A DNA stretch of 64,000 nucleotides from Patescibacteria group bacterium (GTDB lineage: Bacteria > Patescibacteriota > Saccharimonadia > CAILAD01 > BJGX01). The stretch lies in NCBI GenBank assembly GCA_026397045.1, contig JAPLVO010000008.1, positions 20,850 to 84,849 on the forward strand. The letters are read 5' to 3'. Positions 1 through 64,000 of the stretch are shown piece by piece. A program made the position numbers and the translations under genes. Within the stretch, counting starts at the first letter, position 1. Each line of letters starts with the position of its first letter. The notes under the pieces were generated by a model. That model searched no databases. It was not told the origin of the DNA and saw only the letters and a list, made by a program, of their open reading frames with translations.

Positions 1-1
1 A

Positions 2-592
2 ATTAAGGCGCATGATTCGTCTATCCATCTTGGAGCGCTCTTTCAGGATCTTCTGAGCGTGACTAAGATAGAGGATAAGCACATAAAGGATAGCAGAAAA
101 GTATTCAACCTAAGCGACCTAGTGCTCAAAATATCATCAGAGATGGAGCCTATTGCATCCAAAAAGAACCTCAGCCTAAAGACTCACATCGGTGGCGCAG
201 GGATTAAAAATGAGCTCGTGGTTGCGCCTACCTTCATGGTTTCTGCAGATCCTCTTAGGCTAAATGAAATAGTAACAAACCTTGTCGATAACGCAATTAA
301 ATACACCCAGGCCGGCGGCATAGATATCAATATCACAGGAGATAAATCTAGTGTTAGTGTCGAAATTACTGACACAGGTATGGGGATAACACCTCAAGAA
401 CAAAAGCACCTTTTTGAAAAATTTTATAGGGTGGACAATACTATGACTAGGGAGCAATCAGGAACCGGGCTTGGCCTATATATCGCCAGGAATTTAGTGG
501 AGCTATATGGTGGCAAGATATGGGTGTCTTCTAAGCTAGGTAAAGGCTCGACCTTTGGTTTTAGGCTGCCGATAGTAAGAGTGGTTGCATAA
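2..592 (+). CDS. sensor histidine kinase, C-terminal fragment (5' end lies outside the window)
   Basis: Reading frame is open to the window edge. HATPase_c motifs are present: N-box NLVDNAIKYT, G1 DTGMGI, G2 GTGLGLYIARNLVELYGGKIWV. Confidence 0.75.
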   Translation: MKAHDSSIHLGALFQDLLSVTKIEDKHIKDSRKVFNLSDLVLKISSEMEPIASKKNLSLKTHIGGAGIKNELVVAPTFMVSADPLRLNEIVTNLVDNAIKYTQAGGIDINITGDKSSVSVEITDTGMGITPQEQKHLFEKFYRVDNTMTREQSGTGLGLYIARNLVELYGGKIWVSSKLGKGSTFGFRLPIVRVVA

Positions 593-638
593 TAAGCATA
601 AAAAGAATTATAATAGTAAATATATAAAAGAGGTGCAT

Positions 639-1151
639 ATGTCAAAATTATTATTAGTAGAAGATGATATCAGCCTTAGAGATGTCTATAATGCTCGACT
701 CCAAGCCGAAGGCTATGATATCTCCCTGGCAAGCAATGGTGAAGAGGCCCTAGCAATGGCCGTGAAAGTACGCCCCGATTTAATCGTCTTGGATGTTATG
801 ATGCCAAGGATATCCGGCTTTGATGTCCTTGACATAGTCAGAACAACCCCAGAAATAGCCCACACCAAGGTAATCATGATGACTGCCCTTGGCAGCTCAG
901 AAGATAAAGAAAGGGGCGAAAAACTTGGTGTCGACCAATACCTTGTTAAGTCTCAAGTCACTCTCGAAGATGTTGTAACGACAATAAAAAAAGTCCTTGA
1001 AGGTGGTAGCTCATCTGCAGGGGAGCCTATAGTTGGTCAGGATTCCGTAAATACGCCAGAGGCAGCCACGGCCGCACCTCTTGCCGATACCTCTTCCCCA
1101 GTTATGCCCCCAGAAATACCTCAAGAGCCATTAGCCACTCCACCCCAGTAG
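639..1151 (+). CDS. response regulator, receiver domain only, with Pro-rich C-terminal tail
   Basis: CheY-like LLLVEDD...LDVMMP motifs. GAGG RBS at 630. No DNA-binding output domain. Immediately downstream of the kinase fragment. Confidence 0.8.
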   Translation: MSKLLLVEDDISLRDVYNARLQAEGYDISLASNGEEALAMAVKVRPDLIVLDVMMPRISGFDVLDIVRTTPEIAHTKVIMMTALGSSEDKERGEKLGVDQYLVKSQVTLEDVVTTIKKVLEGGSSSAGEPIVGQDSVNTPEAATAAPLADTSSPVMPPEIPQEPLATPPQ

Positions 1152-1230
1152 CTTTTAGCGGCCTGATGTTTAGCCTATCTGCATTATAAAACTGTGTTAT
1201 ATACCCTCATTATGAGATATAATTGGGCTT

Positions 1231-2637
1231 ATGATAAATCGCACAATGATTTCCGAACTAACAAACATGGTCGGCCAAGAAGCTAGTATTAATGGCTGGG
1301 TTCATGTTAGACGCGACCACGGCAAGTTAGCCTTTTTTGAGATTCGTGATGCTTCAGCTATTGTTCAGACAGTATACTTTAGGAGCGGGGTGGCTCTGGA
1401 CGAAATAATCGACAAGCTCAGGCCTGAATATGTCGTGGAAATCAAGGGACTAATAAAGGCTCGGCCAGAAAAAATGATAAATACCGAACATCCAAATGGC
1501 GCTGTTGAATTTGAGATTATAGACCTTAAAATTTTAAGCCACGCCGAAACACCACCTTTCGAGATAGCGGATATCAAATCTAAGGTTGGTGAAGATGTAA
1601 GAATGCGCTACCGGTATCTTGATTTGCGAAGGGCAGGTATGCAAAACAACCTTCGTTTCAGGCATAAATTTATAAAATCTATTAGGGATTATATGGACTC
1701 ATTTGGTTTTATCGAAATAGAGACTCCTATTTTAACTAAATCTTCACCCGAAGGAGCTCGAGACTTCTTGGTGCCATCTAGGCTCAGTGAAGGTAAGTTT
1801 TATGCACTTCCTCAGGCGCCTCAGCAGTTCAAGCAGCTCTTGATGATTAGCGGATTTGAAAAATACTATCAAATTGCTCGTTGCTTTCGCGATGAGGATC
1901 AGAGAGGCGATAGACAGCCCGAGTTTACCCAGCTAGATATGGAAATGAGTTTTATGTCTCAGCAAGAGATTTTAGATTTCAACGAGACAATGCTAAAGAA
2001 AATAATTTCGGATATGCTCCCTAATAAAAAGCTACCCACTAAATTTCCCGTAATTACTTATGCTGAATCTATGGAAAAATATGGCAATGACAAGCCAGAC
2101 ATGCGTAAAAATGTCGATGACCCAGACGAGCTCGCTTTTTGTTGGGTAGTAGACTTCCCAGTTTTTGAAAAAACATCAGAAGGCCATATCACCTTTGCTC
2201 ACAACCCTTTTGCCAAGCCGCTAGATGAAGATCTTGGACTACTTAAATCCGATAACCCAAAGGACCTACTTAAAATGCGAGCGCACTGTTATGACTTAGT
2301 TCTAAATGGAGTAGAAATTAGTAGTGGCAGCTTGAGAATTAATGACCCCCTTGTGCAGAAAGCTATTTTTGAAAGGTTTGGTCTAAGCGAGAGCGAAGTC
2401 AACGAGAGGTTTGGTGACTTCCTAGAGGCCTTTAAGTACGGGGTGCCACCTCATGGTGGCTTTGCTCCTGGCCTAGACAGATTGATTACTGAGCTGCTAA
2501 ATGAAGGCTCAATTCGAGAAGTTATCGCATTTCCTAAAACGGGCGACGGCAGGGATCTCATGTTTAAAAGCCCATCTATTGTCAGCCCTGAGCAGCTCAA
2601 GGAGCTTGGAATTGCAATCAAGCCCCAGGATGGTTAG
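1231..2637 (+). CDS. aspS: aspartyl-tRNA synthetase, short archaeal/eukaryote-type (no GAD insertion domain)
   Basis: Class II motif FRDEDQRGDRQPEFTQLDMEMSF. N-terminal OB fold. 468 aa, versus ~590 aa for the usual bacterial type. Confidence 0.9.
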   Translation: MINRTMISELTNMVGQEASINGWVHVRRDHGKLAFFEIRDASAIVQTVYFRSGVALDEIIDKLRPEYVVEIKGLIKARPEKMINTEHPNGAVEFEIIDLKILSHAETPPFEIADIKSKVGEDVRMRYRYLDLRRAGMQNNLRFRHKFIKSIRDYMDSFGFIEIETPILTKSSPEGARDFLVPSRLSEGKFYALPQAPQQFKQLLMISGFEKYYQIARCFRDEDQRGDRQPEFTQLDMEMSFMSQQEILDFNETMLKKIISDMLPNKKLPTKFPVITYAESMEKYGNDKPDMRKNVDDPDELAFCWVVDFPVFEKTSEGHITFAHNPFAKPLDEDLGLLKSDNPKDLLKMRAHCYDLVLNGVEISSGSLRINDPLVQKAIFERFGLSESEVNERFGDFLEAFKYGVPPHGGFAPGLDRLITELLNEGSIREVIAFPKTGDGRDLMFKSPSIVSPEQLKELGIAIKPQDG

Positions 2638-2643
2638 CTAAAA

Positions 2644-3303
2644 GTGGCCTTTGTCTTAGAACTAAAAAACTTCCAGGGACCTTTTGATGTGCTACTAGAA
2701 ATGCTAAGAAAACAAAAGTTAGATATAACCGAGGTAGCTCTTGCCAAGATAACATCTGACTACCTTAAATATACTGCCCAGCTAGATTTGAAGATTACTG
2801 AAATGAATTGGTTTTTATATGTGGCCGCTAAATTGGCAATGGATAAAAGTTCTGCACTATTGGATGTAGATGTCACTGATGAAAGCGATGACATCGATCT
2901 TGAGGAAAGCCTAAAGCGCTATGCAGTCGTAAAGGCTTCTGCGAGGCAGATAGGTGATAGGTCCTTAGCCCCAATGCTAACAAGTAGATCCAAGCCGACA
3001 AGGCCAGCAAGGCTAGCTCCCATTACAGCGGCCCAGCTTGCAAAAAGTTTTAAAGAGGCAATGGCCCAGTACCGCGCTAAGCCAGAGATTCAAACTATAG
3101 AGTCTAGGTCTGATAAGTACCAATATATACGGGAGAATTTTATTAACAGCCTTAATAAATTAGATTCTTTTACCGCAGATGAAATAGTTGATAATTCCAG
3201 TAATAAAACTGAAGCTATAATTTATTTCCTAGCTTTATTGGATATGCTACGAGATGGTCGACTCGACATCAGAAATGACATATTTATGCAGGGGGCAAAC
3301 TAA
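2644..3303 (+). CDS. scpA: segregation and condensation protein A
   Basis: N-terminal LELKNFQGPFDVLLEMLRKQKLDITEV is characteristic of ScpA. GTG start. Followed by scpB. Confidence 0.8.
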   Translation: MAFVLELKNFQGPFDVLLEMLRKQKLDITEVALAKITSDYLKYTAQLDLKITEMNWFLYVAAKLAMDKSSALLDVDVTDESDDIDLEESLKRYAVVKASARQIGDRSLAPMLTSRSKPTRPARLAPITAAQLAKSFKEAMAQYRAKPEIQTIESRSDKYQYIRENFINSLNKLDSFTADEIVDNSSNKTEAIIYFLALLDMLRDGRLDIRNDIFMQGAN

Positions 3304-3785
3304 TGATCAGTAATATTCCCAGGCTAGTGACCTTACTATTTTATTCTGGCGAAGCGGTAAGTGCTAAGCAAATTATTAAAGAATTCAAGATTACCCAAGA
3401 GGAACTAGGCCAATTAGTTATTACTGCTAATAAAAGCCTGGACTCGCTAGGTTTATATATCATTTACAGCTCGACGAAATTAGAGCTTGCGACTCTTAGC
3501 CAGTACACTAAAGCTACTCTGGCATTCCATAATGATTCTACCCAGACTCTGTCTCAGTCAGCGCTAGAGGTACTGAGCATAATATCGTATAATCAGCCCA
3601 TTAGTAAGGACGAAGTTGATGATATCCGAGGTGTTTCCAGCGAACAGTCCTTAAAGAATCTAGCCAATTTGGGTTTGATACAAAAATCTAGCAATACTTC
3701 AGATTTAAAATATACAACAACGACTGAATTTCTGAAGCTAGCTGGCATAAAAAACCTTAAGGATTTGGACACGCCAAATGAATGA
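3303..3785 (+). CDS. scpB: segregation and condensation protein B
   Basis: ScpB-like winged-helix repeats. Start overlaps the scpA stop. 160 aa. Confidence 0.7.
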   Translation: MISNIPRLVTLLFYSGEAVSAKQIIKEFKITQEELGQLVITANKSLDSLGLYIIYSSTKLELATLSQYTKATLAFHNDSTQTLSQSALEVLSIISYNQPISKDEVDDIRGVSSEQSLKNLANLGLIQKSSNTSDLKYTTTTEFLKLAGIKNLKDLDTPNE

Positions 3786-4464
3786 GGATATTAGGATAAA
3801 TAAGTACTTGGCTAGCGCTGGCTTGGCTGATTCGAGGCGCAAAGCTGATGAAATGATTAAGGCTGGGTTGGTTTTAGTTAATGGAAACCGCATTACCGAG
3901 CTAAGCACAAAATTAGGAGCTGATGACATTGTAGAAATTGCTGGCGTAAAAGGCGAGATCAGAAGAAACATATATATTGCCCTAAACAAGCCTCGTGGAG
4001 TAGTCTGCTCTCATGTTAATCAGGATAATAACCCAACTATCTTCGACATTCTACCTAAGGCATTTTATAATCTTAAAATAGCAGGCCGCCTAGACAAAGA
4101 TAGCGAGGGCTTGGTTATTCTTAGCTCAGATGGAGACTTCATCCAGAGCCTGTCCCACCCTAGCAATAATAAATCCAAGACCTACATAGTAATAACGAAG
4201 GAGCAAATTACTCAACAAAGCATATCCGCCCTGAATGCTGGGATAAAGCTCAAGGATGGTATGAGCAAATTAAAGGTTAGCGCTATTAATAATAATACAG
4301 TAAGGGTAATACTGAGCGAGGGCAAGAATAGGCAAATTAGGAGAAGTTTCGCAGGTGCCCAGCTAGAAGTTATTAAGCTTCAAAGAGTCAAGATAGGTAA
4401 CTATACCAACCCAAGACTTCAGCCCAGAAAATTCGTGTTTATTAAGCCCGAGGATGTCTTGTGA
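3778..4464 (+). CDS. pseudouridine synthase, RsuA/RluB family
   Basis: S4 domain INKYLASAG...RRKADEMIKAGLVLVNG. Catalytic GRLDKDSEGLVIL. EGKNRQIRR motif. Confidence 0.85.
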   Translation: MNEDIRINKYLASAGLADSRRKADEMIKAGLVLVNGNRITELSTKLGADDIVEIAGVKGEIRRNIYIALNKPRGVVCSHVNQDNNPTIFDILPKAFYNLKIAGRLDKDSEGLVILSSDGDFIQSLSHPSNNKSKTYIVITKEQITQQSISALNAGIKLKDGMSKLKVSAINNNTVRVILSEGKNRQIRRSFAGAQLEVIKLQRVKIGNYTNPRLQPRKFVFIKPEDVL

Positions 4465-5360
4465 GCCCAGCGGTAATTATTGGCCTAATAACGAGCTTAG
4501 TATTGATTAATCTCGGAGTAAATATAGGGCCCTCTAATACCAATTCTATGGATCCTAAATATGCTGCTGTGCCTATTGCCCCGGCTCAGTACATGGCTGG
4601 GCCAACACTTATTCCGAATGCTACGAAGCTAGATACGCCTGCTAGCTCGGCTGTTTTACACGATGTTGATTCTGGCGTAATGCTTTATCAAAAATCTGCC
4701 AGTGAGAGACGGCCCGTTGCGTCCATAGCCAAGCTAATGACGGCGCTCGTGATAATGGACAGCCATAGCCCAGACGAAATCGTCAAAATCGGCGAGATTC
4801 CACGGCTCGAGCTGGATGCCCAGAAAATTGGTATCACTGAAGGGGAGGAGTTTAAGCTAGAGGATCTACTAAAGGCCTTGCTCATATACTCTGCCAATGA
4901 TGTAGCTAACGCTCTGGCCATCTACGATAGTGGTTCTATAGAAAAATTTGCTAGCAAAATGAATCTTAAATCGAAGGAGTGGGGTCTAGAGAATAGTAAC
5001 TTCGTCAACCCATCTGGCCTGGACTCGACCGATCAATACAGTAGTGCAAGAGATGTATTAACGCTATCTGAGCTGCTAATAAATAATAAAATATTTTCCG
5101 ATATTGTCTCGACAGAGTACACTAATATAAATAATTTATCCGGCAAAGACTATAGCCTCACCACCACGAATAAGCTTCTAGGCAAAAACGGCGTGATAGG
5201 GCTCAAAACCGGTTTTACACTAATCGCGGGAGAATGCCTAGTTGCATTGACTCAGAGAGATGGGCATAGGGTTGTTTCTGTAGTCCTAGATAGCCCTAAC
5301 CGTTTCCAAGAAAGCAAAAATATGGTAGACTGGGCGTTCAATAACTATATTTGGCAATAA
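4461..5360 (+). CDS. D-alanyl-D-alanine carboxypeptidase (peptidase S11 / PBP5-like)
   Basis: SIAK (SxxK), SAND (SxN) and KTGFT (KTG) motifs. N-terminal signal/TM segment. Confidence 0.8.
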   Translation: MSPAVIIGLITSLVLINLGVNIGPSNTNSMDPKYAAVPIAPAQYMAGPTLIPNATKLDTPASSAVLHDVDSGVMLYQKSASERRPVASIAKLMTALVIMDSHSPDEIVKIGEIPRLELDAQKIGITEGEEFKLEDLLKALLIYSANDVANALAIYDSGSIEKFASKMNLKSKEWGLENSNFVNPSGLDSTDQYSSARDVLTLSELLINNKIFSDIVSTEYTNINNLSGKDYSLTTTNKLLGKNGVIGLKTGFTLIAGECLVALTQRDGHRVVSVVLDSPNRFQESKNMVDWAFNNYIWQ

Positions 5361-5361
5361 A

Positions 5362-6684
5362 ATGAAATCATTATCAAGAGTAATAATTGTAGGGCAACCT
5401 AATGTCGGCAAAAGTGTTTTGTTTAATCGTTTAACCCATACCAACCAAGCGATTACATCTAACATAGCCCATACAACCCGCGACCAAAATCGCGGGGTTG
5501 TTAGGCATGATTCTGTTCAATTCGAGCTGGTTGATAGTGCAGGCTTTGCTAAGACCAGCGATGAGCTAAACAAACTTGCGATATCACTTATAGAGAGTGC
5601 TGTTAACAGCAGCGACTTGGTGATATTTGTGGCCGATGGCACCAGCGAACTAAACAATAACGACCTTAGACTTGCAAAGATGGTCATGAAGAGCCGACTT
5701 CATACTATCTTGCTCATAAATAAGTCAGACAAAAAGGAGTTCCTGGATAATCAAAACTATTTTAGAAAACTCGGTTTTGAGAACATCATGCAGGCCTCAG
5801 CTCAAAACGGCCAGGGGATTAATGACCTGCTAGATGAAATCGTATTAAAAATACCCCGTAAAAAAGCCATAAAAAAGCAGGAAAGTATTAAGGTTGCGAT
5901 TCTGGGGCGCCCCAATGTAGGTAAGAGTGCGCTACTAAATGCCATGGCCAAAGAAGATCTAGCACTGGTGAGTGATATTGCTGGTACGACCCGAGATGTT
6001 AATTCAGCCAGGCTCAAATACAAAGACACCACTTTAGAATTCTACGACACAGCTGGCCTTAGGCGAAGAGGTAAAATAGCGGCTGGGATTGAATTTTTTT
6101 CTACCACTAGAAGCAAATCGGCTATAGAAAAAGCTGATATCTGCCTGGTCCTAGTTGATGCTAAAGAGATGCTTACTAACCAGGATGAGCATATTATAGG
6201 CCTGATAAAAGATTCTCAGAAGGCGTTGATAGTAGTAGTTACGAAGTGGGATGCCATTGAAGACAAAGATGATAATCTGATGCAGTATCTGGCTAGCAAG
6301 ATAAGCGGCCAGCTCCAGTATGTCTGGTGGGCACCGCTTATTTTTACTTCTTCTGTTGATTTTCAGAACCTAGAGAAACTTAAGGAAATAATAGTTACCG
6401 TAAACAATAGATTAGAGACAACACTACCTACTACCAAGCTCAATGAAGTACTACGAAATGCCGTCAACAGACAACCTCCGGTGACCACTAAGGGCTACCA
6501 CGCCAAATTAAATTATATAACTCAGACAGCTACCAACCCACTGGAGCTGAGTATTTTTGGGACGCACCCTGAACTTATTCACTTTAGCTACCAGAGATAT
6601 CTGGAAAACCAGATTCGCAAAAACTTTGAACTTACTGGGATACCCATTAAAATACTGTTCAAGAGTAAGTACAAAGATAAATAA
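5362..6684 (+). CDS. der: ribosome-biogenesis GTPase Der (EngA)
   Basis: Two tandem G domains (GQPNVGKSVLFN and GRPNVGKSALLN) followed by a C-terminal KH-like domain. Confidence 0.9.
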   Translation: MKSLSRVIIVGQPNVGKSVLFNRLTHTNQAITSNIAHTTRDQNRGVVRHDSVQFELVDSAGFAKTSDELNKLAISLIESAVNSSDLVIFVADGTSELNNNDLRLAKMVMKSRLHTILLINKSDKKEFLDNQNYFRKLGFENIMQASAQNGQGINDLLDEIVLKIPRKKAIKKQESIKVAILGRPNVGKSALLNAMAKEDLALVSDIAGTTRDVNSARLKYKDTTLEFYDTAGLRRRGKIAAGIEFFSTTRSKSAIEKADICLVLVDAKEMLTNQDEHIIGLIKDSQKALIVVVTKWDAIEDKDDNLMQYLASKISGQLQYVWWAPLIFTSSVDFQNLEKLKEIIVTVNNRLETTLPTTKLNEVLRNAVNRQPPVTTKGYHAKLNYITQTATNPLELSIFGTHPELIHFSYQRYLENQIRKNFELTGIPIKILFKSKYKDK

Positions 6685-6699
6685 GCTATAATATAGACT

Positions 6700-7254
6700 A
6701 TGAAACTTATCATTGGCATTGGCAACCCAGGACAAGAATATATAAATACTCGACATAATTTAGGCTTTATGGTGCTCGACGAAATCTGCAAAACCATTAA
6801 AGTTTCTACTAAATTCGATAAGAAACTCAAAGCCGAGATGTATGCCACTATTATCGGCGGCGAGACCGTGATACTAGCCAAGCCCCAAACCTTCGTAAAC
6901 TTAAGCGGGGATAGTGTAGCTAAGATAGCTACTTTTTATAAAATACAAACCAAGGACATCTGGGTTGTGTCTGATGATTTAGCGCTGGACTTTGGTACCA
7001 CCCGAATAAGGGTTGGCGGGAGTAGCGGAGGGCACAATGGCCTAAGAGATATTATCGGCAAAGTAGGGGAAGATTTTACGCGCTTCAGGGCGGGGATTAG
7101 AAACGAATCAGCAGAAAAAATTTCAACTGAAAAATTCGTTCTACAAAAATTTAATCAAGAAGAGCTAGAAAACCTTGAGGTATTTATTAAAAGGGTAGCC
7201 GAGATAGTACTAGAATCACTAGAAAAAAGTCCAGAGCATAGCACTATAAAATAA
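6700..7254 (+). CDS. pth: peptidyl-tRNA hydrolase
   Basis: KLIIGIGNPGQEYINTRHNLGF N-terminus and HNG catalytic region. Confidence 0.9.
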   Translation: MKLIIGIGNPGQEYINTRHNLGFMVLDEICKTIKVSTKFDKKLKAEMYATIIGGETVILAKPQTFVNLSGDSVAKIATFYKIQTKDIWVVSDDLALDFGTTRIRVGGSSGGHNGLRDIIGKVGEDFTRFRAGIRNESAEKISTEKFVLQKFNQEELENLEVFIKRVAEIVLESLEKSPEHSTIK

Positions 7255-7342
7255 TACTTAAAGTTTATTCCGCTACATGCTAGCAATTAATTTTTGGACT
7301 TGATAAGCTGAGTAAAACAAATACAAAATTTGAAGAATAAAA

Positions 7343-7385
7343 AACAGACCAGCCGTATAAACTCGAACTGATCTGTTTATTATTC
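7343..7385 (+). terminator. rho-independent terminator downstream of pth
   Basis: AACAGACCAG ... CTGATCTGTT stem (9 of 10 bp) followed by TTATTATT. Confidence 0.45.
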
Positions 7386-7522
7386 CCTTTAAGGCCCCCG
7401 AAACGGGATTTTGGCGACCGCGTAGTATATAAGTAGGCCGTGGCGTTAAAGGGAGTAATCTGCTCGCGAGATCTAAAAGGAGGGTGATTTCTAGATTTGG
7501 CCTCGCGGAGCAGATTACTCCC
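7382..7522 (+). ncRNA. candidate structured RNA / long hairpin in the pth-dprA spacer
   Basis: A 20-bp near-perfect inverted repeat (GGGAGTAATCTGCTCGCGAG 7451-7470 / CTCGCGGAGCAGATTACTCCC 7502-7522) encloses a loop containing AAAGGAGGGTGA. An alternative CCCTTTAA/TTAAAGGG pairing lies just upstream. Confidence 0.3.
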
Positions 7523-7623
7523 TTGAAATACTGGAGAAATATGTTCTTACTTAAGAACGATTAGTATACTATCACATAAGCAGTATGTTGTCAATACTTT
7601 TAACTCCTTACGCTTAATAGTTT

Positions 7624-8502
7624 TTGGAAGCTACAGATTGGAGCAAGAATATGAATATACAACATATATACAATAAAGACAATGCCTATCCAATTCTCTT
7701 GCGGGGCATAGCTAGCCCACCTAAGTCATTATACGCAATTGGCGAAATCCCAGATTTACCTATGATAGCTATCGTTGGCACTCGAAAACCAACCGACTAT
7801 GGGCGCCAGATTTCCTATCAGCTTAGTAGCCAGTTAGCCAAAGCTGGATTTTGTGTGGTTAGCGGAATGGCCTTAGGGGTCGATGCCATTGTACATAAAG
7901 CTGCGATTGAGGCTGGCGGAAAAACTATCGCCGTGCTTGGATCTGGCCTTGATAAGCCCTACCCGATAAGTAACCATGGAATTTATAAAGAAATTGCTAG
8001 TGGTGCTGGAGCGGTAATTAGTGAATACCCATTAGGCACGCAGGCCTACAAGCAAAATTTCCCGGCCCGCAACAGAATTATAGCTGGCCTTTCATTGGCC
8101 ACCATAGTGACAGAGGCAGATGCTAAATCTGGCAGCCTAATAACTGCTAATTTTGCCCTTCAGGCCAACAGGACTGTGATGGCTGTACCCGGCAATATAT
8201 CTAGCCCACGGTCAGCTGGCCCAAATAACCTGATAAAGAATGGTGCGCAATTAATAACCAATATTGCAGATGTACTGGCTATATTGGGCTTACAACTACC
8301 ATCGATGGTCACAGCCAAGCCTCGTGCAGATAGCAGAGAGGAGGCTCGTATAATGGAGCAATTAGCAGACAGATCCTTAACCACCGAGCAATTGATTGAG
8401 CTAACCGAGATAGATGCTATTAATATTGCCTCGATTATTAGCCTGATGGAAATAACTGGAAAGATACGAAACCTAGGGGCTGGAAGCTGGATACTTACCT
8501 AG
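7624..8502 (+). CDS. dprA: DNA processing protein A (Smf)
   Basis: Rossmann-like GTRKPTDYG...VVSGMALGVDAIVHKAA...LGSGLDKPYP. The true start is probably the ATG at 7651. Confidence 0.85.
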   Translation: MEATDWSKNMNIQHIYNKDNAYPILLRGIASPPKSLYAIGEIPDLPMIAIVGTRKPTDYGRQISYQLSSQLAKAGFCVVSGMALGVDAIVHKAAIEAGGKTIAVLGSGLDKPYPISNHGIYKEIASGAGAVISEYPLGTQAYKQNFPARNRIIAGLSLATIVTEADAKSGSLITANFALQANRTVMAVPGNISSPRSAGPNNLIKNGAQLITNIADVLAILGLQLPSMVTAKPRADSREEARIMEQLADRSLTTEQLIELTEIDAINIASIISLMEITGKIRNLGAGSWILT

Positions 8503-8849
8503 TAAATCCTTTGCAATACTTCTATACTTATAGTATTATAGTGGTGCAATCCCATGGAAACCTAAATACTGCTAGGGCTCTTTACTTCTTCTTCCCTTTG
8601 GAGACTATCAGCCCGGCTTGGGTTAAGGACAGGTGCAGTTGCCTCCTCGGCTTCAAACTGTCTGTCTATGATCGGTCTGCAGCTATTTAGAGTGTATTAC
8701 AAACCCAACGGCGCCTTGGCAAATGATTCGACTGGAACTCCAGTTAAATTATGGCAAAAGCGTGGGCATATGGTTTTTTGTCGCCAGCGTATGACGGGGT
8801 TTTAATAGTTGGAGCATTCGCTCCATCACTAAATTTATTTCCATGGGTC

Positions 8850-8887
8850 GGGGTTGGTTACTGATGTAGCCAACCCCTAAATTTTTT
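8850..8887 (+). terminator. intrinsic terminator-like hairpin inside the dprA-topA noncoding gap
   Basis: GGGGTTGG-(12 nt)-CCAACCCC stem followed by TAAATTTTTT. No plus-strand CDS ends within 340 nt upstream. Confidence 0.45.
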
Positions 8888-9040
8888 AAACAATTAAATT
8901 TACACGATACTATGTTTCAGTTCGCCCGGAACGGCGGGTAAATTTGACACCACAAAGAAATATAATATATAGTTCTTTCTCTGTACGCATTTGCAAAAAA
9001 TCGAATAAAACATTAGCATTATTAAGAAAGAACAAATAGC

Positions 9041-11317
9041 ATGCCAAAGAATTTAGTAATAGTCGAATCTCCTGCAAAGGCGAAAACCATAGAAAAATAT
9101 CTGGGTGGTGATTTTGAAGTACTTAGCAGTATGGGTCATATTCGAGACCTCCCGAAGAGTGGTATAGGAATTGATATTGAAAACAAATTCAAGCCTGACT
9201 ATGCTGTGACGGCTGACAAAACGAAGATCGTAAGTGCCCTTAAAAAGGCTGCAAAAGGCAAGGAAGTGTGGCTAGCAACTGACGAAGACCGAGAAGGGGA
9301 GGCTATAAGCTGGCATTTATGCAGTGTGTTGAAGCTGGATCCTGCTAAGACCAAGCGAATCACCTTCCACGAGATTACAAAGCCGGCTATCGAGGAATCT
9401 ATTAAGCACCCTAGAAATGTCGACCTTAATATTGTGGATGCTCAGCAAGCCCGAAGGATACTAGACAGGCTGGTAGGCTATGAGCTCAGCCCAGTGCTGT
9501 GGAAAAAGATTCAAACTGGCTTGAGTGCTGGTAGAGTCCAATCGGTGGCTGTCCGAATAATAGTAGATAAAGAAAGAGAAATTGAAAAGTTTGATTTGAA
9601 ATATGATTACAAGGTTACGGGAGTTTTTACCTTGCCAGATGGCAATTCACTGAAAGCTGAGCTATCGACTAGGCTGCCTGATTCTAAGAAGACTGAAAAA
9701 TTTCTACAAGAGCTAATAGGCAAATCATATAAAGTATCAGATGTTACGAAAAGGCCTTCGAAGAAGAGCCCAGCACCACCTTTTACAACCTCTACTTTGC
9801 AGCAAGCTGCCTCTAGCCGGCTAGGGTATTCTGTTAAGCAAACCATGGTACTAGCCCAAAAGCTATACGAGGCTGGACATATTAGCTACATGCGTACCGA
9901 CTCAGTCAACCTTTCTAAGACAGCTCTTGATCAAGCTGAGAAGCAAATTCGATCCGAATATGGGGACAAATTTTATAACAAAAGGATATATAAAACCAAG
10001 AGCTCTAGTGCACAAGAAGCTCATGAAGCCATAAGGCCGACAGATTTTACCCTCTCTAGTGCGGGGGCTGAGCCCAAACAAATAAAGCTCTATAATTTGA
10101 TATGGTCGAGAGCAATTTCATCACAAATGGCTGATGCCCAAATCGAGAAAACTCGAGTAACTATCGCAATTGACTCTATAAAAGAAGTGTTTTTGGCTAA
10201 AGGTGAGGTAGTGGTCTTTCCGGGTTTTCTTTCAGCTTACCTATCGCCCAGCCAAGCCGACCCAAATATTTTGCCTAAGCTAACTGCTAATGACATTGTT
10301 ACTCCAACTGAAATATTAGCTAACCAAACTTATTCCCGACCACCAGCCAGGTATTCTGAAGCCTCCTTGGTTAAAAAGCTCGAATCGGAGGGGATTGGGC
10401 GTCCAAGCACATACGCTCCGACAATTTCCACTATACAGGCCCGAGGCTATGTACAAAAATCAAATGATGACGGCAAGACAAGAAATATTGAAGTATTTAA
10501 ACTCGCAGCTGGCGAGCTCACAAAAAATACCCAAGAAGAAAAATATGACACTGATCGGACTCGACTTGTACCGACAGATACCGGTACTGTTGTCACCGAT
10601 TTTTTGGTTAAGTATTTCACAGAGATCCTAGATCCACAATTTACTGCTAAAGTCGAAAAGCAGTTTGACTTGATCGCAGAAGGCAAGGAAAAGTGGCAGA
10701 AAATGTTAGGTGAGTTTTATAAGCCATTCCATGAACTTATCACTTCCTCGGAAGATATTTCTAGAAAGGAAGCTAGCCAAAATAGAGTGCTAGGCGTGGA
10801 CCCAAAGAGTAAAAAACCCATTATCGCCAGGCTGGGAAGGTTTGGTGCCATGATTCAGATCGGCGAGGTAGAGGACGAGGAAAAGCCTAAATTCGCACCA
10901 ATGCCAGAAGGTCGTAAGATTGCTGATGTAACTCTAGAAGAGGCACTGAAGATGTTCGAGCTCCCGAGGACTGTTGGCGAATTACAAGATGGCACCCAAA
11001 TAGTTGCCACTACCGGCCGTTTTGGACCCTATTTGAAGGCTGGAGCTCTAAATGTTTCGCTAAAAGGCGAGGACCCTTTTACCGTTACCGAGAAAAAAGC
11101 ACTAGAGCTAGTAGCTGAATACCAGAAAATGCTTGATGAGCGCATCATATTAGATTTCCCAGAAGAATCGATCCAGGTACTTAATGGGCGATACGGGCCA
11201 TATATTACTAATGGTAAATCTAATGCCAAGATTCCTAAGGGTACTGAGCCCAAAACACTCAAGCTGAAGGATTGCCAACTTCTTCTGAGTGCTAAAAAGA
11301 CGAAATCTAAAAAATAA
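9041..11317 (+). CDS. topA: DNA topoisomerase I
   Basis: Toprim N-terminus (LVIVESPAKAKTIEKYLG) and topo IA core. 758 aa. Confidence 0.9.
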   Translation: MPKNLVIVESPAKAKTIEKYLGGDFEVLSSMGHIRDLPKSGIGIDIENKFKPDYAVTADKTKIVSALKKAAKGKEVWLATDEDREGEAISWHLCSVLKLDPAKTKRITFHEITKPAIEESIKHPRNVDLNIVDAQQARRILDRLVGYELSPVLWKKIQTGLSAGRVQSVAVRIIVDKEREIEKFDLKYDYKVTGVFTLPDGNSLKAELSTRLPDSKKTEKFLQELIGKSYKVSDVTKRPSKKSPAPPFTTSTLQQAASSRLGYSVKQTMVLAQKLYEAGHISYMRTDSVNLSKTALDQAEKQIRSEYGDKFYNKRIYKTKSSSAQEAHEAIRPTDFTLSSAGAEPKQIKLYNLIWSRAISSQMADAQIEKTRVTIAIDSIKEVFLAKGEVVVFPGFLSAYLSPSQADPNILPKLTANDIVTPTEILANQTYSRPPARYSEASLVKKLESEGIGRPSTYAPTISTIQARGYVQKSNDDGKTRNIEVFKLAAGELTKNTQEEKYDTDRTRLVPTDTGTVVTDFLVKYFTEILDPQFTAKVEKQFDLIAEGKEKWQKMLGEFYKPFHELITSSEDISRKEASQNRVLGVDPKSKKPIIARLGRFGAMIQIGEVEDEEKPKFAPMPEGRKIADVTLEEALKMFELPRTVGELQDGTQIVATTGRFGPYLKAGALNVSLKGEDPFTVTEKKALELVAEYQKMLDERIILDFPEESIQVLNGRYGPYITNGKSNAKIPKGTEPKTLKLKDCQLLLSAKKTKSKK

Positions 11318-11319
11318 AG

Positions 11320-11348
11320 TTGACCGTAACTAGTATAAATGATATAAT
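11320..11348 (+). promoter_or_regulatory. consensus sigma-70-type promoter (TTGACC-17 nt-TATAAT)
   Basis: TTGACC at 11320-11325, a 17-nt spacer, TATAAT at 11343-11348. Sits about 55 nt upstream of the 11403 start. Confidence 0.4.
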
Positions 11349-11402
11349 AATATTCATGTGAAGTGGCCTAGAACGGCTATTTTGTGAATTAGAATAAACT
11401 TT

Positions 11403-12419
11403 ATGACTAAATATACTTCTCAACAGCTTAATACCCTCGTAGACGATGCTCTAGGTAGCCTTAAAAAAGACCGTGATAAGGAAGTCCTTCGGAGGCGTGG
11501 GGGTATTAATGTCGAGGCTCAGACGCTCGAACAGATTGGCCGAGATCTTAATATTACTCGAGAAAGGGTTCGTCAGATAGAAAAGGCGGCCCTTATTAAG
11601 ATTAGGGAGCTAAATAACCATGATTATGATTTTTCCAGGTCTATCATGGAGATATTATCGCAAAAAGGTGGGCTTGTAAGCCTGATGAGTGTAAATACCG
11701 AACTTGGGCTTGACCACACAAGAGAGCCTCAAGCTATATTTCTTATCAGGACCAACCCTTCGATGCTGTTTATTGACCGTAACGACCACCACCTGCGCAT
11801 CGTAGGTGATTCTTCGGTATTCACTCAAGAAAAGATTAAAGATGCCCATGATGCCCTCGTAGAAGTAATCAGGCAAAATGGTAAGCCAGCCAAGTTTGCC
11901 AGTATTTACAAGCTGATAGATGGTCCACACAGCGAAGATAGCCTGGCTGAGCTAGCTAAAGCTTCGAACTATCTAGCCGAGCTGGATGGTAGCTGGGGCC
12001 TAACTAGCTGGCCAGAGGTAAACCCAAAAAGTATTCGAGACAAAATATACCTTGTACTAAAAAAGGTGGGGCGCCCGATGCATTTCTCCGATATTGCTGA
12101 AAAAATTTCTTATTTAGCTGCTAACCCTAAAAAGGTGACTACCCAGGCTGTACACAATGAACTTATTAAAGACAAAAGATTTGTGTTGATAGGTCGTGGC
12201 ATCTATGCATTAGCAGAATGGGGCTACCGATCGGGCACTGTTGCTGATATCATAGAGGAGATCCTTAAAGAAGAGGCTGGACCTCTCAATAAAGATGAAA
12301 TTGTAAAGCGAGTTCTTGCAAGGCGTCAAGTAAAGACGACTACTATAGTCCTAAATCTTCAAGAAAAGCCACAATTTAAGAGAGTAAAAAAGGGCGTCTA
12401 TACTCTTACTAGTAGCTAA
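11403..12419 (+). CDS. sigma-70 region 4 (HTH) + C-terminal HARE-HTH-like winged-helix protein
   Basis: N-terminus VLRRRGGINVEAQTLEQIGRDLNITRERVRQIEKAALIKIRE is a textbook sigma region 4. Regions 1-3 are absent. The C-terminus HFSDIAEKI...GRGIYALAEWGY resembles the HARE-HTH of RNA polymerase delta. Confidence 0.55.
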   Translation: MTKYTSQQLNTLVDDALGSLKKDRDKEVLRRRGGINVEAQTLEQIGRDLNITRERVRQIEKAALIKIRELNNHDYDFSRSIMEILSQKGGLVSLMSVNTELGLDHTREPQAIFLIRTNPSMLFIDRNDHHLRIVGDSSVFTQEKIKDAHDALVEVIRQNGKPAKFASIYKLIDGPHSEDSLAELAKASNYLAELDGSWGLTSWPEVNPKSIRDKIYLVLKKVGRPMHFSDIAEKISYLAANPKKVTTQAVHNELIKDKRFVLIGRGIYALAEWGYRSGTVADIIEEILKEEAGPLNKDEIVKRVLARRQVKTTTIVLNLQEKPQFKRVKKGVYTLTSS

Positions 12420-12471
12420 AAAAGCAAAATATTAAAGGCAAGCGTATCACAGGCCTCTTTAGTCAAAAAAT

Positions 12472-15144
12472 ATGGAAATAATAATCAACATAATTACAAC
12501 TCTAGCCCAAACCATAGGAATTATCCTTTTCCAGTTTTGGGGCTGGGTTTTTATTGCCGGCTGGTTGGCCTATCAAATTTACTCTAATAATAAAAAAATC
12601 GCCTACATCGATCGAATCGACCATACATTATTACAAATCATAGTGCCCAAAGACAACGAAAAGAGTGAATTATCTGCCGAGCAGCTGTTTGCGAGTCTGC
12701 ATGGAATATTAAAACCAATCAAAGAAGATTCAGCCATTCAAGAGCACATTAGCTTCGAGATAGTTAGCCACGATCACCTCATATATTTTTATGTATGGTG
12801 TCCTAGGCACCTAAAGGACTATGTAGAGAGTCAAATATATGCTCAATACCCATTAGTCCAGATAACCGAAATGGATAAAGATTATAGTAAAAAGGACTTA
12901 TTGGGTCGAACCGCCTTTACGACAGAGGTTGTACTGGTTAAAAATCAAATCTTCCCTATAAAAACATTCGCAACATTCGAGGTTGACCCTTTAGCAGGGC
13001 TAACTACTGTACTGTCGAGTCTTGGTGATAGCGAAGAAATTTGGATTCAAATGCTACTGGAACCAGTCGATGACAGCTGGCATAAGGCATCTTTAGCCTA
13101 TGTAGATGAAGTCAAGAATGGAAAGAAGTTAGGACTATCGGACGATTTACGCAACAAGTCCTTGAAGGCTCCCGGAAAACTAATCAGCAGCTTGGTCTCC
13201 GCTGCTTTTACGCCTGAAACATACCGTGAAAATTCATCGGCAAAGAGTAAAGGTGGTGATAAAAAAGAATTATCTCCAGGGCAGACCACACTTTTGGCGG
13301 CCGTTGAAGCAAAAGCAGAGAAGCTAGGCTATGGGGTTAAGATACGAGTATGCTATATTGGCCAAAATCCAGCGGCTGCAAAGCAACGCTTGCAGGCTCT
13401 GGTTGGTGGCTTTAAGCAATTCAATACAGTCAATTTGAATGGTTTTGGTGGAACCCAAATGGTTGAGGGGACGGATGGGCTAGAAGACTACCAATCGAGA
13501 AAATTCGAAGACGATGGCTACATACTAAATATCGAAGAGGCGGCTAGTATATTTCATTTGCCCCACACCAGCGTGGAGACCCCCAATATAGCCTACACCT
13601 CGACCAAAGTAGGGGAGCCGCCCGCGGGACTACCAACCCTAAATAACACTAAAGCCGAAGACCTAAGCCTGTTTGGCAGCACTACTTTTAGGCAGGGGAA
13701 TATAAAATTCGGAATTAAAAGAATAGACCGCGAGAGGCACCTCTATATTATTGGAAAGAGTGGAGTCGGAAAATCATTTATGCTTAACTTGCTGACTCTG
13801 AGTGATATATATCAAAATGAAGGCTTCGCGGTAGTGGACCCACATGGGGATTTTGCACAAGACATTATGAAGTTTATACCTGAGAATCGAATCAAAGATG
13901 TTATCTACATCAACCCAGATGATTCCAACTTCCCCGTAGCATTTAACCCCATGGAGTACACGGATGAAAATCGGCGAAATAATATAGCCTCCGAAATAGT
14001 TGGTGTACTAAAAAAGATGTTCGGAGATAGCTGGGGTCCTAGACTAGAGCATATTTTGAGGTTTACTCTATTGGCATTACTAGAGACACCCGACACAACA
14101 ATGCTAGGCATTACCCGAATGTTAACCGACAAAAACTACCGCAAAACGATTGTGGATAACATATCTGATCCTATCGTGAAAGCCTTCTGGGTTACAGAGT
14201 TCGCTAGCTGGAACGATAAATTTGCCTCAGAAGCTGTTCAGCCAGTCCTCAACAAAGTTGGGGCCTTCACTGCTGTGCCGATCGTTAGAAATATTATCGG
14301 CCAGCCTAAGAGCTCATTTTCATTCAGAGAAGCTATGGATAATGGCAAGATAATTATTGTCAATTTAAGTAGGGGCTTAATTGGTGAGGACAACGCCGCA
14401 ATATTAGGTTCACTAATTATTACCAAAATCCAACTCGATGCCATGAGTAGATCTGATATAAAAAATGTTGCTGATCGAAGGCCATTCTACCTATATGTAG
14501 ATGAGTTTCAGAATTTTGCGACCGAGTCTTTTGCCGTCATATTATCCGAAGCCCGAAAGTATGGCCTAAGATTGACAGTAGCTAATCAGTACATCTCGCA
14601 GATGCCTGATGAAGTTAGGGACGCGGTGTTTGGCAATGTTGGCTCAATGGTAACCTTCCGTGTTGGTGCTGATGACGCCGACTACCTATCAAAGTACTTT
14701 GAGCCGGTATTTGAGCCTAAAGACCTTGTAAACCTTGATAAGCGAGATATATATGTATCTATGAGCATTGGCGGACAAACCTCTAATGCGTTTAGTGCCA
14801 AGAGCCTAAATATGCCAACTCCACAATATGATCATACCCAAGCAATTATAGAAAACTCGCGAGAGAATTACTCTTTGAAGAGGGCAGATGTAGAGGCTCT
14901 AATCGCAAACTGGGTATCCCCGGAAAGTCCCAAGGGAAATGAATCTAATGGCAAACCACAGTTGACTGGAGGCAATAGTGCTAATCCCGTCGCTAACACA
15001 GCTTCTGCTAAGCCTGCTCAGATAAGGCCAGAAATAAGCGGCGTAGAGCCCAAAAAATATAGTGAGCTGATTAAAAGCAAGCCTAATACTAATCGCAAAA
15101 GATACAACAATAGCAACAAGTATAAGAGTAATAAGTCATATTAG
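12472..15144 (+). CDS. membrane-anchored VirD4/TraG/HerA-superfamily (AAA_10-like) P-loop ATPase; possible type IV coupling protein
   Basis: Two N-terminal TM helices. Walker A YIIGKSGVGKSF, then VVDPHGDF. Walker B FYLYVDEFQNF. ARKYGLRLTVANQYISQM and FGNVGSMVTFRVGADDADYLS motifs typical of T4CP/HerA. Basic low-complexity C-terminal tail. Confidence 0.55.
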   Translation: MEIIINIITTLAQTIGIILFQFWGWVFIAGWLAYQIYSNNKKIAYIDRIDHTLLQIIVPKDNEKSELSAEQLFASLHGILKPIKEDSAIQEHISFEIVSHDHLIYFYVWCPRHLKDYVESQIYAQYPLVQITEMDKDYSKKDLLGRTAFTTEVVLVKNQIFPIKTFATFEVDPLAGLTTVLSSLGDSEEIWIQMLLEPVDDSWHKASLAYVDEVKNGKKLGLSDDLRNKSLKAPGKLISSLVSAAFTPETYRENSSAKSKGGDKKELSPGQTTLLAAVEAKAEKLGYGVKIRVCYIGQNPAAAKQRLQALVGGFKQFNTVNLNGFGGTQMVEGTDGLEDYQSRKFEDDGYILNIEEAASIFHLPHTSVETPNIAYTSTKVGEPPAGLPTLNNTKAEDLSLFGSTTFRQGNIKFGIKRIDRERHLYIIGKSGVGKSFMLNLLTLSDIYQNEGFAVVDPHGDFAQDIMKFIPENRIKDVIYINPDDSNFPVAFNPMEYTDENRRNNIASEIVGVLKKMFGDSWGPRLEHILRFTLLALLETPDTTMLGITRMLTDKNYRKTIVDNISDPIVKAFWVTEFASWNDKFASEAVQPVLNKVGAFTAVPIVRNIIGQPKSSFSFREAMDNGKIIIVNLSRGLIGEDNAAILGSLIITKIQLDAMSRSDIKNVADRRPFYLYVDEFQNFATESFAVILSEARKYGLRLTVANQYISQMPDEVRDAVFGNVGSMVTFRVGADDADYLSKYFEPVFEPKDLVNLDKRDIYVSMSIGGQTSNAFSAKSLNMPTPQYDHTQAIIENSRENYSLKRADVEALIANWVSPESPKGNESNGKPQLTGGNSANPVANTASAKPAQIRPEISGVEPKKYSELIKSKPNTNRKRYNNSNKYKSNKSY

Positions 15145-15454
15145 AAAGTAGGCTCTTTTGCCTACGCAAAAGGTATAAAGAGCAGTACTGAGACACCTTA
15201 ATTAGGATATTTTATTGTGTCGCACAATATATCTTTTGCGACATGCGCAATATATTTACAGTAATTTAACGAATATTTTTTATATCCTGATATTATATCC
15301 ATTTGATAATTAGATATTTATTATCCACCATTCCCCTGTTTCCACTAATAGGGGCCGGGTGCCGTGAGACTGAGCATTCATGATGTATAGTTAATATAGC
15401 TAGTATTTAGCAATAAACAAAAACCGAACATAGGAGAGCGTTGAATAGTTACTA

Positions 15455-16282
15455 TTACTTGTAGAAGGCCCGGCCATCAACCCTTAAATCAATATATTCA
15501 GATGGTTTTTTATTCTCTGCGGCAAGTAAATCTAGTGTAGAGCTAAGCGATCTAATTTGCGATTCTGGTGATGCCAGAGAGTTAAATCTGATTTCGTACC
15601 CAGAGGTAGTTTGGACTCTGAGTTCTACAGTGGTATCTGATACGGACATCAGACTTGGCCCGAGATTACTCGACTTAATAAATTCGAAGACCTTATTGGT
15701 AAAGTCGACAAAATCCCTGCCGACAACTCTGTCTCCAGTTTTGGTAGGAATGTTACTATTATCATTTACAAGGGGTAGTTCGCCAAGCTGACCCGCCTGA
15801 AGCTCACTCATCACGCTACCATTGACCGACACTACATAACTCTTACTACCAGTTTTCCAGACCAACGAAGGTTTTTGTTCATCTGTCTTTATGCTAAGCC
15901 TGTTAGGAAAAGATTTCTGCACTATGATGGATTCTTGGCCCGTGAAAGTTTTCTGCAAGCTAGTCTTTAACTCTCCTCCATTCATAAAAAGCCAATTTCT
16001 TCCCAGTAGTCTAGATGACAAATACTTGTCTGTCTCTTCTTTTAGCCCCTGTGATAAAGATGTGTTCGGTCCTTGTACATCTACCCTACTTATCAGAAAT
16101 AGATTAGAGAAAAAAACTGCATAGGTAACCAATGTTAAAGCAATAATATAGGGAGAATAATGCCATAGTCTTCGCAGTATATCAGATAGCCTCATTGCTT
16201 CTTTGGGCTTGGCTGAGCCATCTGGATCATTACTTTTTAGAGGCATAAATTCATAAGCCCTTTTTACATCTCGACGCTTCAA
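15455..16282 (-). CDS. ftsQ: cell division protein FtsQ/DivIB (POTRA)
   Basis: Single TM helix followed by a POTRA-like ISRVDVQG region. Last gene of the dcw cluster, immediately after murG. Confidence 0.65.
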   Translation of the reverse strand: MKRRDVKRAYEFMPLKSNDPDGSAKPKEAMRLSDILRRLWHYSPYIIALTLVTYAVFFSNLFLISRVDVQGPNTSLSQGLKEETDKYLSSRLLGRNWLFMNGGELKTSLQKTFTGQESIIVQKSFPNRLSIKTDEQKPSLVWKTGSKSYVVSVNGSVMSELQAGQLGELPLVNDNSNIPTKTGDRVVGRDFVDFTNKVFEFIKSSNLGPSLMSVSDTTVELRVQTTSGYEIRFNSLASPESQIRSLSSTLDLLAAENKKPSEYIDLRVDGRAFYK

Positions 16283-17433
16283 GCTTTTGCTCCAGGTGAA
16301 CTATGTTTGCCAGTGTTTACAATTATGTTTGCCAAATCCTCGGCTGAATTGGGTATGAAAAATTTATGAATTGTATCAGAAATATAAGCTAATGATTTTT
16401 TATCACCAATCAGCCTAGAGATCTCGTTAATAAGGCCCAAGCCTTCCATATCCTTTTGCTGTAGTAGCCTCACTGCCCCATGTTTTGACAAATACTGGGC
16501 ATTTTTTAATTGATGATCGTTAGTAGATGTTGGCAGAGGGATTATAATTGCTGGCTTGGACATCGCCGATAACTCCGCAAGTGAATTCATCCCGGCCCTC
16601 GAGACGACTACATCTGCCCAACGATATGCTGCAGGCATATCTTTTGATAAAAACCCTTCTGGCTGGTAGGATTTTTTTAGTTCTGCTGGAAGTCTGTGTC
16701 TCATGTATCTAGCCTTCTCTTCTCCCTGCTCTCCAGCAATATGCATAATATTAAAATTCTTAGTAAAAAGTTCTAAATTATTAAAAATGTTTTCGTTGAT
16801 CTCTGCCGCTCCCTGGGAGCCTGCGAAAACTAGTATGTTCGGTTTTTGTCCGCTACTCTCTCTCGTGCGACCCGGCCCGAGTCGAGTAAACTCTGGCCTT
16901 ACCGGGTTACCGGTGAAAAACAGCTTACTACTAGCGATATCAGGGTACAAGGTGGTTGGGAAGCTAACTCCAACAGCTTTGGCGTGTTTAGATAGTATCC
17001 GATTTGTTTTACCCATAATAGAATCTGATTCGTGTATTACATATGGCACTTTTGCCCTGCCTGCCGCTAAGCCGACTGGCAAGCCAACATAACCACCTTT
17101 TATAAATACTACATCAGGCTTAAATTGCTTTATGATTTTTCGGCTAAGTGAATAAGCCTTTATCACCCTACTAATATCCTTTATGTTATGCAGCTGGGTC
17201 TTAAGATCAGCAATCTCCCTTGCTCCTCCCCTGCCATAACGGCGATACTTGCCACTAGGTATTACTTTGTAGCTAATATTTGCCTCTTTTAGAAGCCTGA
17301 GCTCATAATCCTTGCCGGAACATACGAACAAAATATCAGAATCAGGACTTAGCTTGCGAATCGATGCGATTACGGCTAGAACTGGCGATATGTGACCTGC
17401 GGTTCCGCCCCCTACTACTAGTATCTTCATCAT
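16279..17433 (-). CDS. murG: UDP-GlcNAc:lipid I N-acetylglucosaminyltransferase MurG
   Basis: MKILVVGGGTAGHISP N-terminus. AAGGAGG RBS 4 nt upstream of the ATG at 17433. Overlaps the ftsW 3' end by about 90 nt. Confidence 0.85.
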   Translation of the reverse strand: MMKILVVGGGTAGHISPVLAVIASIRKLSPDSDILFVCSGKDYELRLLKEANISYKVIPSGKYRRYGRGGAREIADLKTQLHNIKDISRVIKAYSLSRKIIKQFKPDVVFIKGGYVGLPVGLAAGRAKVPYVIHESDSIMGKTNRILSKHAKAVGVSFPTTLYPDIASSKLFFTGNPVRPEFTRLGPGRTRESSGQKPNILVFAGSQGAAEINENIFNNLELFTKNFNIMHIAGEQGEEKARYMRHRLPAELKKSYQPEGFLSKDMPAAYRWADVVVSRAGMNSLAELSAMSKPAIIIPLPTSTNDHQLKNAQYLSKHGAVRLLQQKDMEGLGLINEISRLIGDKKSLAYISDTIHKFFIPNSAEDLANIIVNTGKHSSPGAKA

Positions 17434-18577
17434 AGACCTCCTTATATGTATATTTAGAAATATTCTGCAAGATACCAATTCCTCCCAATAAAGCTACTAG
17501 GCTGGTTCCGCCATAGCTTACAAAGGGCAATGGTATGCCAGTCAACGGTATAATATTAAGCATAGCAGATATATTAATTATCGACTGAAAACCGATCCAG
17601 CAGCTTATACCTATGGCCAATAACCTACCAAAGTTATCTGGCGCCGACTTAGCTATTTTCACACCTCTCCAGACAAGAGCAGTGAAGACTACTATTATAC
17701 TACTAGTGCCAATCAAGCCAAACTCTTCGCCGATGATGGCAAAAATAGAGTCATTGGTGGCCTCTGGAAGGTAGCCGTATGCCTGAAGGCTTTTACCAAG
17801 GCCTCGGCCCAAAAAACCGCCACTGCCTAGGGCGATCAAGGCCTGGTTAATGTGATAGCCAGAACCTGCTGTATCATCGCTGGAGTTAAGAAATGTTGCC
17901 AACCTAGCTAACCTATATGGAGCGATTAAGATAAGTACCCCAGCACCACCGACTAGGCTTAATGCGGCAGCACTGAAATTCCATATAGGAACACCGGACA
18001 CCAAATACATAGATAGCATTGTCAAAATTATAACCATTGCACTGCCCATGTCTTTTTGTAAAAGAATTGCACTGGCTGCGACAAGTAGTATTAAGAACAT
18101 AAATGGCACCAGGCTTTCGAAGGGGCTCTTTAGTTTGTCTTTATTTTTGCTTAGCCAGGTTGCCATAAATATCACCGAGCCGACCTTCAAGAATTCTACT
18201 GGCTGGAAGTTGATAAAGCCTATTTTGACCCATCTAGTGGCACCACCGCTACTAACTGCAACCCCCGGAATAAGAACTAAGAACATCAGTGCGAAAGCTC
18301 CCCAAAATATCGGCGTGGCATATTTCTGCCAAAAATGGTAGTCGGTTTTAGCCGCTATGATCCAGGCGAATAATCCCACTACTAGCCCAGCCAGTTGCTT
18401 AAAGAAAAAAGAATTATTATCACTCTCGCCTGCAGTTTGCTTCAATATAGCAATCCACCCAGTAGAGAAAATCAAAATAAGACCAACGCCGACTAATATA
18501 CCTACTAATATGGTGAGTAAATAATCTGGTCGGTGCTTATAAAATATAGTTTTTTTTGTTTTATTTTTTGGTAGCAT
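17342..18577 (-). CDS. ftsW: SEDS-family peptidoglycan glycosyltransferase FtsW/RodA
   Basis: About 10 TM segments with the SEDS signature. Positioned between mraY and murG. Confidence 0.85.
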   Translation of the reverse strand: MLPKNKTKKTIFYKHRPDYLLTILVGILVGVGLILIFSTGWIAILKQTAGESDNNSFFFKQLAGLVVGLFAWIIAAKTDYHFWQKYATPIFWGAFALMFLVLIPGVAVSSGGATRWVKIGFINFQPVEFLKVGSVIFMATWLSKNKDKLKSPFESLVPFMFLILLVAASAILLQKDMGSAMVIILTMLSMYLVSGVPIWNFSAAALSLVGGAGVLILIAPYRLARLATFLNSSDDTAGSGYHINQALIALGSGGFLGRGLGKSLQAYGYLPEATNDSIFAIIGEEFGLIGTSSIIVVFTALVWRGVKIAKSAPDNFGRLLAIGISCWIGFQSIINISAMLNIIPLTGIPLPFVSYGGTSLVALLGGIGILQNISKYTYKEVYDEDTSSRGRNRRSHIASSSRNRIDSQAKS

Positions 18578-18588
18578 TCTTTAGTATC

Positions 18589-19614
18589 TTAGCCCTTACC
18601 GACTAAGCCAATCATCAGCCCTAAGCCGGCGCATACAGCGCCTATTATCCACAGCCTCATTGTGACTTTTGTCTCTGGCCAGCCAATTGCCTCTAGGTGA
18701 TGATGCAGCGGTGCCGAAATAAATATTTTTCGCTTAAATAGCTTCTTGGAAATAATCTGCACCAGGCTCGAGCCTGCCTCCATAACAAAGACAAAGCCAA
18801 TAATAGGAAGGACAAAAACAGAATTCGTCAGCATTGCTACCACTCCAAGAGCCGTTCCAAGGGCAAATGAGCCTATATCCCCCATGAAAAACCTAGCCGG
18901 GAATATATTAAACCAAGTATAGGCCAGCACAGCCCCTACTGTAGCTAGGCAGAACCCAGCTATCCCGATATTACCTTGGGCTAAGGCGATGATTCCAAAG
19001 GCCCCAAAGGATGCAGCTAAGAGGCCACCCGACAGACCATCTAGGCCATCGGTTATATTCACAGCATTAGATGTGGATACAATTACCAAAACAAAGAGCG
19101 GAATATAAAGAATTCCAATTTCGAAATCCCCGACTGCTGGGATATGGATCAGGCTATATTTGAGCCTATAATAGAAGTAAAGTGCACCAATAACTGCTAT
19201 GACCATTATTAGCAAGAACTTTATTGTTGATCTAAGACCAGCGACTCCTTTACCAGAACCTCTGATGTTGATAATATCATCAATCAAGCCGATTGACCCG
19301 GCCGATATGAGGCCAAATACTAAAAGATATGTTTGATTACGCGACCAATTCGTGAGTAAAGTAACTGCAGATATCGCAATAACTGTCACAATACCAGCCA
19401 TAGTGGGTATGTTTCTTTTGTGTTTGGCAGCATGGAGCCGGGCAAACACAGTGGCTTTCTCGCCAGTAGTAGCCGTGTCTCTAATTTGCTTCCAGAGTTT
19501 TAGCTTGAACGCAAAGTATGTATATACAGGAGTCAGGGCAATTGCTACGCCAAAACCCAGTGAGGCTTGAACCAAAAGTATAAGAAAGTTTTGGGTTAAT
19601 AGTTGGTCTGTCAT
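18589..19614 (-). CDS. mraY: phospho-N-acetylmuramoyl-pentapeptide transferase
   Basis: Polytopic membrane protein with MraY DD/DG motifs (NAVNITDGLDGL). Confidence 0.9.
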   Translation of the reverse strand: MTDQLLTQNFLILLVQASLGFGVAIALTPVYTYFAFKLKLWKQIRDTATTGEKATVFARLHAAKHKRNIPTMAGIVTVIAISAVTLLTNWSRNQTYLLVFGLISAGSIGLIDDIINIRGSGKGVAGLRSTIKFLLIMVIAVIGALYFYYRLKYSLIHIPAVGDFEIGILYIPLFVLVIVSTSNAVNITDGLDGLSGGLLAASFGAFGIIALAQGNIGIAGFCLATVGAVLAYTWFNIFPARFFMGDIGSFALGTALGVVAMLTNSVFVLPIIGFVFVMEAGSSLVQIISKKLFKRKIFISAPLHHHLEAIGWPETKVTMRLWIIGAVCAGLGLMIGLVGKG

Positions 19615-19646
19615 GTTTGTATACTTAATTCTACCAAAATCTGGCC

Positions 19647-21410
19647 TTAATTCCCATTCGGAGGCACCTGATAATAAATAAAGAGCTGCTTGGCGACTTC
19701 CGCAAAGGCTGGAACTGCAGTCTTTTCTGCGAATCCATCAACCTTGGGGTAATCAACTCTTACTAGCATAACAAACTTAGGATCCTCAACGGGCCCAAAG
19801 CCAACGAAACTTCCAATGTTCTTTGACTCCTCATAGCCCTGGCCATCAGCCTTAGGAACCTGTGCGGTTCCAGTTTTGCCTGCGATATTATAGCCCTTCA
19901 TCCTGGCCGGCCAACCAGACCCCTTAAGCACCACTTGCTCCATCATGCTAGCTACCGTTGCAGCCGTCTGAGCGGATATTACATTATCTCTTATAACTTC
20001 TGGCTTTTTTTGTTTGATTTCGCCAGATTGAGTGATTTCTTTGTCCACTAAGTAGGGCTTATAGAGTGTACCCCCATTAGCCACTACTGCCACAGAGTTG
20101 ATAAGCTGTAAGCTAGTGCTCGAAAGCCCCTGACCAAAGCTCATATTAGCGTAATCTACATCTGGGCTATCTGGATCTTTTATAAAACCTTTTGATTCAC
20201 CGGCCAGCTCAATGCCTGTGCGCTCACCAAAGCCAAACTTTTTGATATAGTCGTAAAATACCTCCTTGGACTTGTAAGTGATCTTATTCGGATCAGTCCC
20301 GAGCTGTTTTAATACAAATACTACCCCAGTATTTAAGGACTTCTGAATGACATCAACCATGCTTGATGTGCCATACTTCTTATTGTCAGCGTTCTTGACT
20401 ACCCTATCATCAATCTTAGATTCTCCAGTGTCCTCGTATTTAGTATCTGGTTTTACCTTGCCTGTTTCGATACCAGCCGACATTGTTATAACCTTAAAGC
20501 CAGACCCAGGCTCAAATAAATTGGTTATAGAACGATTTAAGAACTTGCTATACTCATCTTGCGGAACAGCCTGATAATTATTTGGGTCATAATAAGGATA
20601 GTTAACCATTGCTTTTATTGCTCCAGTTTTCGGGTCCATAACTATTATGCTGCCATTTTCGGCTTTATTATTTTTGACTGCCGTCTCGAGTGCTTGGGCG
20701 GCCATAGCCTGTATATTCCTGTCGATTGTGAGGACAAGGTCGCTGCCGTCTTTAGGCTTGATGAGCGTGTTCTCATTGGAAGTTATCGGCACGCCTTGAG
20801 CATCAGTTACGGCCCTGTTGACTCCATCTACGCCAGCAATTGTCTGGTTCATATACTCCTCAATACCATATTGCCCAGATTCGTCATCATTTACATAGCC
20901 GGTAATGTGCGAAAATAGCTCACCTTCTGGGTAGTTTCGGCCATCTTGAGGGATTAATATAACCCCAGCTATATTCATTTTTTTTACTTCTTCGGCTTCA
21001 TTAGATGATAGCTTTTTATTAATAACAACATAGCGCTGATCTTTATCAGATAATTTAGAGCGTAGCGCTTCGCGATCCGTGCTCCCAAGGTATCCAGATA
21101 GTTTATCAACACTTTCGTTAGGGTCCTTAATATACTTTGGGTCTGCGGCCAATAGATACCGCTGCTGGTTTAATGCGATTGGATAGAGTTCGTTATTACC
21201 ATCCTGAACATAAATCTGGCCTCTCTTGGCATTAATTACAAATTTTCTAGATTGCTGAGCATTCGCTTTTTGTATGTAGGAATTATGCATATAAACTTGT
21301 ACATAAACTAGCTTAAAAATCACAACAAACACGAAAATACACATCGTTACAGATATAAATACAATGCGCTTATTAAAATCATTGGCTGGGCTGCTGCTAT
21401 TTGGCATATA
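19647..21410 (-). CDS. ftsI: peptidoglycan D,D-transpeptidase FtsI (class B PBP)
   Basis: PBP dimerisation and transpeptidase domains (SxxK, SxN, KTG present). The ORF extends to 21509 but the likely start is MPNSS at 21410, abutting ftsL. Confidence 0.8.
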   Translation of the reverse strand, partial: YMPNSSSPANDFNKRIVFISVTMCIFVFVVIFKLVYVQVYMHNSYIQKANAQQSRKFVINAKRGQIYVQDGNNELYPIALNQQRYLLAADPKYIKDPNESVDKLSGYLGSTDREALRSKLSDKDQRYVVINKKLSSNEAEEVKKMNIAGVILIPQDGRNYPEGELFSHITGYVNDDESGQYGIEEYMNQTIAGVDGVNRAVTDAQGVPITSNENTLIKPKDGSDLVLTIDRNIQAMAAQALETAVKNNKAENGSIIVMDPKTGAIKAMVNYPYYDPNNYQAVPQDEYSKFLNRSITNLFEPGSGFKVITMSAGIETGKVKPDTKYEDTGESKIDDRVVKNADNKKYGTSSMVDVIQKSLNTGVVFVLKQLGTDPNKITYKSKEVFYDYIKKFGFGERTGIELAGESKGFIKDPDSPDVDYANMSFGQGLSSTSLQLINSVAVVANGGTLYKPYLVDKEITQSGEIKQKKPEVIRDNVISAQTAATVASMMEQVVLKGSGWPARMKGYNIAGKTGTAQVPKADGQGYEESKNIGSFVGFGPVEDPKFVMLVRVDYPKVDGFAEKTAVPAFAEVAKQLFIYYQVPPNGN

Positions 21411-21411
21411 G

Positions 21412-21738
21412 TTATCGGGCAGTGGTATATGAAACCGTCTTGACGGCCGAAAGCTTGGCTGTTTCAGAAGCCTTTTTAGCTTCAGATATAGTTTGCAATC
21501 TGGCGGCATCGATGGAAAGATTCTCTCTTGTCGATTGGAGCTCAGTCTGCCGACTCTCTAAGTTAGATATTTTATAGTTAAATGTTGATGTTTTAGTCAC
21601 TTGATTAAGATACATCAAGCCAAGCAAAATTACCAAGCCTATCAGCATTAGAGATGTACTGACTGGCCCTGATTGTACCTTAATTTTATTTTTGACAAAG
21701 TTCTGATTCTTTCTTAGTGACATCGCTCTTGTTGACAT
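21412..21738 (-). CDS. ftsL: FtsL-like small bitopic division protein
   Basis: 108 aa with one TM helix then a coiled coil. Sits between rsmH and ftsI. Confidence 0.5.
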   Translation of the reverse strand: MSTRAMSLRKNQNFVKNKIKVQSGPVSTSLMLIGLVILLGLMYLNQVTKTSTFNYKISNLESRQTELQSTRENLSIDAARLQTISEAKKASETAKLSAVKTVSYTTAR

Positions 21739-21754
21739 TTAAACTCCTGATTTA

Positions 21755-21778
21755 TTTTTGTTTTTGTTTTTGTTTTTG
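21755..21778. repeat. (TTTTTG)4 microsatellite, i.e. (CAAAAA)n on the coding strand, in the rsmH-ftsL spacer
   Basis: Four exact tandem hexamers. Similar tracts occur at 21875-21890, 22821-22840 and 23024-23042. Confidence 0.7.
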
Positions 21779-21889
21779 CTTAAATTAAGTAAGAAATTAC
21801 TTAACTACACGGACTTTGAGCTTGCGGGAACGTGGAGATTGATCTTTTACTACGATACTCATATTTTTGACTCCTTTTTTTGTTTTTGT

Positions 21890-22798
21890 TTAATTTATCT
21901 TTTCAACGGCTCGGAGCATAGCGCTCCTTGCTCGTGGGTTGTTATCATTTTTAGAACCTTTTACTGGTTTTTTATTCACCAGTCTAAAGTTTGGTGTGCC
22001 TATTTCCATACCAGTTACATAATCTTTTTCAGAATTTGTTATTCTTTTAAAGTACTGCTTAACTATTCGATCTTCAAGGCTGTGAAAGCTAATTATCGCC
22101 ATTATCCCCTTGGACTTAAGGCACCTGCTTGCCATTGGTAAAACCCGCTCAAGACTATAAAGCTCGGCATTAACTTCAATTCTTATGGCCTGGAAAGTCT
22201 TGGTCGCTGGGTGGACCTTGGTCTTACCGGGTAGGGCGCTGGAAACTATACTAGCTAGCTCAGTGGTGCTGGCAATGGCCGACACTGACCTTGCCAAGAC
22301 GATTGCTTTGGCAATTTGTCTCGAACGGGATTCTTCACCATATTTGTATATGATGCTAGCTATGTCGGATTCGTCATATCCGTTGACTATCTCTAGGGCG
22401 TCTTTTGCCTGGGTGGTATCCATCCTCATGTCTAGCCTGGCGTCCTTACTAAAGCTAAATCCCCTTGTGGGGGTGTCTAGCTGCGGTGATGAGACACCAA
22501 GGTCCAATAGGATTCTGTCAGGCTGGGGGATATTATCCCAATTAAGCTCTGCGAAGTTGCTGTGCAGGAAATCGATGTTTGTATGGCTCGCAAATTTCTT
22601 TCTAAGATAGCTTAAGGCGTCTGTATCTCTATCCACGAGGATGAGATGTCCGCTAGGGCCAATCTTGGAAAGTATTGCTTCAGCATGTCCTCCATAGCCT
22701 GCTGTGCAGTCTAGCACGGTCTGCCCGCTTTCTAAGCCCAGAAGATCGATAGTTTGCTGTAGTAATACTGGTATGTGTAATTTCATTGTCAAGGTCAC
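21890..22798 (-). CDS. rsmH: 16S rRNA (cytosine1402-N4)-methyltransferase
   Basis: SAM-dependent MTase motifs (VLDCTAGYGGHA, LDLGVSSPQLD). Confidence 0.9.
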   Translation of the reverse strand: MTLTMKLHIPVLLQQTIDLLGLESGQTVLDCTAGYGGHAEAILSKIGPSGHLILVDRDTDALSYLRKKFASHTNIDFLHSNFAELNWDNIPQPDRILLDLGVSSPQLDTPTRGFSFSKDARLDMRMDTTQAKDALEIVNGYDESDIASIIYKYGEESRSRQIAKAIVLARSVSAIASTTELASIVSSALPGKTKVHPATKTFQAIRIEVNAELYSLERVLPMASRCLKSKGIMAIISFHSLEDRIVKQYFKRITNSEKDYVTGMEIGTPNFRLVNKKPVKGSKNDNNPRARSAMLRAVEKIN

Positions 22799-23076
22799 CT
22801 ATTTAGCAGCCAGCTGTTGATTTTTGTTTTTGTTTTTTTGGTAAAGTAGCTCAGGGCGGTTAGCCTCTGAACTGCTATGTGGTAAGGACTTATTTAATAA
22901 GTCCTTATTGAGTGTGTGAGATAGTTTGTGAGGTGGAGTTTGTATTAACATAAGATGCTAGGGTCTTTATTTAAGCGTCACCCTCCAGAAACGCTTACTG
23001 ACTGCCAAATAGTCGACTTTGTGTTTTTATTTTTGTTTTTTTAAGGATCTGGCTATTATAAGTCCATCGAAAGGTT

Positions 23077-23427
23077 TTACTTAGCTACTATTCGCCAGTA
23101 CTTGCCGGCACGGACCATGGCAACTGTGCGAGCATTTGTAAGTAAAGCCATTTGATGGGCTTCTAAGGTTACTCTCCCCTGCTTGGAGTCGAGTTTTGAG
23201 GTTGATTTACCGATGCGGAATTTAACGTTCAAATCAGCGATTGATTCATCTAGAATATCACCTGATAGCGCATTTTCCATTTCGTTGTCCCATACCTCTT
23301 TAGAGTAAAGGTGCAGATATTGGCCGAAGCCTTGGGTAACCACTACTTCGTTTCCTAACTCGCTCTGTAATTCTCGAGGAATTGTGAGCCTATTTTTGTC
23401 GTCTAGTTTTCTTTCGAAGTAATCCAT
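23077..23427 (-). CDS. mraZ: transcriptional regulator MraZ
   Basis: Duplicated SpoVT/AbrB-like units (KLDDKNRLTIPRELQ and KLDSKQGRVTL). Confidence 0.8.
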   Translation of the reverse strand: MDYFERKLDDKNRLTIPRELQSELGNEVVVTQGFGQYLHLYSKEVWDNEMENALSGDILDESIADLNVKFRIGKSTSKLDSKQGRVTLEAHQMALLTNARTVAMVRAGKYWRIVAK

Positions 23428-23441
23428 TGTCTTTTCTTTTG

Positions 23442-23575
23442 TTACCCACTTTTACCCACTAGGACTATTGTACTCCACAATCTTACCCACTGCAATAGCT
23501 TTAAGGGAGTTTTTTTATAGTTTCCAATAAGATTTTTGCAATCTTATAGAGCGAACAAAAAGCGAATTACCCACT
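23442..23575 (-). promoter_or_regulatory. candidate MraZ operator: four exact TTACCCACT repeats (AGTGGGTAA on the mraZ-coding strand)
   Basis: Repeats at 23442, 23452, 23483 and 23567. The first two are 10 bp apart, and all lie 15-150 bp upstream of mraZ. Each contains the TGGG core of known MraZ boxes. Confidence 0.4.
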
Positions 23576-23579
23576 ACTA

Positions 23580-24098
23580 ATGTTTGCTATAATAAATTAC
23601 ATGAGACATCGTAAAAAGATTTCTGCAGATTATTTGCACAGTGGTTTTTTTGGTATAGAAGACAGCCTGGTGTCCACTACTGGTGCACTAGCAGGTATCG
23701 CCATTAGCTCAACCAGTAAGGCAGCAATTATTTCTGCGGCGCTAGTTATAATTGCGGTAGAATCTACTTCTATGGCCGCCAGTGAGTTTGTAAGCGAGGA
23801 GACTGAAGAAGATGTCGAGAATACCAAAAACCCTGCTAGCCCTCTAATTAGCGGCCTAATTATATTTGTTGGCTACATAGTAGCTGGCATTATTCCCCTC
23901 GCTCCCTACTTACTATTGCCTAAACTTCAGGCAATACCCGTAAGCATCGGCCTAGCCTTAACGGGGCTGTTTTTGCTTGGTATTTACAAAGGTAAAATTA
24001 GCCACAAGAGCCCGTTGCGATCAGCGCTAGAAGTGCTAATAATCGGCGGTGTTGCAGCTGGAATCGGTGTTGCAGTTGGCTTGATATTTAAGGTCTAG
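23580..24098 (+). CDS. VIT1/CCC1-family membrane protein (putative Fe/Mn transporter)
   Basis: GIEDSLVSTTGALAGIA resembles the VIT-family signature. Hydrophobic C-terminal half. Confidence 0.6.
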   Translation: MFAIINYMRHRKKISADYLHSGFFGIEDSLVSTTGALAGIAISSTSKAAIISAALVIIAVESTSMAASEFVSEETEEDVENTKNPASPLISGLIIFVGYIVAGIIPLAPYLLLPKLQAIPVSIGLALTGLFLLGIYKGKISHKSPLRSALEVLIIGGVAAGIGVAVGLIFKV

Positions 24099-24609
24099 TA
24101 ATGGCAGTTAGTTCGTGGTATTTCTGCCAATACTCTATTGGAAGTGAAGGATCGTCAATTGGAACAGAATCTTCAAAATCTTGCTGAAAAGCTGGCGAAC
24201 TAATATCTAAAATCTTTAAACCATTTGGTCCCGCTATCCAGCAATCAACCCATCCAGCACCTTCACTGACTTCACCGCTTTTCATATCAACCTCAGTAAC
24301 TTGAATTTCACCGCTCGGCAGTATTGCGAGTAGCGTGCCGCTACCTTCAACTACCTGTCGTTTCGCGGTATAACCTTCTTTGGTGATATTCATAACTGGA
24401 CATGCGGCATTGGGATTAATCTCGAATAAAGCACCGTCAGCTTGTTCTTCGGTTTTGTCTAAATATTTAATCGCAAAGATTCGATAATCTTTATTTGAGT
24501 CTATTTCTGTTAGTTCAGATTCTAAATCATATTTTATTGGGTGGAACTTTTCATCTGGTCCCAGCAGACCGCCGATATCAATACCTGGCTTTGGAGCTGT
24601 TTCAGACAT
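24088..24609 (-). CDS. hypothetical protein (possibly cupin-like beta-barrel)
   Basis: ORF directly downstream of glyQS. No confident motif match. Confidence 0.35.
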   Translation of the reverse strand: MSETAPKPGIDIGGLLGPDEKFHPIKYDLESELTEIDSNKDYRIFAIKYLDKTEEQADGALFEINPNAACPVMNITKEGYTAKRQVVEGSGTLLAILPSGEIQVTEVDMKSGEVSEGAGWVDCWIAGPNGLKILDISSPAFQQDFEDSVPIDDPSLPIEYWQKYHELTAITRP

Positions 24610-25954
24610 GTAGCCTACCTGTAAGGTAACGCTTGAGTTCTTCAATCTTAATTCGTTCTTGTGCCATAGTGTCGCGATCTCGTACGGTGACGGCTTTGTC
24701 TTCTAAGCTCTCAAAGTCTACTGTCACGCAGTATGGAGTGCCAATTTCGTCTTGGCGCCTGTAGCGCTTGCCGATAGATTGGGTTTCGTCGTACTCCACA
24801 TTGTATTCACCTGCAATCGATCTAAATATCTCATGAGCAACATCGCTTAGTTCGGGTTTTTTGCTTAGCGGCAAAATAGCAACTTTAACAGGTGCGATTC
24901 TGGGGTCAAATTTCATCACCACTCGCTTCTCGTCATTAACTTCTTCTTCGGTGTAGGCATCTACAAGTGCTGCCAAAAACAGCCTATCTACACCAACTGA
25001 TGTCTCTACCACCCAAGGCAAGGTGTGCTCTTTTGACTCTTCATTAAAATATTCTAGCTTCTGACCACTGTATTTTGAGTGTCTACTTAGATCCCAGTCT
25101 CCACGATTATGGATTCCTTCCATTTCCTTGAAGCCAAATGGAAAATTATACTCGATGTCCCAGGCGTCTTTGGCGTAGTGGGCTCGCTCGTTCTCGCCAT
25201 GCTCTCTAAAGCGTAAATTATCTTTTCGCAAGAAGCTTTGGTGCCACTGCATACGGCGCTCTTTCCAGCTTTCAAAAACTTCTTTAGCATTATCGGGCTC
25301 AACGAACATTTGCATTTCGGCCTGCTCAAATTCGCGCTGTCTAAACAAGAAGTCGCCTGGAGTTATTTCGTTACGAAAGGCCTTACCTATTTGGGCCACG
25401 CCAAATGGTAATTTGGCTCGAGTTGTTTCGCGTACATTATTAAAGTTTGTGTAAATTCCCTGGCAGGTTTCGCCTCTTAAATAAGCTGTCGCGCTAGAAT
25501 CTTCAATTGGACCCAGAAAAGTCTTCATTAAAAGATTAAAATGTCTTATATCTGTCCAGTCGTGTTCTTTACAGTTTGGGCATACAATATCAATTAGCTT
25601 AGAATTGAGCTCATCTACATCAACGCTATCAATGTCTGCTAGCTTGTCGGCCCTATAGCGTTTCTTGCAAGCCTTACAGTCTATCATTGGGTCGCTAAAA
25701 CGCTCAACATGGCCACTCGCCTCCCAGACCTTTGGGCTTTGAATAATTGCACTATCTAGACCGGTGATATTCTCGTTCGTATAGACCATTTCTTTCCACC
25801 ACAGCTTCTTGAGATTATTTTTTAGCTCAACGCCGTATGGGCCAAAGTCGTACATACCGCTAACGCCACCGTATATTTCACTGGCCTGAAACACAAAACC
25901 GCGCCGCTTGGCGTAGCTAACTAACTCTTCCATGGATATTTTTGGATTGCTCAT
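24602..25954 (-). CDS. glyQS: glycyl-tRNA synthetase, alpha2 homodimeric type
   Basis: Class II motifs with a C-terminal anticodon-binding domain. 450 aa. Confidence 0.9.
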   Translation of the reverse strand: MSNPKISMEELVSYAKRRGFVFQASEIYGGVSGMYDFGPYGVELKNNLKKLWWKEMVYTNENITGLDSAIIQSPKVWEASGHVERFSDPMIDCKACKKRYRADKLADIDSVDVDELNSKLIDIVCPNCKEHDWTDIRHFNLLMKTFLGPIEDSSATAYLRGETCQGIYTNFNNVRETTRAKLPFGVAQIGKAFRNEITPGDFLFRQREFEQAEMQMFVEPDNAKEVFESWKERRMQWHQSFLRKDNLRFREHGENERAHYAKDAWDIEYNFPFGFKEMEGIHNRGDWDLSRHSKYSGQKLEYFNEESKEHTLPWVVETSVGVDRLFLAALVDAYTEEEVNDEKRVVMKFDPRIAPVKVAILPLSKKPELSDVAHEIFRSIAGEYNVEYDETQSIGKRYRRQDEIGTPYCVTVDFESLEDKAVTVRDRDTMAQERIKIEELKRYLTGRLHV

Positions 25955-25978
25955 TTCTATATTATAGCCCAGAATCTA

Positions 25979-26710
25979 CTAAGCATGCAAAAGCTCAGTA
26001 CTTTCGGATATAACTTTGATACTCTTTATCTTTCGATCAAAGCTATATTGTAGATAGCCCAGCAGCAAGCTAAGCGACTCCACTAAAGTTCTATTTTCTA
26101 ACTTAAGACGAAGGCAGGTAGAGATATTGTAGTTCGTGCAAATACTCCATAGCTTTACGGCATCTGGGCTAATAACAATTGCATCAATATTAGTTTTACT
26201 GCTGGCGACTCTGCCGTCGGTCATATTAAAATAATACTTACTATGGCCTTCAATCCCCCTGATGTCTGGCGCTAAGCCTGAATACTTCATCATTCCTAAG
26301 AGCGCAAAAGTTGCTGTTAATAGCACATTACTGCCACTGCCTATCTCTTCTAAGGAGCTCTTGTAGCAGTGATAAAGAGTATTATTGGGCTGGGCTTCGA
26401 TGGTTATTAAGTCTAAGACCTCTGTAATTAGCAGGGCCATGAGCCTTGCTTCAAGCTTAGCTTCAAAAAAAATGTTTAATGCTTGTGTTCGCGCAGCAAC
26501 TAGCGTTGGCAGCTTACCTTTACCGATGTAGCTAAATCGAGTCTCCACTAGCGGCTCAGTATGAGCTTGGAGCTTGGCCCTAGGCTTCTTTATGCCCTTG
26601 GCTATAAGGCTAATTTTGCCCTGCTCTAGCGTAAAAATCACTATAATCCTATCATTATCCTTGAGGCTTCTGCGCGCTATCACATAGCCGGTGCAGTCAG
26701 ACTGCCTCAC
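25979..26710 (-). CDS. recO: DNA repair protein RecO
   Basis: N-terminal OB fold (GYVIARRSLKDNDRIIVIFTLEQGKISLIAKG). 243 aa. Confidence 0.7.
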   Translation of the reverse strand: MRQSDCTGYVIARRSLKDNDRIIVIFTLEQGKISLIAKGIKKPRAKLQAHTEPLVETRFSYIGKGKLPTLVAARTQALNIFFEAKLEARLMALLITEVLDLITIEAQPNNTLYHCYKSSLEEIGSGSNVLLTATFALLGMMKYSGLAPDIRGIEGHSKYYFNMTDGRVASSKTNIDAIVISPDAVKLWSICTNYNISTCLRLKLENRTLVESLSLLLGYLQYSFDRKIKSIKVISESTELLHA

Positions 26711-27089
26711 TTTGGCCGATCAAATCTTTAACTACCTTTGAGAATTGTGAAATCGAAAACTGAGACTTTGTATATATCCCTAAAATATTTAGGCTCACCA
26801 TGAGCTCCTTATCCATATTAAGATCCTGGGTATTCATGCCGGTTACAATTATTGTCGGGACAGTATCCCCGTTAGGCCTCTTGCGTAAATCGCGTAACAG
26901 CTCAAAGCCATTTTTATTCTTAAGCATGATATCCAGCACCAGTAAAGAAATGTTATCGGGATTAAAAATCTTAATTGCAGAATTATAGCTTTCCGCAGTT
27001 AATACTCCAATCCCCTCTAGCTCTAAGGAATGGCGATATACATCACACAACAGTTTATCGTCCTCTACTATTAATACTTTTTTATTCAT
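26697..27089 (-). CDS. stand-alone response regulator receiver (CheY-like)
   Basis: VLIVEDD ... LLVLDIMLKNKNGFELL ... motifs. 130 aa with no output domain. Confidence 0.8.
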   Translation of the reverse strand: MNKKVLIVEDDKLLCDVYRHSLELEGIGVLTAESYNSAIKIFNPDNISLLVLDIMLKNKNGFELLRDLRKRPNGDTVPTIIVTGMNTQDLNMDKELMVSLNILGIYTKSQFSISQFSKVVKDLIGQSEAV

Positions 27090-27713
27090 TTATCCATTAT
27101 AGCTAAATGGGATCTGATTAGACAGGCTTAGCCGCATATAGACTAGCCGCATTTCGCCAGACTTCCTCCACCTGAGAGAGCCCCCGTGGCGAATTAGTAG
27201 AGTGTTGATAAACTCCACGATATCTACTCCAAAATTCATGGAGTCGGATACCGTGCCGCCTTTAATACGGACCGAAACATAGCCAGATCGGCAGCGTAAA
27301 TCGATAGCAATCTTCTTAATAGATAGATCCTCGAGGATTATGAGCAATATTATCACTTTTACAACGCTCGCAATTATGTCCCTATCCGAGATAACATTCA
27401 AAAGTGGTCTATTCCTATTAGGGGTTATTTTAATACCGGCCGCTCGATATGCCTGCGCCGCCCTATCAAAGGCCGCCATGAGGCTAGTGATAGTGCCTTC
27501 GGCTGAATCGATATTTTGACCGATGTATATAATTTGATTGAGCAGATCAATATTGAACTTATTCCTTAAAATAATTTCATTATGGTTAGGGCTTAGGGTG
27601 GCCGAATCTCCGTAACCGGTAGATAGACAATGCTCTATTATTAATTGGTCTGAGGTTATTCGCCTTACGATACTAGCCACGACTAAATTGAAGGACTCAT
27701 AATCTAATGCCAT
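27090..27713 (-). CDS. hypothetical protein, degenerate histidine-kinase-like (GHKL) ATPase
   Basis: C-terminus NFGVDIVEFINTLLIRHGGSLRW resembles a G2 box. No TM segment and no clear H-box. Adjacent to the receiver gene. Confidence 0.3.
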   Translation of the reverse strand: MALDYESFNLVVASIVRRITSDQLIIEHCLSTGYGDSATLSPNHNEIILRNKFNIDLLNQIIYIGQNIDSAEGTITSLMAAFDRAAQAYRAAGIKITPNRNRPLLNVISDRDIIASVVKVIILLIILEDLSIKKIAIDLRCRSGYVSVRIKGGTVSDSMNFGVDIVEFINTLLIRHGGSLRWRKSGEMRLVYMRLSLSNQIPFSYNG

Positions 27714-27757
27714 ACACTCAGCTTAGACTTGCACCAACCAGTGAGCAAGCATAGGCC

Positions 27758-28495
27758 CTATGGTACTAGCTTTGTGCCATCTAGTAGGCTGTTGAATGTC
27801 GCCGAATAAGTGTCGGGGTCATCGGTTCTAAATAGCATGATCTTCTCACGGTAAGGAATAATTACGATTTCTGCCTTACCGCCTGTCTTGTCATCAAATA
27901 CTCCTTTGTAACGACGACCTTTTATACCGGATACGGTGGCGTCTGAGGCTACAATTTTGCCGCCTGACTTCTTAGCCTCATCATCTAAAGACTTAATCTC
28001 TTTTTCATAGTCAGATTTCTTAAGATCGATGGAGAACTTATGCAGCTCACTGGTAATATCTACATATTGGGGGTCAGCCAAACCGTTGAAGGTCCCATCG
28101 GCAGGTTTTGGAGTTATAGAAAAGCTCCACAGCTTAGGGATTGGAACCTGAAAGCTTCCTAGCTCGGAGGGGGCACTATAGACAACTACACTCTTGCTCT
28201 GATCTATCAAGGCCTGCTTATCTGAAGCTGCTTTCTGCTCCGTCTTGCCTGTTGCCAAGCCAGAAGCGTACTGGGCATCTAAGGCTTGCTTCTTGGCGGC
28301 CGCGTTCTTGTTTGATGTAAGTATCAAAACAATTAATAATATGGCCAATATCCCCCCCACTACGCCGATGATAATAAATATCAAGGTATTGGCTGATTTC
28401 TTCTTTGGTGCGCCAGATGGCATGGCGGATGGATCTGGCAAGACGGATGCATTGGCATCTGGCTCGGGGTTGTTTAGTGGATTTTGGGGGTCCAT
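27758..28495 (-). CDS. bitopic membrane protein, Pro-rich N-terminus, extracytoplasmic domain
   Basis: Single TM helix (LIFIIIGVVGGILAILLIVLIL). No family assignable. Confidence 0.4.
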   Translation of the reverse strand: MDPQNPLNNPEPDANASVLPDPSAMPSGAPKKKSANTLIFIIIGVVGGILAILLIVLILTSNKNAAAKKQALDAQYASGLATGKTEQKAASDKQALIDQSKSVVVYSAPSELGSFQVPIPKLWSFSITPKPADGTFNGLADPQYVDITSELHKFSIDLKKSDYEKEIKSLDDEAKKSGGKIVASDATVSGIKGRRYKGVFDDKTGGKAEIVIIPYREKIMLFRTDDPDTYSATFNSLLDGTKLVP

Positions 28496-28499
28496 AAAA

Positions 28500-29030
28500 T
28501 TAATCTCCTGTTAAAATTGCTTGCCCTGGCTCCCAATCTATTGGACATAGGCCGCCAGTTTGCAGGGCCTGAACTACTCGCATTGTCTCGTCGACGCTAC
28601 GCCCGACATTACTATCTGAGAGTACCGCATACCTTAGCTTACCATCAGGGTCGATGATGAATGTACCTCTTTCGGATTCGCCATCTGCTTCATTTAGTAC
28701 TTCATAGGCAGTAGAGAGCTGGTGATTGGTATCGGCAAGGATAGGGAAATCGACATCTTTGAGGTCTCTCTCAAACCATGCTTTATGCGAATTAATACTA
28801 TCTGTACTCGCTGCTAAAATATAGGCATTGATCTTTTTAAATTCGGCACTCTTCTTGGCGAAACCCTCTATTTCTGTCGGGCAGACAAAGGTGAAGTCTC
28901 TGGGATAGAAAAATAGTACTACCCATTTACCTTTGTAGTCTTTCAGACTGATATCCTTGAAGTCTCCTTTGATGCCCTTCTGAAAGGCAGGCTGCTTAAA
29001 ATCTGGGGCTGGTTGGTTTAGTCTCAACAT
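28500..29030 (-). CDS. peroxiredoxin (AhpC/TSA family)
   Basis: Peroxidatic FTFVCPTEI motif. Confidence 0.85.
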   Translation of the reverse strand: MLRLNQPAPDFKQPAFQKGIKGDFKDISLKDYKGKWVVLFFYPRDFTFVCPTEIEGFAKKSAEFKKINAYILAASTDSINSHKAWFERDLKDVDFPILADTNHQLSTAYEVLNEADGESERGTFIIDPDGKLRYAVLSDSNVGRSVDETMRVVQALQTGGLCPIDWEPGQAILTGD

Positions 29031-29171
29031 TATTTTCTCCTTTAACTGATGATTAATTTAATATTTCCATTGCGACATCATAAGTGCCATTATTGTCTTA
29101 AATTACGATTAATAAAACTAATTACTTGTGTATGGGTTGTGTTTATATTGTACTACAGTAAGGACTTAAGC

Positions 29172-29654
29172 TCAAAATATATATATATTCGCTGGCCCGA
29201 TCTTTTGATCGATCTTCTTGCTTTCAAAGCTAAAGGCGTATGATATCACCACTGTTCCTGGTTTAAGTTCATTTTTGAACTTTTCATTTAAACGATGCAT
29301 ATAGGGGGCAGCCGAAAATATAAATACAACATCGGCCTTGGATAAATCAGCCTTCCAGTAATCGGTAATAACCACTTTCGCCTTTGGGTATTCACGCAAT
29401 CGGTATTTAGAGACCAGTGCAAGTACGGGATTGAGCTCATATCCAATGGCCTTATAACCGTGCTTGCTAGCCGACATTAGTACTCGTCCATCTCCACTGC
29501 CTAGGTCTACCACGGTGGACCCTTTTCTAATTTTAAGTACGGAGAATATGCCCTCTATAGCCTGATTATCTGTCGGAACAAAGGGGGCTCCGATAAACAC
29601 AATCATACCAAACGAAACAAATAGCAGTATAAGGAGTATCCAGATAATAATCAT
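29172..29654 (-). CDS. class I SAM-dependent methyltransferase with N-terminal TM segment
   Basis: VVDLGSGDGRVLM glycine-rich motif I. Confidence 0.55.
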   Translation of the reverse strand: MIIIWILLILLFVSFGMIVFIGAPFVPTDNQAIEGIFSVLKIRKGSTVVDLGSGDGRVLMSASKHGYKAIGYELNPVLALVSKYRLREYPKAKVVITDYWKADLSKADVVFIFSAAPYMHRLNEKFKNELKPGTVVISYAFSFESKKIDQKIGPANIYIF

Positions 29655-29663
29655 TACAAAATT

Positions 29664-30137
29664 CTACCCGTTTACTTTTAGCCAGCTTATCACTTCGGGT
29701 ACTGTCTTGAGTGGTTGAATTTTAGGCCACATTGCTATGATCTTTAAATCTGGGCCCAACATAACCGCAGATCGCTGAGTACCAAAGAATTTACGCCCAT
29801 ACATGCTCCGCTCCTGCCAAGCTCCATAGGCCTCTATCATTTCATGCTCAGGATCAGCCAAAATATCAAAGGGCAAATGGTGATTTTGTTTGAATTTAAA
29901 ATGGCTAGCAGCACTGTCTTTACTAACCCCAACCACATCTACCCCTAAGGCCTGTAGTTCTTCAAAATGATCTCGCAGCGAACAGGATTGCGCCGTGCAG
30001 CCTGGAGTTTCGTCCTTTGGATAAAAATAAATCAAAGTCGTCTTACCCTTCAAGCTATCTAGGGTATGAGTCTTGCCATCCTGGTCTTGGATATTAAATA
30101 CTGGTGCCTTATCGCCTACCTTAAGTTCCATCTGCAC
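29664..30137 (-). CDS. bcp: thiol peroxidase Bcp (atypical peroxiredoxin)
   Basis: PGCTAQSC active site. Confidence 0.8.
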   Translation of the reverse strand: MQMELKVGDKAPVFNIQDQDGKTHTLDSLKGKTTLIYFYPKDETPGCTAQSCSLRDHFEELQALGVDVVGVSKDSAASHFKFKQNHHLPFDILADPEHEMIEAYGAWQERSMYGRKFFGTQRSAVMLGPDLKIIAMWPKIQPLKTVPEVISWLKVNG

Positions 30138-30158
30138 TCCTTTATAATTAAAATGCCG

Positions 30159-30881
30159 TTACTGTTTAGGCCTGAGGTACTGGTCCCAGTAATGAAACAA
30201 CTTTGCAGTTGCGAATAGGTCCTCGGCATTGTATTTAGCAATCTCAATATTTTTACCTTCTAAATAGGCTGGCCCTACATCACTTCCGTCCATCCCAGAT
30301 TCTTTAGGGCTCTTGATGCCAAATGCCCGGCACCATCGGTGCAGGCTGCCTTTGAACATGGCGCCACCATAAAAAGTCAGTAGATCAAATAAATCGTGAT
30401 GGGTAGCCCCCCTGAGGCCCTTAGAGTTGTATCTATTACTTACGAGGTCCTTGCTTGGCCTGATGCCGTGTACAGCAGAGCGAACCATCATATATGGCAC
30501 ATCTGCGCGACGCCCAAAAAAGCTAATAAACTCATCGGTGATTTCTGCTAGCCCCCAAAATTTAGTAAGCATCTCGGCTTCATCCATTGCGACATATTTA
30601 ATTCCGTTTTCTTCTACATCATCGGCTTTCTTGCCTGCATTGTCATAATATACAGCGCCCTTCTCTTCATCAATATCATATACCCCAATAGCCACTATTT
30701 TACCCGTGAGAGGGCTAAATACTAGGTTTTGCTTAAGGTCTTTAAGTGCCCGTTCGTAGCCGTCAGGGTCTTTTTTGGGATCAGGCAATTTTTTGCTAAG
30801 GTCTTTTTTGGTGGCATCGTCGAACTTATCGAAATCCTCACCAACCATCTCTATGTCAAATACTAATCTTTTTTTATTCAT
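30159..30881 (-). CDS. RNase H-like 3'-5' exonuclease (PolB-exonuclease-like DEDDy)
   Basis: LVFDIEM ... YNAEDLFATAKLF (Y-x3-D). The start at 30881 is chosen to avoid overlapping the helicase. Confidence 0.45.
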   Translation of the reverse strand: MNKKRLVFDIEMVGEDFDKFDDATKKDLSKKLPDPKKDPDGYERALKDLKQNLVFSPLTGKIVAIGVYDIDEEKGAVYYDNAGKKADDVEENGIKYVAMDEAEMLTKFWGLAEITDEFISFFGRRADVPYMMVRSAVHGIRPSKDLVSNRYNSKGLRGATHHDLFDLLTFYGGAMFKGSLHRWCRAFGIKSPKESGMDGSDVGPAYLEGKNIEIAKYNAEDLFATAKLFHYWDQYLRPKQ

Positions 30882-30897
30882 TTTTGTATTATAACAG

Positions 30898-30935
30898 AAA
30901 CAAACACCTGACAGTAATTGCTCAGGTGTTTGTTT
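30898..30935 (-). terminator. 14-bp perfect inverted repeat between the helicase stop and the exonuclease start
   Basis: AAACAAACACCTGA-(10 nt)-TCAGGTGTTTGTTT. Only about 14 nt separate it from the next ATG. Confidence 0.45.
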
Positions 30936-30972
30936 ATAAAATGTTGCTTCGCCCAATTGGACGACTCGATAG

Positions 30973-32190
30973 TTAACCAGCGATGAAGGTAAGCGCCTTA
31001 CCGGTCTTGCCAGCTCGTCCAGTTCGGCCAATTCGGTGTATGTAGTCCTCATAGTTATTAGGCTGATCGAAGTTAATAACATGACTAACATTAGGTATAT
31101 CTAGGCCACGGGCTGCTACATCGGTAGCTACTAATATACCTACCTTGCCGTCCTTAAAGGCGCGCAGTGCGCGCTGGCGCTGAGGCTGGGATTTGTTGCC
31201 ATGAATAGCTTCTGCTGGCAATCCTGCCCTAGTTAAGCTATCAGCAAGCTTTTGGACCCCAAATTTAGTCTCGCCGAATACTAGCACCTTCTCGAAATCC
31301 TCGGAACTAAGTAGGTCATTGAGTATTTGTATTTTTGCTTCCTTAGAGCCAGCCCTAACTACATCTTGCTCGATGTGCTCGCTAGTTTCACGAGTACGAA
31401 CTGATATTGTAACTGGGTCTTTAAGCATTGAATCTAGCAAAAACTGAATTTGCGGAGTAATAGTAGCGCTAAAACATAGCGATTGGCGCTCGCTAGGTAG
31501 CTCGGCCAAGATTTCTTTGATGTCTGGCAAAAATCCCATATCTAGCATTCTGTCGGCCTCATCAAGTACCAAAGTGGTTACAAATTGCAGCTTCAGCTCG
31601 CGTTTTTGCATGAGATCTTTTAGCCGGCCTGGTGTGCCGATAATAAACTGCGGGCGACGACGCAAGTCGCGGATTTGCTTCTGCATGTTAACACCGCCAA
31701 CGCATATTGCCGAGTAAAGATTAAGATTTGTAGCGAACGATTTGAACTCTTCATCGATTTGCATCGCTAGCTCTCGGGTCGGTGCCATAATAAGCACGGC
31801 CTTTTGGCCAGGATTAGTTTTGATCCTATTAATAATCGGTAGCACGAAAGCAGCAGTTTTGCCGGTACCAGTATTGGCTAGGCCAATTACATCTCGACCT
31901 TCAAGGATTGGCTTAATAGCTCCATCTTGAATAGCTGTTGGGTACTCGTGGCCTTTTTTGGTGATATTGGCCTGCAAATCGGCTACAAAACCGAAGTCGC
32001 TAAATTTGTGAACTGGCACAAACTCAACCCTGTCGATTTTTTCGACTGCTTTATTGATATATTTAGTGGGGTCAATGTAAGCCTTACCCCGGTTGTTTCT
32101 GCGGTTGTTGCCTCGGCTATTTGAGCCAAAGGACCGCGATTGGTTACCGCCTCGTTTAGAACGAGAAGCGGAAAAAGATCTGTATGCCAT
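30973..32190 (-). CDS. DEAD-box ATP-dependent RNA helicase with RG/RN-rich N-terminal tail
   Basis: Q motif, Walker A GTGKT, DEAD (VLDEADRMLDMGF), SAT and HRIGRTGR motifs. Confidence 0.9.
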   Translation of the reverse strand: MAYRSFSASRSKRGGNQSRSFGSNSRGNNRRNNRGKAYIDPTKYINKAVEKIDRVEFVPVHKFSDFGFVADLQANITKKGHEYPTAIQDGAIKPILEGRDVIGLANTGTGKTAAFVLPIINRIKTNPGQKAVLIMAPTRELAMQIDEEFKSFATNLNLYSAICVGGVNMQKQIRDLRRRPQFIIGTPGRLKDLMQKRELKLQFVTTLVLDEADRMLDMGFLPDIKEILAELPSERQSLCFSATITPQIQFLLDSMLKDPVTISVRTRETSEHIEQDVVRAGSKEAKIQILNDLLSSEDFEKVLVFGETKFGVQKLADSLTRAGLPAEAIHGNKSQPQRQRALRAFKDGKVGILVATDVAARGLDIPNVSHVINFDQPNNYEDYIHRIGRTGRAGKTGKALTFIAG

Positions 32191-32400
32191 TAAATACCTT
32201 TCTGTTCAATGGATGAACAGCGAAGTAATAGTTAGAACTATATCGGTATTCATCATTATCTTTAATTGGTGATACAATAATAACATAAGTTATATATGGT
32301 GTCAATTATATTATTTTGCTAAGCGTAATCAGCTACAAGCCTTAGCAATTGAAATATATAGCATTTTTTGCTATGCTTATCAGGTTAGCAGGGCTAACAA

Positions 32401-32475
32401 TGGGGCGTCGCCAAGTGGTAAGGCAACGGTTTTTGGTACCGTCATACGCAGGTTCGAACCCTGCCGCCCCAGCCA
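32401..32475 (+). tRNA. tRNA-Gln (anticodon UUG)
   Basis: Cloverleaf folded by hand: acceptor UGGGGCG/CGCCCCA with the U1-A72 pair typical of tRNA-Gln, anticodon loop UUUUGGU, T-arm GCAGG-TTCGAAC-CCTGC, 3' CCA encoded. Close match to E. coli tRNA-Gln. Confidence 0.9.
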
Positions 32476-32554
32476 TCCAAAGAGCCGGTACATTAGTGCC
32501 GGTTTTTTGGATAGTTTTGTGGGCAGGGTGAGAAGCCTATCCGCTTCTGGCGGA

Positions 32555-32573
32555 AACCCTGCCGCCCCAGCCA
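32555..32573 (+). repeat. exact 19-nt direct repeat of the tRNA-Gln 3' end (AACCCTGCCGCCCCAGCCA)
   Basis: Identical to 32457-32475, 98 bp downstream. Resembles an att-site footprint of tRNA-targeted integration. Confidence 0.5.
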
Positions 32574-32589
32574 ATAGTACTTATGATTA

Positions 32590-33723
32590 TTATTCTAGAT
32601 ACCCGCCTGTTCCTTTGTTTATTTTTGAATAAATCTGTTTATATATTATGTTTGCTTCAGAGTGAGTTAGTGACTTTTCTAAATGACGAAGCGTAATGCG
32701 TACAAGCACATTCTTTTGATTAGGGTTAATGCCTAAGCGACTTCTAGCCTTATCGGGCAATACTTCGTAGCTCGTTTCGCTTAAAATCTCTACACTCTCA
32801 AGGGAATCAAGTTTATTTCCAAGTGCATCGCGAATATCAGAGCTAATATCTTCTTCAACATAACCACTCGGTACACTATAAGATATATCTCGTACAATAG
32901 CGGGCTGATTTGATACCGCCCTGTAAGGTTCAAGATTACCCATTTGTTCAGCAATCTTAGGGTTGCTAGATCGTAGATAACGAACATCCGAAATGCCTTT
33001 AAGGGTCATAACCAAACGATCTAGGCCCATACCCAATGCCCAGCCAGAGTATTCACTTGGGTCAAGACCCGCATTTGTTAAGATTTTTTCTTTTATCAAT
33101 CCACATTCCAGGATCTCAATATCATGATCACTTTGTACCGCGTTTACTTCGATACCTTCGTTCGTATAAGGATGTGGTGAATCTACAATACGCAACTTCC
33201 AGCCTGGTGCAGCAGTTTTCGCCACGCCCTTTACGACGATAACTAGATCGTCCTTTACAATTGTTTTGCGGGCAGAGTTTTTTACAATTCTCCACATTTC
33301 AAGCATGTGGACTTCACTTACGTGTTTTTTATCAGACACATCACGCCTATAGGCTAATCCTGGTAGCAGTATAACGACATCATCCCAATCATCTCGCCTT
33401 GCAAGCTCTCTTAAGATACCTGGCAGGTGTGCACTGGTGTGGGTACGAAGTATATGTGAATTATCGACATAATGTGTGTAAGTTGAGGAACGGCTTATAT
33501 TGTCGCCAGAAATTAAGAGATTGTCGTAATTGTCTTCTACAGTGACCACAGGGTCTTTTCGATACACTAAAACTTCACTTTGCGGGTGACTTGAACGCAT
33601 ATACTGTTCGACTTTTTCATATACCATCTTAATAGCATGGGGTTTTTGTGACTGCGTAAGGTCACTAATTGCTAGGTATTTCTTAAGTGACTCCTGGCTG
33701 ATAGGCTCAATATACATTTTCAT
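32590..33723 (-). CDS. single-chain phenylalanyl-tRNA synthetase: PheS-type catalytic core + C-terminal FDX-ACB anticodon-binding domain (FARS2-like)
   Basis: LRTHTSA, motif 2 YRRDVSDKKHVSEVHMLEMW and motif 3 GWALGMGLDRLVM. C-terminal ~95 aa resemble the FDX-ACB domain of PheT. AAGGAG RBS 7 nt upstream of the ATG at 33723. Confidence 0.65.
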   Translation of the reverse strand: MKMYIEPISQESLKKYLAISDLTQSQKPHAIKMVYEKVEQYMRSSHPQSEVLVYRKDPVVTVEDNYDNLLISGDNISRSSTYTHYVDNSHILRTHTSAHLPGILRELARRDDWDDVVILLPGLAYRRDVSDKKHVSEVHMLEMWRIVKNSARKTIVKDDLVIVVKGVAKTAAPGWKLRIVDSPHPYTNEGIEVNAVQSDHDIEILECGLIKEKILTNAGLDPSEYSGWALGMGLDRLVMTLKGISDVRYLRSSNPKIAEQMGNLEPYRAVSNQPAIVRDISYSVPSGYVEEDISSDIRDALGNKLDSLESVEILSETSYEVLPDKARSRLGINPNQKNVLVRITLRHLEKSLTHSEANIIYKQIYSKINKGTGGYLE

Positions 33724-33758
33724 TTTAATACTCCTTATTATTATTTTAGTTGTTCGAG

Positions 33759-33789
33759 GCAAAATAAAAAACCTGCCTCGAGGGCAGGT
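33759..33789 (-). terminator. intrinsic terminator / attenuator hairpin immediately upstream of the PheRS RBS
   Basis: AACCTGCC-TCGAG-GGCAGGTT followed on the minus strand by TTTTTATTTT. Lies 35 nt before the PheRS start codon. Confidence 0.55.
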
Positions 33790-33812
33790 TCCAAATTATG
33801 GCAATGGGGACT

Positions 33813-33872
33813 CTATCCTCGAAACGGGTTGAGAATAAAGTTAAAAAATAAGTTGTGCGAGCACGTTTTCAT
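33813..33872 (-). CDS. candidate Phe-rich leader peptide MKTCSHNLFFNFILNPFRG (19 aa)
   Basis: Read directly: ATG at 33872, 4 Phe codons clustered as FFNF plus F, stop 23 nt before the terminator hairpin. Confidence 0.3.
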   Translation of the reverse strand: MKTCSHNLFFNFILNPFRG

Positions 33873-34019
33873 GAGGCCTACAATATCATAAATAAATATG
33901 GATTACAAGCCTTTTACGCTTATTGATATATGCTTTGGTGTATAATTAAAGCAGTTCTAACCTGGGTTACAATGCTTAGCCACCTTTAAAACAATCGACA
34001 ATAGTCGGTTTTTTTGTAT

Positions 34020-35294
34020 TTATAAATACTTATTTAGGCTATTCACATACTTAATAATACTTGCATTGCCAGATCTATTAGCGTACATCTGCATGTTGCC
34101 AATAATTTTGCGATTAGCCTTTATGTCTTCTGCAGTATCAAGCTTACCTAGTTTTTTCTGTTCTTGCGAAAACAAACCTGCGTAACATTTTTTAACTGCA
34201 TCATGCTCACCAATCTCCCCAAAAGCTTTTAGCGCAGTATAATAGTCCCCTTTAGAGAAATAATATGCACCCTTGTTGTGATATATAGAATTATTAAGTT
34301 TAGCCCGATCAAGGGAATACTGGGCGAAGTTGAGGGCTTTTTTGTATTCGTTTCCTCGCATAAAATAAATTGCACCATTGTGGCCAGCCATATGAATAAG
34401 CTTAGGCTCATCGCTTTGTTTGGCGTACTTTAGGGCCTTAGCGTAGCTAGAACTGCCACAAAAATCTACCACGACATTATTATAGGCAGCTGCCAGGTTC
34501 TTTTCGACAATGTCGCGCTGACTACTGAGTATGTAGGCAATACGGGCAGACTCTAGCAGTGACTCGGCAGAAACATCGTGGGTCTTAAAATATTGGTCGC
34601 TAACATCAAGTAGATTTATACTTACAATCTCTTCGATAGGTAATAAATTCTGGTTAGGCTTTTTGTAGTTAGCGAAAGTTCCACTGGTGGCCTCAATATC
34701 AGCGCCCTTAAAATGCAGTGCGACATGACCCGGATAAGTCTTTATTTCTAGGTCCTTAATATCATGTCTTAGCGAATAAAGGTGTATATATAATGTAACA
34801 ATTTGGTTGCAATCACCCTCCAGCATATTTTTGCCCGGATCCTTCAAGAGTTCTCCAAAAGTACAAGATTTGCGGTATTTGTAGCGCCCAGCATGCGGGG
34901 ACAAGTATGACATTATACTGCGCAGGTATTGCAGCTGCTCAGCATGCTCGGAGAGATTTTTGCTATCTATGCCAGCTGCACTAATCTCGGCCAAGACTTG
35001 ATCTACAGAATGTTTGTTTTTAGACAAATAAATCTCAAAGCTGCTGGCAATGGCCAGAGAGTTATTATAGAGCTCGCGCCTTTTTGCTTTTTTTAGGTAT
35101 TTATAGCCGCGGTATTTGAATTCACTCCAAAGATTAATACCTATAATGTTGTTTTGCAAGAACCAGTCTAGATCTTTCCTGATATCATCTTTAGTTTGGT
35201 GCTCATCTAGCTTGGCAAAAAACTTAGCCACCCTGCGCTCGCTAGGGTCAGTGTTATTACTAAATAAATAAAATATTTTTTGAAAAATGTTCAT
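34020..35294 (-). CDS. hypothetical protein with TPR/Sel1-like repeats
   Basis: C-terminal half shows an A/Y/G-rich helical-repeat pattern. No catalytic motif. Confidence 0.35.
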   Translation of the reverse strand: MNIFQKIFYLFSNNTDPSERRVAKFFAKLDEHQTKDDIRKDLDWFLQNNIIGINLWSEFKYRGYKYLKKAKRRELYNNSLAIASSFEIYLSKNKHSVDQVLAEISAAGIDSKNLSEHAEQLQYLRSIMSYLSPHAGRYKYRKSCTFGELLKDPGKNMLEGDCNQIVTLYIHLYSLRHDIKDLEIKTYPGHVALHFKGADIEATSGTFANYKKPNQNLLPIEEIVSINLLDVSDQYFKTHDVSAESLLESARIAYILSSQRDIVEKNLAAAYNNVVVDFCGSSSYAKALKYAKQSDEPKLIHMAGHNGAIYFMRGNEYKKALNFAQYSLDRAKLNNSIYHNKGAYYFSKGDYYTALKAFGEIGEHDAVKKCYAGLFSQEQKKLGKLDTAEDIKANRKIIGNMQMYANRSGNASIIKYVNSLNKYL

Positions 35295-35340
35295 GCTATA
35301 TTGTGGCGGTCTTATTCTAGCGTTAAAATCAGCGTACTAA

Positions 35341-35811
35341 CTACAGCAGCTTCTTGATATCGTCTTCCATTTTGATTGGTTCTAGATTGCTAGCAAATCG
35401 GGCTACGACATTACCTTCTCTATCAATCAAAAACTTTGTAAAGTTCCATTTTATGGCACTTAGTAAGCCGCCTTTTTGTTTTTTTAGGTATTTATACAGA
35501 GGGTCGGCATTTTTGCCGTTGACATCAATCTTTGCGAAAGTCTCAAAAGTTGTTTTATAGCGCATGGCGCAAATATTGGCTATTTCTTCGTCTGATTCTG
35601 GAGCCTGATTGGCAAATTGATTGCAGGGAAAATCTAGAATCTCTAGGCCGTCTTTGTGGTATTTTTTATATAGCTTCTCTAGGCCTTCATATTGAGGGGT
35701 AAAGCCACAGTGAGTCGCGGTGTTGACTATAAGTAGTACCTTGCCGCGGTATTTAGTCATCTCTTGCATCTTGCCATCTACTTGCTTGATCTTATAGTCA
35801 TATATACTCAA
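35341..35811 (-). CDS. glutathione peroxidase family (Cys-type)
   Basis: NTATHCGFT and FPCNQFANQ motifs. Confidence 0.85.
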   Translation of the reverse strand: MSIYDYKIKQVDGKMQEMTKYRGKVLLIVNTATHCGFTPQYEGLEKLYKKYHKDGLEILDFPCNQFANQAPESDEEIANICAMRYKTTFETFAKIDVNGKNADPLYKYLKKQKGGLLSAIKWNFTKFLIDREGNVVARFASNLEPIKMEDDIKKLL

Positions 35812-35916
35812 AATATTTAGTTCCTTGTTTACTTGTTATAGTTCTATTTTACTACACTTGGCTGTGTTTTAGATGCCTAAATACAAATGGCTTTGCTATA
35901 ATAGCAGTCATATATC

Positions 35917-36696
35917 ATGATAATTTTACTTCACTCATCTAAGACAATGAAGGCCACCAAGCTAGTAGGGCTAGAGCTATCTAAGCCGGCGCTGGCGGCT
36001 CAAGCTCAAGAGCTAGGGGTCTATTTGGCGAGCTTAAAGCTCGGAGAGATTCAGGCCGTCATGGGGGTTTCTGGCAATCTGGCTCAAGAAATCATGACCA
36101 CAGCTAGTAGCTGGCCAGCTGCTCAAGACAAGGGCTCAGCCCTGCATAGCTTTCGGGGGGATGTTTTTAGTGGCTTGCAGGTGGCAAGCTTTGATAAAAA
36201 AGATCTAGCATATGCCAACCAACACCTCAAAATAATTTCTGGCCTGTATGGCCTTTTGCGGCCGCTTGATGCCGTGTCGCCTTATCGGCTAGAGATGGGC
36301 TACAAGCTGATTCGCGAGCCCTTCACCAGCTTGTATAAGTTCTGGAGTGATACGCTAGCCAAGCTACTACCAGCAGGCCAGCCAATTGTTAATTTGACTT
36401 CTCTAGAGTATGGGCGGGCCATTGTGCCTTATCTAGACAAGAGCTTAGTCATAAGCCCGCGATTTTATACATACAACGCCAAGGCTCGTCAGTACACCAG
36501 CGTAGCCGTGCATTCTAAAATAGCCCGCGGGGCCTTTGCGCACTGGCTTATAACTAAACGCATCAATAAGGTTTCAGAGCTAACTAATTTTGATGAGATC
36601 GGCTATAGGTATGAGGCCTCGCTAAGCACCCCACTGGCGCCAGCCTTTGTGTGTCGTGATTTTATGGGCAAAGGGCTGAGTGTTAGGCTGGGTTAA
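35917..36696 (+). CDS. yaaA: peroxide stress protein YaaA (UPF0246)
   Basis: N-terminal MIILLHSSKTM. Length and pattern match the YaaA family. Confidence 0.75.
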   Translation: MIILLHSSKTMKATKLVGLELSKPALAAQAQELGVYLASLKLGEIQAVMGVSGNLAQEIMTTASSWPAAQDKGSALHSFRGDVFSGLQVASFDKKDLAYANQHLKIISGLYGLLRPLDAVSPYRLEMGYKLIREPFTSLYKFWSDTLAKLLPAGQPIVNLTSLEYGRAIVPYLDKSLVISPRFYTYNAKARQYTSVAVHSKIARGAFAHWLITKRINKVSELTNFDEIGYRYEASLSTPLAPAFVCRDFMGKGLSVRLG

Positions 36697-37784
36697 TCTT
36701 GATTAACTCGAATAGGTACTAAGCTATCTGCGATTTTAGTACTGCAACGGTGGGCCAAGCCTAACTCAGCAATAGCCAAAATTGTATCAGCGTATTCTAA
36801 TCCGCCATTAAGGCTACAGGCCCTGGTAAAATACCCTCCTCCAAGCCCGGGAGCTAGGTTTGCTTCTAAAAAGTATATCTTTCCTGCACTGTCCATCCTC
36901 AAGTCTATTCTGCCGTAATCGCGACCGCCAAGGACCCTAAACATTGTTAGCGATAAAGCAGCTATCCTCGCCCTGAGTATTGGATCAACAACTTTTACGA
37001 CTCGCTCGGTGTCTTCCTTTTTGACATCGTGGCACAGTATTCTGTCGCCTTTGGCATTTTTATCGGTGAGTATCTCTATAGGCATTGCTGATGCTTCTGC
37101 ACCAAACCCTAGGATAGCTACGCTGTATTCTCTTCCCTGCAGGAACGATTCAACTAAGGCTCTTGTGCCAAACACATTAAAGATAGATTCTACTTTACTG
37201 CTAAAATCATCAAAATTATGCGCTACAGAAAGCTCATCTATGCCCTTACTGCCACCCGATGATATGGGCTTAATGAAAAGAGGGTAAAGTATATCAAGAT
37301 TATCGTTAGGCCCATACTCGCCAGGGATAGCTGTGAAATGGGCAGATGTTGGCAGCCCAGCATCTGCTATTGCTTGCTTGGCCAAGACCTTGTCATTATT
37401 AATATCCATCGCAGTCATGTTCGAGCCTGTGTATCTAATACCTTTTTGATCCAGAAACTCAGATAGCCAAACTACTCTTCCCTCCGGCCCGCCATCTAGG
37501 TCAAGCTTAAGCTTTGAAGCTCCCAGAAAAACTAAATCGGGCGATAGATCGGCTAGAGTGTCTAGGTCCTTAAGAGTATTAATTATGCTTATACCTACTT
37601 TAGAATATCTTTTTGTTAGAACAGCGAATACTTTATCTTGCGTAGATTTACTCATGCCTCCCGCACCAGCCCTATCGGTTCGTACTATTTGAATGTGTTT
37701 TGAAATTTTGGTCATTTTAATTACTTTAGCACTAGCCATATTAAGAAATGTTTTAATTAGATAATAATAATTATTTCTTGTCAA
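36693..37784 (-). CDS. ddl: D-alanine--D-alanine ligase family ATP-grasp enzyme
   Basis: RIDLRMDSAGKIYFLEANLAPGLG ... YADTILAIAELGL. The start is probably an internal Met. Confidence 0.65.
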   Translation of the reverse strand: MTRNNYYYLIKTFLNMASAKVIKMTKISKHIQIVRTDRAGAGGMSKSTQDKVFAVLTKRYSKVGISIINTLKDLDTLADLSPDLVFLGASKLKLDLDGGPEGRVVWLSEFLDQKGIRYTGSNMTAMDINNDKVLAKQAIADAGLPTSAHFTAIPGEYGPNDNLDILYPLFIKPISSGGSKGIDELSVAHNFDDFSSKVESIFNVFGTRALVESFLQGREYSVAILGFGAEASAMPIEILTDKNAKGDRILCHDVKKEDTERVVKVVDPILRARIAALSLTMFRVLGGRDYGRIDLRMDSAGKIYFLEANLAPGLGGGYFTRACSLNGGLEYADTILAIAELGLAHRCSTKIADSLVPIRVNQD

Positions 37785-37997
37785 TTATAACAGGTTAGGA
37801 GCTGGCTGGCTAGCTATATAGTGCTAGGGTGACATACAAATAATAATGTATTTGTAATAAATCGTAAAATCAGGTATAATATTGGAGTTCTTAGATACTA
37901 TGCTGCTACGGCTCTAATGGATCAGGTTATTAAATAAGTTCTGGGTGCAGCTAAACAGCCGACAAGCTGGGATTCACCAGAGAGATAAGAAGGAACT

Positions 37998-38255
37998 ATG
38001 GCAAAGAATCTATTTGTTGGTTCACTCCCATGGAGTGTAAACGACGAGCAGCTTGCTCAAATTTTTGCAGAGGCCGGTACAGTTGATTCAGCTCGTGTTA
38101 TCACAGAGCGAGACAGCGGCCGATCTAAGGGTTTCGGATTTGTGGAAATGGCTTCAGACGATGAAGCTAAAAAAGCAGTCGAAATGCTAAATGGCAAAGA
38201 AATTGAAGGACGAGCTATCACCGTGAATGAAGCTCGACCACGCGAAGAAAGATAA
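37998..38255 (+). CDS. RRM-type RNA-binding protein
   Basis: RNP-2 LFVGSL and RNP-1 KGFGFVEM. 85 aa. Confidence 0.85.
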   Translation: MAKNLFVGSLPWSVNDEQLAQIFAEAGTVDSARVITERDSGRSKGFGFVEMASDDEAKKAVEMLNGKEIEGRAITVNEARPREER

Positions 38256-38273
38256 TATATCTTTCATACCACT

Positions 38274-38297
38274 AAACCCCGCTTAGGCGGGGTTTTT
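38274..38297 (+). terminator. rho-independent terminator
   Basis: AAACCCCGC-TTAG-GCGGGGTTTTT. Confidence 0.7.
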
Positions 38298-38382
38298 GGT
38301 TATGCTTGCGTAATAATTAGTATGGTTTTATAATACAGCGGATCATCAGATTGGTGATAGCGTTTGGATATTGGGAGTGCAC

Positions 38383-38526
38383 ATGCCTTGGAAAAACTGT
38401 GAGAAGTGTAGTGGTAGTGGTGTCTGCGGGGGGTGTGGCGGCAGAAACACTTGGGGATCTCGCTCATGCTCGACATGCGGTGGGGATGGTAAATGCAAGG
38501 ATTGCAAAGGGAAGAAGGGTGCTTAA
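38383..38526 (+). CDS. 47-aa Cys-rich zinc-ribbon peptide (four CxxC; DnaJ-type CxxCxGxG repeats)
   Basis: MPWKNCEKCSGSGVCGGCGGRNTWGSRSCSTCGGDGKCKDCKGKKGA. GGGAG RBS 6 nt upstream. Not in the supplied ORF track, which lists a different frame. Confidence 0.5.
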   Translation: MPWKNCEKCSGSGVCGGCGGRNTWGSRSCSTCGGDGKCKDCKGKKGA

Positions 38527-38579
38527 TATTTATAACTTAGTCCCCAGCGAGCTTAGGCTTGCTGGGGACTCAGTCCTTT

Positions 38580-39953
38580 CTAGGCCCTGCTTACTAGGCT
38601 ACCAATGGGTGTATCAGATAGTATCAAGCTAAAATTATCAGTCAAATGTTTTCTTATTGAGTCGGAAAGTGCAAAATTTTTATCTTTTCTGGCACTATCA
38701 TAGCTGTCTATCAGCTCGAGTATTGTATCGTGGAGTGGATCGTCAAATACTAGCTGAAGCCCAAATACATCATCGACTAAGCGCATAGCTTCTCTGGCGT
38801 CTAAAGTATAAATTTTACCCTCTATAATTTTAAGGGCAGCTAGAGCCCTAGGAGTGTTTAGGTCATCCCTTAGAGCAGAGTTGAACTCTTCTAAGAACTT
38901 ATCAACCGAGCCTGTTTGGTCCATTTCTGATAATTGTCCTACTCTAGCAAGCATCAAATTATCTACATACACCCTTAAGCTCTTCACCCTCTCATGGGCT
39001 GAGTTAATGTCCTCTATGTCTAGGTCCATTCTAGTTCTATAGTGAGCACTCATTACTAAGTACCGATAAGCCATAGGGTGGTTAATATCATTCATTACCA
39101 TGGTATTGCCGAGTGATTTACTCATCTTGGTGGATCCTAGACTCAAATGCTCATTGTGCATATATATGTTGGCTTGCTTACCCCCACACTGGGCAAGCTC
39201 ATTTTCATGATGAGGGAATTTAAGGTCTACTCCACCGGTGTGAATATCGAAGTTATTTGCTAATAACTCCCCGCTCATAGCAGAACACTCGATATGCCAG
39301 CCTGGTCTACCTGGATAAAGACTAGTACCAATCTTAAAATCCCACTGCGGCTCACCTGGCTTACTGGCCTTCCACAGCACAAAATCAGCAACTCCTATTT
39401 TCTGATCTTGATCGTCCGTAACTCTGGGTTTAGCTGTGAAGTCGAGGTTTACAAGCCTACCGTATGTCTTGCCTGTCGCCTGATAATTCTTAATGCTAAA
39501 ATATACACTTCCTGAAGATATATATGCAACCCCTTGCTCTCTTAAATCTAAAATTATCTTCTGCATTGAATCTATAAAGTCGGTAGCTCTGGGTAGATGA
39601 CTTATATCCCCTCTTTTTACCCCTACTTTCTCAATGTCTTCTGTAAATAAGTCCGTGTACTTGTCTGCCAGTCTCCCAAGCGCAGTCATTGGCTCATCAT
39701 CTGGGTAAATTTGCTTTGATTTAGCTATCATCTTGTCGTCAATATCTGTGATATTCATTACCCACTCGACATCATGCTGCTCGACATGCCTTATAACCCT
39801 TTGGAGCAAGTCGGGTAATAAAAAGGCCCTCAGGTTGCCTACATGAACATGGTCGTAGACCGTGGGCCCACAGCTATATATGGTTACCCGATTAGAATTG
39901 ATTGGCTTTAATTCTACTTTGGTATTTGTTAGTGAGTTGTATAGCTTGAGCAT
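38580..39953 (-). CDS. cysS: cysteinyl-tRNA synthetase
   Basis: HIGH-type HVGN, KMSKS, Zn-binding Cys. Confidence 0.9.
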   Translation of the reverse strand: MLKLYNSLTNTKVELKPINSNRVTIYSCGPTVYDHVHVGNLRAFLLPDLLQRVIRHVEQHDVEWVMNITDIDDKMIAKSKQIYPDDEPMTALGRLADKYTDLFTEDIEKVGVKRGDISHLPRATDFIDSMQKIILDLREQGVAYISSGSVYFSIKNYQATGKTYGRLVNLDFTAKPRVTDDQDQKIGVADFVLWKASKPGEPQWDFKIGTSLYPGRPGWHIECSAMSGELLANNFDIHTGGVDLKFPHHENELAQCGGKQANIYMHNEHLSLGSTKMSKSLGNTMVMNDINHPMAYRYLVMSAHYRTRMDLDIEDINSAHERVKSLRVYVDNLMLARVGQLSEMDQTGSVDKFLEEFNSALRDDLNTPRALAALKIIEGKIYTLDAREAMRLVDDVFGLQLVFDDPLHDTILELIDSYDSARKDKNFALSDSIRKHLTDNFSLILSDTPIGSLVSRA

Positions 39954-39955
39954 TA

Positions 39956-40495
39956 TTAACTATTATATACCTTTCTTAATACTTCTGCAGTATGCCTGCA
40001 GTCTTCAAGCGCATCATGCCGCCCTCGCGTTGGCAGTCCAAAATATTCAAATGTAGCTTCACTTCTTATAATATCACCGCGTCCTTTTTTAACCATATGC
40101 ATATATGCCAGGCTCCAAATATCTAAATAATGATAATCGTGCTCATATATATCCTTACCTACCGAATTCAGCATTTTAGAAAGCATGGTGTGGTCTAGCA
40201 TTTCATTCCAGCTTGCTAGATATATTTCTGTTCCAAATTTGCTTAAAAATATCTCAATTACATCCTCCTCCATAGGAGCACTATTTAAAATACCCTGTGT
40301 AATTCCATGTACATCAAATGACTCCTTGGGCATATTTGAAACATCTTGCTTGATGTAGCTTAGGAAACTATCTTTTTCTTTCAGGCTTTGTTTATCTAGC
40401 AGTACTGCCCCAAGCTGGATTGGCAAGGACTTTTTGAGATCCAGTCCGGTGGTTTCGAAGTCGATTAAAAGTATGTCTTTAGAAAAGCCTCGCAT
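39956..40495 (-). CDS. DEDDh 3'-5' exonuclease (DnaQ/oligoribonuclease-like)
   Basis: Exo I LLIDFETTGLD and Exo III HDALEDCRHTAEVL motifs. Confidence 0.7.
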   Translation of the reverse strand: MRGFSKDILLIDFETTGLDLKKSLPIQLGAVLLDKQSLKEKDSFLSYIKQDVSNMPKESFDVHGITQGILNSAPMEEDVIEIFLSKFGTEIYLASWNEMLDHTMLSKMLNSVGKDIYEHDYHYLDIWSLAYMHMVKKGRGDIIRSEATFEYFGLPTRGRHDALEDCRHTAEVLRKVYNS

Positions 40496-40496
40496 C

Positions 40497-41096
40497 CTAA
40501 AAGGCCTGCCTATTGTCTAATGCCCTACTCAATGTCAGCTGATCGGCGTACTCTAAATCCCCACCAATCGGCAATCCATGAGCTAGCTTGCTAATTTTGC
40601 CAGTATAGCCCTGATCTATAAGCTTGCGCGATATGTAAATTGAAGTAGTCTCACCTTCAATATTAGGGTTGGTGGCAAGGATGATTTCTTCGGGCTCTAC
40701 TAACGAGACTCTATCTATAAGACTTTGGATTTCCAAATCATCTGGTCCGATACCGTCAATAGGGCTTATTACGCCATGTAGTATATGATATTGGCCTCTA
40801 AATAAGCCCGTTCTCTCTAGCGCTACTATATCCATTGGGCTAGATACTACAGCTATAAGATCGGCTGTCCTGCTGGTGCTTGAGCATATAGGGCATAAAT
40901 CACCCGAGGCATAATTCTTGCAGGTATGACACCTTTGGAGACCTTTCTTGAGCTCTAGCACTACCCTGCCGAATTGCTCGCTATCACCGTTGGCGAGTAA
41001 ATAAAAAACCATTCGCTCGGCAGACTTTGCGCCAATCGATGGCAACTTAGAAAACTCATCTATTAGATTAGTAATATTATCTGGGAGAATCTGCAT
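40497..41096 (-). CDS. recR: recombination protein RecR
   Basis: HhH, C4 zinc finger CHTC...CPIC, Toprim domain. Confidence 0.9.
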   Translation of the reverse strand: MQILPDNITNLIDEFSKLPSIGAKSAERMVFYLLANGDSEQFGRVVLELKKGLQRCHTCKNYASGDLCPICSSTSRTADLIAVVSSPMDIVALERTGLFRGQYHILHGVISPIDGIGPDDLEIQSLIDRVSLVEPEEIILATNPNIEGETTSIYISRKLIDQGYTGKISKLAHGLPIGGDLEYADQLTLSRALDNRQAF

Positions 41097-41103
41097 GAGT
41101 TTA

Positions 41104-41412
41104 CTACATGCCAGGAAGATTCATGCTACCAGCAATCTCTTGCATTTTCTCTGTAGCCTCACTCATAAGGTCCTTATTTGCCTGGTTAACTGCTGCGATG
41201 ATCAAAGATGACAGCCTTTCAAGGTCTTCACTGGCTTCAGGCTTAATCTCTATACTCTTAATCTCGACATTCATACTGGATTGACTAATCGCTAGGCCAG
41301 CCGTAACTGTGACATCACCTTCGCCTGCCTCTGCCACGATTTGCATTCTTTTGAGCTCTTTTTGTAATTTTAAGGCTTTCTGGGCCAATTTGGCTTTTTC
41401 CATCATCGACAT
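41104..41412 (-). CDS. ybaB: nucleoid-associated protein YbaB/EbfC
   Basis: 102 aa. Classic position upstream of recR. Confidence 0.85.
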   Translation of the reverse strand: MSMMEKAKLAQKALKLQKELKRMQIVAEAGEGDVTVTAGLAISQSSMNVEIKSIEIKPEASEDLERLSSLIIAAVNQANKDLMSEATEKMQEIAGSMNLPGM

Positions 41413-41445
41413 AATATTTCTCCTTTTATTGAAGTTACAACAATA

Positions 41446-42939
41446 CTATTGTATCTGATATAGCCTAGCTTCGCTATATCCAGCCGAAAAAGTACTAACC
41501 AGCTTCCAGCTAGATGGGACCTGATCGTAATAATCATGCTGCCCTGTCTTGCCTATAACCCATACTCTTCCCGACTGGATGTCATTATAAGAGTCTAAGT
41601 AGATGCCCTTATCATATATCAAGCCAGATTCACCATAGCCGTTCGGCCTACCCTGCTTTGTGTATAGAAATATATCTAAGCCAGTTCTGTTGTAATAGCT
41701 ACTATCAAAATAGACATACAATTCTCCGGCGATAAGCTTGTCATCAGGCTTGAAGCTACTCTCAAGGCCACTCATTACGGTGCTCATTTGATGATTAGAC
41801 TGTGAATTAACATTTCTAATTCCAACCAGCTGAGAACTCACCACAATAAATAGTAGTAGTGCTGCTAGGATTTTATTTTTGGCGTTAATCTCAGATATCG
41901 CCAGAGCCAATAGCATGCATAATCCAATGGCCGCAAACACAAAATACCGCTCATGGTAGATTGGCCTAAAGAAAGATATTGAAAGTGCAAATAGTATGGG
42001 GAAAAAGCTAAAGAGTAATATAAGCCTAGAGAAGTGGGCTTTTGTTTTGTCATTTATGGTATGAGCTACTATTACAACAAGCAAAATAACAGGAACTACC
42101 CAGTACAATACTGGCCATAAAGCACGGCCATCGGTAAATGTAGTAAACTGCCATATGGTATCGTTAAGAGTCATGGCTGACGCCCTAGATAACCAGCCAA
42201 GGCCCTGCCCCCTAGTTAGTTGGCTCAGCATATTTGGCACCCATGGCATAAAAAGTATTACTGCCGCAAGATTAGCTAGCCACCATCGCCAATTAGTTAA
42301 TATGGAAATCTTTTTGCTACCTGTTTGCATGAATATAGCCACTACATAAATCCAGAAGCTAATCACTACGAGTGCGGTAAAATAATGCGTATAAAGGCCA
42401 GCCGTGATGCCAGCTACATATATGATATAACCCCTCCAATCTTTTTGATTTTGGGTTATATATATAACACCCAGCATCGCTACAAGCAGAAATACTCCTA
42501 GCACGCCATACATCCTAGCTTCCTGGCTATAGCGAATTAGAAATGGGTTGAGGGCTAAAATAAAGCCTGCCAGCGCAGCTACATTGTGCTTTTTACCTAC
42601 CTTCAACACAATAAAGTAGCCTAACCCTACAACAACCACGCCAAATACAGCACTAAGTGACCGTAAAGCCAGAGCTGAACTGCCAAATAACAAACCCCAA
42701 CCATGCAAGAGCTCGTAATACAGTGGCGGGTGTACATCCCTGGCCGAGCCGAGCCAAACACCGAGCCAATCTTTACTAGAGAGCATAATACTGAATCCTT
42801 CATCGTGCCATATGCTTGATTTAGTAATGCCGAAGGCTCTAGTAACTACAGCTAAAATGATAATTAAGACTAGAACCAATAGCCAATGCCTATTTAGCGT
42901 CTTGGAAAATTTATTAAAACTATTTTTTATACTTACCAC
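41446..42939 (-). CDS. GT-C fold membrane glycosyltransferase (ArnT/PMT_2-like)
   Basis: About 12 TM helices. A DE-containing first periplasmic loop (SIWHDEGFSIM). Confidence 0.5.
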   Translation of the reverse strand: MVSIKNSFNKFSKTLNRHWLLVLVLIIILAVVTRAFGITKSSIWHDEGFSIMLSSKDWLGVWLGSARDVHPPLYYELLHGWGLLFGSSALALRSLSAVFGVVVVGLGYFIVLKVGKKHNVAALAGFILALNPFLIRYSQEARMYGVLGVFLLVAMLGVIYITQNQKDWRGYIIYVAGITAGLYTHYFTALVVISFWIYVVAIFMQTGSKKISILTNWRWWLANLAAVILFMPWVPNMLSQLTRGQGLGWLSRASAMTLNDTIWQFTTFTDGRALWPVLYWVVPVILLVVIVAHTINDKTKAHFSRLILLFSFFPILFALSISFFRPIYHERYFVFAAIGLCMLLALAISEINAKNKILAALLLFIVVSSQLVGIRNVNSQSNHQMSTVMSGLESSFKPDDKLIAGELYVYFDSSYYNRTGLDIFLYTKQGRPNGYGESGLIYDKGIYLDSYNDIQSGRVWVIGKTGQHDYYDQVPSSWKLVSTFSAGYSEARLYQIQ

Positions 42940-43660
42940 GTATCAACTGCCAGCGTATCTTAGCTAAGTCACCGAAGGTTTGTATTGAGGCCTTTATGGG
43001 TGATGTACCGCTAATTTTGCTTCCTTGCTTAATGTCATGCCAATCAGGCACATCGATAATACCAATCGTGTAGCCTTTTTTTCTAGCTATCGCTAGCACC
43101 TCCATATCAAAGCCCCAGCTATCGATCGTCTGTAAGGGGAATATTGATTGTGCCGATTCTTTGGTGAACCCCTTGAAGCCACACTGGGTATCGGCTATAC
43201 CTGGTAGTAGAACCATCTGAACTAACATATTGCCAGCTCCTGAAATTAACTTACGGATACCTTTATGGCTCTTTTGAAGGTCCCTAACGCATATAGCAAG
43301 TTGGCTGCCGGATTGCATTAGGCTAACAGCTTCCTTGATGTATTTGAGGGGTGTCGCTAAATCTGCATCCATAAAAATAATATACTGCCCCTTGGCCTCT
43401 AGCATACCCTTTTTGACTTGCAGGCCTTTAATAAACTTACCTTTAGGCTTCGGGCCAACATCGATGACTTTGATTTTATTAAAAACTTTAGAATGAGCAT
43501 TTACTTCCTTGATGGTGTCATCTGGGCTTCTTGCATCAACCACCAAGACCTCGATATTGAGCTTTTCTTTGCTAGCGTACTTGTGTAGCTGATCTAGTGT
43601 TGGTCCTATCCTGCCCTGCTCATTATAGGTTGGTATTACAATACTTATTAGGTCTTTCAT
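42920..43660 (-). CDS. GT2 polyprenyl-phosphate glycosyltransferase (DPM1/GtrB-like)
   Basis: ISIVIPTYNE, DAD (IIFMDADLATP), QCGFK motifs. Confidence 0.8.
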   Translation of the reverse strand: MKDLISIVIPTYNEQGRIGPTLDQLHKYASKEKLNIEVLVVDARSPDDTIKEVNAHSKVFNKIKVIDVGPKPKGKFIKGLQVKKGMLEAKGQYIIFMDADLATPLKYIKEAVSLMQSGSQLAICVRDLQKSHKGIRKLISGAGNMLVQMVLLPGIADTQCGFKGFTKESAQSIFPLQTIDSWGFDMEVLAIARKKGYTIGIIDVPDWHDIKQGSKISGTSPIKASIQTFGDLAKIRWQLIRGKYKK

Positions 43661-45222
43661 TGATTTATCTCGCAGGCACTAAATAGTAGCTTGCCATTAA
43701 AGTCTGAATAGAAATCCTTGACTGTGGCATTAGGGAATTTTGCCTTAACAATAGCTACCTGTTTATCGTGGTCGGCTCCAGCTGGCACTATTATAAGGAT
43801 ATTTGTAGTATTAGCTATTGGTAGGTCTCTTAGCTGGGCAGTATCCAGTAGACTATACTGAGACTTTTTATGGGTTAGATACTCGATTGTGTTGGCCTCA
43901 TAACCGCCCATAATAACATAATTACTTCGTGCGGGATTATTTGTAGAGATCAAATATTTGGCGATTGCCACTGAGCCCTCATTGTAGGCTTCATAGGTCT
44001 TGGCATCCTGAGCCCACGATACGAAGTATTGCCGATATGCCTGAATCAGGGATAGGGCCATGAGCACACAAACCAAGAATAAGCCTGTGATTCGGGCCAG
44101 CCTATTGATAGGAAAGGTCTGATACCACATATAAAGCAAGTAATTTACTCCCATGCCGGCCATAATTAGAACTGGCACGGCTGTGCCTATGGATCTTAGA
44201 GCGTGAGGCAAACCTTCTGCCGTCAAAAGAGATGGCAATAACATTGATCCAAAAACAACCAGAAGCAATGCATACTTAGGTTTGGCAAAGTTAAATAGGC
44301 ACATGACTAGGCCCAAAATAAACATTATGCCCACGAAAATATTTAGTAGCGGCTGGCCAGAAAAATTATGCCGATTATTACTATCCCCTATGTAATTGTA
44401 TTGCAAAATAGTTTTTGCTGTTCCAGAAAGCAGAGTTTGAATTGGCTGACCATTATTTAAGTTTTTGTTCAAAAAGCTGGTACCACCTGCCCTAGCTGTA
44501 GACCCTCCAGGGTCCTTGATGGTGGTATACAAAAGTGGGCTCATAACTGCCCCAAAAACAGCCATACTAAGAATTAGCTTCTTCCAATTACTCATTAGCC
44601 AGCTTCTTCTAAAGATTAGCATATATATAAAACCTGCGAAGATTGCTGTTAATATCATGGAGAACGCTGTGTATGTATAAAATCCTAAGCCTAGAGATAC
44701 TGCAGCAAGAATATAGTAAATCTTTTTATTAGTCTTATAGGCCTTAGCGCCAAATAGTAATATTAAGGCTATGAATAATGGCACTAGGCTAGCCCTAAAG
44801 CCATCGCGTTGAATTGTCACCACCCACGGATTGATTGCAAAAAAGAAAGCCGTGATCAGCGCTGTTCGGCGATTAAACCACTCTTTAGTGGCAAAGAATA
44901 CCACTATTACGCTAAGAACTCCGAAGAGTGCAGGTGCAACTCTCAGAGCTGTTATTGTATTTCCCATCGCTAGGACAAAAACAGCCTGGAAATAAAAAAA
45001 CAATGCCTCGCGGGGGCCATTAGTATTATAAATAATCCTTAGGTCGCGGTTTTCTAGGATCTTGAATATATCTAGTCCGTTTGCTGCTTCATCTGGATGT
45101 AAACCTGGCGGGAGTGTATTTAGCTGGTAGAATCTAAAAAATATAGCTAATGCGACTATTGCCAGAAGCAAAAACCAGACCATATTTTTCCTTATAAAAA
45201 TGAGTGTTTTGTTATTTTTCAT
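43657..45222 (-). CDS. GT-C fold membrane glycosyltransferase (ArnT/PMT_2-like)
   Basis: LHPDEAANGLD first-loop motif. 13-14 TM helices. 521 aa. Confidence 0.6.
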   Translation of the reverse strand: MKNNKTLIFIRKNMVWFLLLAIVALAIFFRFYQLNTLPPGLHPDEAANGLDIFKILENRDLRIIYNTNGPREALFFYFQAVFVLAMGNTITALRVAPALFGVLSVIVVFFATKEWFNRRTALITAFFFAINPWVVTIQRDGFRASLVPLFIALILLFGAKAYKTNKKIYYILAAVSLGLGFYTYTAFSMILTAIFAGFIYMLIFRRSWLMSNWKKLILSMAVFGAVMSPLLYTTIKDPGGSTARAGGTSFLNKNLNNGQPIQTLLSGTAKTILQYNYIGDSNNRHNFSGQPLLNIFVGIMFILGLVMCLFNFAKPKYALLLVVFGSMLLPSLLTAEGLPHALRSIGTAVPVLIMAGMGVNYLLYMWYQTFPINRLARITGLFLVCVLMALSLIQAYRQYFVSWAQDAKTYEAYNEGSVAIAKYLISTNNPARSNYVIMGGYEANTIEYLTHKKSQYSLLDTAQLRDLPIANTTNILIIVPAGADHDKQVAIVKAKFPNATVKDFYSDFNGKLLFSACEINQ

Positions 45223-45778
45223 TATTAAATATAAAGTACTTATACATTAGATAATTATAAAACAGAACAACTGCTACAGCTGCTAGCAGGGCGGTGTTTC
45301 TAATATCAAACTCTCTAGTAAAGGGTAGCCTTAGGTAGCTAGTGATGCTGTATGCTAGCTGAGCTGGCCAAATCCAGACATCAGTAAAAACAAAAAATAT
45401 TATTGGGCGAATTAAATATAGGCCAGCCGCAGTAATAATAAAAAACAAAACTAACTTAGCAGGAGATAGCTTTTTTGCCTTAAAGGTGAAGTTCTTATTG
45501 AATATGAAGCTATTAATCATTGCTGCAGTTCCAGATATTAACCCAGCCAAGACCACCCCAGTAATATTGTATTGTTTGCCAGCGAGAGTAAAGCTAAATA
45601 TTAAAAGGGTACTGGGTAGTATTGTGGCCGCAAGAATATTTAGCAGGGTAAAATCTACCAGGGTGTTAAGTATGCCAACTAGACCAAATCTACCAACTTG
45701 GGCAGCCTCGGAAAGTTTATTAGAAGGTTTGGATTTAGTGTTACTCATCATATTGCTTATGGATTTATTATAACTCAA
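45212..45778 (-). CDS. GtrA-family flippase-like membrane protein
   Basis: RFGLVGILNTLVDFTLLNIL with 4 TM helices. Confidence 0.6.
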   Translation of the reverse strand: MSYNKSISNMMSNTKSKPSNKLSEAAQVGRFGLVGILNTLVDFTLLNILAATILPSTLLIFSFTLAGKQYNITGVVLAGLISGTAAMINSFIFNKNFTFKAKKLSPAKLVLFFIITAAGLYLIRPIIFFVFTDVWIWPAQLAYSITSYLRLPFTREFDIRNTALLAAVAVVLFYNYLMYKYFIFNNEK

Positions 45779-45797
45779 TCTGTTCGGATATTAAATA

Positions 45798-47156
45798 TTA
45801 ATTTTGGCCGCCTCGGTCAATAGACTTAAAGAGGGTTTGCTCGGGCTGGAAGAATAGTTCGACTTCGCCAGTTGGACCATTACGATGCTTTTTTATAAGA
45901 ATATCCGCGATATTCTTCTTCTCAGAATCCTTCTCATAATAATCCTCGCGATATATAAACATCACTACATCAGCATCCTGCTCTATAGAACCAGATTCTC
46001 GTAAATCGGACAACTGCGGGATCTTTGGTGATCTTTGCTCAACCGACCTAGAAAGCTGAGACAAGGCAATAACAGGCACATTTAGCTCTCGGGCCATTCC
46101 CTTAAGACCGCGGGATATTTCGGATATCTCCTGAACCCTATTTTCTGATGAGTTACGGCCACTCATTAGCTGCAAATAATCTATAACTATCAGCCCTAGA
46201 TCGTGCTCAGATTGAAGACGGCGGGCTTTAGTTCTCATCTCCATAACATTTGCCATGGCAGAGTCGTCGATGTATATCGGCGCTTCGGACAATACCCCCA
46301 TGGCCTTATTGAGTTTTTCAAAATCCTTATCTTCAAGACTCCCCGTTCTAAGCTTCCAGCTATCAATGCCGGCCTCCGACGCGAGAAGTCTGTCTATCAA
46401 TTGCTCCTTGCTCATCTCTAGGCTAAATACGCCCACTGGGACACCCTCTTTAGTTGCGACATTCTGGGCAATATTTAACGCCAAGCTAGTTTTGCCCATA
46501 CTAGGCCGAGCCGCTAAGATAATTAAGTCGGATTTCTGTAGGCCTGCCAAAAGATTATCTATCCCGGAAAATCCAGTTGGAACTCCGCGCAGACTTTCTT
46601 TATCTTTGTGCAAGCTATCGAGACGATCAAAACTCTCGGCTAGGACATCCTTTATAGACACAAAGTTTTGCCTGAGGTGCTTTTGGCTGACATCGAAAAG
46701 TGTTTTCTCGGCATTATCCAATAAGCTATCGAGAGGCTGATCCTCGTCATAGGCCATTGTGTTAATTTGACTAGAGGCCTTGATTAGTCTTCGCAGAGTG
46801 GCCTTTTGGGCAACAAACTGGGCGTACTGCACTACATGCGCAGCTGATGGAACGCCATTAACAAGCTCCGTCAGGTAACTTGCGCCGCCCATACTCTTAA
46901 GTGTACCCTGCTTATCCAGCTCTTCAGAGAGTGTTACTACATCTAGCGGTTCGCGTTTTTCGTATAGACTAAGGATGGATTCAAATATATGACTATTTTT
47001 ATCTACATAAAAATCGTCAATATGCACTACATCGGCAATTTTAATTATTGCGTCTTTATCCATCAGTAGCGACCCAAGTAGGCTGGCTTCGGCCTGGGGG
47101 TTTTGCGGCGGTACCTTGACGCTCAGGACCTCTTTGGCTGTAAACTTCTTAGCCAT
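45798..47156 (-). CDS. dnaB: replicative DNA helicase
   Basis: DnaB N-terminal domain plus RecA-like core (Walker A ARPSMGKTSLALN). Confidence 0.9.
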   Translation of the reverse strand: MAKKFTAKEVLSVKVPPQNPQAEASLLGSLLMDKDAIIKIADVVHIDDFYVDKNSHIFESILSLYEKREPLDVVTLSEELDKQGTLKSMGGASYLTELVNGVPSAAHVVQYAQFVAQKATLRRLIKASSQINTMAYDEDQPLDSLLDNAEKTLFDVSQKHLRQNFVSIKDVLAESFDRLDSLHKDKESLRGVPTGFSGIDNLLAGLQKSDLIILAARPSMGKTSLALNIAQNVATKEGVPVGVFSLEMSKEQLIDRLLASEAGIDSWKLRTGSLEDKDFEKLNKAMGVLSEAPIYIDDSAMANVMEMRTKARRLQSEHDLGLIVIDYLQLMSGRNSSENRVQEISEISRGLKGMARELNVPVIALSQLSRSVEQRSPKIPQLSDLRESGSIEQDADVVMFIYREDYYEKDSEKKNIADILIKKHRNGPTGEVELFFQPEQTLFKSIDRGGQN

Positions 47157-48591
47157 CTATTACCTCTCCGCCCAGTATCGCCATCGCTGAACTGACTAAT
47201 TCTTCCTGAGAATCGATCTGAGTGGGCTTTTTAATAGCTTCCAGCTTGATAATTAGATGCATACTTCGACCATACACCTTGGTAAAGGCCTTCTCGACTA
47301 AACTAGTATTTCGTGGTTCAGCGATTCTATCCTTATGAAAGCTAAACCTACAGACGACCTCAATACTATCTTTGTAGACTCTAATCTCCGCTCCTTTCAG
47401 GACTGCATATAAAGAATTGTTGTAGTGCTTGATGACACTAAGCGACTTAATGAACAACTCCTCGCTGTCAGGTCTTAGTTTGGTCTCGGGCTCTAGGGTT
47501 TTACTCTTAGGGGCGCCAGCGGTGCTAGCACCCTCAATATTACCTACCTCTTTGTGTGAATTAACCTGGGCTGAGGCGAGAGCCATTGGCATTGTGGGCT
47601 GGGTGCTATTAGCCTGTGAATTTATGAACGATTTAGCTAGCCCAACCTGTAAAACTAGCTGCGGCAATGATGACTGACGAATATTTGACTGCACCCAGTG
47701 AAGGTTCTCAGCGAGGCCTAGTAGGAACTCATCACTGTACACATCCCCTTGTTGCAAATAACTCTGAATACTATCTAGCATCTGCTGGGCCAGCAGTGAA
47801 GTATCGGCGCCGGAGTCGTATAGCGCCTGTAAGAATGAAAGCATTTCCTTGATTTGATTGGCATCTCGGGCATCAAATATCTGTTTTATTTTAGTGCTAT
47901 CCTGTAGCCCTGTGAAGTCCGATATTATGCTAACCGTTATTGGCCCTTTAATGGCCGAGACTTGGTCTAATAAGCTAATTGCATCCCTAAAGCCACCCCG
48001 GCTGATCTTAGCAATCAAGTCCAGTGCCTTGTCTTCAATTATTATATTTTCTTGGTCTGCGATGTATCTTAAGTGCTTTGTCATATCAGAAGCAAGGATT
48101 GGCTTAAAATCGAATCTTTGCGTCCTGGATGTAATTGTCTCGGGCAGCTTGTGCGCTTCGGTGGTGGCAAAAATAAATACGACATGGGCAGGTGGCTCCT
48201 CGAGGGTCTTTAATAGGGCATTAAAGGCAGGGGTGGTGAGCATGTGTACTTCATCGATAATATAAACCTTGTACTCGAGCTTGGCAGGTAAAACCTGGAC
48301 TTTCTCTCTAAGGCTTCGAATTTCATCTATGCCGCGATTACTAGCCCCATCTATCTCTATTATATCGAGGTGGCTAGATATAGAATCCTCCTTATTTAGG
48401 CCGTTTAATTGCTTGGCGATAATCCTAGCAATGCTTGTTTTACCAACACCACGCGGCCCCGTAAGCAGATAAGCGTGACTATGTTTGCCCGTGGCTATAG
48501 CGTTAGTAAGAGTACTAACGACATGCTTCTGGCCAACTACCTCGCTGAAGTCAGCAGATCTATATTTACGATATAAAGCTAAATTAGACAA
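47149..48591 (-). CDS. dnaX: DNA polymerase III subunit gamma/tau
   Basis: AAA+ HAYLLTGPRGVGKTS, Zn module, sensor 2. Confidence 0.9.
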   Translation of the reverse strand: MSNLALYRKYRSADFSEVVGQKHVVSTLTNAIATGKHSHAYLLTGPRGVGKTSIARIIAKQLNGLNKEDSISSHLDIIEIDGASNRGIDEIRSLREKVQVLPAKLEYKVYIIDEVHMLTTPAFNALLKTLEEPPAHVVFIFATTEAHKLPETITSRTQRFDFKPILASDMTKHLRYIADQENIIIEDKALDLIAKISRGGFRDAISLLDQVSAIKGPITVSIISDFTGLQDSTKIKQIFDARDANQIKEMLSFLQALYDSGADTSLLAQQMLDSIQSYLQQGDVYSDEFLLGLAENLHWVQSNIRQSSLPQLVLQVGLAKSFINSQANSTQPTMPMALASAQVNSHKEVGNIEGASTAGAPKSKTLEPETKLRPDSEELFIKSLSVIKHYNNSLYAVLKGAEIRVYKDSIEVVCRFSFHKDRIAEPRNTSLVEKAFTKVYGRSMHLIIKLEAIKKPTQIDSQEELVSSAMAILGGEVIDG

Positions 48592-48649
48592 ACCACTCTC
48601 CTACTTTAGTAGCTATTATAGCTGATTAGTTAGGCCTTTTACAGGTCTA

Positions 48650-49192
48650 TTATATAGTAGAGATAAGCGCCTCTATGGCAGCCCAAGAAGGCTTGGTACC
48701 AGCCGGCACAACGATTGTGACTTCATCGCCTGGCTGAGCCTTGAAATAAGTGACACTGGCATAAAGAACTCGATATTTTATATCGCCAACCACTGCAACA
48801 TATTGGCCATTCTCGAGTGATATCTTGGCTATAATCTTTTTGCGTTCTACTGGACCAATCTGCTTGTATATAAAGCTACCGTCCTGAGCTATAGTTAGCT
48901 TGAGAGTGTCTCCTTCGACTAGCTTGGATTTAGAAGCATAATTAGCTGGTACTGGATAGACTTTGCCATCTGGACCAATCATATTCTGGCCATCAAACTG
49001 GCCTTCTATTATTTTACCAATGGAGTCCTGTGAGCCAGGCTGAACTAAATCTTGAAGCTTGGGCTCAGGCAAATCACTTGAACTAACGCCGAGCTTCTTA
49101 AGCTCTTCTTCTACCTGTTTAATAGTATCTTGAGCGACCTGCATTTGGGTCGCTAGATTCTGCATAATTTTCTGTTTATCTTTATCTATCAT
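48650..49192 (-). CDS. hypothetical protein (N-terminal coiled coil, C-terminal beta-rich domain)
   Basis: ORF with coding-like composition. No motif recognised. Confidence 0.35.
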   Translation of the reverse strand: MIDKDKQKIMQNLATQMQVAQDTIKQVEEELKKLGVSSSDLPEPKLQDLVQPGSQDSIGKIIEGQFDGQNMIGPDGKVYPVPANYASKSKLVEGDTLKLTIAQDGSFIYKQIGPVERKKIIAKISLENGQYVAVVGDIKYRVLYASVTYFKAQPGDEVTIVVPAGTKPSWAAIEALISTI

Positions 49193-49304
49193 TTTGTTAA
49201 CCTACCTTACATAAATTACTTTTTACACATTTTAGCAAGAAACAGTACAAAAGCCAAACAAAAAAGACCCCAAAGGGTCTAAATTGTGATTTACAGATTA
49301 AAAA

Positions 49305-49760
49305 CTACTGCAATTCAATTGTCGCTCCGGCCTCTTCAAGCTTCTTCTTGGCCTCTTCTGCCTCTTTGGCAGGCACAGCTTCTTTGATCATCTTAGGCGC
49401 ACCATCTACCACAGCCTTGCTTTCTGCAAGACCTAGGCCAGATACTTCGCGCACTGCCTTGATTACATCAATTTTCTTTTCGCCTGTTGCAGTTAGCATA
49501 ATGTCGTAAGCACTTTTAGCCTCTTCGACTTCCGCTTCACCACCTGCTGGACCACCAACCGCAGCTGCTGCAGCTGGAGCGGCAGCACTTACGCCAAAGT
49601 GATCTTCCAAAACCTTAACTAATTCTGACAAATCTAAAACACTTAGTTCCGAGATTTGGTCAACTAGTGATTTAAACTTTGCGGGTACTTCTTTATTCTC
49701 TTCAACTGAAGCTACAGATTCCTCTTTAACTTCATCTTTTTTCGTAATTTCTTCTGCCAT
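49305..49760 (-). CDS. rplL: 50S ribosomal protein L7/L12 with ~27-aa acidic/Lys-rich N-terminal extension
   Basis: [29 protein letters not shown], Ala-rich hinge. 151 aa versus the usual ~122. Confidence 0.85.
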
Positions 49761-49761
49761 T

Positions 49762-50298
49762 TTATACTTCTCCCTTCTTAACTTGCAGTGCGTTTAGCAC
49801 ATGCAATACTTGAGTTATATTGCCATTTAGGACTCTTACAAATCCACTTAGTGGAGCCGCAATTGTACCTACTACTTGGGCCGTAAGAATCTCTCGACTC
49901 GGTAGCTTAGCTAGCGCTAAGATATTTTCACGGCTTATTGTGTTCCCTGATTCATCGATGCCACCAATGATCTCTAGGTTCTCATTTGTTTTAGCAAAAT
50001 CTGCAATTACTTTGCAGGTTTGTGCTTCATCCTGACCAAAAGCAATTGCCATTGGTCCTGTAAAAACCGAATGATCGGCTTTTTTAAGTTCGGTTTGTGC
50101 GATAGCAACCTTTACTAAGGTATTTTTACTTACCTTATAGCTGATACCGGCCTCTCGTAGCTTATTGCGCAAATCGTTAATTGACGGGACATCTAAGCCG
50201 CGGTAATCAGTCATTACGGCAATTTTGCTACTTGTGAAGGCCTCGGCTAAGACCTTTACATCAGCCTCTTTTTGCTTGCGTGTTTTTGCCATAGGCAT
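49762..50298 (-). CDS. rplJ: 50S ribosomal protein L10
   Basis: L10 family, located directly upstream of rplL. Confidence 0.85.
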
Positions 50299-50483
50299 CC
50301 TCCGATGCTTTAAATTTAATGTGCATGATTACCAAACAAAAAGCCCCCGGTAATAAACCTAGGACCTTAAAGTTTGAAAATCTATTGTTAGATTTGTAAC
50401 CTCATGTAGCGAATTAAGTCATTTAGACTGCTACAGTCTTTGGTAATCGATATTATTATAGCAGCTTAGCGGTGAATATTCAA
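50299..50483 (-). promoter_or_regulatory. rplJ 5' leader (possible L10 autoregulatory leader)
   Basis: 185-nt untranslated spacer upstream of rplJ. Inferred from the conserved L10-leader position only. Confidence 0.25.
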
Positions 50484-51755
50484 CTACAAACTACGCTTAA
50501 ACGCATTATCGTATGGCCATGCAAGGTCATTGGCTAGCTTGGCGGTGTAGGTAGCGAGCTGGTTACTTTGTAGATCGCCTAAAATGGCTTTGCCTATCAG
50601 CATGCCGAGCTCTCTGGACTGGGAAATGCCTATGCCACGACTAGTTAGGGCCGCCATGCCAAGTCTCAGGCCACTGGGCCGCCATGCTGATTTGAGGTCG
50701 CCGGGCACTGAATTACGATTTGTTATTACACCTGAAACTTCAAGTGTTTGCTGAATTGCTAGGCTATCGGAGGCCTTGGGCAGATTAATTAAGCTAAGGT
50801 GGGTTTCGCTCTTGGCTGAGACGGTAATGCCAGACGAGAGTACTCCTTGCTCTAGCGAAGCAGTATTAGCTACGACTGATTTGATGTATTTACTAAAAGG
50901 CACTTTGTCGGTGTACTCGTCCTCGCCGAGTACCTCCATTAAGGCCTGGCCAACGGCAGCTATCTGATTGAGATGCGGCCCACCGCTGGTTCCAGGAAAA
51001 ACAGTCTTATTGATCGCTGGCATGTACTGCTTTTTAGCAAAAAGTAACGCTGAGCGCGGTCCACGCAGTGTCTTGTGCGTGGTTGTTGTCACGAAGTCCG
51101 CCCCACTGCCATCAGGATTAAATGGGCTGCTGTGCTCACCGGTGGCGACTAATCCTGAAATGTGAGCAATATCTGCCAATACAAGGCAGCCATTACCATG
51201 AGCCAGGCTGCATATTTCTGTAAACTCATACTTTTGTGGATAGGCCGAAAACCCAACGACCAATAACCTTGGCTTATACTTAATAATTTTGCGCTTAAGC
51301 TCGGCTAGATCCAAAACAAAGCCCTGGGGGCTAGGCGTGAGGTAGTATGATTGGTGGTTGAAGAACTTTAGATAGCTGCTAGACGAGTGAAGATGGCTGA
51401 GGTGGCCACCGCTGGCTAAGTCCAGGCTAAGTACTGTATCGCCAGGCTCAAGAACAGTTAAAAATACCATGGCATTTGCTGGGCTACCAGACAGTACTTG
51501 GACATTTACGCCATACTCACCAGTTGAATCAAACACCTCAAGAGACTTTTGCTGTACAAACTCTTCTAGCTCATCGGCGAGTATGTTGCCTCCATAATAT
51601 CGCTTTCCTGGGTAGCCTTCGGCGTATTTATCATTCCATATTGAACCTAGCAAATCTAAAACTTTAGGACTTGGGTAGTTTTCTGAGGCTATTAAATTGA
51701 TAGTGGCTTGCTGACGAGAGTTTTCTTGCTCAGTTAGCTTGTATATTTTATTCAT
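50484..51755 (-). CDS. glyA: serine hydroxymethyltransferase
   Basis: PLP-lysine signature TTTTHKTLRGPRSAL. Confidence 0.9.
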   Translation of the reverse strand: MNKIYKLTEQENSRQQATINLIASENYPSPKVLDLLGSIWNDKYAEGYPGKRYYGGNILADELEEFVQQKSLEVFDSTGEYGVNVQVLSGSPANAMVFLTVLEPGDTVLSLDLASGGHLSHLHSSSSYLKFFNHQSYYLTPSPQGFVLDLAELKRKIIKYKPRLLVVGFSAYPQKYEFTEICSLAHGNGCLVLADIAHISGLVATGEHSSPFNPDGSGADFVTTTTHKTLRGPRSALLFAKKQYMPAINKTVFPGTSGGPHLNQIAAVGQALMEVLGEDEYTDKVPFSKYIKSVVANTASLEQGVLSSGITVSAKSETHLSLINLPKASDSLAIQQTLEVSGVITNRNSVPGDLKSAWRPSGLRLGMAALTSRGIGISQSRELGMLIGKAILGDLQSNQLATYTAKLANDLAWPYDNAFKRSL

Positions 51756-51929
51756 TATATGCCCTAATTATACCATTTAGCTTACAAATGTAATTAATTA
51801 ATGTATCCTTTTATGGCTACCCGCCAAACTACGATCAGTTAGGCCTGCTAACAGATACTAGCAGATCAATTGCTGGGTTACTCGGATATAAAAAGCCCCA
51901 ATGTGGGGCTTTTTATATAATTGACCGAG

Positions 51930-52898
51930 CTATTTCTGCCTGGCCTCACGCAAGGCCTCGTTGTGGTCGAGCCTGATGCTAGGGCTCATGCTAGAAGTTA
52001 TATATATATTTCGGATAAACACTCCTTTGACTCCACTCGGCTTAGCCGATGAAAGAGCCTTAACTACCGATCTGGCATTGGAATATAGATCCTCAGGCTT
52101 GAAGCTAAGTTTCCCAATCGCGACATGTATAACCCCATTGGCATCATTCTTGATTTCCACCTTACCCTTCTTAAACTCATCGACTGCCTTGGCTGGATCG
52201 GCCGTTACAGTACCATTTTTAGGTGAAGGCATTAAGCCTTTTGGGCCAAGTATTTTCGCAAGTTTGCCTAGCTCACTCATTTTGTCTGGGCTGGCAATTA
52301 ATATATCAAAATTAAACTTTTCCTTTGCTATTTCTTTTAATATAAGTTCACCATCTACAAAATCAGCTCCTGCCTTCTTAGCTGCCTCAGATTCATTCTC
52401 GCCAGATATCACGGCAACTACCAAAGTTTTGCCAGTACCTGCAGGTAATGAGATATTAGTTCTTACCATCTGATCAGCCTGCCTAGGATCAATATTTAGC
52501 GTTGCATGCAATTCAGCAGTTGCGTCAAATTTTACCTTAGAAATCTTGGGCAGCAAAGCCATGGCCTCTGCAAGCGTGTAGAGCTTATCCTTTTCGAGCA
52601 TATCTCGCGCAGACTTCTGGTTCTTTGTGTACTTTTTAACTCTAGGCTTTTGTTTGGTTTTCGGTACTTCGATGGATTTTTTAGAATCTATCTTTTTAGC
52701 CTCTTTGGCTTCTTTATCACTGGCCTCGGTTTGGGCCTTAATGCTTCTCTTACCGGATTTAGCAACCTTTACGGGTTTTTCTAATTCACTAGCTGAAGAC
52801 TCACCTAACTCTGCTACTTCTTTAGGCTCTAAGTCTTTCTTTATAACTTTTTTGATTGATTTTTTACTATCTTCCATATCATCTCCTTCGGTGGTCAA
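51930..52898 (-). CDS. rplA: 50S ribosomal protein L1 with ~85-aa Lys/Glu-rich N-terminal extension
   Basis: Canonical L1 begins near KKYTKNQKSARDMLEKDKLYTLAEA. No in-frame ATG/GTG/TTG start near that point, so the extension appears to be translated. Confidence 0.8.
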   Translation of the reverse strand: MTTEGDDMEDSKKSIKKVIKKDLEPKEVAELGESSASELEKPVKVAKSGKRSIKAQTEASDKEAKEAKKIDSKKSIEVPKTKQKPRVKKYTKNQKSARDMLEKDKLYTLAEAMALLPKISKVKFDATAELHATLNIDPRQADQMVRTNISLPAGTGKTLVVAVISGENESEAAKKAGADFVDGELILKEIAKEKFNFDILIASPDKMSELGKLAKILGPKGLMPSPKNGTVTADPAKAVDEFKKGKVEIKNDANGVIHVAIGKLSFKPEDLYSNARSVVKALSSAKPSGVKGVFIRNIYITSSMSPSIRLDHNEALREARQK

Positions 52899-52940
52899 GC
52901 TCTAAAGTTTAATTAGATCCCACGATTAGGTTATTATTAT

Positions 52941-53369
52941 TTACTCTACCTCTACCCCCATAGACCTTGCAGTGCCAGCAATTATTTTTTTTGCGGCTTC
53001 TATATCATTAGCATTTAAATCTGGCATTTTTATTTCTGCTATTTCGGTGAGCTGGGCTTGTGTTAGTTTCCCAACTTTATCCTTATTGGGAACGCCAGAA
53101 GCCTTTTTGAGCTTTAGAGCTTCTTTTATTAGGGTTTTAGCGGGGGTGCCTTTGGTGACAAAGCTCATTGACTTGTCTTCATAAATAGTGACATGAACTG
53201 GAGTAGGCTGACCCTTGCGATCTTGAGTCTGCTCATTAAAAGGATTTATAAAATCCATCATGTTAACTCCGTATTGACCTAGTGACGAGCCTACAGGAGG
53301 CGCTGGTGTAGCCTGACCTCCCATAATTACCATCTTTACTTTAGCTTGAATTTTTTTTACTGCTGCCAT
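52941..53369 (-). CDS. rplK: 50S ribosomal protein L11
   Basis: MAAVKKIQAKVKMVIMGGQATPAPPVGSSLGQYGVN. Confidence 0.9.
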   Translation of the reverse strand: MAAVKKIQAKVKMVIMGGQATPAPPVGSSLGQYGVNMMDFINPFNEQTQDRKGQPTPVHVTIYEDKSMSFVTKGTPAKTLIKEALKLKKASGVPNKDKVGKLTQAQLTEIAEIKMPDLNANDIEAAKKIIAGTARSMGVEVE

Positions 53370-53385
53370 TTTTAGTAGTTCCTTT

Positions 53386-53919
53386 CTAGATCTTCTTTAC
53401 TTGCAGGGAATCGAGTTCAACTGGTGTTTCGCGTCCGAACATACTAACTAGCACCTTAATCTTGCCCTTCTGCTCATCGATTTCATTAACCTGACCATCA
53501 AAGCCCTTAAAGGGGCCATCGGTGATATTTACTGTTTCGCCTATCTTGAAGTCTATTACATATTTGGGTTCGTCAATGCCCATTCTACGCTGAATAGACT
53601 TGACCTCGTCTTCACTTAGAGGTGTTGGCGTGGTACTAGTGCCTACAAAGCCAGTTACATTAGGCGTGTTACGAACCACGAACCAAGAATCCTCGGTGAT
53701 AGCCATCTGTACCATGATATACCCGGGGAATATCTTACGCTCAACTGTTTTACGGTGGCCATTCTTGATTTCTATTTGCTTTTCTTTGGGCACGATAATA
53801 TCAAATATCTTATCCTTCATGTCTAAAGAATCAGTTCGCTGGCGCAAGGCTTCAGAAACTTGATCTTCATAACCAGAGTAAGTGTGAATAACGAACCAAT
53901 CTTTTTGTACTGTAGACAT
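53386..53919 (-). CDS. nusG: transcription antitermination factor NusG
   Basis: NGN (WFVIHTYSGYEDQV) plus KOW domains. Confidence 0.9.
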   Translation of the reverse strand: MSTVQKDWFVIHTYSGYEDQVSEALRQRTDSLDMKDKIFDIIVPKEKQIEIKNGHRKTVERKIFPGYIMVQMAITEDSWFVVRNTPNVTGFVGTSTTPTPLSEDEVKSIQRRMGIDEPKYVIDFKIGETVNITDGPFKGFDGQVNEIDEQKGKIKVLVSMFGRETPVELDSLQVKKI

Positions 53920-54110
53920 TATGGAATCCTCAAAATTAATGACTTTAATGTTGTTCTCCAGGCAGCGTCAAGGCCTGCGAGTATTAAGCCCAGGATAATA
54001 GATACTGCAACTATCAAACCAGCTAGTTGAAGGGCTTGCTTTCGAGTTGGCCAAACAACTTTTTGCATTTCGGCCACTGATTTCTTGATGTAATTTGTAA
54101 ATCCGTGCAT
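53919..54110 (-). CDS. secE: preprotein translocase subunit SecE
   Basis: 63 aa with one TM helix and a VVWPTRKQ motif. Directly upstream of nusG. Confidence 0.75.
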   Translation of the reverse strand: MHGFTNYIKKSVAEMQKVVWPTRKQALQLAGLIVAVSIILGLILAGLDAAWRTTLKSLILRIP

Positions 54111-54191
54111 GATTCGTATCTAATCTAAAAAAGCCCTTTGCGGCCTTTCTTGTATTTTACCTAATAAATAGGGGCTTTGTCAACAATTTCA

Positions 54192-55460
54192 TTATGGCCT
54201 TGGCAGCTTGATATCAATAGAGCTAGGCAGGCTGTTAGATAGCTGTGTTAGATATGAGGCTAATTCCGCCGATACCGCTGAACTCGCTATGAAATAAGTA
54301 ATCACTATAACTGCTGCAATCATCACGACAATTAGCAGACTGAGATATCCAGGGTTACGATTGTTGTGCATTACTAAGCCAGCTCTCATGCCATGAACAC
54401 GAACAACTCTTGCCCAGTACCCCACTTGCCAGGCAGTCCATACCGACCATAGGATATACAAAAAAGTCGAGAATGAGGATAATACAAGTATCTGAAGGCT
54501 CACGGCGGTTGTAGTATCTATTAGATAAACATTTATAGCTACCAGGCCAAGGCTAAGGCCGAAAAACAGCATCAAATGCAGCATCCATACGAACCCATAT
54601 TTAATACTGGCTAGAGGGTGGCTGAGGGTATACTTGAAGGCGGGGCTTAATTTAGCCGTTCCAGTTTCGGTGCCTATTGCAACGCTAGCCATCAACCAAA
54701 ACCTTAAGGTCGAATACGCTGCAATCATCATAATCAGCACCAATAATGCGCATAGGCACAGAAAAGCTTGCTGATATATAGAGCCATAGCCGAGCACATA
54801 TATAGCCAGTATGGTTAAAGCCGCAAACCCTAAAATAAGCATAAATACCATTACTTTTACAATCTTCTGTAGAAAGCTACCTAATATCTGGCTAGCTGAT
54901 TGTTTTAATGAATTAGAAAGCTTGGGCTCACGATTATCTAGCTGCTGATACCTGAACCTTAACAGTGCAGGAGTTATTAGGCTATCGGCAATAATACTAA
55001 CTAGAGCAATTATAAGTATGGTGCCTCCTAATACTATGAGCATGGATGTATTTTGGGCCGATACACCAGCCTTTAGCTCTATAAGCAGCTCATCGAGTTT
55101 TAAGACTGATAAATAGCGCAACTGAAATATCAAGATTGGCAAAATTACGAAAAATAAAACTCGAGCCCCTAATAAGTTTCTGGCTAATGACAGCTGGAAT
55201 ATGTCTGCAATCAAAACGGACTTCCAGGCCGAACTAACCATAGTGATAACTCCTGATTGAGCTGGCCTGGGAGCTGGGGCTTGAGTTGGAGTTGGCCTGG
55301 GAGCTGGAGCTCGAGTCGGAGTTGGCCTGGGAGGTGGAGCTGGAGCTCGAGTCGGAGTTGGCCTGGGAGCTGGGGCTGGCCTGGCAGCTGAAACCTTCGG
55401 ACTTTTTACAGTCGACATGCGTGAGACCCTTTTAATATCAATGTTTTTTGGTGTAGCCAT
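54192..55460 (-). CDS. polytopic membrane protein with N-terminal Pro/Thr/Ala-rich tandem repeats
   Basis: (RPTPTRAPAP)n N-terminus then about 8 TM helices. No family recognised. Confidence 0.4.
   Translation of the reverse strand: MATPKNIDIKRVSRMSTVKSPKVSAARPAPAPRPTPTRAPAPPPRPTPTRAPAPRPTPTQAPAPRPAQSGVITMVSSAWKSVLIADIFQLSLARNLLGARVLFFVILPILIFQLRYLSVLKLDELLIELKAGVSAQNTSMLIVLGGTILIIALVSIIADSLITPALLRFRYQQLDNREPKLSNSLKQSASQILGSFLQKIVKVMVFMLILGFAALTILAIYVLGYGSIYQQAFLCLCALLVLIMMIAAYSTLRFWLMASVAIGTETGTAKLSPAFKYTLSHPLASIKYGFVWMLHLMLFFGLSLGLVAINVYLIDTTTAVSLQILVLSSFSTFLYILWSVWTAWQVGYWARVVRVHGMRAGLVMHNNRNPGYLSLLIVVMIAAVIVITYFIASSAVSAELASYLTQLSNSLPSSIDIKLPRP
55258..55390 (-). repeat. ~33-bp tandem DNA repeat (~4 copies) encoding the P/T/A-rich repeats
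   Basis: TGGCCTGGGAGCTGGRGCTYGAGTYGGAGT units. One copy carries a 6-nt insertion. Confidence 0.6.
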
Positions 55461-55494
55461 TAAAGTTATGTCTACTAATTATAACCCCTATGAG

Positions 55495-56334
55495 CTATAG
55501 CGCAAAACTTCTTTTGATCTTTATGAACAATAAAATTCTAATTTTTACGAATAAAGGAAGGCTGGCTCTAGATTTTGAAAGCTCACTGGCAGGCCTACTA
55601 TTTATCAATTTAGTTAACTCGCTGAAGTACGAATAAGCAAGCTCCACACCATATCGGCTAGACTTAGGTAGGGACTTTATAGCTCCACTGGCTATTTTTA
55701 GATCCTTATTTATATCTTCTGTGATGTCAGTGATATCTTGCTGGGTTAGGTTCTTTGAAGATTTGCCAGGAAAATATAATCGGCCAAGATTACCAGAATC
55801 ATCGGAGATATCTCTTAGGAAATTTATCTTTTGGAATGCAGAGCCCAGTGCTCTGGCAGATGGCTTTAACTCCCTAAACTTTTTCTTATCACCGGCCACA
55901 AATACCATTAAGCACATTAGGCCCACAGCTTCAGCTGAGCCATATATATAATCACTGTACTCTTCTAGAGAATACCGCTTCTTTTTAATATCCATGCGCA
56001 TGCTATCCATGAATGAGTCGATCAAATCCATGGGTATACCGTACTCACGAACAACCAAGCAAAAACTATGGACAATTGGGTTAATGCTAAAACCCGTCTT
56101 TAAGGCTCTTTTGGTGTCAGCTGTTAGCTCATCGAGATATTCAGCCATTTCCTTAGGCCGCCATGTATCCACGACCTCGTCTGCTATTCTAACAAACCCG
56201 TAAATAGACACTATTGAGTCTGCCACTTTGGGGCTAAGGAGCTTAGTTGCAGATGAGAATGAGCTTGAATAAGAGAAGGTGATGTCTCGACTTAAGCGAA
56301 TGCTTATTTGGTTATATAGGCCAATATTAATCAC
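55495..56334 (-). CDS. crtB: phytoene/squalene synthase family (CrtB/CrtM-like)
   Basis: Asp-rich YGFVRIADEVVD and signature-2 LGSAFQKINFLRDISDDSGNLGRLYFP. Confidence 0.7.
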   Translation of the reverse strand: MINIGLYNQISIRLSRDITFSYSSSFSSATKLLSPKVADSIVSIYGFVRIADEVVDTWRPKEMAEYLDELTADTKRALKTGFSINPIVHSFCLVVREYGIPMDLIDSFMDSMRMDIKKKRYSLEEYSDYIYGSAEAVGLMCLMVFVAGDKKKFRELKPSARALGSAFQKINFLRDISDDSGNLGRLYFPGKSSKNLTQQDITDITEDINKDLKIASGAIKSLPKSSRYGVELAYSYFSELTKLINSRPASELSKSRASLPLFVKIRILLFIKIKRSFAL

Positions 56335-56339
56335 TGCTA

Positions 56340-57410
56340 CTACTTTTTCCTAGCCACACAGTATGAGGCGAGATTTCTTAAAAGATCTTCGAGCTCAGTA
56401 TCTAGGTTCATCCTATCCAATATTAATAAGGACTTTTTAAGATGATCATCTGCCGCAACAGTGACCTTAGCCCGTGCACCACATTCCTCGAGAATAACTC
56501 GGACTATCTTGGTGTCATGAATATTTATATCCGTCTTGCCCAGCCTAGTCTCAATGGCCTTCCATTGCAGTGGAGATGATAGCTTTTTAGCATAATACAT
56601 CAGTAGCGTTTGTTTACCTTCGCGAATATCTGAGCCGACTGGCTTACCTGTTTGTCGACTTGAGCCAAACATGCCAAGGAGGTCGTCTGCGAGCTGGAAA
56701 GCTTTGCCTAATTCAGAGCCAAACTCAGCAAAGAGCTTAAAAAGCTTACTATTTCCCCCGGCGGCGACAATGCCTAGTTGCATGGGATATGTAATAGTAT
56801 ATTGAGCAGTTTTATAAAAATTCACCTTTTCTATTTTACTTAGATTCAAATCTCCTCTAAGACCCGCCATGACATCTAATTGCTGCCCTGCTCCGGTATC
56901 GAAAAGTGTTTTTTGGAAATGCTTCATCATTTCGAACACCAGCTTGGGGTCGAGGTCGAGGCTGGTTAGCACTTCAAATGTAAAGAACTCATTTAGCTCC
57001 CCTGCTAAAATAGCGATGGACTCGGCAGTTTTCCTAGCAGGTTTATCATCTAGCAGCTTCTTGAACCTTTTTTCATATACTCCCGTAATATTTGCGCCGC
57101 CGTAGCGTGTGGTATCGCCGTCCATAATATCATCATGGATAAGTACGAAGTTATGAAAAATTTCTAACGATACAGATGCATCCAGGGCCTTAGCTATTTC
57201 TTTGCCGCCGGCAGCCCTATAGCCTAGTACCATTAAGGTTGGCCTGAGTCTCTTGCCGCCTCTGAGAATGAACTTCTTCATATCCAGCAGCAGCTTGGCA
57301 TAGACTGGATCAATCTTACTAGCCTCGGCTATTTTAAGATCATAGAAATCAGATAATCTACCATCTACCTCTGATTTAACAAACTTGTTTAATGCAATAA
57401 ATTTTTCCAT
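56340..57410 (-). CDS. polyprenyl diphosphate synthase (GGPP/FPP synthase, CrtE/IdsA-like)
   Basis: FARM LIHDDIMDGD and SARM FQLADDLLG. Confidence 0.8.
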   Translation of the reverse strand: MEKFIALNKFVKSEVDGRLSDFYDLKIAEASKIDPVYAKLLLDMKKFILRGGKRLRPTLMVLGYRAAGGKEIAKALDASVSLEIFHNFVLIHDDIMDGDTTRYGGANITGVYEKRFKKLLDDKPARKTAESIAILAGELNEFFTFEVLTSLDLDPKLVFEMMKHFQKTLFDTGAGQQLDVMAGLRGDLNLSKIEKVNFYKTAQYTITYPMQLGIVAAGGNSKLFKLFAEFGSELGKAFQLADDLLGMFGSSRQTGKPVGSDIREGKQTLLMYYAKKLSSPLQWKAIETRLGKTDINIHDTKIVRVILEECGARAKVTVAADDHLKKSLLILDRMNLDTELEDLLRNLASYCVARKK

Positions 57411-57411
57411 A

Positions 57412-58911
57412 CTACGCCTTAGTATCCTTCAAAATCCTTTCCATGACTAGCTTAGCACTAAGGGTCACCATCGGTATGCCGCCTCCAGGATAGGTGCTCG
57501 CACCGACAAAATAAAGGTTCTTTATATCCTTACTTTTATTGTGTGGCCTAAAATAGCCAGACTGCAAAAAGTGATGGCTCAGACCAAAAGCAGATCCGAT
57601 GTGCAAATTATATTTGTCTCTGAAATCTTCTGGCGTAAAAATAGATTCCACTTTTATTTTTTTCTCAATATCCAAATCAAACTCCGTCTTTAGCCTTGAT
57701 AGTACCTGCTTTCTAAGGCGTTTTATGCCAGACTGCCATTGCACCTTTGAATCAAGATTCGGAACCGGCACCAGTACATAGAATACACTCTTTCCTTTTG
57801 GTGCCAAGCTTGGGTCAGTCTTGGTAGGAATATAAGTATAAAACGAAGGATCCTTAGGAAGTTTTTTCTGATGGAATATTTCATCAAGATTATTTTTAAA
57901 GTCTTTACAGAGATATACATTATGATGAAGCATGCCCTCGCAGCTATCATCTACACCCCAATAGAATAGTAAGGCTGAGCTTGCCTGCTTATATGATTCG
58001 AGTTTTGTATTAGGAGTCGAAGGTCGATCTTTTTCATCAATCAATTTCATCTGAGAATATACTAAATCAGCATTGGCTACAATTGTATCCGCATAAAGTT
58101 TTTTGTTCTTATTTGTCCTAATACCGACTGCGGTTTTGTTTTCTATAATTATTTCTTCTACCGGTGTCGAGGTAATTATTTTACCCCCTAAATCTTTGAC
58201 CAGCTTTTCAATAGCCAAAGATAGTGAGTACATGCCACCCTTTGGATACCAAATACCCAATCCTGTTTCCATATAGCTCACCACGCTATAAACCGCTGGT
58301 GCCTCGTGCGGACTAACACCCAAATACATACTTTGAAAACTAAATAATTGCCTAAGGCGCTCATCTTTGAAATAACGCGAGACAAATTTATAGAGCTTAG
58401 ATAAGCCTCTCTTTTTGAATAATTGGGCACCACTTACGGGGCTGATGAAGTCGGTAATATTGCTAAAGTTTTTATCTATAAAGTTAGCCCTAGCGATTCT
58501 ATATATCTCCGATACATCGCCGAAAAATTTATAAAACTGCTCTGGGCCTTTAGGGTCAAACTTGGACAGCTCGCTTGCAAATTTTGGTAAATTACTACTT
58601 ACAGTAATTCTACTTTTATCGGCGAATGCAACTTGATAGTTTGGCTCTAGCTGTAACAACTCGATATAGTCATCGAAATTTTTACCACAGTAGCTGAAGG
58701 TCTCATAGAGGGTATCGGTCATCATGAGAAGGGTCGGCCCCATGTCAAAAGTGTAGCCACTTTTCTCAATACGGTGTGCTCGGCCGCCAATTTTATCTTC
58801 CTTTTCGACAATAGTGACTTCGTAGCCATTTTTAAGCAAACGAGCAGCCGCACACATCCCGCCTATGCCGCCGCCAACTATAATTACACTTTTGAGTTTA
58901 TTATTTTTCAT
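57412..58911 (-). CDS. crtI: phytoene desaturase family (CrtI/CrtN)
   Basis: N-terminal FAD fold VIIVGGGIGGMCAAARL...EKEDKIGGRA. About 500 aa amine-oxidase fold. Confidence 0.8.
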   Translation of the reverse strand: MKNNKLKSVIIVGGGIGGMCAAARLLKNGYEVTIVEKEDKIGGRAHRIEKSGYTFDMGPTLLMMTDTLYETFSYCGKNFDDYIELLQLEPNYQVAFADKSRITVSSNLPKFASELSKFDPKGPEQFYKFFGDVSEIYRIARANFIDKNFSNITDFISPVSGAQLFKKRGLSKLYKFVSRYFKDERLRQLFSFQSMYLGVSPHEAPAVYSVVSYMETGLGIWYPKGGMYSLSLAIEKLVKDLGGKIITSTPVEEIIIENKTAVGIRTNKNKKLYADTIVANADLVYSQMKLIDEKDRPSTPNTKLESYKQASSALLFYWGVDDSCEGMLHHNVYLCKDFKNNLDEIFHQKKLPKDPSFYTYIPTKTDPSLAPKGKSVFYVLVPVPNLDSKVQWQSGIKRLRKQVLSRLKTEFDLDIEKKIKVESIFTPEDFRDKYNLHIGSAFGLSHHFLQSGYFRPHNKSKDIKNLYFVGASTYPGGGIPMVTLSAKLVMERILKDTKA

Positions 58912-58941
58912 TATTTAGTGAATATATAATATAATAATACT

Positions 58942-59256
58942 GTGAATAATGCATATTTAGCCATACTTTTATTTAGCATAGCGGGGATGGGTATAATTGA
59001 CGCCCGCTATAAGTTAGTATTTTTTTTAGATTATAAATCGGCCGCCAAGAGCATCGCCATAGTGATGACGCTGCTTTTAGTTATTGATGTGATAGGAATA
59101 AATTTAGATATATTCAGCACTAATCCAGATTATGTGACTGGCATTTTTATTGGCAGCGAAAACCTGCCGCTGGAGGAATTCTTTTTTTTATTTCTTCTTT
59201 GCTATTTCACGCTATCTATCAATCGGATAATATCGTCGAGACTTAAAAATGTTTAA
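58942..59256 (+). CDS. lycopene-cyclase-domain small membrane subunit (CrtYe/LbtA-like)
   Basis: About 100 aa, 3 TM helices, conserved PLEEFFF (PxEE) motif. Confidence 0.5.
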   Translation: MNNAYLAILLFSIAGMGIIDARYKLVFFLDYKSAAKSIAIVMTLLLVIDVIGINLDIFSTNPDYVTGIFIGSENLPLEEFFFLFLLCYFTLSINRIISSRLKNV

Positions 59257-59557
59257 ATATAGTGGCTTGATTATATTATGTTTAGCGCTGTCGACTGGTA
59301 TTATATTTATTTACAAATTAAAAGTAACGCTTAGCAAAGCACTACTATACACCGGGCTTGTAAGTTTTGTTGCTATGCTGTTTTTTAACACCATACTCAC
59401 GAGCCTGCCTATAGTGGTGTATAATACGGCTTCAACTCTAAATATTAGAGTCCTAACATTCCCTATTGAGGACATAGGATATTTATTGGCGGTCTTAATG
59501 ATTCTGCCAGCTTTGTTTGAAAAGTTTATTAACGAAAGTAGTTCTAATAAAAAATAA
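59249..59557 (+). CDS. lycopene-cyclase-domain small membrane subunit (CrtYf/LbtB-like)
   Basis: About 100 aa, 3 TM helices, FPIEDIGY (PxED) motif. Overlaps the previous gene by 8 nt. Confidence 0.5.
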   Translation: MFKYSGLIILCLALSTGIIFIYKLKVTLSKALLYTGLVSFVAMLFFNTILTSLPIVVYNTASTLNIRVLTFPIEDIGYLLAVLMILPALFEKFINESSSNKK

Positions 59558-61550
59558 TCATCAGCTTTCTATTCGAGAAGTTTTAGCCAGTTCTAGGCCA
59601 TTTAGCTGGGTTAACACTGTCGGTCCTTTCTTTGTAGGCTATACGATTGCCAATGGCTCGATCAATCTCCCCTGCGTGGTAGGTGCGGTTTACTTTTGCT
59701 TCTTCTACAATTTTTTATTATATGGAGTGAATGATATATTTGATTATGAATCAGATATAAAAAATCCTCGAAAAAATTCTATAGAGGGTGGCCTGGTCGA
59801 CAAGAGCAAACATAATCTGATGTTCGCTCTTATAATAGCTACGAATATACCTATTTTAATATACCTAATGGCCACTGGCAGCATACTTAGTGGCTCAATA
59901 CTGGCCCTAATCATATTTTTTGCATTTAGCTATTCCGCTAAGCCATTCAGATTTAAAGAGGTGCCAATTCTAGATTCGATAAATTCTAGCTTGCACTTTG
60001 TGATGCCTTTAGTTTTTGGCTTGGTTTATGCAGGTGCCACCAGCCTTCCTTGGCCAGCGATAATATCTTTCTTTTTGTGGGGAGCTGCCTCGCAGGCCCT
60101 AGGAGCTATCCAGGACATTAAGCCCGATAGGGCAGGCGGTATAGAGTCGATCGCAACCAAGCTGGGGTCAAAGTTTACAAATAGGTATAGCATTATTCTT
60201 TATACCGTGAGCTGTATCATACCCGTCATATTCTATTTCCCATGGGGAATAGCTGTAGGAATTATACTTTCCCTTTACCCATTAAATGTTCTGTTCTTTA
60301 GCAGATTCAAATCAGATGCTAAGAGTGGTGAATACAATAGGGCCTGGAAAAACTTTCTATGGTTAAACCTGCTGTGTGGTTTCTGGCTAAGTCAACTGTT
60401 ACTGTTCGTCTTTGACCCATTAGGGCTGGGGCTAAGCAGGATAGCTTTGCTGGGAGTCTTTATTATTATTATTGGCTTGGCTCAACTATCCCTTACTCTG
60501 TACAATTACAAGAAATTCACTCGTCCCAAGACTAAACGCCTCAATGATCTGCCGCATATAGATATACTACTCCACTCCACCGGCAACAAGGATAATATCG
60601 CCTCCACGCTCCTTGCTCTGATAGGCCAAAACTACCCTCACTTTGATATTTACTACGCCAACCTAGATAATGACCCGCGCTCCAGGAAGATCGCTGAAGG
60701 CTACCAGGATAAAAGGCTACAAATCGTTGACGCTGGCAGAACTCCAGCCGGCTGGAGTCAGGCGGCCTGGGCTAGCAATGTATTATTTAAAAAATCTAAA
60801 TCGGATATAAATGTATTAATAAGCCCAGATACTATTCTGCTACCCAACACCCTTTCGGTAATTGCCAGCATGTTCGACTCTAGCGATCTAGATCTAGTAT
60901 CATTATTGCCGGCTGATCAAAATGAATCATTATGGCAGCAACTTTTAATGAGCCAGGAACACTATTTGCTATTAGGACTCTACCCTTCTGCATACATCAC
61001 CAAAAACCACCCAAAACTAGCCACGGCTTATAGTAATTTAATTGCTTTTAAGAAGTCTCCGCTTAAAAAAGTTGGTGGGTTTGAATTAACCAAAAACAGC
61101 CCCCTTGAGGACCTCGATATAGCCAATAAAGCCAACCAAATCGGGCTAAACACTAAATTCTATTGTGCTAGCGACTTGGCAGTTAGCCAGAATAGATCTG
61201 GGCTAGTGAGTTTAGCTGCCTACAACCAACAAAAACTGTATCCTAGCCTACACTTCAATATGCCCCTTACTGTTGCTCTTATTTCGGGTGGTATTTTCAT
61301 TATTTCATTCCCAATATTCTTATTAAGCGCCTTGATGCTAGCAGGGATATATGATGGCACAATACTTTTGGCGATAGGTTGTGCTCTACTGCTATTCAAT
61401 AGGCTAGTAGTAATGGTCAAATCCAAGCAGAGCATTTCTGGTGCTCTGCTTTACCCATTAGGCTGTCTTGCGATTTTGCTGCAACTTTTCACATCGATGC
61501 TCTATTATGAGCTAAGAAAGCACAGCTGGAAAAGCCGCTACGAACTATAG
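59517..61550 (+). CDS. fusion: UbiA-family prenyltransferase (lycopene-elongase-like) + C-terminal GT2 glycosyltransferase
   Basis: N-terminal SRPFSW and NDIFDYESD (NDxxDxxxD) UbiA motifs with 7-8 TM helices. C-terminal GT2 region (DxD-like LDND, then 2-3 terminal TM helices). Confidence 0.55.
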   Translation: MKSLLTKVVLIKNNHQLSIREVLASSRPFSWVNTVGPFFVGYTIANGSINLPCVVGAVYFCFFYNFLLYGVNDIFDYESDIKNPRKNSIEGGLVDKSKHNLMFALIIATNIPILIYLMATGSILSGSILALIIFFAFSYSAKPFRFKEVPILDSINSSLHFVMPLVFGLVYAGATSLPWPAIISFFLWGAASQALGAIQDIKPDRAGGIESIATKLGSKFTNRYSIILYTVSCIIPVIFYFPWGIAVGIILSLYPLNVLFFSRFKSDAKSGEYNRAWKNFLWLNLLCGFWLSQLLLFVFDPLGLGLSRIALLGVFIIIIGLAQLSLTLYNYKKFTRPKTKRLNDLPHIDILLHSTGNKDNIASTLLALIGQNYPHFDIYYANLDNDPRSRKIAEGYQDKRLQIVDAGRTPAGWSQAAWASNVLFKKSKSDINVLISPDTILLPNTLSVIASMFDSSDLDLVSLLPADQNESLWQQLLMSQEHYLLLGLYPSAYITKNHPKLATAYSNLIAFKKSPLKKVGGFELTKNSPLEDLDIANKANQIGLNTKFYCASDLAVSQNRSGLVSLAAYNQQKLYPSLHFNMPLTVALISGGIFIISFPIFLLSALMLAGIYDGTILLAIGCALLLFNRLVVMVKSKQSISGALLYPLGCLAILLQLFTSMLYYELRKHSWKSRYEL

Positions 61551-61571
61551 CCTGATCTTTTGCTTGCTTCC

Positions 61572-62411
61572 CTAAAGCGCTCTATCGCTTGCCCTAAACA
61601 CTACTTTGGCTATAATTATAGCCAATACGGATGCTAGCCCGACTGCTATAAATACTGGCAAAGTCTGAGATAGCAAAAATACTATTACCCTACCCAGAGC
61701 TAAAGGGTCCATTAGTCGGGAAGGGTCCGAAGAGATTAATAGATTATTCGCACTTAATAAATTAGCCGAAAAAGCCATTACCAGCCCGATGATAGAGCCA
61801 AATGCAAGTGAATAAGCAGGGCTAGTTATTTTTCTACTGCCCTTGCGAATATTAACTATTACCAGCGATAGTATCGAAATAGAAATAGTCACCCACAAAA
61901 AAGGTATAGCTTGGCTCGCCGTAGTATAGATTAGTTTGGCATACTGCAATCTATCTAATAGTGTCTTGTCCTCGCTATCTGGTGCGATCAGCGAAATGCT
62001 GTCTGGAATAATTTTGGTAATCTCGAATTTAGCTCTTGGGTCGTCTATGCCAGAAAGTGCCTTTGACCTCAGCTGCACTAGATCTAATTGCAAAGCTATA
62101 GGGCCATTAGGCGAATTAAGCCACTCCAATATAGATATCTGGCTTGGCTGCAAAGTAGACTTTACAACTTCTGGGGTTACTGCTTGGCCGATTCCGTTCT
62201 TTGCAAGACCCACAATTGCCTCATTGCCGCTTAATTGGCTAATGAGCAAGGAGCTCAAGCTCTTGGCGGCAGTGTTATAAAATCCTGAGCCGGCCAATAC
62301 TTGTGTTAGCCTTTGGTTGGAGGAAAATGTCCCCACTAGAGACATGGCAAAGACTAAAAGTAAAAAGCTCAGGCAGACCACTGCCTGTAATATTCTATTG
62401 ATTAGTGACAA
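61572..62411 (-). CDS. hypothetical membrane protein
   Basis: N-terminal and C-terminal TM helices. No family recognised. Confidence 0.4.
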   Translation of the reverse strand: MSLINRILQAVVCLSFLLLVFAMSLVGTFSSNQRLTQVLAGSGFYNTAAKSLSSLLISQLSGNEAIVGLAKNGIGQAVTPEVVKSTLQPSQISILEWLNSPNGPIALQLDLVQLRSKALSGIDDPRAKFEITKIIPDSISLIAPDSEDKTLLDRLQYAKLIYTTASQAIPFLWVTISISILSLVIVNIRKGSRKITSPAYSLAFGSIIGLVMAFSANLLSANNLLISSDPSRLMDPLALGRVIVFLLSQTLPVFIAVGLASVLAIIIAKVVFRASDRAL

Positions 62412-62433
62412 AACAAAGTTGACATTATGTAGA

Positions 62434-63000
62434 TTATTTTAGCATCTCATTATGATCCTCGGCTAGAGATAACATAACAAATTCTATTTGGTTGTAGAAA
62501 GACTTATAACCAGCATTGTTGTGCAATGTGTAGTCTGCACGATCCTGGATTGCCGAGACATCAAAGTGGGCATTTTTATTTTCATTAATTTCCAGCTGCT
62601 TAAATGTGTCGAAATCAATTTTGTCGCCAATTCTATTGCGCAGTAAGGATCTTTTGTAGCGAGATTCTGCAGAAGCTACAGTGCTTATTACCTTCCCGCC
62701 TTTGGCGATGGCATAATCGGCTTCTTCTGGGTGCCTTAATGCACTTAATAATATTTTTTGAGTGCCGGCTCCTTCTAGAGCCCAGCGCACCAAAACATCA
62801 TTTCCTTGTTCATCCCTGAGCTTAGTGGCGACTTTATGCATATTTTGCCGGGTAAGATCCCCTAACATATTTTTTTTAATATAATCTCTTAGGATATCCG
62901 CAGTAGAGATATGCTTGTATCCATATTTCTTACAAATATAGTCAGCAGCAGTATCCTTACCACTACCAGCCTGTCCTACTAAAATCAGTATTTTACTCAT
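62434..63000 (-). CDS. P-loop kinase resembling phage T4-type dNMP kinase
   Basis: MSKILILVGQAGSGKDTAADYI closely resembles the T4 Dnk N-terminus (GVKRSGKDTTADFI). Confidence 0.4.
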   Translation of the reverse strand: MSKILILVGQAGSGKDTAADYICKKYGYKHISTADILRDYIKKNMLGDLTRQNMHKVATKLRDEQGNDVLVRWALEGAGTQKILLSALRHPEEADYAIAKGGKVISTVASAESRYKRSLLRNRIGDKIDFDTFKQLEINENKNAHFDVSAIQDRADYTLHNNAGYKSFYNQIEFVMLSLAEDHNEMLK

Positions 63001-63034
63001 TAGCTATATACTATCCTATTTTGGCTTATTCTAG

Positions 63035-63796
63035 CTAATTATATTTACTAAGTTCTTCAAGAAGCTGGCCTTTGTAGTCATAGCTTTTTTGATCATACTC
63101 TGCAAGCACGCTATCTATTGCCTGATTTTTAGAAATAATAAGTGCATCAAGTTCATCTTTATTTTTAGATAATGACTCTACACCTTTACGGAACTGGGCC
63201 CTAGCAGATTCGATATCTGTGCTAAATTTTTCTGAGACTATTTGGCTATCTACCCCCGCGGCGCAGGATATTTTCGCCTCACTGGATAAAGTCTCGAACC
63301 TTGATACTAAAGACAAGTCGTTCTGCTTATCAAGAAGTATGTGACGATCTGAAAGCTCAGTTATTTTATTTTTAAAATCAATTCTTATTCGATCTACGCC
63401 TTCTCTTCTTGCGCTGATTGCGCTGACTATTTTACTTTTATAACTATCTATTGCAGCGGCTTGCTCTGGGGTTCTAGACTTGAGTAATATCTGCCTAAAG
63501 TGTTCTTCTCTCTTTTCGTCGGCCGACTGGCGTATAGACTTTAACTTTTGTTCGGGTTTACTTTGGGGTGTTCTGTTGCTACTGATTAGATCCCTGTTTT
63601 GGTCTCTTTTATTTTTAAGGGCAGCTAGCTTATCGCCAATTTTCAGAGATGATGACTCCTGGCCTGCACAGAAATTTGTTTCTCCCATGGCGATTATGGG
63701 CATAGCAAAAGCACTAGCTGGCATCAATACAAGGCTAAGCAGCAACAGCGAGATAATGGAGATAAATATTTTGATTGGATTATTATTAGTTTTCAT
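63035..63796 (-). CDS. secreted coiled-coil protein (signal peptide)
   Basis: N-terminus MKTNNNPIKIFISIISLLLLSLVLMPASAFA. Charged helical remainder. Confidence 0.4.
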   Translation of the reverse strand: MKTNNNPIKIFISIISLLLLSLVLMPASAFAMPIIAMGETNFCAGQESSSLKIGDKLAALKNKRDQNRDLISSNRTPQSKPEQKLKSIRQSADEKREEHFRQILLKSRTPEQAAAIDSYKSKIVSAISARREGVDRIRIDFKNKITELSDRHILLDKQNDLSLVSRFETLSSEAKISCAAGVDSQIVSEKFSTDIESARAQFRKGVESLSKNKDELDALIISKNQAIDSVLAEYDQKSYDYKGQLLEELSKYN

Positions 63797-64000
63797 CTAA
63801 AGCCTCATCTATTGTTGACATGCTAGAAACAGTTACTTTTGCAGAATCTTCGGCTGTGGTGTCGATATAAGAATTATTGGTATCATTTTGGGCATCAGCA
63901 ATGTTGAGATTGCTTAGGTTCTCTAAGCTGCCGTTGGGCTTGACCGATGAGCTGCTCAGGGTATCGACCGGCGTAGTACCACTTATAGTCGCATACCCTC
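63786..64000 (-). CDS. 3' end of a minus-strand gene that continues beyond the window (Ser/Thr/Asn-rich tail)
   Basis: Reading frame open from the window edge to a TAA at 63786-63788, overlapping the next start by 11 nt. Confidence 0.3.
   Translation of the reverse strand, partial: GYATISGTTPVDTLSSSSVKPNGSLENLSNLNIADAQNDTNNSYIDTTAEDSAKVTVSSMSTIDEALDEN

Follow-up and report, generated by a model that had tools for sequence, protein, structure and literature searches.

A probable phenylalanine-sensing leader-peptide attenuator upstream of srmL, a gene for a PheS-related ligase in Patescibacteria

The intergenic region that precedes srmL on the minus strand of the window (the whole 64-kb stretch of DNA analysed here) carries, in the order of transcription, a candidate promoter, an ATG, a cluster of phenylalanine codons (FF-N-F), a stop codon, a hairpin with a U-run, a Shine-Dalgarno sequence (SD) and the srmL gene itself (Table 1). 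This agrees with what had been predicted from the letters of the DNA, namely a 19-codon ORF with four Phe codons including the FF-N-F cluster, followed by a hairpin, AAGGAG and the ATG of the downstream gene, all of which were found, on the minus strand. The Phe codons of the leader ORF are four TTT triplets, at codons 9, 10, 12 and 17. The stem-loop begins 22 nt past the leader stop codon (20 nt when it is extended by two G-U pairs) and was returned by the terminator scan with 10 pairs, five of them G-C; a weak Rfam match in this region ('P9 sRNA', 25 bits, cut-off 43) is the terminator itself. A gap of 44 nt separates the terminator from srmL, and the promoter scan detected no promoter-like site within it. 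The 424-aa gene upstream, described in the original prediction as convergent, is co-directional in the window, lying on the same strand as the leader and srmL. Within the 64-kb window the leader is the sole intergenic short ORF with a codon run and a terminator. Taken alone, the ORF is not statistically significant, since 343 of 5000 dinucleotide shuffles (7%) of the 258-nt spacer contain an ORF that starts with ATG and has FF and three or more Phe codons.

Table 1. Coordinates of the srmL leader region and its neighbours, in window positions
Feature	Position	Strand	Basis or remark
Upstream gene, 424 aa	34020-35294	-	
-35 box TTGTAA of candidate leader promoter	33908-33903	-	17 nt upstream of -10 box
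Extended -10 box TGaTATTGT (hexamer 33885-33880)	33888-33880	-	7 nt before leader ATG
Leader ORF, 19 codons + TAG, peptide MKTCSHNLFFNFILNPFRG	33872-33813	-	ATG at 33872, TAG 33815-33813
Predicted regulatory codons TTT TTT AAC TTT (Phe9, Phe10, Asn11, Phe12)	33837-33848	-	Invariance and footprint folding
Segment 1 ACTTTATTCTC, 5′ strand of protector hairpin	33831-33841	-	Pairs with segment 2
Segment 2 GAGGATAGAGT, 3′ strand of protector hairpin	33810-33820	-	Pairs with segment 1
Antiterminator 5′ strand (AACC.GTTTCGAGG.TAG..TCC..ATTG)	33802-33830	-	Pairs with 33798-33770
GUUUCGAGG	33820-33825	-	Partner of terminator loop in antiterminator
Antiterminator 3′ strand	33770-33798	-	Encloses entire terminator stem-loop
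Terminator stem-loop AACCTGCC-CTCGA-GGCAGGTT, 8 bp, GC-rich	33790-33770	-	Terminator scan; -12.8 kcal/mol
Terminator U-run TTTTATTTT	33769-33761	-	Directly after stem-loop
Shine-Dalgarno AAGGAG of srmL	33736-33731	-	Invariant in relatives
srmL, 377 aa, class II core (PheS type) and FDX-ACB anticodon-binding domain	32590-33723	-	Pfam, NCBIfam

The srmL product matches the Pfam families PF01409 and PF03147 in one chain and, at 411.5 bits against a cut-off of 300, the NCBIfam profile NF051887 ('PheS-related mystery ligase SrmL'), with residues 20-371 aligned to profile positions 2-349. Its scores against the pheS profiles lie below their respective cut-offs, at 86.2 bits for TIGR00468 (pheS, cut-off 237.45) and 162 for TIGR00469 (pheS_mito, cut-off 258), and the closest solved structure is that of human mitochondrial PheRS, which is matched over both domains (E = 1e-28). 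The earlier assignment of the gene as PheRS is therefore correct in so far as it encodes a mitochondrial-type ligase of the PheS family, and has to be revised in that the protein falls below the cut-offs for true pheS and matches SrmL; on these profile matches the gene is best regarded as a mitochondrial-type, single-chain PheS homologue, SrmL, and not as a canonical pheS. The arginines of motifs 2 and 3 are invariant in the SrmL family, in which the motif of the Phe-ring pocket is an invariant HPY in place of the FPF with which bacterial PheRS holds the phenyl ring. Given that human cytosolic PheRS has Asn and Tyr (N..Y) at the FPF positions (PMC3275996), SrmL may still be specific for phenylalanine.

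Homologues of SrmL come almost all from metagenome-assembled genomes of Candidatus Saccharibacteria/Saccharimonadales, with a few labelled Dojkabacteria or other Patescibacteria. This places the source of the window in the Candidate Phyla Radiation, as a member of the Saccharibacteria. A search of the window and of 591 kb of related loci yielded neither pheS, pheT nor a second PheS-like ORF, a sample far too small to judge whether pheS and pheT coexist with srmL. A linkage to a YbaK-type tRNA_edit gene was considered and rejected: such a gene adjoins srmL at one locus (L046), but the equally long neighbour at another (L049) is unrelated. Our literature searches found nothing specific on SrmL or on monomeric bacterial PheRS.

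Two competing sets of pairings are predicted for the leader transcript, numbered here from the A of the leader ATG (nt 1), so that the terminator occupies nt 83-103. In one, segment 1 (nt 32-42) and segment 2 (nt 53-63) form an 11-bp protector hairpin of -11.1 kcal/mol and the terminator folds downstream; segment 2 includes the leader stop codon and overlaps the 5′ strand of the antiterminator. In the other, nt 43-71 pair with nt 75-103 in a long antiterminator helix. The protector hairpin and terminator sum to -23.9 kcal/mol and the antiterminator has -23.5 kcal/mol, near-equal energies that would make the switch bistable. A possible antiterminator of 6 bp between TTTCGAGG, in the leader codons, and CCTCGA had been proposed; this pairing is real, and is the core of the longer helix (43-71/75-103) rather than the complete structure. 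The same CCTCGA had been taken for the 5′ arm of the terminator, whereas it actually comprises the last base of that arm and the loop.

The influence of a translating ribosome on this switch was calculated by folding the leader while positions -12 to +15 about the P site, the modelled ribosome footprint, were kept unpaired. The minimum-energy fold flips from terminator to antiterminator when the A site occupies any of codons 8-13 (L F F N F I), and the terminator is retained when it occupies any other codon or the stop. The mean pair probability of the terminator, 0.94 when no ribosome is present, falls to 0.00 with the A site at Phe codon 9, 0.00 at Phe codon 10 and 0.07 at Phe codon 12; codon 17 and the stop codon give 0.96 and 0.97, respectively. 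This outcome is unchanged over five footprint sizes, and the same ribosome-dependent switching is seen in one of 1000 dinucleotide shuffles of leader nt 1-82. An identical antitermination window, codons 8-13, is calculated for all five leaders of the window's own design (type C, below). A co-transcriptional test, which scored how the 5′ arm pairs in transcripts truncated ahead of the 3′ arm, was noisy. The expectation that folding would reveal alternative structures is borne out, terminator and antiterminator being mutually exclusive and the switch centred on the FF-N-F codons.

Six closely related sequences make up the type C alignment, which is shallow and contains one compensatory pair. In relatives whose SrmL is 84-98% identical the leader has the consensus MKTCS(H/Q)NLFF(N/S)FILN(P/L)(F/S/P)RG, and Phe codons 9, 10 and 12 are invariant in all six sequences, confirming that the peptide is conserved in related genomes. 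Of the four Phe codons originally pointed out, all are present in the window, but conservation is limited to these three: codon 17 is Ser or Pro in the relatives, and since a stall there also favours termination, the fourth Phe codon is predicted to be no part of the sensor. The protector hairpin and the terminator are each 100% paired across the six relatives. The antiterminator is paired in 97% of cells, compared with at most 56% in slid controls, and the changes it has undergone comprise six one-sided and one compensatory. Close relatives keep the unit linked to srmL while the flanking genes vary. Indeed, in the relatives with 84-87% identity the upstream gene is a different one and divergent, and promoter, leader, terminator and srmL remain together, so the hairpin cannot serve to terminate the upstream gene; the view of it as a mere terminator for that gene, raised with the original prediction, is ruled out.

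Beyond these close relatives, our survey sample comprised 120 fetched loci with srmL relatives, which gave 82 non-identical 300-nt upstream regions. A Phe-rich leader, defined as an ORF of 12-45 codons that opens with ATG and encodes FF and three or more Phe, is present in 56 of the 82, compared with six on the reverse strand and 5.0±2.0 (maximum 10) in dinucleotide shuffles, although the sequences counted are related and the shuffle statistics therefore overstate their independence. In control windows 1 kb upstream a Phe-rich ORF was found in one of 55. When a terminator was also required, 60 non-identical leader-plus-terminator units were obtained, which fall into five sequence designs and precede srmL orthologues 48-98% identical to that of the window. 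Design A (32 units; ...FFFFGFFAA-stop, the stop codon lying in the terminator loop) and design B (14 units; MKAIS..NFFMTSSLGGLAGFTK-stop) are placed directly upstream of srmL, as is design C, that of the window (five units and one C-like; MKTCS(H/Q)NLFF(N/S)FILN..RG-stop; SrmL at least 84% identical). A small ORF often lies between leader and srmL in design D (five units; ...FFF(A/G/D).F(I/M)(Q/P)A..PR..-stop), and a small ORF is also so placed in design E (three units; ...SFMQPRSDSRLV-stop); these intervening ORFs match no Pfam family. In designs A, B and C the terminator is followed after 25-66 nt by the srmL start codon, with the SD inside this interval. The leader is missing or degenerate at L023, L067, L073, L090, L099, L117/L120, L075 and L113.

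The leader peptides of different designs are unrelated except for the Phe cluster. Phe is the sole residue with clustering common to all designs and the commonest residue of the leader peptides (13.8%), and FF is found in 50 of the 58 distinct peptides. Within pyrimidine tracts, C is distributed 9/43/89 over codon positions 1/2/3 in the leader ORFs, as against 49/44/42 in control tracts outside ORFs. This placing of C at the third position points to selection for TTY codons, not for U-rich RNA, and argues for translation of the leaders.

The FF codons of design B precede segment 1 (GACCUC) by 2 nt, and its segment 2 (GGGGGU) has two possible partners, segment 1 and the terminator's 5′ arm (GCCCCC). 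A three-way covariation, G/C/G to A/U/A at columns 54, 108 and 120, is seen in four of the 14 sequences, the partners being segment 2, the 5′ arm and the 3′ arm; this is the signature of segment 2 pairing with the 5′ arm in competition with the terminator stem. Further compensatory pairs occur in the hairpin of segments 1 and 2. A classical four-segment attenuator architecture is thereby supported for design B on the strength of covariation rather than energy. In equilibrium folding the very GC-rich terminators of designs B and D persist at every footprint position, for which reason the attenuator model for these two designs rests on covariation and geometry.

The terminator of design A is 99% paired, with 11 compensatory cells. 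Ribosomes mask it at the last seven positions only, and one stalled at the first three Phe codons leaves it untouched. A conserved CCAAAG lies downstream, with which the Phe run of this design pairs in 81% of cells; in the full-length minimum-energy fold the run also pairs with the SD of srmL in about 60% of loci, whereas in the window the SD is not consistently paired with the Phe run. There is an additional conserved hairpin within the design A ORF; for the large hairpin of this design our hand-placed columns were out of register, at 32% and 49% paired. Judged by these foldings, the logic of design A could differ from that of the window's design, and a translational layer may have been added or substituted.

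The leader promoter falls below threshold in a generic promoter scan, with 8 of 12 positions matching, and its call therefore rests on conservation. Type C relatives retain a -35 box, either TTGTAA or TTGCAT, and the TGn extension of the -10 box is likewise retained in relatives. Across the designs, 52 of the 60 units have a -10 box (TAnnnT) that stops 6 or 7 nt short of the leader ATG, mostly with a TGn extension and a TTG -35 box. With this spacing, transcripts would begin on the A of the ATG or beside it. An SD before the leader ATG is absent and there is no room for one, which, together with such a start, would make the leader ORFs, if translated, leaderless; it is from this arrangement that we infer both the start of transcription and leaderless translation of the leader ORF.

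From this organisation, srmL is probably controlled by ribosome-mediated attenuation of its transcription, in which a leader peptide serves to sense charged tRNA-Phe. Transcription would begin with the A of the leader ATG or a neighbouring nucleotide, 7 nt past the extended -10 box, and the 19-codon ORF would be translated as a leaderless message. With no ribosome on the leader, segment 1 would pair with segment 2, and with a ribosome at codon 17 or at the stop, segment 2 would be covered; in both states the terminator and U-run would form and transcription would end 44 nt before srmL. When Phe-tRNA-Phe is scarce, the ribosome would stall with its A site at Phe codon 9, 10 or 12 and cover segment 1, and the freed segment 2 and its flanks would pair with the terminator, engaging its loop and its two arms, to give the extended antiterminator, allowing RNA polymerase to read through and SrmL to be produced. 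The attenuation in the manner of pheM/pheL that had been suggested for this locus gains support from the conserved leaders with terminators, the folding switch centred on FF-N-F and the pairing that has been kept, and from these we infer the response to phenylalanine and the coupling of transcription to translation in the host.

Three other explanations were weighed against this attenuator. The alternative structures, which are present and conserved, might belong to an RNA-only switch (a riboswitch, a T-box-like tRNA-binding element or a protein-bound leader) in which the ORF is incidental and untranslated, and such a switch would be in keeping with a leader ATG that has no SD and with the extra conserved hairpin inside the ORF of design A. 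However, Rfam gave no relevant family, T-box included, either for the window with a limit of E ≤ 10 or for 12 related loci with the gathering score, and the leader, of about 100 nt, lacks a conserved core resembling a ligand pocket. What the five designs share is just an ATG near the -10 box, an open frame, a Phe cluster and a stop near or inside the terminator, and the concentration of pyrimidine-tract C at the third codon position would be out of place in an untranslated RNA; we consider a switch of this kind very unlikely. Still less probable is a constitutive terminator, serving either a small-peptide gene or the upstream 424-aa gene, with srmL transcribed independently. The hairpin is indeed a good intrinsic terminator and the product of the small ORF could be a hydrophobic peptide that has its own function, but the peptide differs wholly between designs save for its Phe cluster, and the upstream gene is different and divergent in relatives. 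In addition, a srmL promoter would not fit into the SD-containing gap of 25-66 nt found in designs A, B and C, none being detected in the gap of the window, and a constitutive role is at odds with an antiterminator that is conserved and with switching that is rare in shuffles (1/1000).

The leader might also depend on the ribosome and yet follow another logic or signal, for example translation capacity, stalling by drugs, readthrough upon efficient translation of Phe, or freeing of the SD. It is design A that lends itself to such a reading, in that the terminator loop there holds the stop codon, masking of the terminator requires a ribosome at one of the last seven positions, and its Phe run pairs with the downstream CCAAAG (81% of cells) and with the SD (about 60% of loci). 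In the window, however, the geometry is unambiguous, a stall at the Phe codons leading to the antiterminator and completed translation to the terminator; the SD there is not consistently paired with the Phe run, and Phe is the one residue clustered in all designs. A different logic or signal is, in our judgement, improbable, and phenylalanine-sensing attenuation is the reading that we adopt.

Like the attenuators of E. coli pheST (pheM) and pheA (pheL), the proposed attenuator combines a short leader ORF in which Phe codons cluster with an intrinsic terminator, an antiterminator and a protector hairpin; it shares with them also its position directly upstream of a PheRS-family gene and its predicted logic, by which a stall at Phe codons leads to readthrough. 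It differs from them in that the leader ORF has no SD and is predicted to start at the 5′ end of the transcript, in having three regulatory Phe codons as opposed to five to seven, in its target, a single-chain mitochondrial-type SrmL as opposed to the α2β2 enzyme of a pheS-pheT operon, and in its host, a bacterium of the Candidate Phyla Radiation (CPR). As the sequence shows no similarity to these leaders and cmscan found no match to the Rfam Phe_leader family at E ≤ 10 over positions 33000-34600, the element would be an analogue, not a homologue, of the enterobacterial leaders. In Firmicutes the same regulatory job is done upstream of pheS by T-box riboswitches, in which uncharged tRNA-Phe causes antitermination and more synthetase is made; unlike the element described here, the T-box binds tRNA directly and without translation, and its model was matched neither in the window at E ≤ 10 nor in 12 related loci at gathering score.

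Attenuators of the classical kind have been described in gamma-proteobacteria, where they precede pheST, and in Streptomyces, where they precede trpS and leuS (PMC1262725). Those of Streptomyces are likewise cases of leader-peptide attenuation of synthetase genes outside the proteobacteria that were found by comparative genomics, but they differ in amino acid, phylum and sequence and are not described as leaderless. Leaderless short ORFs do act in mycobacteria, where polycysteine ORFs are Cys-responsive attenuators (bioRxiv 10.1101/834739). There too, as we predict for the srmL leaders, a short ORF at the 5′ end of the transcript uses a run of one codon to sense amino-acid supply on behalf of downstream genes, but here the amino acid is Phe and not Cys, an explicit pair of intrinsic terminator and antiterminator is present, and the target genes and phylum are different. 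Neither leader-peptide attenuation in Patescibacteria nor leaderless mRNAs in the CPR were found in the searchable literature, an absence that is not proof of novelty.

The proposed attenuator would tie a signal of charged tRNA-Phe to SrmL, which argues for a role of this protein in phenylalanine charging, and if correct it would provide a regulatory handle for assigning SrmL function. We tentatively suggest, as a possibility to be held with some reserve, that SrmL is an auxiliary single-chain PheRS, or another ligase dependent on Phe-tRNA-Phe, which CPR bacteria induce when charging of tRNA-Phe is low, and that its control lies with fast-evolving leaderless attenuators of at least five architectures, one of them with its stop codon in the terminator loop and a Phe run that pairs downstream or with the SD. 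Saccharibacteria are episymbiotic, amino-acid-auxotrophic bacteria, and to our knowledge almost none of their gene regulation has been described. The leader of srmL offers a concrete and easily testable regulatory element in these organisms, would imply that they use leaderless translation and couple transcription to translation, and, if the model holds, would be the first ribosome-mediated attenuation described in the Candidate Phyla Radiation, as far as the literature was searched. The five unrelated leader designs before one gene family would also make srmL a case study of how attenuators are rebuilt in evolution.

In the window the DEAD-box RNA helicase and PolB-exonuclease-like (PF10108) ORFs, which as listed overlap by 119 nt, lie 3' of srmL, the single-chain PheS-family gene, and YaaA lies upstream. 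The same pair is likewise found 3' of srmL in L049, the locus whose SrmL is 84% identical to that of the window, and YaaA is again upstream. The neighbouring genes differ in the remaining close relatives, so promoter, leader and srmL move together as a cassette. In the 87% relative, L046, the divergent neighbour of this unit carries a YbaK-type tRNA_edit domain, an association worth remarking given that SrmL is a PheRS-like enzyme lacking an editing domain; the L049 neighbour of the same length is unrelated. SAM riboswitches occur near srmL in further relatives (see table).

SrmL retains the arginines of both motif 2 and motif 3. Where bacterial and mitochondrial PheRS have Phe-Pro-Phe-Thr/Val stacking on the phenyl ring, SrmL carries an invariant His-Pro-Tyr-Thr (residues 184-187; gene 32590-33723, minus strand). 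This pocket pattern is similar to the Asn/Tyr present at these positions in eukaryotic cytosolic PheRS (PMC3275996).

Coordinates of features in the window and in fetched loci carrying srmL relatives
Feature	Location	Strand	Bits	Remark
DEAD-box RNA helicase and PF10108 ORFs	window 30159-32190	-		
tRNA-Gln gene (anticodon TTG), then 17-bp hairpin with T-run	window 32401-32512	+		
UUUGCCUCGA, directly past U-run	window 33754-33763	-		complementary to terminator loop and 3' arm (UCGAGGCAGG)
Terminator-like hairpin with T-run	window 33993-34010	+		immediately beside stop codon of 424-aa gene
Design A leaders (examples)	L003:2824-3003; L118:1326-1503			stop codon inside terminator loop
srmL without leader	L117:1-1500; L120:1-251			
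Small ORF, first kind	L020:2757-2999; L042:2766-2999; L032:2736-2993; L034:2807-2998; L025:588-881; L040:2654-2992			
Small ORF, second kind	L018:132-386; L027:2743-2979; L029:2181-2423			
YbaK-type tRNA_edit domain gene	L046:1747-2226	-		divergent neighbour of leader-srmL unit
SAM riboswitch RF00162	L033:4160-4268		62	directly after srmL stop codon
SAM riboswitch RF00162	L020:1546-1653		49	~1.4 kb upstream of srmL

The tRNA-Gln gene and its hairpin are convergent with the srmL 3' end, positioned between srmL and the helicase gene, and this hairpin could terminate transcription in both directions. No plus-strand gene runs into the hairpin at 33993-34010; read on the minus strand, that of the adjacent 424-aa gene, the palindrome forms a weaker terminator for this gene.

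RNA folding of the long window transcript is dominated by pairing of UUUGCCUCGA with UCGAGGCAGG of the terminator. Alignment places the UUUGCCUCGA segment in the window sequence, L001, L051 and L052, and because it is absent from L046 and L049 it is probably not essential. In design A, another of the five sequence types of leader unit, the terminator hairpin is UUGCUGC-CUAA-GCAGCAA, the leader stop codon lying in its loop. The Phe run, CUUUGG, is complementary in 81% of cells to a conserved CCAAAG ~40 nt 3' of this hairpin, with no covariation between the two. At ~60% of design A loci the full-length minimum-energy fold has the Phe run paired with the srmL SD. These features may reflect regulation at the level of translation, added as a further layer, or a regulatory geometry of another kind. 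An ORF of 60-110 aa in designs D and E stands between the attenuator terminator and srmL, touching or overlapping the srmL start. One kind has the C-terminal end ...SLD(E/D).VPR.W..W, the other contains ...AETAI.LGR...P(V/I)DEAA, and a Pfam search matched neither to a family.

The leader is wholly absent before srmL in L117 and L120, where the gene, 81% identical to that of the window, lies immediately 3' of a GC-rich gene. In L075 the design A leader no longer has its stop codon in the loop, and the leader of L113 is interrupted by a premature stop codon. These loci are natural variants, of use for asking whether the leader is required.

Follow-up and report, generated by a model that had tools for sequence, protein, structure and literature searches.

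A conserved gtrA-glycosyltransferase cassette between dnaB and ybaB-recR in Saccharibacteria, a likely transmembrane glycosylation system

Gene Organization of the Locus

The window, a stretch of 64,000 nucleotides from a freshwater Saccharibacteria (TM7) genome, contains four co-directional minus-strand ORFs in the order gtrA, GT-C A, GT2 and GT-C B, located between dnaX-dnaB (upstream) and ybaB-recR (downstream):

47149-48591, minus strand, dnaX; TIGR02397 at 362 bits, passing the cut-off of 250, and NF004046 at 383 bits, under the cut-off of 400
45798-47156, minus strand, dnaB; TIGR00665 (DnaB) at 598 bits
45212-45778, minus strand, gtrA, 188 aa; PF04138 (GtrA_DPMS_TM), E = 1.2e-11, 45.3 bits against a cut-off of 26.1
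43657-45222, minus strand, GT-C A, 521 aa; PMT_2, E = 8e-16
42920-43660, minus strand, GT2, 246 aa; PF00535, E = 1.5e-21
41446-42939, minus strand, GT-C B, 497 aa; PMT_2, E = 4e-10, and PMT, E = 1e-7
41104-41412, minus strand, ybaB; Pfam and NCBIfam matches
40497-41096, minus strand, recR; Pfam and NCBIfam matches
39956-40495, minus strand, RNase_T-family exonuclease; Pfam and NCBIfam matches
38580-39953, minus strand, cysS; assigned from conserved synteny and the ORF translation only

The Pfam matches of all four cassette proteins exceed the gathering scores, and the gene identities proposed in an earlier note on this DNA were correct, and its flanking dnaX, dnaB, ybaB and recR were confirmed by Pfam and NCBIfam. 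The note had also described one operon with overlaps of 8-30 nt; the packing is indeed operon-like, but the overlaps measured 11 nt (gtrA/GT-C A), 4 nt (GT-C A/GT2) and 20 nt (GT2/GT-C B). A gap of 19 nt separates dnaB from gtrA, widening to 46-49 nt if translation of gtrA begins at Met10 or Met11 (45751/45748), which is probably the true start; independent gene calls gave a product of 178-179 aa. On the other side, 33 nt lie between GT-C B and ybaB. The cassette is part of a longer co-directional string of replication and repair genes (hyp180-dnaX-dnaB-[gtrA-GT-C A-GT2-GT-C B]-ybaB-recR-exonuclease-cysS), in which dnaX and dnaB overlap by 8 nt and the gaps from ybaB through recR and the exonuclease to cysS are 7, 1 and 2 nt, respectively. 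A search from rplL to cysS revealed no convincing terminator, and a terminator-like hairpin was located at rplL (49280-49265). In small CPR genomes such tight synteny could be neutral, and it does not in itself prove co-regulation with replication.

Predicted Functions of the Cassette Proteins

GT2 resembles a soluble GT-A-fold polyprenyl-phosphate hexose synthase of the DPMS/ALG5 type. Its best PDB match was the Pyrococcus furiosus DPMS (5MLZ; 1.1e-13), followed by GtrB and ArnC. Across 50 orthologues D98xD100, R126 and R136 were invariant and S140 was kept in 49; R126, R136 and S140 align with R117, R131 and S135 of PfDPMS, the ligands of the Dol-P phosphate in the motif defined for DPMS (PMC12992685). 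A hydrophobic-segment scan of GT2 found no transmembrane helix, and an amphipathic-helix scan gave no significant signal, 6.4% of shuffles attaining the observed value. Glucose is a possible sugar, judging only from the JGI product name of GT2 orthologues, 'dolichyl-phosphate beta-glucosyltransferase'. The gtrA product is a small membrane protein with approximately four transmembrane helices by the same type of scan, in which N38, D42, N89, N94 and a C-terminal N..Y..F motif were conserved across 50 orthologues. It is a putative translocator of the lipid-linked sugar and/or membrane partner of GT2.

Both GT-C proteins were modeled with AF2 (pLDDT 87 for GT-C A and 88.6 for GT-C B) and compared with solved structures using Foldseek. 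The best solved match of GT-C A was ArnT (5F15; E = 8e-10, TM-score 0.56), followed by STT3/AglB/PglB, and that of GT-C B was also ArnT (5EZM; E = 3.8e-8, TM-score 0.61), followed by oligosaccharyltransferases. The models point to GT-C A being an ArnT-fold membrane glycosyltransferase whose C-terminal alpha/beta domain lies on the outer side; it is the core enzyme conserved at this slot. GT-C B is, from its model, a second and deeply divergent ArnT-fold glycosyltransferase at the variable position of the cassette; the two proteins share 25% identity across 144 aa only. GT-C B matched NF052499 with E = 2.5e-17, yet with 62 bits where the cut-off is 900, and none of the NCBIfam equivalog models was satisfied by any of the four cassette proteins, scores being far under the cut-offs.

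In both GT-C proteins an acidic motif in loop 1 comes after TM1, and the N-termini carry many positive residues, placing this motif outside the membrane. D44 and E45 were invariant in 35 orthologues of GT-C A, and H45-D46-E47 of GT-C B was kept in at least 90% of orthologues. Both proteins thus look catalytic by model and motif. That they are non-catalytic, either permeases, which the earlier note had named as a refuting outcome, or scaffolds, is extremely unlikely and was not borne out. In favor of it, a sequence-level PDB search with each protein singly returned no match, and across the wider GT-C A lineage Asp44 is not conserved. However, TM-scores against ArnT were 0.55-0.62 for both models, with a GT-C fold match probability of 1.0, compared to less than 0.15 against transporters and permeases; many Arg, Lys and His residues in the outside loops are invariant in addition to the loop-1 acidic residues, and both genes are linked to gtrA and to the gene of the polyprenyl-phosphate GT2. 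Catalysis is less certain in the short relatives that carry GT-C A alone, the Southlakia type included, because in the wider lineage only the Glu (E45) of the D-E pair is invariant.

Conservation of the Cassette

The full order dnaX-dnaB-gtrA-A-GT2-B-ybaB-recR was present in 31 species-level Saccharibacteria genomes, across which DnaB identity was 68-88% and GT-C identity fell to 33-45%. Another 15 species-level relatives carried variant cassettes at the same slot, and in five relatives an A-like GT-C stood there alone. In the DnaB tree the full-type genomes formed one large clade, inside which the second GT-C had been swapped at least three times; the genes replacing GT-C B in several sublineages mostly encode PMT_2 GT-Cs too. 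One relative carried an in-frame fusion of GT2 to GT-C B (740 aa). With hundreds of full-length homologues per protein and the whole order recurring in dozens of species, the arrangement is far beyond chance.

The earlier note had regarded the cassette as inserted into the dnaX-dnaB-ybaB-recR block. As stated, this does not hold given the same gene order throughout a large clade and the absence of mobile-element genes: the cassette is an old, vertically inherited arrangement, and an insertion can be upheld only if it was ancient. A recent horizontal arrival of a glycosylation island is largely refuted and very improbable, although seven loci from other CPR lineages have dnaB-(ybaB)-recR with nothing between, the second GT-C has been swapped in several sublineages, and GC content, otherwise without anomaly, dips to 0.37-0.38 around gtrA. 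Low GC is, however, expected in genes for Ile/Phe/Leu-rich membrane proteins. The divergence of the cassette proteins keeps step with that of the flanks within the one clade, and no integrase, transposase, tRNA or repeat lies at the borders, which are just 19 and 33 nt wide.

Transposon sequencing of the cultured Southlakia epibionticum covers a GT39 gene (SEML1_0400) between dnaB and ybaB, for which insertions fell from 55 in input DNA to 4, 1 and 1 after growth (called GD/ES/ES), and two further GT-C genes of this organism that were dispensable (PMC10633639 Table S1). SEML1_0400 is the counterpart of the GT-C in the window by slot position only; it appears essential, and this could reflect a polar effect on ybaB.

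Proposed Pathway and Acceptors

[quoted passage not shown] Working on the cytoplasmic side of the membrane, and possibly docked on the GtrA-family protein, the soluble GT2 would use a nucleotide sugar to load a hexose onto polyprenyl (undecaprenyl) phosphate; the GtrA-family protein would help the lipid-linked sugar to the outer leaflet, and each ArnT-fold GT-C would move the sugar to its own extracytoplasmic acceptor. Of the two enzymes, GT-C A is kept across Saccharibacteria and GT-C B varies between lineages. MraY, FtsW and MurG are encoded in the same window, which shows that the cell uses a polyprenyl-phosphate carrier. The logic of making on lipid, flipping and transferring outside, put forward in the earlier note, fits the gene content, folds and conserved residues. 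Its choice between two acceptors and two sugars falls to two acceptors for one sugar as the likelier, since there is a single GT2; two sugars are less so. We infer the direction of the pathway, the shared donor and the two acceptors. A cell-wall glycopolymer or lipoglycan has close to an even chance of being the acceptor, a surface protein such as a pilin or S-layer is a more tentative candidate, and a lipid is improbable.

The flipping step alone would change if the GtrA-family protein were mainly an anchor or activator of GT2 instead of a dedicated flippase, forming a two-gene split DPMS analogous to GacJ-GacI or DPM3-DPM1. This is compatible with the pathway above and somewhat unlikely. GT2 lacks a hydrophobic segment, its best solved relative PfDPMS has a fused GtrA-like transmembrane domain (the Pfam name itself being GtrA/DPMS TM domain), the DPMS domain has been proposed both to anchor the enzyme and to flip the product (PMC12992685), and soluble GT-A enzymes that work with a membrane partner are a recognized variant, as in GacI/GacJ (PMC8035078). 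However, gtrA and GT2 are not adjacent, with GT-C A between them, the amphipathic-helix scan gave no significant result, and the polar-pocket residues of PfDPMS are reported absent from GtrA proteins (PMC12992685). Protein O-mannosylation of the actinobacterial Ppm1/Pmt type, with GT2 producing polyprenyl-phosphate mannose and the GT-Cs acting as protein O-mannosyltransferases, is unlikely. It agrees with the PMT (PF02366) match of GT-C B over threshold, PMT_2 in both GT-Cs, their loop-1 D-E motif and the proximity of GT2 to Dol-P-Man synthase; Saccharibacteria pilins are predicted O-glycosylation targets in a study that calls glycosylation in these bacteria unexplored (10.1101/2024.11.25.624915). 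Against this, the bacterial Pmt equivalog (NF058602) scored 19.8 bits where the cut-off is 800, for GT-C B only, and the best Pmt4 folds (E = 6.5e-5 to 1.2e-4, TM-score 0.49-0.54) fall clearly behind ArnT. The 'PMT-like' part of the earlier label reflects resemblance at the level of the Pfam clan and not orthology to protein O-mannosyltransferases. PMT_2 also includes GT-Cs that act on teichoic acids and cell-wall polysaccharides (PMC8035078 Table 2), and the JGI names of GT2 orthologues are those of glucosyl-, not mannosyl-transferases.

Comparison with Known Systems

In the lipid A aminoarabinose pathway, ArnT is the best solved match of both GT-Cs and ArnC a detectable relative of GT2, but GT-C identity to ArnT is just 11-14%, the ArnC equivalog scored 37.6 bits where the cut-off is 529, and the cassette system is without arnA/B/D/E/F genes and lipid A. 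GT2 shares the DxD and the Arg/Arg/Ser phosphate ligands with type III DPMS (P. furiosus, 5MLZ) and ALG5/DPM1, its likeness to ALG5 coming from annotation alone. The GtrA-like transmembrane module of type III DPMS is here a separate gene, DADLATPL stands in place of DADxQHPP, and type III DPMS is by published definition restricted to hyperthermophilic archaea (PMC12992685). Actinobacterial Ppm1 and Pmt (GT39) likewise combine a polyprenyl-phosphate sugar synthase with one or more GT-C transferases, but without orthology to the cassette. In the Pgf operon of Streptococcus mutans (PgfS with PgfM1/PgfM2) one GT2 is paired with two membrane GT-C-like proteins; here PgfS scored 41 bits against 500, no PgfM model was matched and there is no epimerase gene. 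Bacteriophage/Shigella GtrA-GtrB-GtrC O-antigen glucosylation also has a co-transcribed GtrA-family protein, lipid-linked-hexose GT2 and GT-C; however, GtrB has C-terminal transmembrane helices that GT2 lacks, and the cassette lies in no prophage or mobile element, has two GT-Cs and belongs to a monoderm host without O-antigen.

Multi-component transmembrane glycosylation systems are an already known type (PMC8035078), of which the cassette would be a new member inside a replication/repair gene string of Saccharibacteria. The Gram-positive systems CsbB/GtlA/GttA, GtcA and YfhO/GtlB/GttB have the same parts list, namely a polyprenyl-phosphate sugar synthase of the GT-A type, a member of the GtrA family and a GT-C of the PMT_2 type bearing an acidic motif in a loop, and in Listeria serotype 4b GttA and a predicted GtcA supply both GtlB (LTA) and GttB (WTA) (PMC8035078), one synthase and one GtcA thus serving two GT-Cs with different acceptors. 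The parts are often scattered in Firmicutes three-component systems and form one operon here, where GT2 also has no membrane anchor of the kind usual in GtrB and CsbB. In the host, a CPR epibiont, the cassette keeps a fixed place between dnaB and ybaB-recR. Cells can usually do without glycosylation of teichoic acids, whereas the positional orthologue in Southlakia appears essential.

Gene Organization of the Cassette

Four minus-strand open reading frames of the gene families assigned in the earlier note were recovered at 41446-45778, with exactly the same coordinates and with all Pfam matches above gathering scores:

45212-45778, minus strand: gtrA, 188 aa (GtrA_DPMS_TM, PF04138, E 1.2e-11)
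43657-45222, minus strand: GT-C A, first membrane glycosyltransferase, 521 aa (PMT_2, E 8e-16)
42920-43660, minus strand: GT2, soluble synthase-like protein, 246 aa (Glycos_transf_2, PF00535, E 1.5e-21)
41446-42939, minus strand: GT-C B, second, divergent membrane glycosyltransferase, 497 aa (PMT_2, E 4e-10, and PMT, E 1e-7)

The cassette is preceded by dnaX and dnaB and followed by ybaB, recR, an RNase_T-family exonuclease gene and cysS. Consecutive cassette genes overlap by 11, 4 and 20 nt, which replaces the 8-30 nt proposed earlier, and the borders measure 19 nt (dnaB) and 33 nt (ybaB). Gene calls made independently for three further assemblies of this organism reproduced the arrangement. 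Every gap is at most 58 nt in the string of genes running from a 180-aa gene before dnaX to cysS, and the sole convincing terminator-like hairpin of this string lies after rplL (49280-49265). The 180-aa protein (48650-49192, minus strand), directly upstream of dnaX, had no Pfam match; most Saccharibacteria loci have it in the same place, at 52-86% identity, and its gene is closely preceded by the rplL hairpin and a promoter-like site (49257-49229).

The start of gtrA is ambiguous (45748-45794 region, minus strand): TTG 45778 opens the longest ORF, but Met10 or Met11 is the start chosen by the independent gene calls. The dnaB-gtrA junction is overlapped by a 10-of-12 sigma-70-like match (45794-45767). 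Promoter-like sites were not enriched relative to shuffled sequence (30 observed compared to 29.2), so this match is no more than a possible internal promoter of the cassette.

GT2 and the GtrA Protein

No hydrophobic segment was found in GT2. Its best solved relative was the dolichyl-phosphate mannose synthase of Pyrococcus furiosus (5MLZ; E 1.1e-13, catalytic domain); GtrB and ArnC came next, and the alignment to GtrB (5EKP; E 6.7e-7) covered the N-terminal 129 residues only. The conserved D-T-Q-C-G-F-K and W-x-F-D-x-E motifs of GT2 may be ALG5-like, and a literature text search on TQCGFK found no papers. In 50 GT2 orthologues D98-x-D100, R126 and R136 were invariant and S140 was present in 49. 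R126, R136 and S140 align with Arg117, Arg131 and Ser135 of the Pyrococcus enzyme, which are dolichyl-phosphate ligands in its 2026 structure (PMC12992685). GT2 thus has the features of a GT-A-fold enzyme predicted to charge polyprenyl phosphate with a sugar. About 10 GT2 orthologue clusters carry the JGI product name "dolichyl-phosphate beta-glucosyltransferase", and because this name is an annotation and not a test, glucose is an uncertain assignment for the sugar.

The GtrA protein scored 45.3 bits against PF04138 (cut-off 26.1), has approximately four hydrophobic or transmembrane (TM) segments in 178-188 aa and carries the conserved Asn- and Phe-rich motifs of the family. These features fit a putative flippase of the GtrA type, which is small with 3-4 TM helices. 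A PDB single-sequence search returned no match. GtrA and the TM domain of dolichyl-phosphate mannose synthase (DPMS) form one family in current Pfam, and the latter domain has been proposed by its authors to flip the product (PMC12992685). GT2 has no TM segment, and the GtrA-family protein encoded in the same operon is a candidate membrane partner; a scan of GT2 for an amphipathic helix that might mediate peripheral membrane binding was not significant, with 6.4% of shuffles matching the value.

At one related locus (L033, 6201-8423, plus strand) GT2 and GT-C B form one in-frame 740-aa ORF, in the order GT2 domain, linker of about 25 aa, TM1 and IWHDEG motif. This ORF is either a natural fusion or a frameshift or error of the metagenome assembly; as a fusion it would support both functional coupling of the two proteins and their predicted topology.

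Two Putative GT-C Glycosyltransferases

GT-C A and GT-C B share 25% identity over only 144 residues, which points to ancient paralogues. PDB single-sequence searches gave no match for either protein. A GT-C A profile gave weak matches to AglB and ArnT (ArnT E 0.006), and nothing real was found in the PDB with the GT-C B profile. AlphaFold models built from 35-sequence alignments were confident, with pLDDT values of 87 (GT-C A) and 88.6 (GT-C B), and the top Foldseek match was ArnT in each case (E 8e-10 and 3.8e-8; TM-score 0.56-0.62), followed by STT3/AglB/PglB, ALG9/12, AftA and Pmt4. The ArnT/STT3 fold matches had a probability of 1.0 for both proteins, and transporters scored below 0.15 in TM-score. 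An acidic motif stands directly after TM1 in both, with D44-E45 invariant in 35 GT-C A orthologues and H45-D46-E47 conserved in at least 90% of GT-C B orthologues. With an ArnT-like modeled fold and this motif, both proteins look like active GT-C glycosyltransferases, and the alternative raised in the earlier note, that they might profile as non-catalytic permeases, was not borne out.

In the wider GT-C A lineage, including proteins that occur as the only GT-C at their locus, Glu45 alone of the D-E pair is invariant, and R94, R139, W..FPxNxxAR and YFxAW are also kept. A GT-C A profile retrieved 3,586 clusters (50% identity) at E ≤1e-30 among 1.84 billion representatives. The names of ten distant relatives looked up were uninformative ("hypothetical" or "ArnT-like"), and GT-C A belongs to a large, uncharacterised family.

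Relation to Known Glycosylation Systems

Multi-component transmembrane glycosylation systems are the subject of a review by Rismondo, Gillis and Gründling (PMC8035078). In these systems a C55-P-sugar is formed by a GT-A enzyme and translocated by a GtrA-type protein, and a GT-C carrying an acidic motif in a loop performs the transfer outside. The definition asks for a GT-C that has 8-13 TM helices and, in an extracellular loop, a DxD motif or a modified acidic one, and for an extracytoplasmic glycopolymer as acceptor (LTA, WTA or cell-wall polysaccharide). Described variants include a soluble GT-A needing a separate membrane protein, and in Listeria serotype 4b one GT-A and a predicted GtcA feeding two GT-Cs (LTA and WTA) (PMC8035078). 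The cassette has this Gram-positive parts list in common, with proteins answering to the GT-A, GtrA-type and GT-C definitions, and by analogy would work like such a system. GT2 would make the polyprenyl-phosphate sugar, the GtrA protein would translocate it and the GT-Cs would transfer it outside, and the GtrA protein may flip the sugar, anchor GT2, or both. The lipid-linked sugar route proposed in the earlier note, predicted from families and folds, is consistent with this parts list. That note had also predicted two acceptor sites or two sugars; given the single GT2 in the cassette, one lipid-linked hexose feeding two acceptors is the simplest reading, which favors two acceptors over two sugars. 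The rest of the window is core chromosome, with ribosomal proteins and an L10 leader, tRNA synthetases, topoisomerase I and DprA, and it also holds a division and cell-wall cluster (PBP, MraY, FtsW, MurG), from which it follows that the organism uses a polyprenyl-phosphate carrier.

Several other known systems share parts of this layout. A phage-type GtrABC cassette was rejected because GT2 lacks C-terminal TM helices and the context is non-mobile, with dnaB and ybaB as flanks, no integrase or tRNA, and a position kept in 31 species. Likeness to GT39 protein mannosyltransferases (PMT) includes the Asp-Glu motif of loop 1, found in both GT-Cs (Glu only in the wider A lineage). Orthology to actinobacterial Pmt/GT39 was nevertheless rejected, as the bacterial Pmt equivalog NF058602 gave 19.8 bits against 800, the PMT family PF02366 was passed by GT-C B only (32.1 bits compared to 22.7) with no match for GT-C A, and in the fold search ArnT matched with far stronger E-values than Pmt4 did at its best, at TM-scores that were similar or higher. 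The relation to ArnT is in turn one of fold-level likeness only, at 11-14% identity; no NCBIfam equivalog was reached by GT2 (ArnC NF007986, 37.6 bits compared to a cut-off of 529), no other arn genes were found in the window, and an Arn pathway or ArnT orthology was discarded. Type-III DPMS is characterized by DADxQHPP, Arg117/Arg131/Ser135/Lys178 and a fused GtrA-like TM domain with Asn248/Asn277/Phe338 (PMC12992685). GT2 shares the DAD and keeps the Arg/Arg/Ser equivalents, with no clear counterpart of Lys178, but DADLATPL replaces DADxQHPP and the GtrA-like TM domain is not fused, and on these two differences GT2 was not assigned to type III. The Gram-positive multi-component system is the closest parallel, and no new kind of machinery is revealed.

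Conservation of the Slot Across Saccharibacteria

The DnaB protein was scanned against 185,579 species-representative genomes, resulting in 80 loci, nearly all labelled Saccharibacteria, Saccharimonadia or Patescibacteria. The closest relatives (85-88% DnaB identity) were freshwater metagenome-assembled genomes. The 80 loci were compared with the window proteins by tblastn and then by HMMs from orthologue alignments.

Table. Arrangements at the 80 DnaB loci.
31 loci: full gtrA-A-GT2-B-ybaB-recR after dnaB
9 loci: gtrA-A-GT2, followed on the opposite strand by a different gene of 580-655 aa
1 locus: gtrA-A-GT2-recR, plus another A/B pair roughly 5 kb away
5 loci: variant with a 400-418-aa A-like protein (in 4; none in L048), a GT2 of 262-299 aa and a 584-600-aa protein
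5 loci: one A-like GT-C alone between dnaB and ybaB
7 loci: dnaB-(ybaB)-recR with an empty interval
12 loci: other genes after dnaB
10 loci: contig too short for judgement

Of the 70 informative loci, 51 thus had a GT-C glycosylation module in this slot, between dnaB and ybaB-recR. Among full-type loci DnaB identity fell from 88% to 68% and that of the GT-Cs to as low as 33-45%. In a DnaB neighbor-joining tree the full type formed one large clade with the A-only group as its sister, and the second GT-C was replaced at least three times, nested inside the full clade. Six of seven replacement genes tested from the variant arrangements had a PMT_2 match (exception L058).

The earlier note had read the cassette as an insertion into a conserved gene block, a reading that a gene order common to the lineage would contradict. 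The comparison with relatives that it proposed, run here on 80 loci, found the same order in 31 full-type loci, and that order is therefore general for the clade. These loci form one DnaB clade, the cassette is present in every informative locus of it, and its position is conserved in 31 species. No mobility genes, integrase or tRNA were found beside the cassette, and GC content was 0.37-0.43 compared to 0.41-0.46 in the flanks, unremarkable except for a dip to 0.37-0.38 around gtrA. A recent insertion or genomic island was rejected on these grounds, and an insertion could be upheld only if it took place long ago, near the base of Saccharibacteria. Exchange of the whole cassette by gene transfer in "type 2" genomes was likewise rejected because divergence there is higher for ybaB, recR and cysS as well. 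Overall the earlier proposal is partly supported, in that the glycosylation mechanism holds and the recent insertion does not.

An extra adjacent A and B pair was observed 5-8 kb from dnaB at two loci (L055, 18418-21320, minus strand; L066, 16894-20095, plus strand), in L066 together with an empty dnaB-recR interval. The pair is therefore able to relocate as a unit.

Transposon Data From Southlakia epibionticum

To our knowledge, genome-wide Tn-seq has been reported for one Saccharibacterium only, Southlakia epibionticum. In strain ML1 the string reads dnaX (SEML1_0402), dnaB (0401), a GT39 gene (0400), ybaB (0399) and recR (0398) (Wang et al., 2023, Table S1; PMC10633639), and its dnaB-ybaB interval is of the A-only arrangement. 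SEML1_0400 is listed as a "glycosyltransferase family 39 protein" of 1461 nt with PMT_2 at residues 71-226, flagged as a core family; 55 insertions in input DNA fell to 4, 1 and 1 at T0, T1 and T2 (calls GD/ES/ES) (PMC10633639). In the same table recR is only GD, ybaB has just 7 insertions in input DNA and two further GT-C genes (0705 and 0876) are non-essential. The calls for 0898-0900 are GD/ES/ES for a gtrB-like GT2, GD/GD/ES for a GtrA gene and GD/ES/ES for a GT4 gene; none of these genes, SEML1_0400 included, is discussed in the paper (PMC10633639). From position and domain layout we infer that SEML1_0400 is homologous to GT-C A, and essentiality of the GT-C in the slot is probable, with a polar effect on ybaB as a possible source of the signal.

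What is new is descriptive: the system occurs in a CPR lineage, in a class-wide fixed GT-C slot inside a replication/recombination gene string, with a conserved first GT-C, a swappable second one and probable essentiality of the slot GT-C. Saccharibacteria live as obligate epibionts whose surface mediates attachment to host bacteria, and the findings on the slot are of use for the biology of their envelope. Glycosylation in this group was called unexplored in a recent pilus study (10.1101/2024.11.25.624915), and literature searches on Saccharibacteria GT39, O-glycosylation, teichoic acid, S-layer and wall polymers found nothing specific or useful. SEML1_0400 and its partners are a defined, probably important experimental target with a testable donor pathway. 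A more speculative proposal, which we consider rather unlikely, is that the GT-Cs of the A lineage, directly behind dnaB, make an envelope glycoconjugate that is specific to Saccharibacteria and essential for growing on the host, and that their fixed position within the dnaX-dnaB...ybaB-recR transcription unit couples envelope glycosylation to chromosome replication. If true, the swappable second GT-C would tune surface chemistry from lineage to lineage, e.g., for host range or phage evasion.

Other Features of the Window

A DprA gene (7624-8502, plus strand; DNA_processg_A, 3e-76) and a gene for an 890-aa TrwB/TraG-like coupling-protein ATPase (12472-15144, plus strand) are in keeping with reports of natural competence and of an unusual type IV secretion system in Saccharibacteria (PMC10633639). 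Five minus-strand ORFs of 253-424 aa had no Pfam match (54192-55460, 61572-62411, 63035-63796, 34020-35294 and 15455-16282), the first two also having no NCBIfam match, and two of the five flank a carotenoid-type isoprenoid cluster (55495-61550) that was unexpected in a lineage of minimal metabolism:

55495-56334: phytoene/squalene-synthase-like gene
56340-57410: polyprenyl diphosphate synthase
57412-58911: CrtI-family phytoene desaturase (TIGR02734, 512 bits, cut-off 238)
59517-61550, plus strand: 677-aa fusion of a UbiA-type prenyltransferase (NF009608, 304 bits, cut-off 217) and an HpnB/CruG-like GT2 domain

This cluster may point to a carotenoid, or another isoprenoid lipid, that is glycosylated.

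Follow-up and report, generated by a model that had tools for sequence, protein, structure and literature searches.

Actinobacterial clusters for cyclic C50 carotenoids include crtE-crtB-crtI-crtYe-crtYf-crtEb of C. glutamicum (decaprenoxanthin), lctABC of Agromyces, lbtA/lbtBC of Dietzia (C.p.450) and crtE2-crtYg-crtYh of M. luteus (sarcinaxanthin). The architecture of such clusters, including the lbtBC fusion and the crtX gene, has been published, and characterised clusters share 30-42% identity (PMC6669644). The reference used for comparison below, an Agromyces-type cluster (L033), is laid out as MarR / idi-crtE-crtB-crtI-cycA-cycB-elongase. In Saccharibacteria this type of pathway has been noted briefly before: lyeJ, crtD and cruF were reported from Lake Baikal genomes, and bacterioruberin was proposed as the product of the same genes (PMC9948471). 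The locus described here is thus of a known kind, and is not a new system.

Six adjacent open reading frames (ORFs), at positions 55495-61550 of a 64-kb stretch of DNA from a freshwater Saccharibacterium (the ‘window’), encode such a set of proteins (Table 1). The minus strand carries a phytoene synthase (CrtB), an isoprenyl diphosphate synthase (IDS) resembling geranylgeranyl diphosphate (GGPP) synthase, and a phytoene desaturase (CrtI), while the plus strand carries two lycopene-cyclase-domain proteins of about 100 residues (s1 and s2) and a 677-residue fusion of a UbiA domain with a glycosyltransferase family 2 (GT2)-like domain. All six products match family HMMs, and this cannot be the result of chance, because the E-values range from 1e-10 to 1e-153 for six functionally linked genes within 6 kb. 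The best explanation, and in our judgement a probable one, is that they form a chromosomal, vertically inherited pair of carotenoid operons in a freshwater Saccharibacterium, organised on the plan of the cyclic-C50 clusters of Actinobacteria (crtE-B-I with crtYe/Yf/Eb, lctABC or lbtA/BC).

Table 1. Features of the carotenoid locus and more distant genes in the window (bit scores with model cutoffs where available).
Feature	Positions	Strand	Basis
crtB, phytoene synthase-like SQS_PSY enzyme, 279 aa	55495-56334	-	PF00494 130.6 bits (cutoff 26)
crtE, short-chain trans-isoprenyl diphosphate synthase, GGPP-synthase-like, 356 aa	56340-57410	-	PF00348 168 bits
crtI, phytoene desaturase family flavoenzyme, 499 aa	57412-58911	-	TIGR02734 crtI_fam 512 bits (cutoff 238)
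Divergent intergenic region, 30 bp, AT-rich, between the crtI and s1 start codons	58912-58941	.	sequence tatttagtgaatatataatataataatact
s1, cyclase subunit A (CrtYe/LbtA/LctA-like), 104 aa	58942-59256	+	TIGR03462 57.3 bits (cutoff 39.4)
s2, cyclase subunit B (CrtYf/LbtB/LctB-like), 102 aa, PIED motif	59249-59557	+	PF18916 46.3 bits (cutoff 27)
UbiA-GT2 fusion, 677 aa	59517-61550	+	NF009608 303.7 bits (cutoff 217); PF01040 95 bits; PF00535 24.0 bits (cutoff 23.3, marginal)
UbiA-family lycopene-elongase domain, aa 1-310 of fusion	59517-60446	+	NF009608, L033 identity, motifs, fold
GT2-like (GT-A fold) domain and C-terminal TM helices, aa ~346-677 of fusion	60552-61550	+	weak sequence matches, AlphaFold2 model
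AhpC/TSA	28500-29030		
AhpC/TSA	29664-30137		
Glutathione peroxidase	35341-35811		
YaaA	35917-36696		

The cluster adjoins secE-nusG-rplK-rplA, a position that is common to about 20 Saccharibacteria metagenome-assembled genomes (MAGs). Its named homologues and syntenic loci belong to Candidatus Saccharibacteria MAGs of lake origin, in agreement with the original prediction, which had guessed at a reduced, CPR-like lineage from sequence features; its further statement that such lineages generally lack carotenoid pathways needs to be qualified, since the MAG that supplied locus L005 is among those already reported with lyeJ, crtD and cruF. The identity of CrtI to that of the sister genus is 78-80% (L1, 66-69%; NusG, 88%) and falls between 60 and 80% among Saccharibacteria loci, and all six genes in the window are intact and conserved. 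A small, host-dependent lake bacterium carries a complete, well-conserved C50-type carotenoid gene set of the actinobacterial kind.

The resemblance to actinobacterial C50 clusters extends to the individual genes: IDS, CrtB, CrtI, both cyclase subunits and the UbiA elongase each have their counterpart, the order cycA-cycB-elongase with overlapping ORFs is retained, and comparison with the Agromyces-type cluster gives gene-by-gene identities of about 29-42% and the same best NCBIfam models. Thus, the correspondence of gene content and order with clusters of the decaprenoxanthin and C.p.450 type, as first proposed from the sequence, is borne out by the published architectures (PMC6669644) and by the reference cluster. 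There are also differences. The crtI-crtE-crtB block in the window is inverted and runs divergently from the cyclase/elongase block; idi and a MarR (CrtR) regulator are missing from the cluster; there is no separate crtX, and a GT2-like domain with non-canonical motifs is instead found at the elongase C-terminus; and the host is a reduced epibiont, probably unable to make IPP or DMAPP.

Both small proteins had been called lycopene-cyclase-domain proteins, and each passes the threshold of one family model. The first has three predicted TM helices, an LPLEE motif (the PxEE signature being kept in all loci) and only 22.1 bits on PF18916 (cutoff 27), and the second reaches 39.0 bits on TIGR03462, slightly short of the 39.4 cutoff; their ORFs overlap by 8 nt. 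The s1 protein is 42% identical to CycA of the reference cluster, HMMs built from s1 and s2 give that cluster's CycA and CycB 81.5 and 53 bits, respectively, and the NCBIfam profiles of the cyclases are the same in both clusters. In other phyla, both cyclase domains are found fused to the elongase, a ‘Rosetta-stone’ form of evidence: the N-terminal cyclase domain of cyclase-elongase fusions is matched by the s2 HMM in ten of ten cases and by the s1 HMM in none, and in proteins with two cyclase domains followed by UbiA, s1 matches the first and s2 the second, in the same order as here. TIGR03462 does not distinguish C40 from C50 heterodimeric cyclase-domain proteins, and the presumed C50 specificity of the pair rests on synteny and fusion.

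The adjoining UbiA domain is 41.5% identical to the elongase of the reference cluster, has a fold (in an AlphaFold2 model) that matches AfUbiA 4tq3/4tq4, and carries two aspartate motifs, N72-DIFDYES-D80 (59730-59756) and Q199-DIKP-D204 (60111-60128), which are invariant wherever the full crt set is present. The top-scoring model of this elongase, NF009608, is also that of the Agromyces elongase (447 bits) and of LbtBC-like fusions (413-425 bits). The same module (s1, s2, UbiA-GT2, crtI and crtB) occurs in uncharacterised loci of Dormibacteraeota and related Terrabacteria (L029, L030), whose fusions are 30-33% identical to that of the window. Unlike the window, those loci are co-directional, have no crtE adjoining, and keep canonical GT2 motifs (DDGS.D.T, GWTGKCWA, DADT, ED, WRR); in Dormibacteraeota, s2, UbiA and GT2 constitute one 742-residue protein beside s1, crtI and crtB.

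In haloarchaea and Arthrobacter, bacterioruberin is made with Lye/LyeJ, CrtD or a bifunctional CrtI/D, and CruF. This pathway shares with the locus a UbiA-family lycopene elongase, a CrtI-family desaturase and a C50 product, which for the locus is a predicted one. An acyclic route of this type, with UbiA as elongase/hydratase, CrtI doubling as a 3,4-desaturase, CruF encoded elsewhere and s1/s2 serving a side branch, is nonetheless unlikely. In its favour, the Baikal HMM matches to lyeJ, crtD and cruF include those of Baikal-deep-G192, the source of L005, whose fusion is 69% identical to that of the window; furthermore, haloarchaeal CrtI/D enzymes are bifunctional (PMC11946383), and on that model CrtI of the window scores 421 bits and a soil Saccharimonadales variant (L026) 626, near the 640 cutoff. 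However, this score is uninformative, because CrtI of the Agromyces-type cluster scores higher (478 bits). Moreover, bacterioruberin clusters are ordered Lye-CrtD-CruF (PMC9122864), whereas here two cyclase subunits are translationally coupled to the elongase and there is one CrtI-family gene, with no second desaturase in either the cluster or the window; none of the ORFs scanned in the 64-kb window matches PF04240 (CruF); and the elongase, above the cutoff on NF009608, reaches only 148 bits on NF009516 (cutoff 205). The per-protein matches to the Agromyces-type cluster, the cycA-cycB-elongase order and the cyclase-elongase fusions of other phyla make a cyclic C50 route more likely than the bacterioruberin pathway that was put forward in 2023 for Baikal Saccharibacteria.

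The GT2 assignment of the C-terminal half of the fusion, originally made from the sequence alone, has gained independent backing from strong GT2 Pfam matches in homologues of the fusion and from a confident AlphaFold2 model (pLDDT 88, pTM 0.86) whose GT-A half finds its structural matches among membrane GT2 enzymes, namely PcManGT (6yv7), BcsA and hyaluronan synthase. The domain's own sequence gives weak full-length matches to HpnB, HpnI and CruG (HpnB 68 and CruG 32 bits, both far below cutoff), with PF00535 at threshold. Like the membrane GT2 enzymes that act on isoprenoid lipids (of HpnB, HpnI, CruG and CrtQ type), it combines a GT-A fold with TM helices at the C-terminus; unlike them, it scores far below the equivalog cutoffs and forms one polypeptide with a prenyltransferase. 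It contains an invariant D438 as well as E531-D532; the D1 position, however, is occupied by N382, the DxD motif is S-P-D438, and GWxGK has lost its GK in the window's clade. Despite these departures the domain is strongly conserved (75-77% identity to the sister clade). Its most likely ancestor is a carotenoid glycosyltransferase, and sugar transfer by it may be retained. A conserved GT2-like domain with neither canonical D1 nor DxD is one of two new details of this locus; the other concerns four genomes that contain the fusion only.

In those four related Saccharibacteria loci, crtBEI and s1/s2 are absent, and in exactly these four UbiA motif 1 is altered (GDIYDDKSD, IDSICEDKYN, NDIFDLKSD, versus an otherwise invariant NDI[FY]DY[ED]SD). 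Of the four, L006 and L007/8 (three loci) fall within the full-cluster clade that holds the window, and L018 branches outside it. This coupled loss counts in favour of the C50 reading, and against a C40 route, in which s1/s2 would act as a CrtYc/Yd-type lycopene beta-cyclase yielding beta-carotene (for example, as retinal precursor for Saccharibacterial rhodopsins) and UbiA-GT2 would modify another lipid. Heterodimeric cyclase-domain proteins do include C40 beta-cyclases; Saccharibacteria have rhodopsins and lack blh (PMC9296517); and in lineages without crt genes the GT2-like domain keeps 67% identity while UbiA drifts to 54-55%, which suggests a carotenoid-independent function of the former. 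Yet many proteins carry these two cyclase domains in covalent fusion with the elongase, the nearest named stand-alone elongase lies within a canonical C50 cluster, and the 64-kb window holds no blh or rhodopsin gene, so that we consider the C40 route decidedly unlikely.

The lone fusions, which are full-length, together with soil variants (L025, L026) that have crtI-s1-s2-UbiA and no adjacent crtB or crtE, also speak for the idea that the elongase-GT2 mainly modifies carotenoids or polyprenoids scavenged from actinobacterial hosts, with the bacterium's own crtEBI dispensable. CPR bacteria scavenge lipids, and Saccharimonadia are reported to be without C5 synthesis (PMC9166423). On the other side, the altered UbiA catalytic motifs speak against continued elongase activity of the lone fusions, the missing crt genes could lie on other contigs of those MAGs, and the window's own six genes show no sign of decay; this degree of host dependence appears quite improbable.

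The identification of CrtB and CrtI as carotenoid enzymes, as opposed to HpnCDE, stands. The aspartate-rich motifs of CrtB, D52-EVV-D56 and LGSAFQKINFLRDISDDSGNLGRLYFP (the latter fitting squalene/phytoene synthase signature 2), can be read directly, as can those of the IDS (FARM DDIMD, preceded by Phe at -5 and Val at -4; SARM DDLLG). CrtB gives 89 bits on HpnD, 77 on HpnC and 57-68 on CrtB equivalogs, all far below cutoff, and its best PDB relatives are HpnC (4hd1) and CrtM (8is6); this pattern is a trait of the CrtB lineage rather than evidence of a squalene route, because CrtB of the canonical reference cluster scores alike (85/70/50 bits) and is 39% identical over 269 residues. A C30 or squalene-type pathway (dehydrosqualene or (pre)squalene synthase of CrtM or HpnC/D type, with an HpnB/CrtQ-like GT2, giving glycosylated C30 apocarotenoids or hopanoid-related lipids) could draw on those scores and on HpnB as the best GT2 match, but is scarcely credible given the single SQS_PSY gene, a CrtI with 46 bits on the HpnE model versus 512 on crtI_fam, the presence of a GGPP-synthase-like IDS, an elongase and cyclases, and no squalene-hopene cyclase seen in the 64-kb window.

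Under the cyclic C50 reading, the IDS would convert IPP plus DMAPP or FPP to GGPP; its best solved relative is geranylgeranyl pyrophosphate synthase 3lk5 (148 bits), its top NCBIfam matches are identical to those of the reference crtE (30% sequence identity), and its product is presumably C20. CrtB would then join two GGPP into phytoene, and CrtI (only 29% identical to its reference counterpart) would desaturate phytoene to lycopene. The UbiA domain would add a C5 unit at C-2 (and C-2') of lycopene, to give acyclic C45/C50 intermediates; the s1/s2 heterodimer would close rings at the elongated ends; and the GT2-like domain, placed at the same cytoplasmic side of the membrane, would glycosylate hydroxylated C5 arms. 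In this scheme the chain lengths (C45 or C50), the type of ring and glycosylation of the product are predictions that go beyond what sequence can tell. Freshwater Saccharimonadia reportedly have no C5 isoprenoid synthesis and perform only C10-C20 isoprenoid steps (PMC9166423), so that the host is the probable source of IPP and DMAPP; idi, MEP and MVA genes are absent from the 64-kb window.

The physiological role of the product may be membrane reinforcement and photo-oxidative protection. Four nearby peroxidase genes had been cited in support of an oxygen- or light-exposed lifestyle; these are two AhpC/TSA genes, a glutathione peroxidase gene and YaaA, and all lie 19-27 kb from the cluster, not next to it. 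Being ordinary and distant, they add little to that inference. The spacer between crtI and s1 contains TATAAT-like runs in both directions, but its length leaves no room for two conventional promoters each with a leader; we would guess at leaderless transcripts.

The six open reading frames at 55495-61550 are present exactly as the original prediction described them, and the C50-type carotenoid cluster of this Saccharibacterium is real, if in part anticipated by the literature. Three things set it apart: the elongase is fused to a GT2-like domain in a protein so far uncharacterised, the cluster keeps a fixed place in the chromosome, and crt and cyclase genes have been lost together more than once. 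CPR/Patescibacteria are generally considered to have neither lipid biosynthesis nor the greater part of isoprenoid biosynthesis, and to obtain membrane material from host cells; a membrane-spanning carotenoid of the C50 type would be among the few membrane components that lake Saccharibacteria make for themselves, and a conserved pathway would also indicate exposure to light and oxygen. The favoured prediction for the cluster's product is a cyclic C50 carotenoid.

Features of the window and of the comparison loci (L numbers), with positions in each sequence
Feature	Sequence	Position	Strand	Description
crtB	window		-	279 aa, SQS_PSY; PF00494 130.6 bits
IDS/crtE	window		-	356 aa, polyprenyl synthase; PF00348 168 bits; motifs DDIMD, DDLLG
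crtI	window		-	499 aa; TIGR02734 512 bits (cutoff 238)
intergenic region	window	58912-58941		30 bp between divergent crtI and s1 start codons; AT-rich, overlapping TATAAT-like runs
s1	window		+	104 aa; TIGR03462 57.3 bits (cutoff 39.4); GTG start
s2	window		+	102 aa; PF18916 46.3 bits (cutoff 27)
fusion	window		+	677 aa; first 300 residues match NF009608, 303.7 bits (cutoff 217)
multi-TM protein	window	54192-55460	-	422 aa, proline-rich repetitive N-terminus (PAPRPTPTRAPAP...), no Pfam match
membrane protein	window	61572-62411	-	279 aa, no Pfam match, convergent with fusion gene
L10 leader RNA	window	50328-50461	-	RF00557 55.4 bits; upstream of rplJ-rplL
peroxide-stress genes	window	28500-30137, 35341-36696		two AhpC/TSA peroxiredoxins, glutathione peroxidase (GSHPx), YaaA
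possible envelope-glycosylation cluster	window	41446-45778	-	two PMT_2 (GT-C) proteins, DPM-synthase-like GT2, GtrA-family protein
gene pair	window	11403-15144	+	sigma-70 region 4 + HARE-HTH protein, then 890-aa TrwB/VirD4-like type IV coupling ATPase
VIT1-family protein	window	23580-24098	+	172 aa, predicted iron/manganese transporter family; adjoins dcw cluster
lone fusion	L006	7914-10007		full-length fusion alone
lone fusion	L007/L008	7998-9995		full-length fusion alone
lone fusion	L018	8016-10028		full-length fusion alone
extra ORF, 173-188 aa	L009	6706-7227	as s1	between crtI and s1
extra ORF, 173-188 aa	L011	6800-7321	as s1	between crtI and s1
extra ORF, 173-188 aa	L012	605-1171	as s1	between crtI and s1
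extra ORF, 173-188 aa	L022	6693-7229	as s1	between crtI and s1
SQS_PSY at crtB position	L015	4170-4727		27-28% identity to window CrtB
SQS_PSY at crtB position	L016/L017			27-28% identity to window CrtB
SQS_PSY at crtB position	L020	3273-3983		27-28% identity to window CrtB
soil Saccharimonadales module	L025	1873-4890		CrtI-like gene, s1, s2, stand-alone UbiA (292-301 aa)
soil Saccharimonadales module	L026	4841-7779		CrtI-like gene, s1, s2, stand-alone UbiA (292-301 aa)

For the assignment of the UbiA domain, NF009608 was calibrated empirically: it is also the best model for the elongase of Agromyces (447 bits) and for fusions of the LbtBC kind (413-425 bits). The window domain is 41.5% identical to the elongase of L033, a canonical cluster of the Agromyces type, and retains both motifs (N72-DIFDYES-D80 and D200-IKP-D204); by these features it classes as a putative CrtEb/LbtC/LctC-type lycopene elongase in which NDxxDxxxD and DxxxD are both intact. 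With regard to a Lye-type elongase/hydratase, the domain falls below the cutoffs of two alternative models: NF009516, which may represent haloarchaeal Lye, gives 148 bits (cutoff 205), and NF010119 gives 144 bits (cutoff 248). No literature was found on the meaning of the three NCBIfam prenyltransferase models (PRK13105, PRK12875 and PRK13595).

When the UbiA domain was used as query in a full HMMER scan, 90 representatives scored below 1e-30, and their architectures differ: stand-alone (about 290 aa); cyclase plus UbiA (about 380-430 aa), the published architecture of Dietzia LbtBC (PMC6669644); two cyclases plus UbiA (about 515 aa, in Limnocylindrus); UbiA plus GT2; and cyclase plus UbiA plus GT2. 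One stand-alone relative, at 42% identity, is named Agromyces sp.; in a genome that carries it (L033) the genes run MarR / idi-crtE-crtB-crtI-cycA (111 aa)-cycB (101 aa)-elongase (294 aa), the textbook order, which has been published for producers of decaprenoxanthin (PMC6669644). Between that locus and the window, IDS and CrtE are 30% identical and the two CrtI proteins 29%. Elsewhere, the Dormibacteraeota encode s2, UbiA and GT2 as one 742-aa protein beside s1, crtI and crtB, and a second contig from outside the Saccharibacteria reads s1-s2-UbiA-GT2-crtI-crtB. The gene-by-gene matches to L033, together with the cyclase-elongase fusions, uphold the reading of a C50-type carotenoid cluster.

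Which C50 route these genes serve has been answered differently before. Haro-Moreno et al. reported HMM matches to lyeJ, crtD and cruF in Baikal Saccharibacteria, including the metagenome-assembled genome of L005, and called the genes a bacterioruberin pathway (PMC9948471). Bacterioruberin clusters comprise Lye, CrtD and CruF (PMC9122864), whereas in the window there is a single CrtI-family gene, the elongase is coupled to a pair of cyclase subunits, and CruF is missing: the latter (PF04240) was found neither among the scanned ORFs of at least 110 aa at 1231-62411 nor in the precomputed Pfam annotation of comparison locus L001. The cluster likewise contains no dedicated CrtD and no bifunctional CrtI/D equivalog, its CrtI reaching 421 bits on the CrtID model NF058655 (cutoff 640), a name that fits the CrtI/CrtD enzymes of Haloarcula japonica, which are bifunctional (PMC11946383). 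That partial score was rejected as support for bacterioruberin, since the decaprenoxanthin-type CrtI of L033 scores higher (478 bits). Because of the single CrtI-family gene, the lack of PF04240 in the window, the coupling of cyclases to the elongase and the lower CrtID score, a cyclic C50-type route is favoured over bacterioruberin, even though a CruF gene may lie elsewhere in the genome. The published claim is thereby refined: the genes look to be of the decaprenoxanthin or C.p.450 type.

The two small proteins, s1 and s2, both exceed the cutoffs of their cyclase-domain models, at which they might have failed; s1 is 42% identical to cycA of L033, and an HMM built from Saccharibacterial s2 sequences scores 53 bits on cycB. 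The reading frame of s1 runs into that of s2 for 8 nt, and that of s2 into the fusion for 41 nt; the pair forms two separate lycopene-cyclase-domain subunits, in the range of about 100-130 aa, in A-B order directly 5' of the elongase. As cyclases, they would act on C50 (flavuxanthin-type) rather than C40 substrates. When the Saccharibacterial s1 and s2 HMMs were run on fused cyclase-UbiA proteins, the s2 model matched the N-terminal cyclase domain in all ten (27-71 bits) and the s1 model in none, and in the three proteins with two cyclase domains s1 corresponded to domain 1 and s2 to domain 2, followed by UbiA. At the sequence level, this confirms the A/B assignment. The covalent fusion of the same domains elsewhere is an argument for a common pathway of the elongase and the two cyclase subunits; it also speaks against s1 and s2 acting as a stand-alone C40 beta-cyclase. 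Given the short space between the divergent start codons, the crtI and s1 transcripts may be leaderless; scanning the cluster for promoters and terminators gave 29 sites, no better than the 22.5 expected in shuffled sequence. In one Saccharibacteria subclade (L009, L011, L012 and L022) an additional ORF, absent from the window, is conserved between crtI and s1.

The remaining genes would supply the substrate of the elongase. The Asp-rich motifs that the original prediction read are present; in CrtB, D52-EVV-D56 and a perfect signature-2 stretch are legible, as expected of a putative phytoene synthase of the SQS_PSY family with both Asp-rich motifs. With the L033 CrtB the protein shares 39% identity and the same NCBIfam profile, and its C40 specificity is only inferred, because it lies below every CrtB equivalog cutoff in NCBIfam. 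The IDS finds its best PDB match in the GGPP synthase 3lk5 and shares its top NCBIfam matches with the CrtE of L033; it too is below all equivalog cutoffs, and a GGPP-type product length is suggested only by the Phe at position -5 of the FARM. CrtI profiles as a CrtI-type phytoene desaturase, by its strong TIGR02734 match, and reaches 46 bits on the HpnE model (cutoff 283), which disposes of the concern that it might belong to a squalene pathway. A squalene route might still be read from CrtB, which scores best on HpnD (89 bits; cutoff 279) and then HpnC (77 bits; cutoff 250), but the canonical L033 CrtB shows the same sub-threshold pattern (HpnD 85 > HpnC 70 > CrtB 50), so that the profile is a lineage artefact, and the HpnCDE route requires two SQS_PSY paralogues plus HpnE where the cluster has a single SQS_PSY gene. 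At the crtB position elsewhere the protein is 44-63% identical to window CrtB; the low-identity SQS_PSY proteins of L015, L016/L017 and L020 suggest a swap to a different synthase lineage.

With each species represented by a single genome, a scan identified 25 Saccharibacteria/Patescibacteria loci, many from lakes (among them the Experimental Lakes Area, Baikal and Umea), and those homologues of the fusion that carry an organism name are Candidatus Saccharibacteria; the earlier guess of a CPR lineage was, for these reasons, correct. About 20 loci share a common order, in which rplA-rplK-nusG-secE and a multi-TM protein are followed by crtB-crtE-crtI on the minus strand and s1-s2-UbiA-GT2 on the plus strand, with fusion identities down to 38%. 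Between the window and its sister group (L002-L005), CrtI is 78-80% identical, ribosomal protein L1 66-69% and NusG 88%; the GC content of the cluster is not deviant. The cluster is an old, vertically inherited and selected trait of a Saccharibacteria clade, and not a recent insertion. A module in soil Saccharimonadales (L025 and L026) is arranged otherwise, being without a GT2 domain and without adjoining crtB or crtE; its CrtI-like protein is 34% identical to window CrtI and, with 626 bits, comes in under the cutoff (640) of the model for the bifunctional CrtI/D of haloarchaea.

Four loci with the same flanking genes (L006, L007/L008 and L018) keep the fusion alone, and permissive tblastn found in them neither crtB, crtE, crtI, s1 or s2 nor their remnants. 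In a neighbour-joining tree, L006 and L007/L008 fall inside the clade of the window and the full-cluster loci L002-L005, with L018 adjoining but outside it, a placement suggesting that crtBEI and the cyclases were lost independently on three or more occasions. The motif NDI[FY]DY[ED]SD, otherwise invariant, is altered in exactly these four loci (to GDIYDDKSD, IDSICEDKYN or NDIFDLKSD, with motif 2 also changed alongside IDSICEDKYN), and this coincidence links the function of the UbiA domain with the crt genes. In L007/L008 the UbiA domain retains 54-55% identity to the window, versus 71-73% in sister full-cluster loci, and the GT2-like domain 67% versus 75-77%, which hints that the latter may be worth keeping in its own right. 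Repeated loss of this kind, with elongase motifs altered but the GT2-like domain kept, is a natural experiment on how reduced genomes shed a pathway.

The fusion family comprises about 89 clusters at 90% identity, with 38-99% identity to the window protein, from Saccharibacteria wherever the organism is named; further fusions occur in Dormibacteraeota. It is uncharacterised, and may prove a source of long-chain carotenoids with new glycosylation. The proposed fusion of a UbiA elongase to a GT2 stood as regards the UbiA part and the fold of the second half. For GT2, that half only just reaches the threshold in sequence (PF00535, 24.0 bits; cutoff 23.3), and it is below equivalog level for characterised families: HpnB (68 bits; cutoff 379), HpnI (35; 310) and CruG (32; 600). 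A sequence search of the PDB with the fusion gave no match, after which AlphaFold2 and Foldseek were used. In the model, built from 48 homologues (pLDDT 88.4, pTM 0.86), the UbiA half resembles AfUbiA (4tq3/4tq4) and the membrane-anchored GT-A half matches PcManGT (6yv7; TM-score 0.54-0.56, normalised to target), BcsA and hyaluronan synthase; as modelled, the GT2-like domain would have a GT-A fold with membrane anchors.

Its nucleotide-sugar and metal-binding residues (D1 and DxD) are not retained in the window: N382 occupies D1 and DxD reads S436-P437-D438, D438 being the sole invariant residue of that motif, while E531-D532 is kept. Saccharibacterial GT2-like domains have lost the Lys of GWxGK and the first Asp of DxD; the window clade also has Asn at D1, reads S-P-D438 and lacks the GK of GWxGK. 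Fusions from outside the Saccharibacteria keep all GT2 motifs (DDGS.D.T, GWTGKCWA, DADT, ED and WRR). Because the canonical motifs are partly lost, glycosyl transfer is, by ancestry, plausible but not assured. A bolder and rather improbable proposal is that the domain has gained a second, carotenoid-independent function and that the pigment pathway runs wholly on host-supplied C5 units. It is prompted by the loss of the D1/DxD site in a domain nonetheless conserved more than the elongase domain, and by its persistence under selection in lineages without any carotenoid gene, where the UbiA site drifts. The second role may be the modification of scavenged host membrane lipids or polyprenoids, or that of a non-catalytic membrane scaffold; if the proposal were true, the carotenoid would be a rarity, a membrane component that a cell otherwise stealing its lipids makes for itself.

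As to precursors, the 64-kb window contains no MEP, MVA, idi, blh or rhodopsin genes, and no regulator gene. A survey of freshwater CPR does not mention carotenoids and gives Saccharimonadia only the C10-C20 isoprenoid steps (PMC9166423), which implies that IPP and DMAPP are probably host-derived, and a paper on Saccharibacteria rhodopsins reports no blh (PMC9296517). The four nearby peroxidase genes of the original prediction exist as peroxide-defence genes, but add little, because they lie 19-27 kb from the cluster and such genes (AhpC/TSA, GSHPx and YaaA types) are common in CPR.

The window is otherwise dense in housekeeping genes (tRNA synthetases, a dcw cluster, and rplJL with its L10 leader, which with one tRNA makes up all Rfam matches), and secE-nusG-rplK-rplA lie directly upstream of the cluster. 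The 422-aa multi-TM protein is conserved between secE and the carotenoid genes and, since it is kept in the lone-fusion loci as well, is probably part of the backbone and not of the pathway; the 279-aa membrane protein follows the fusion in the lone-fusion loci, too, and is conserved there throughout the window clade. A sub-threshold, weak UbiA match of the VIT1-family protein is probably spurious. Between rplJ and rplA, the window also carries a serine hydroxymethyltransferase gene.
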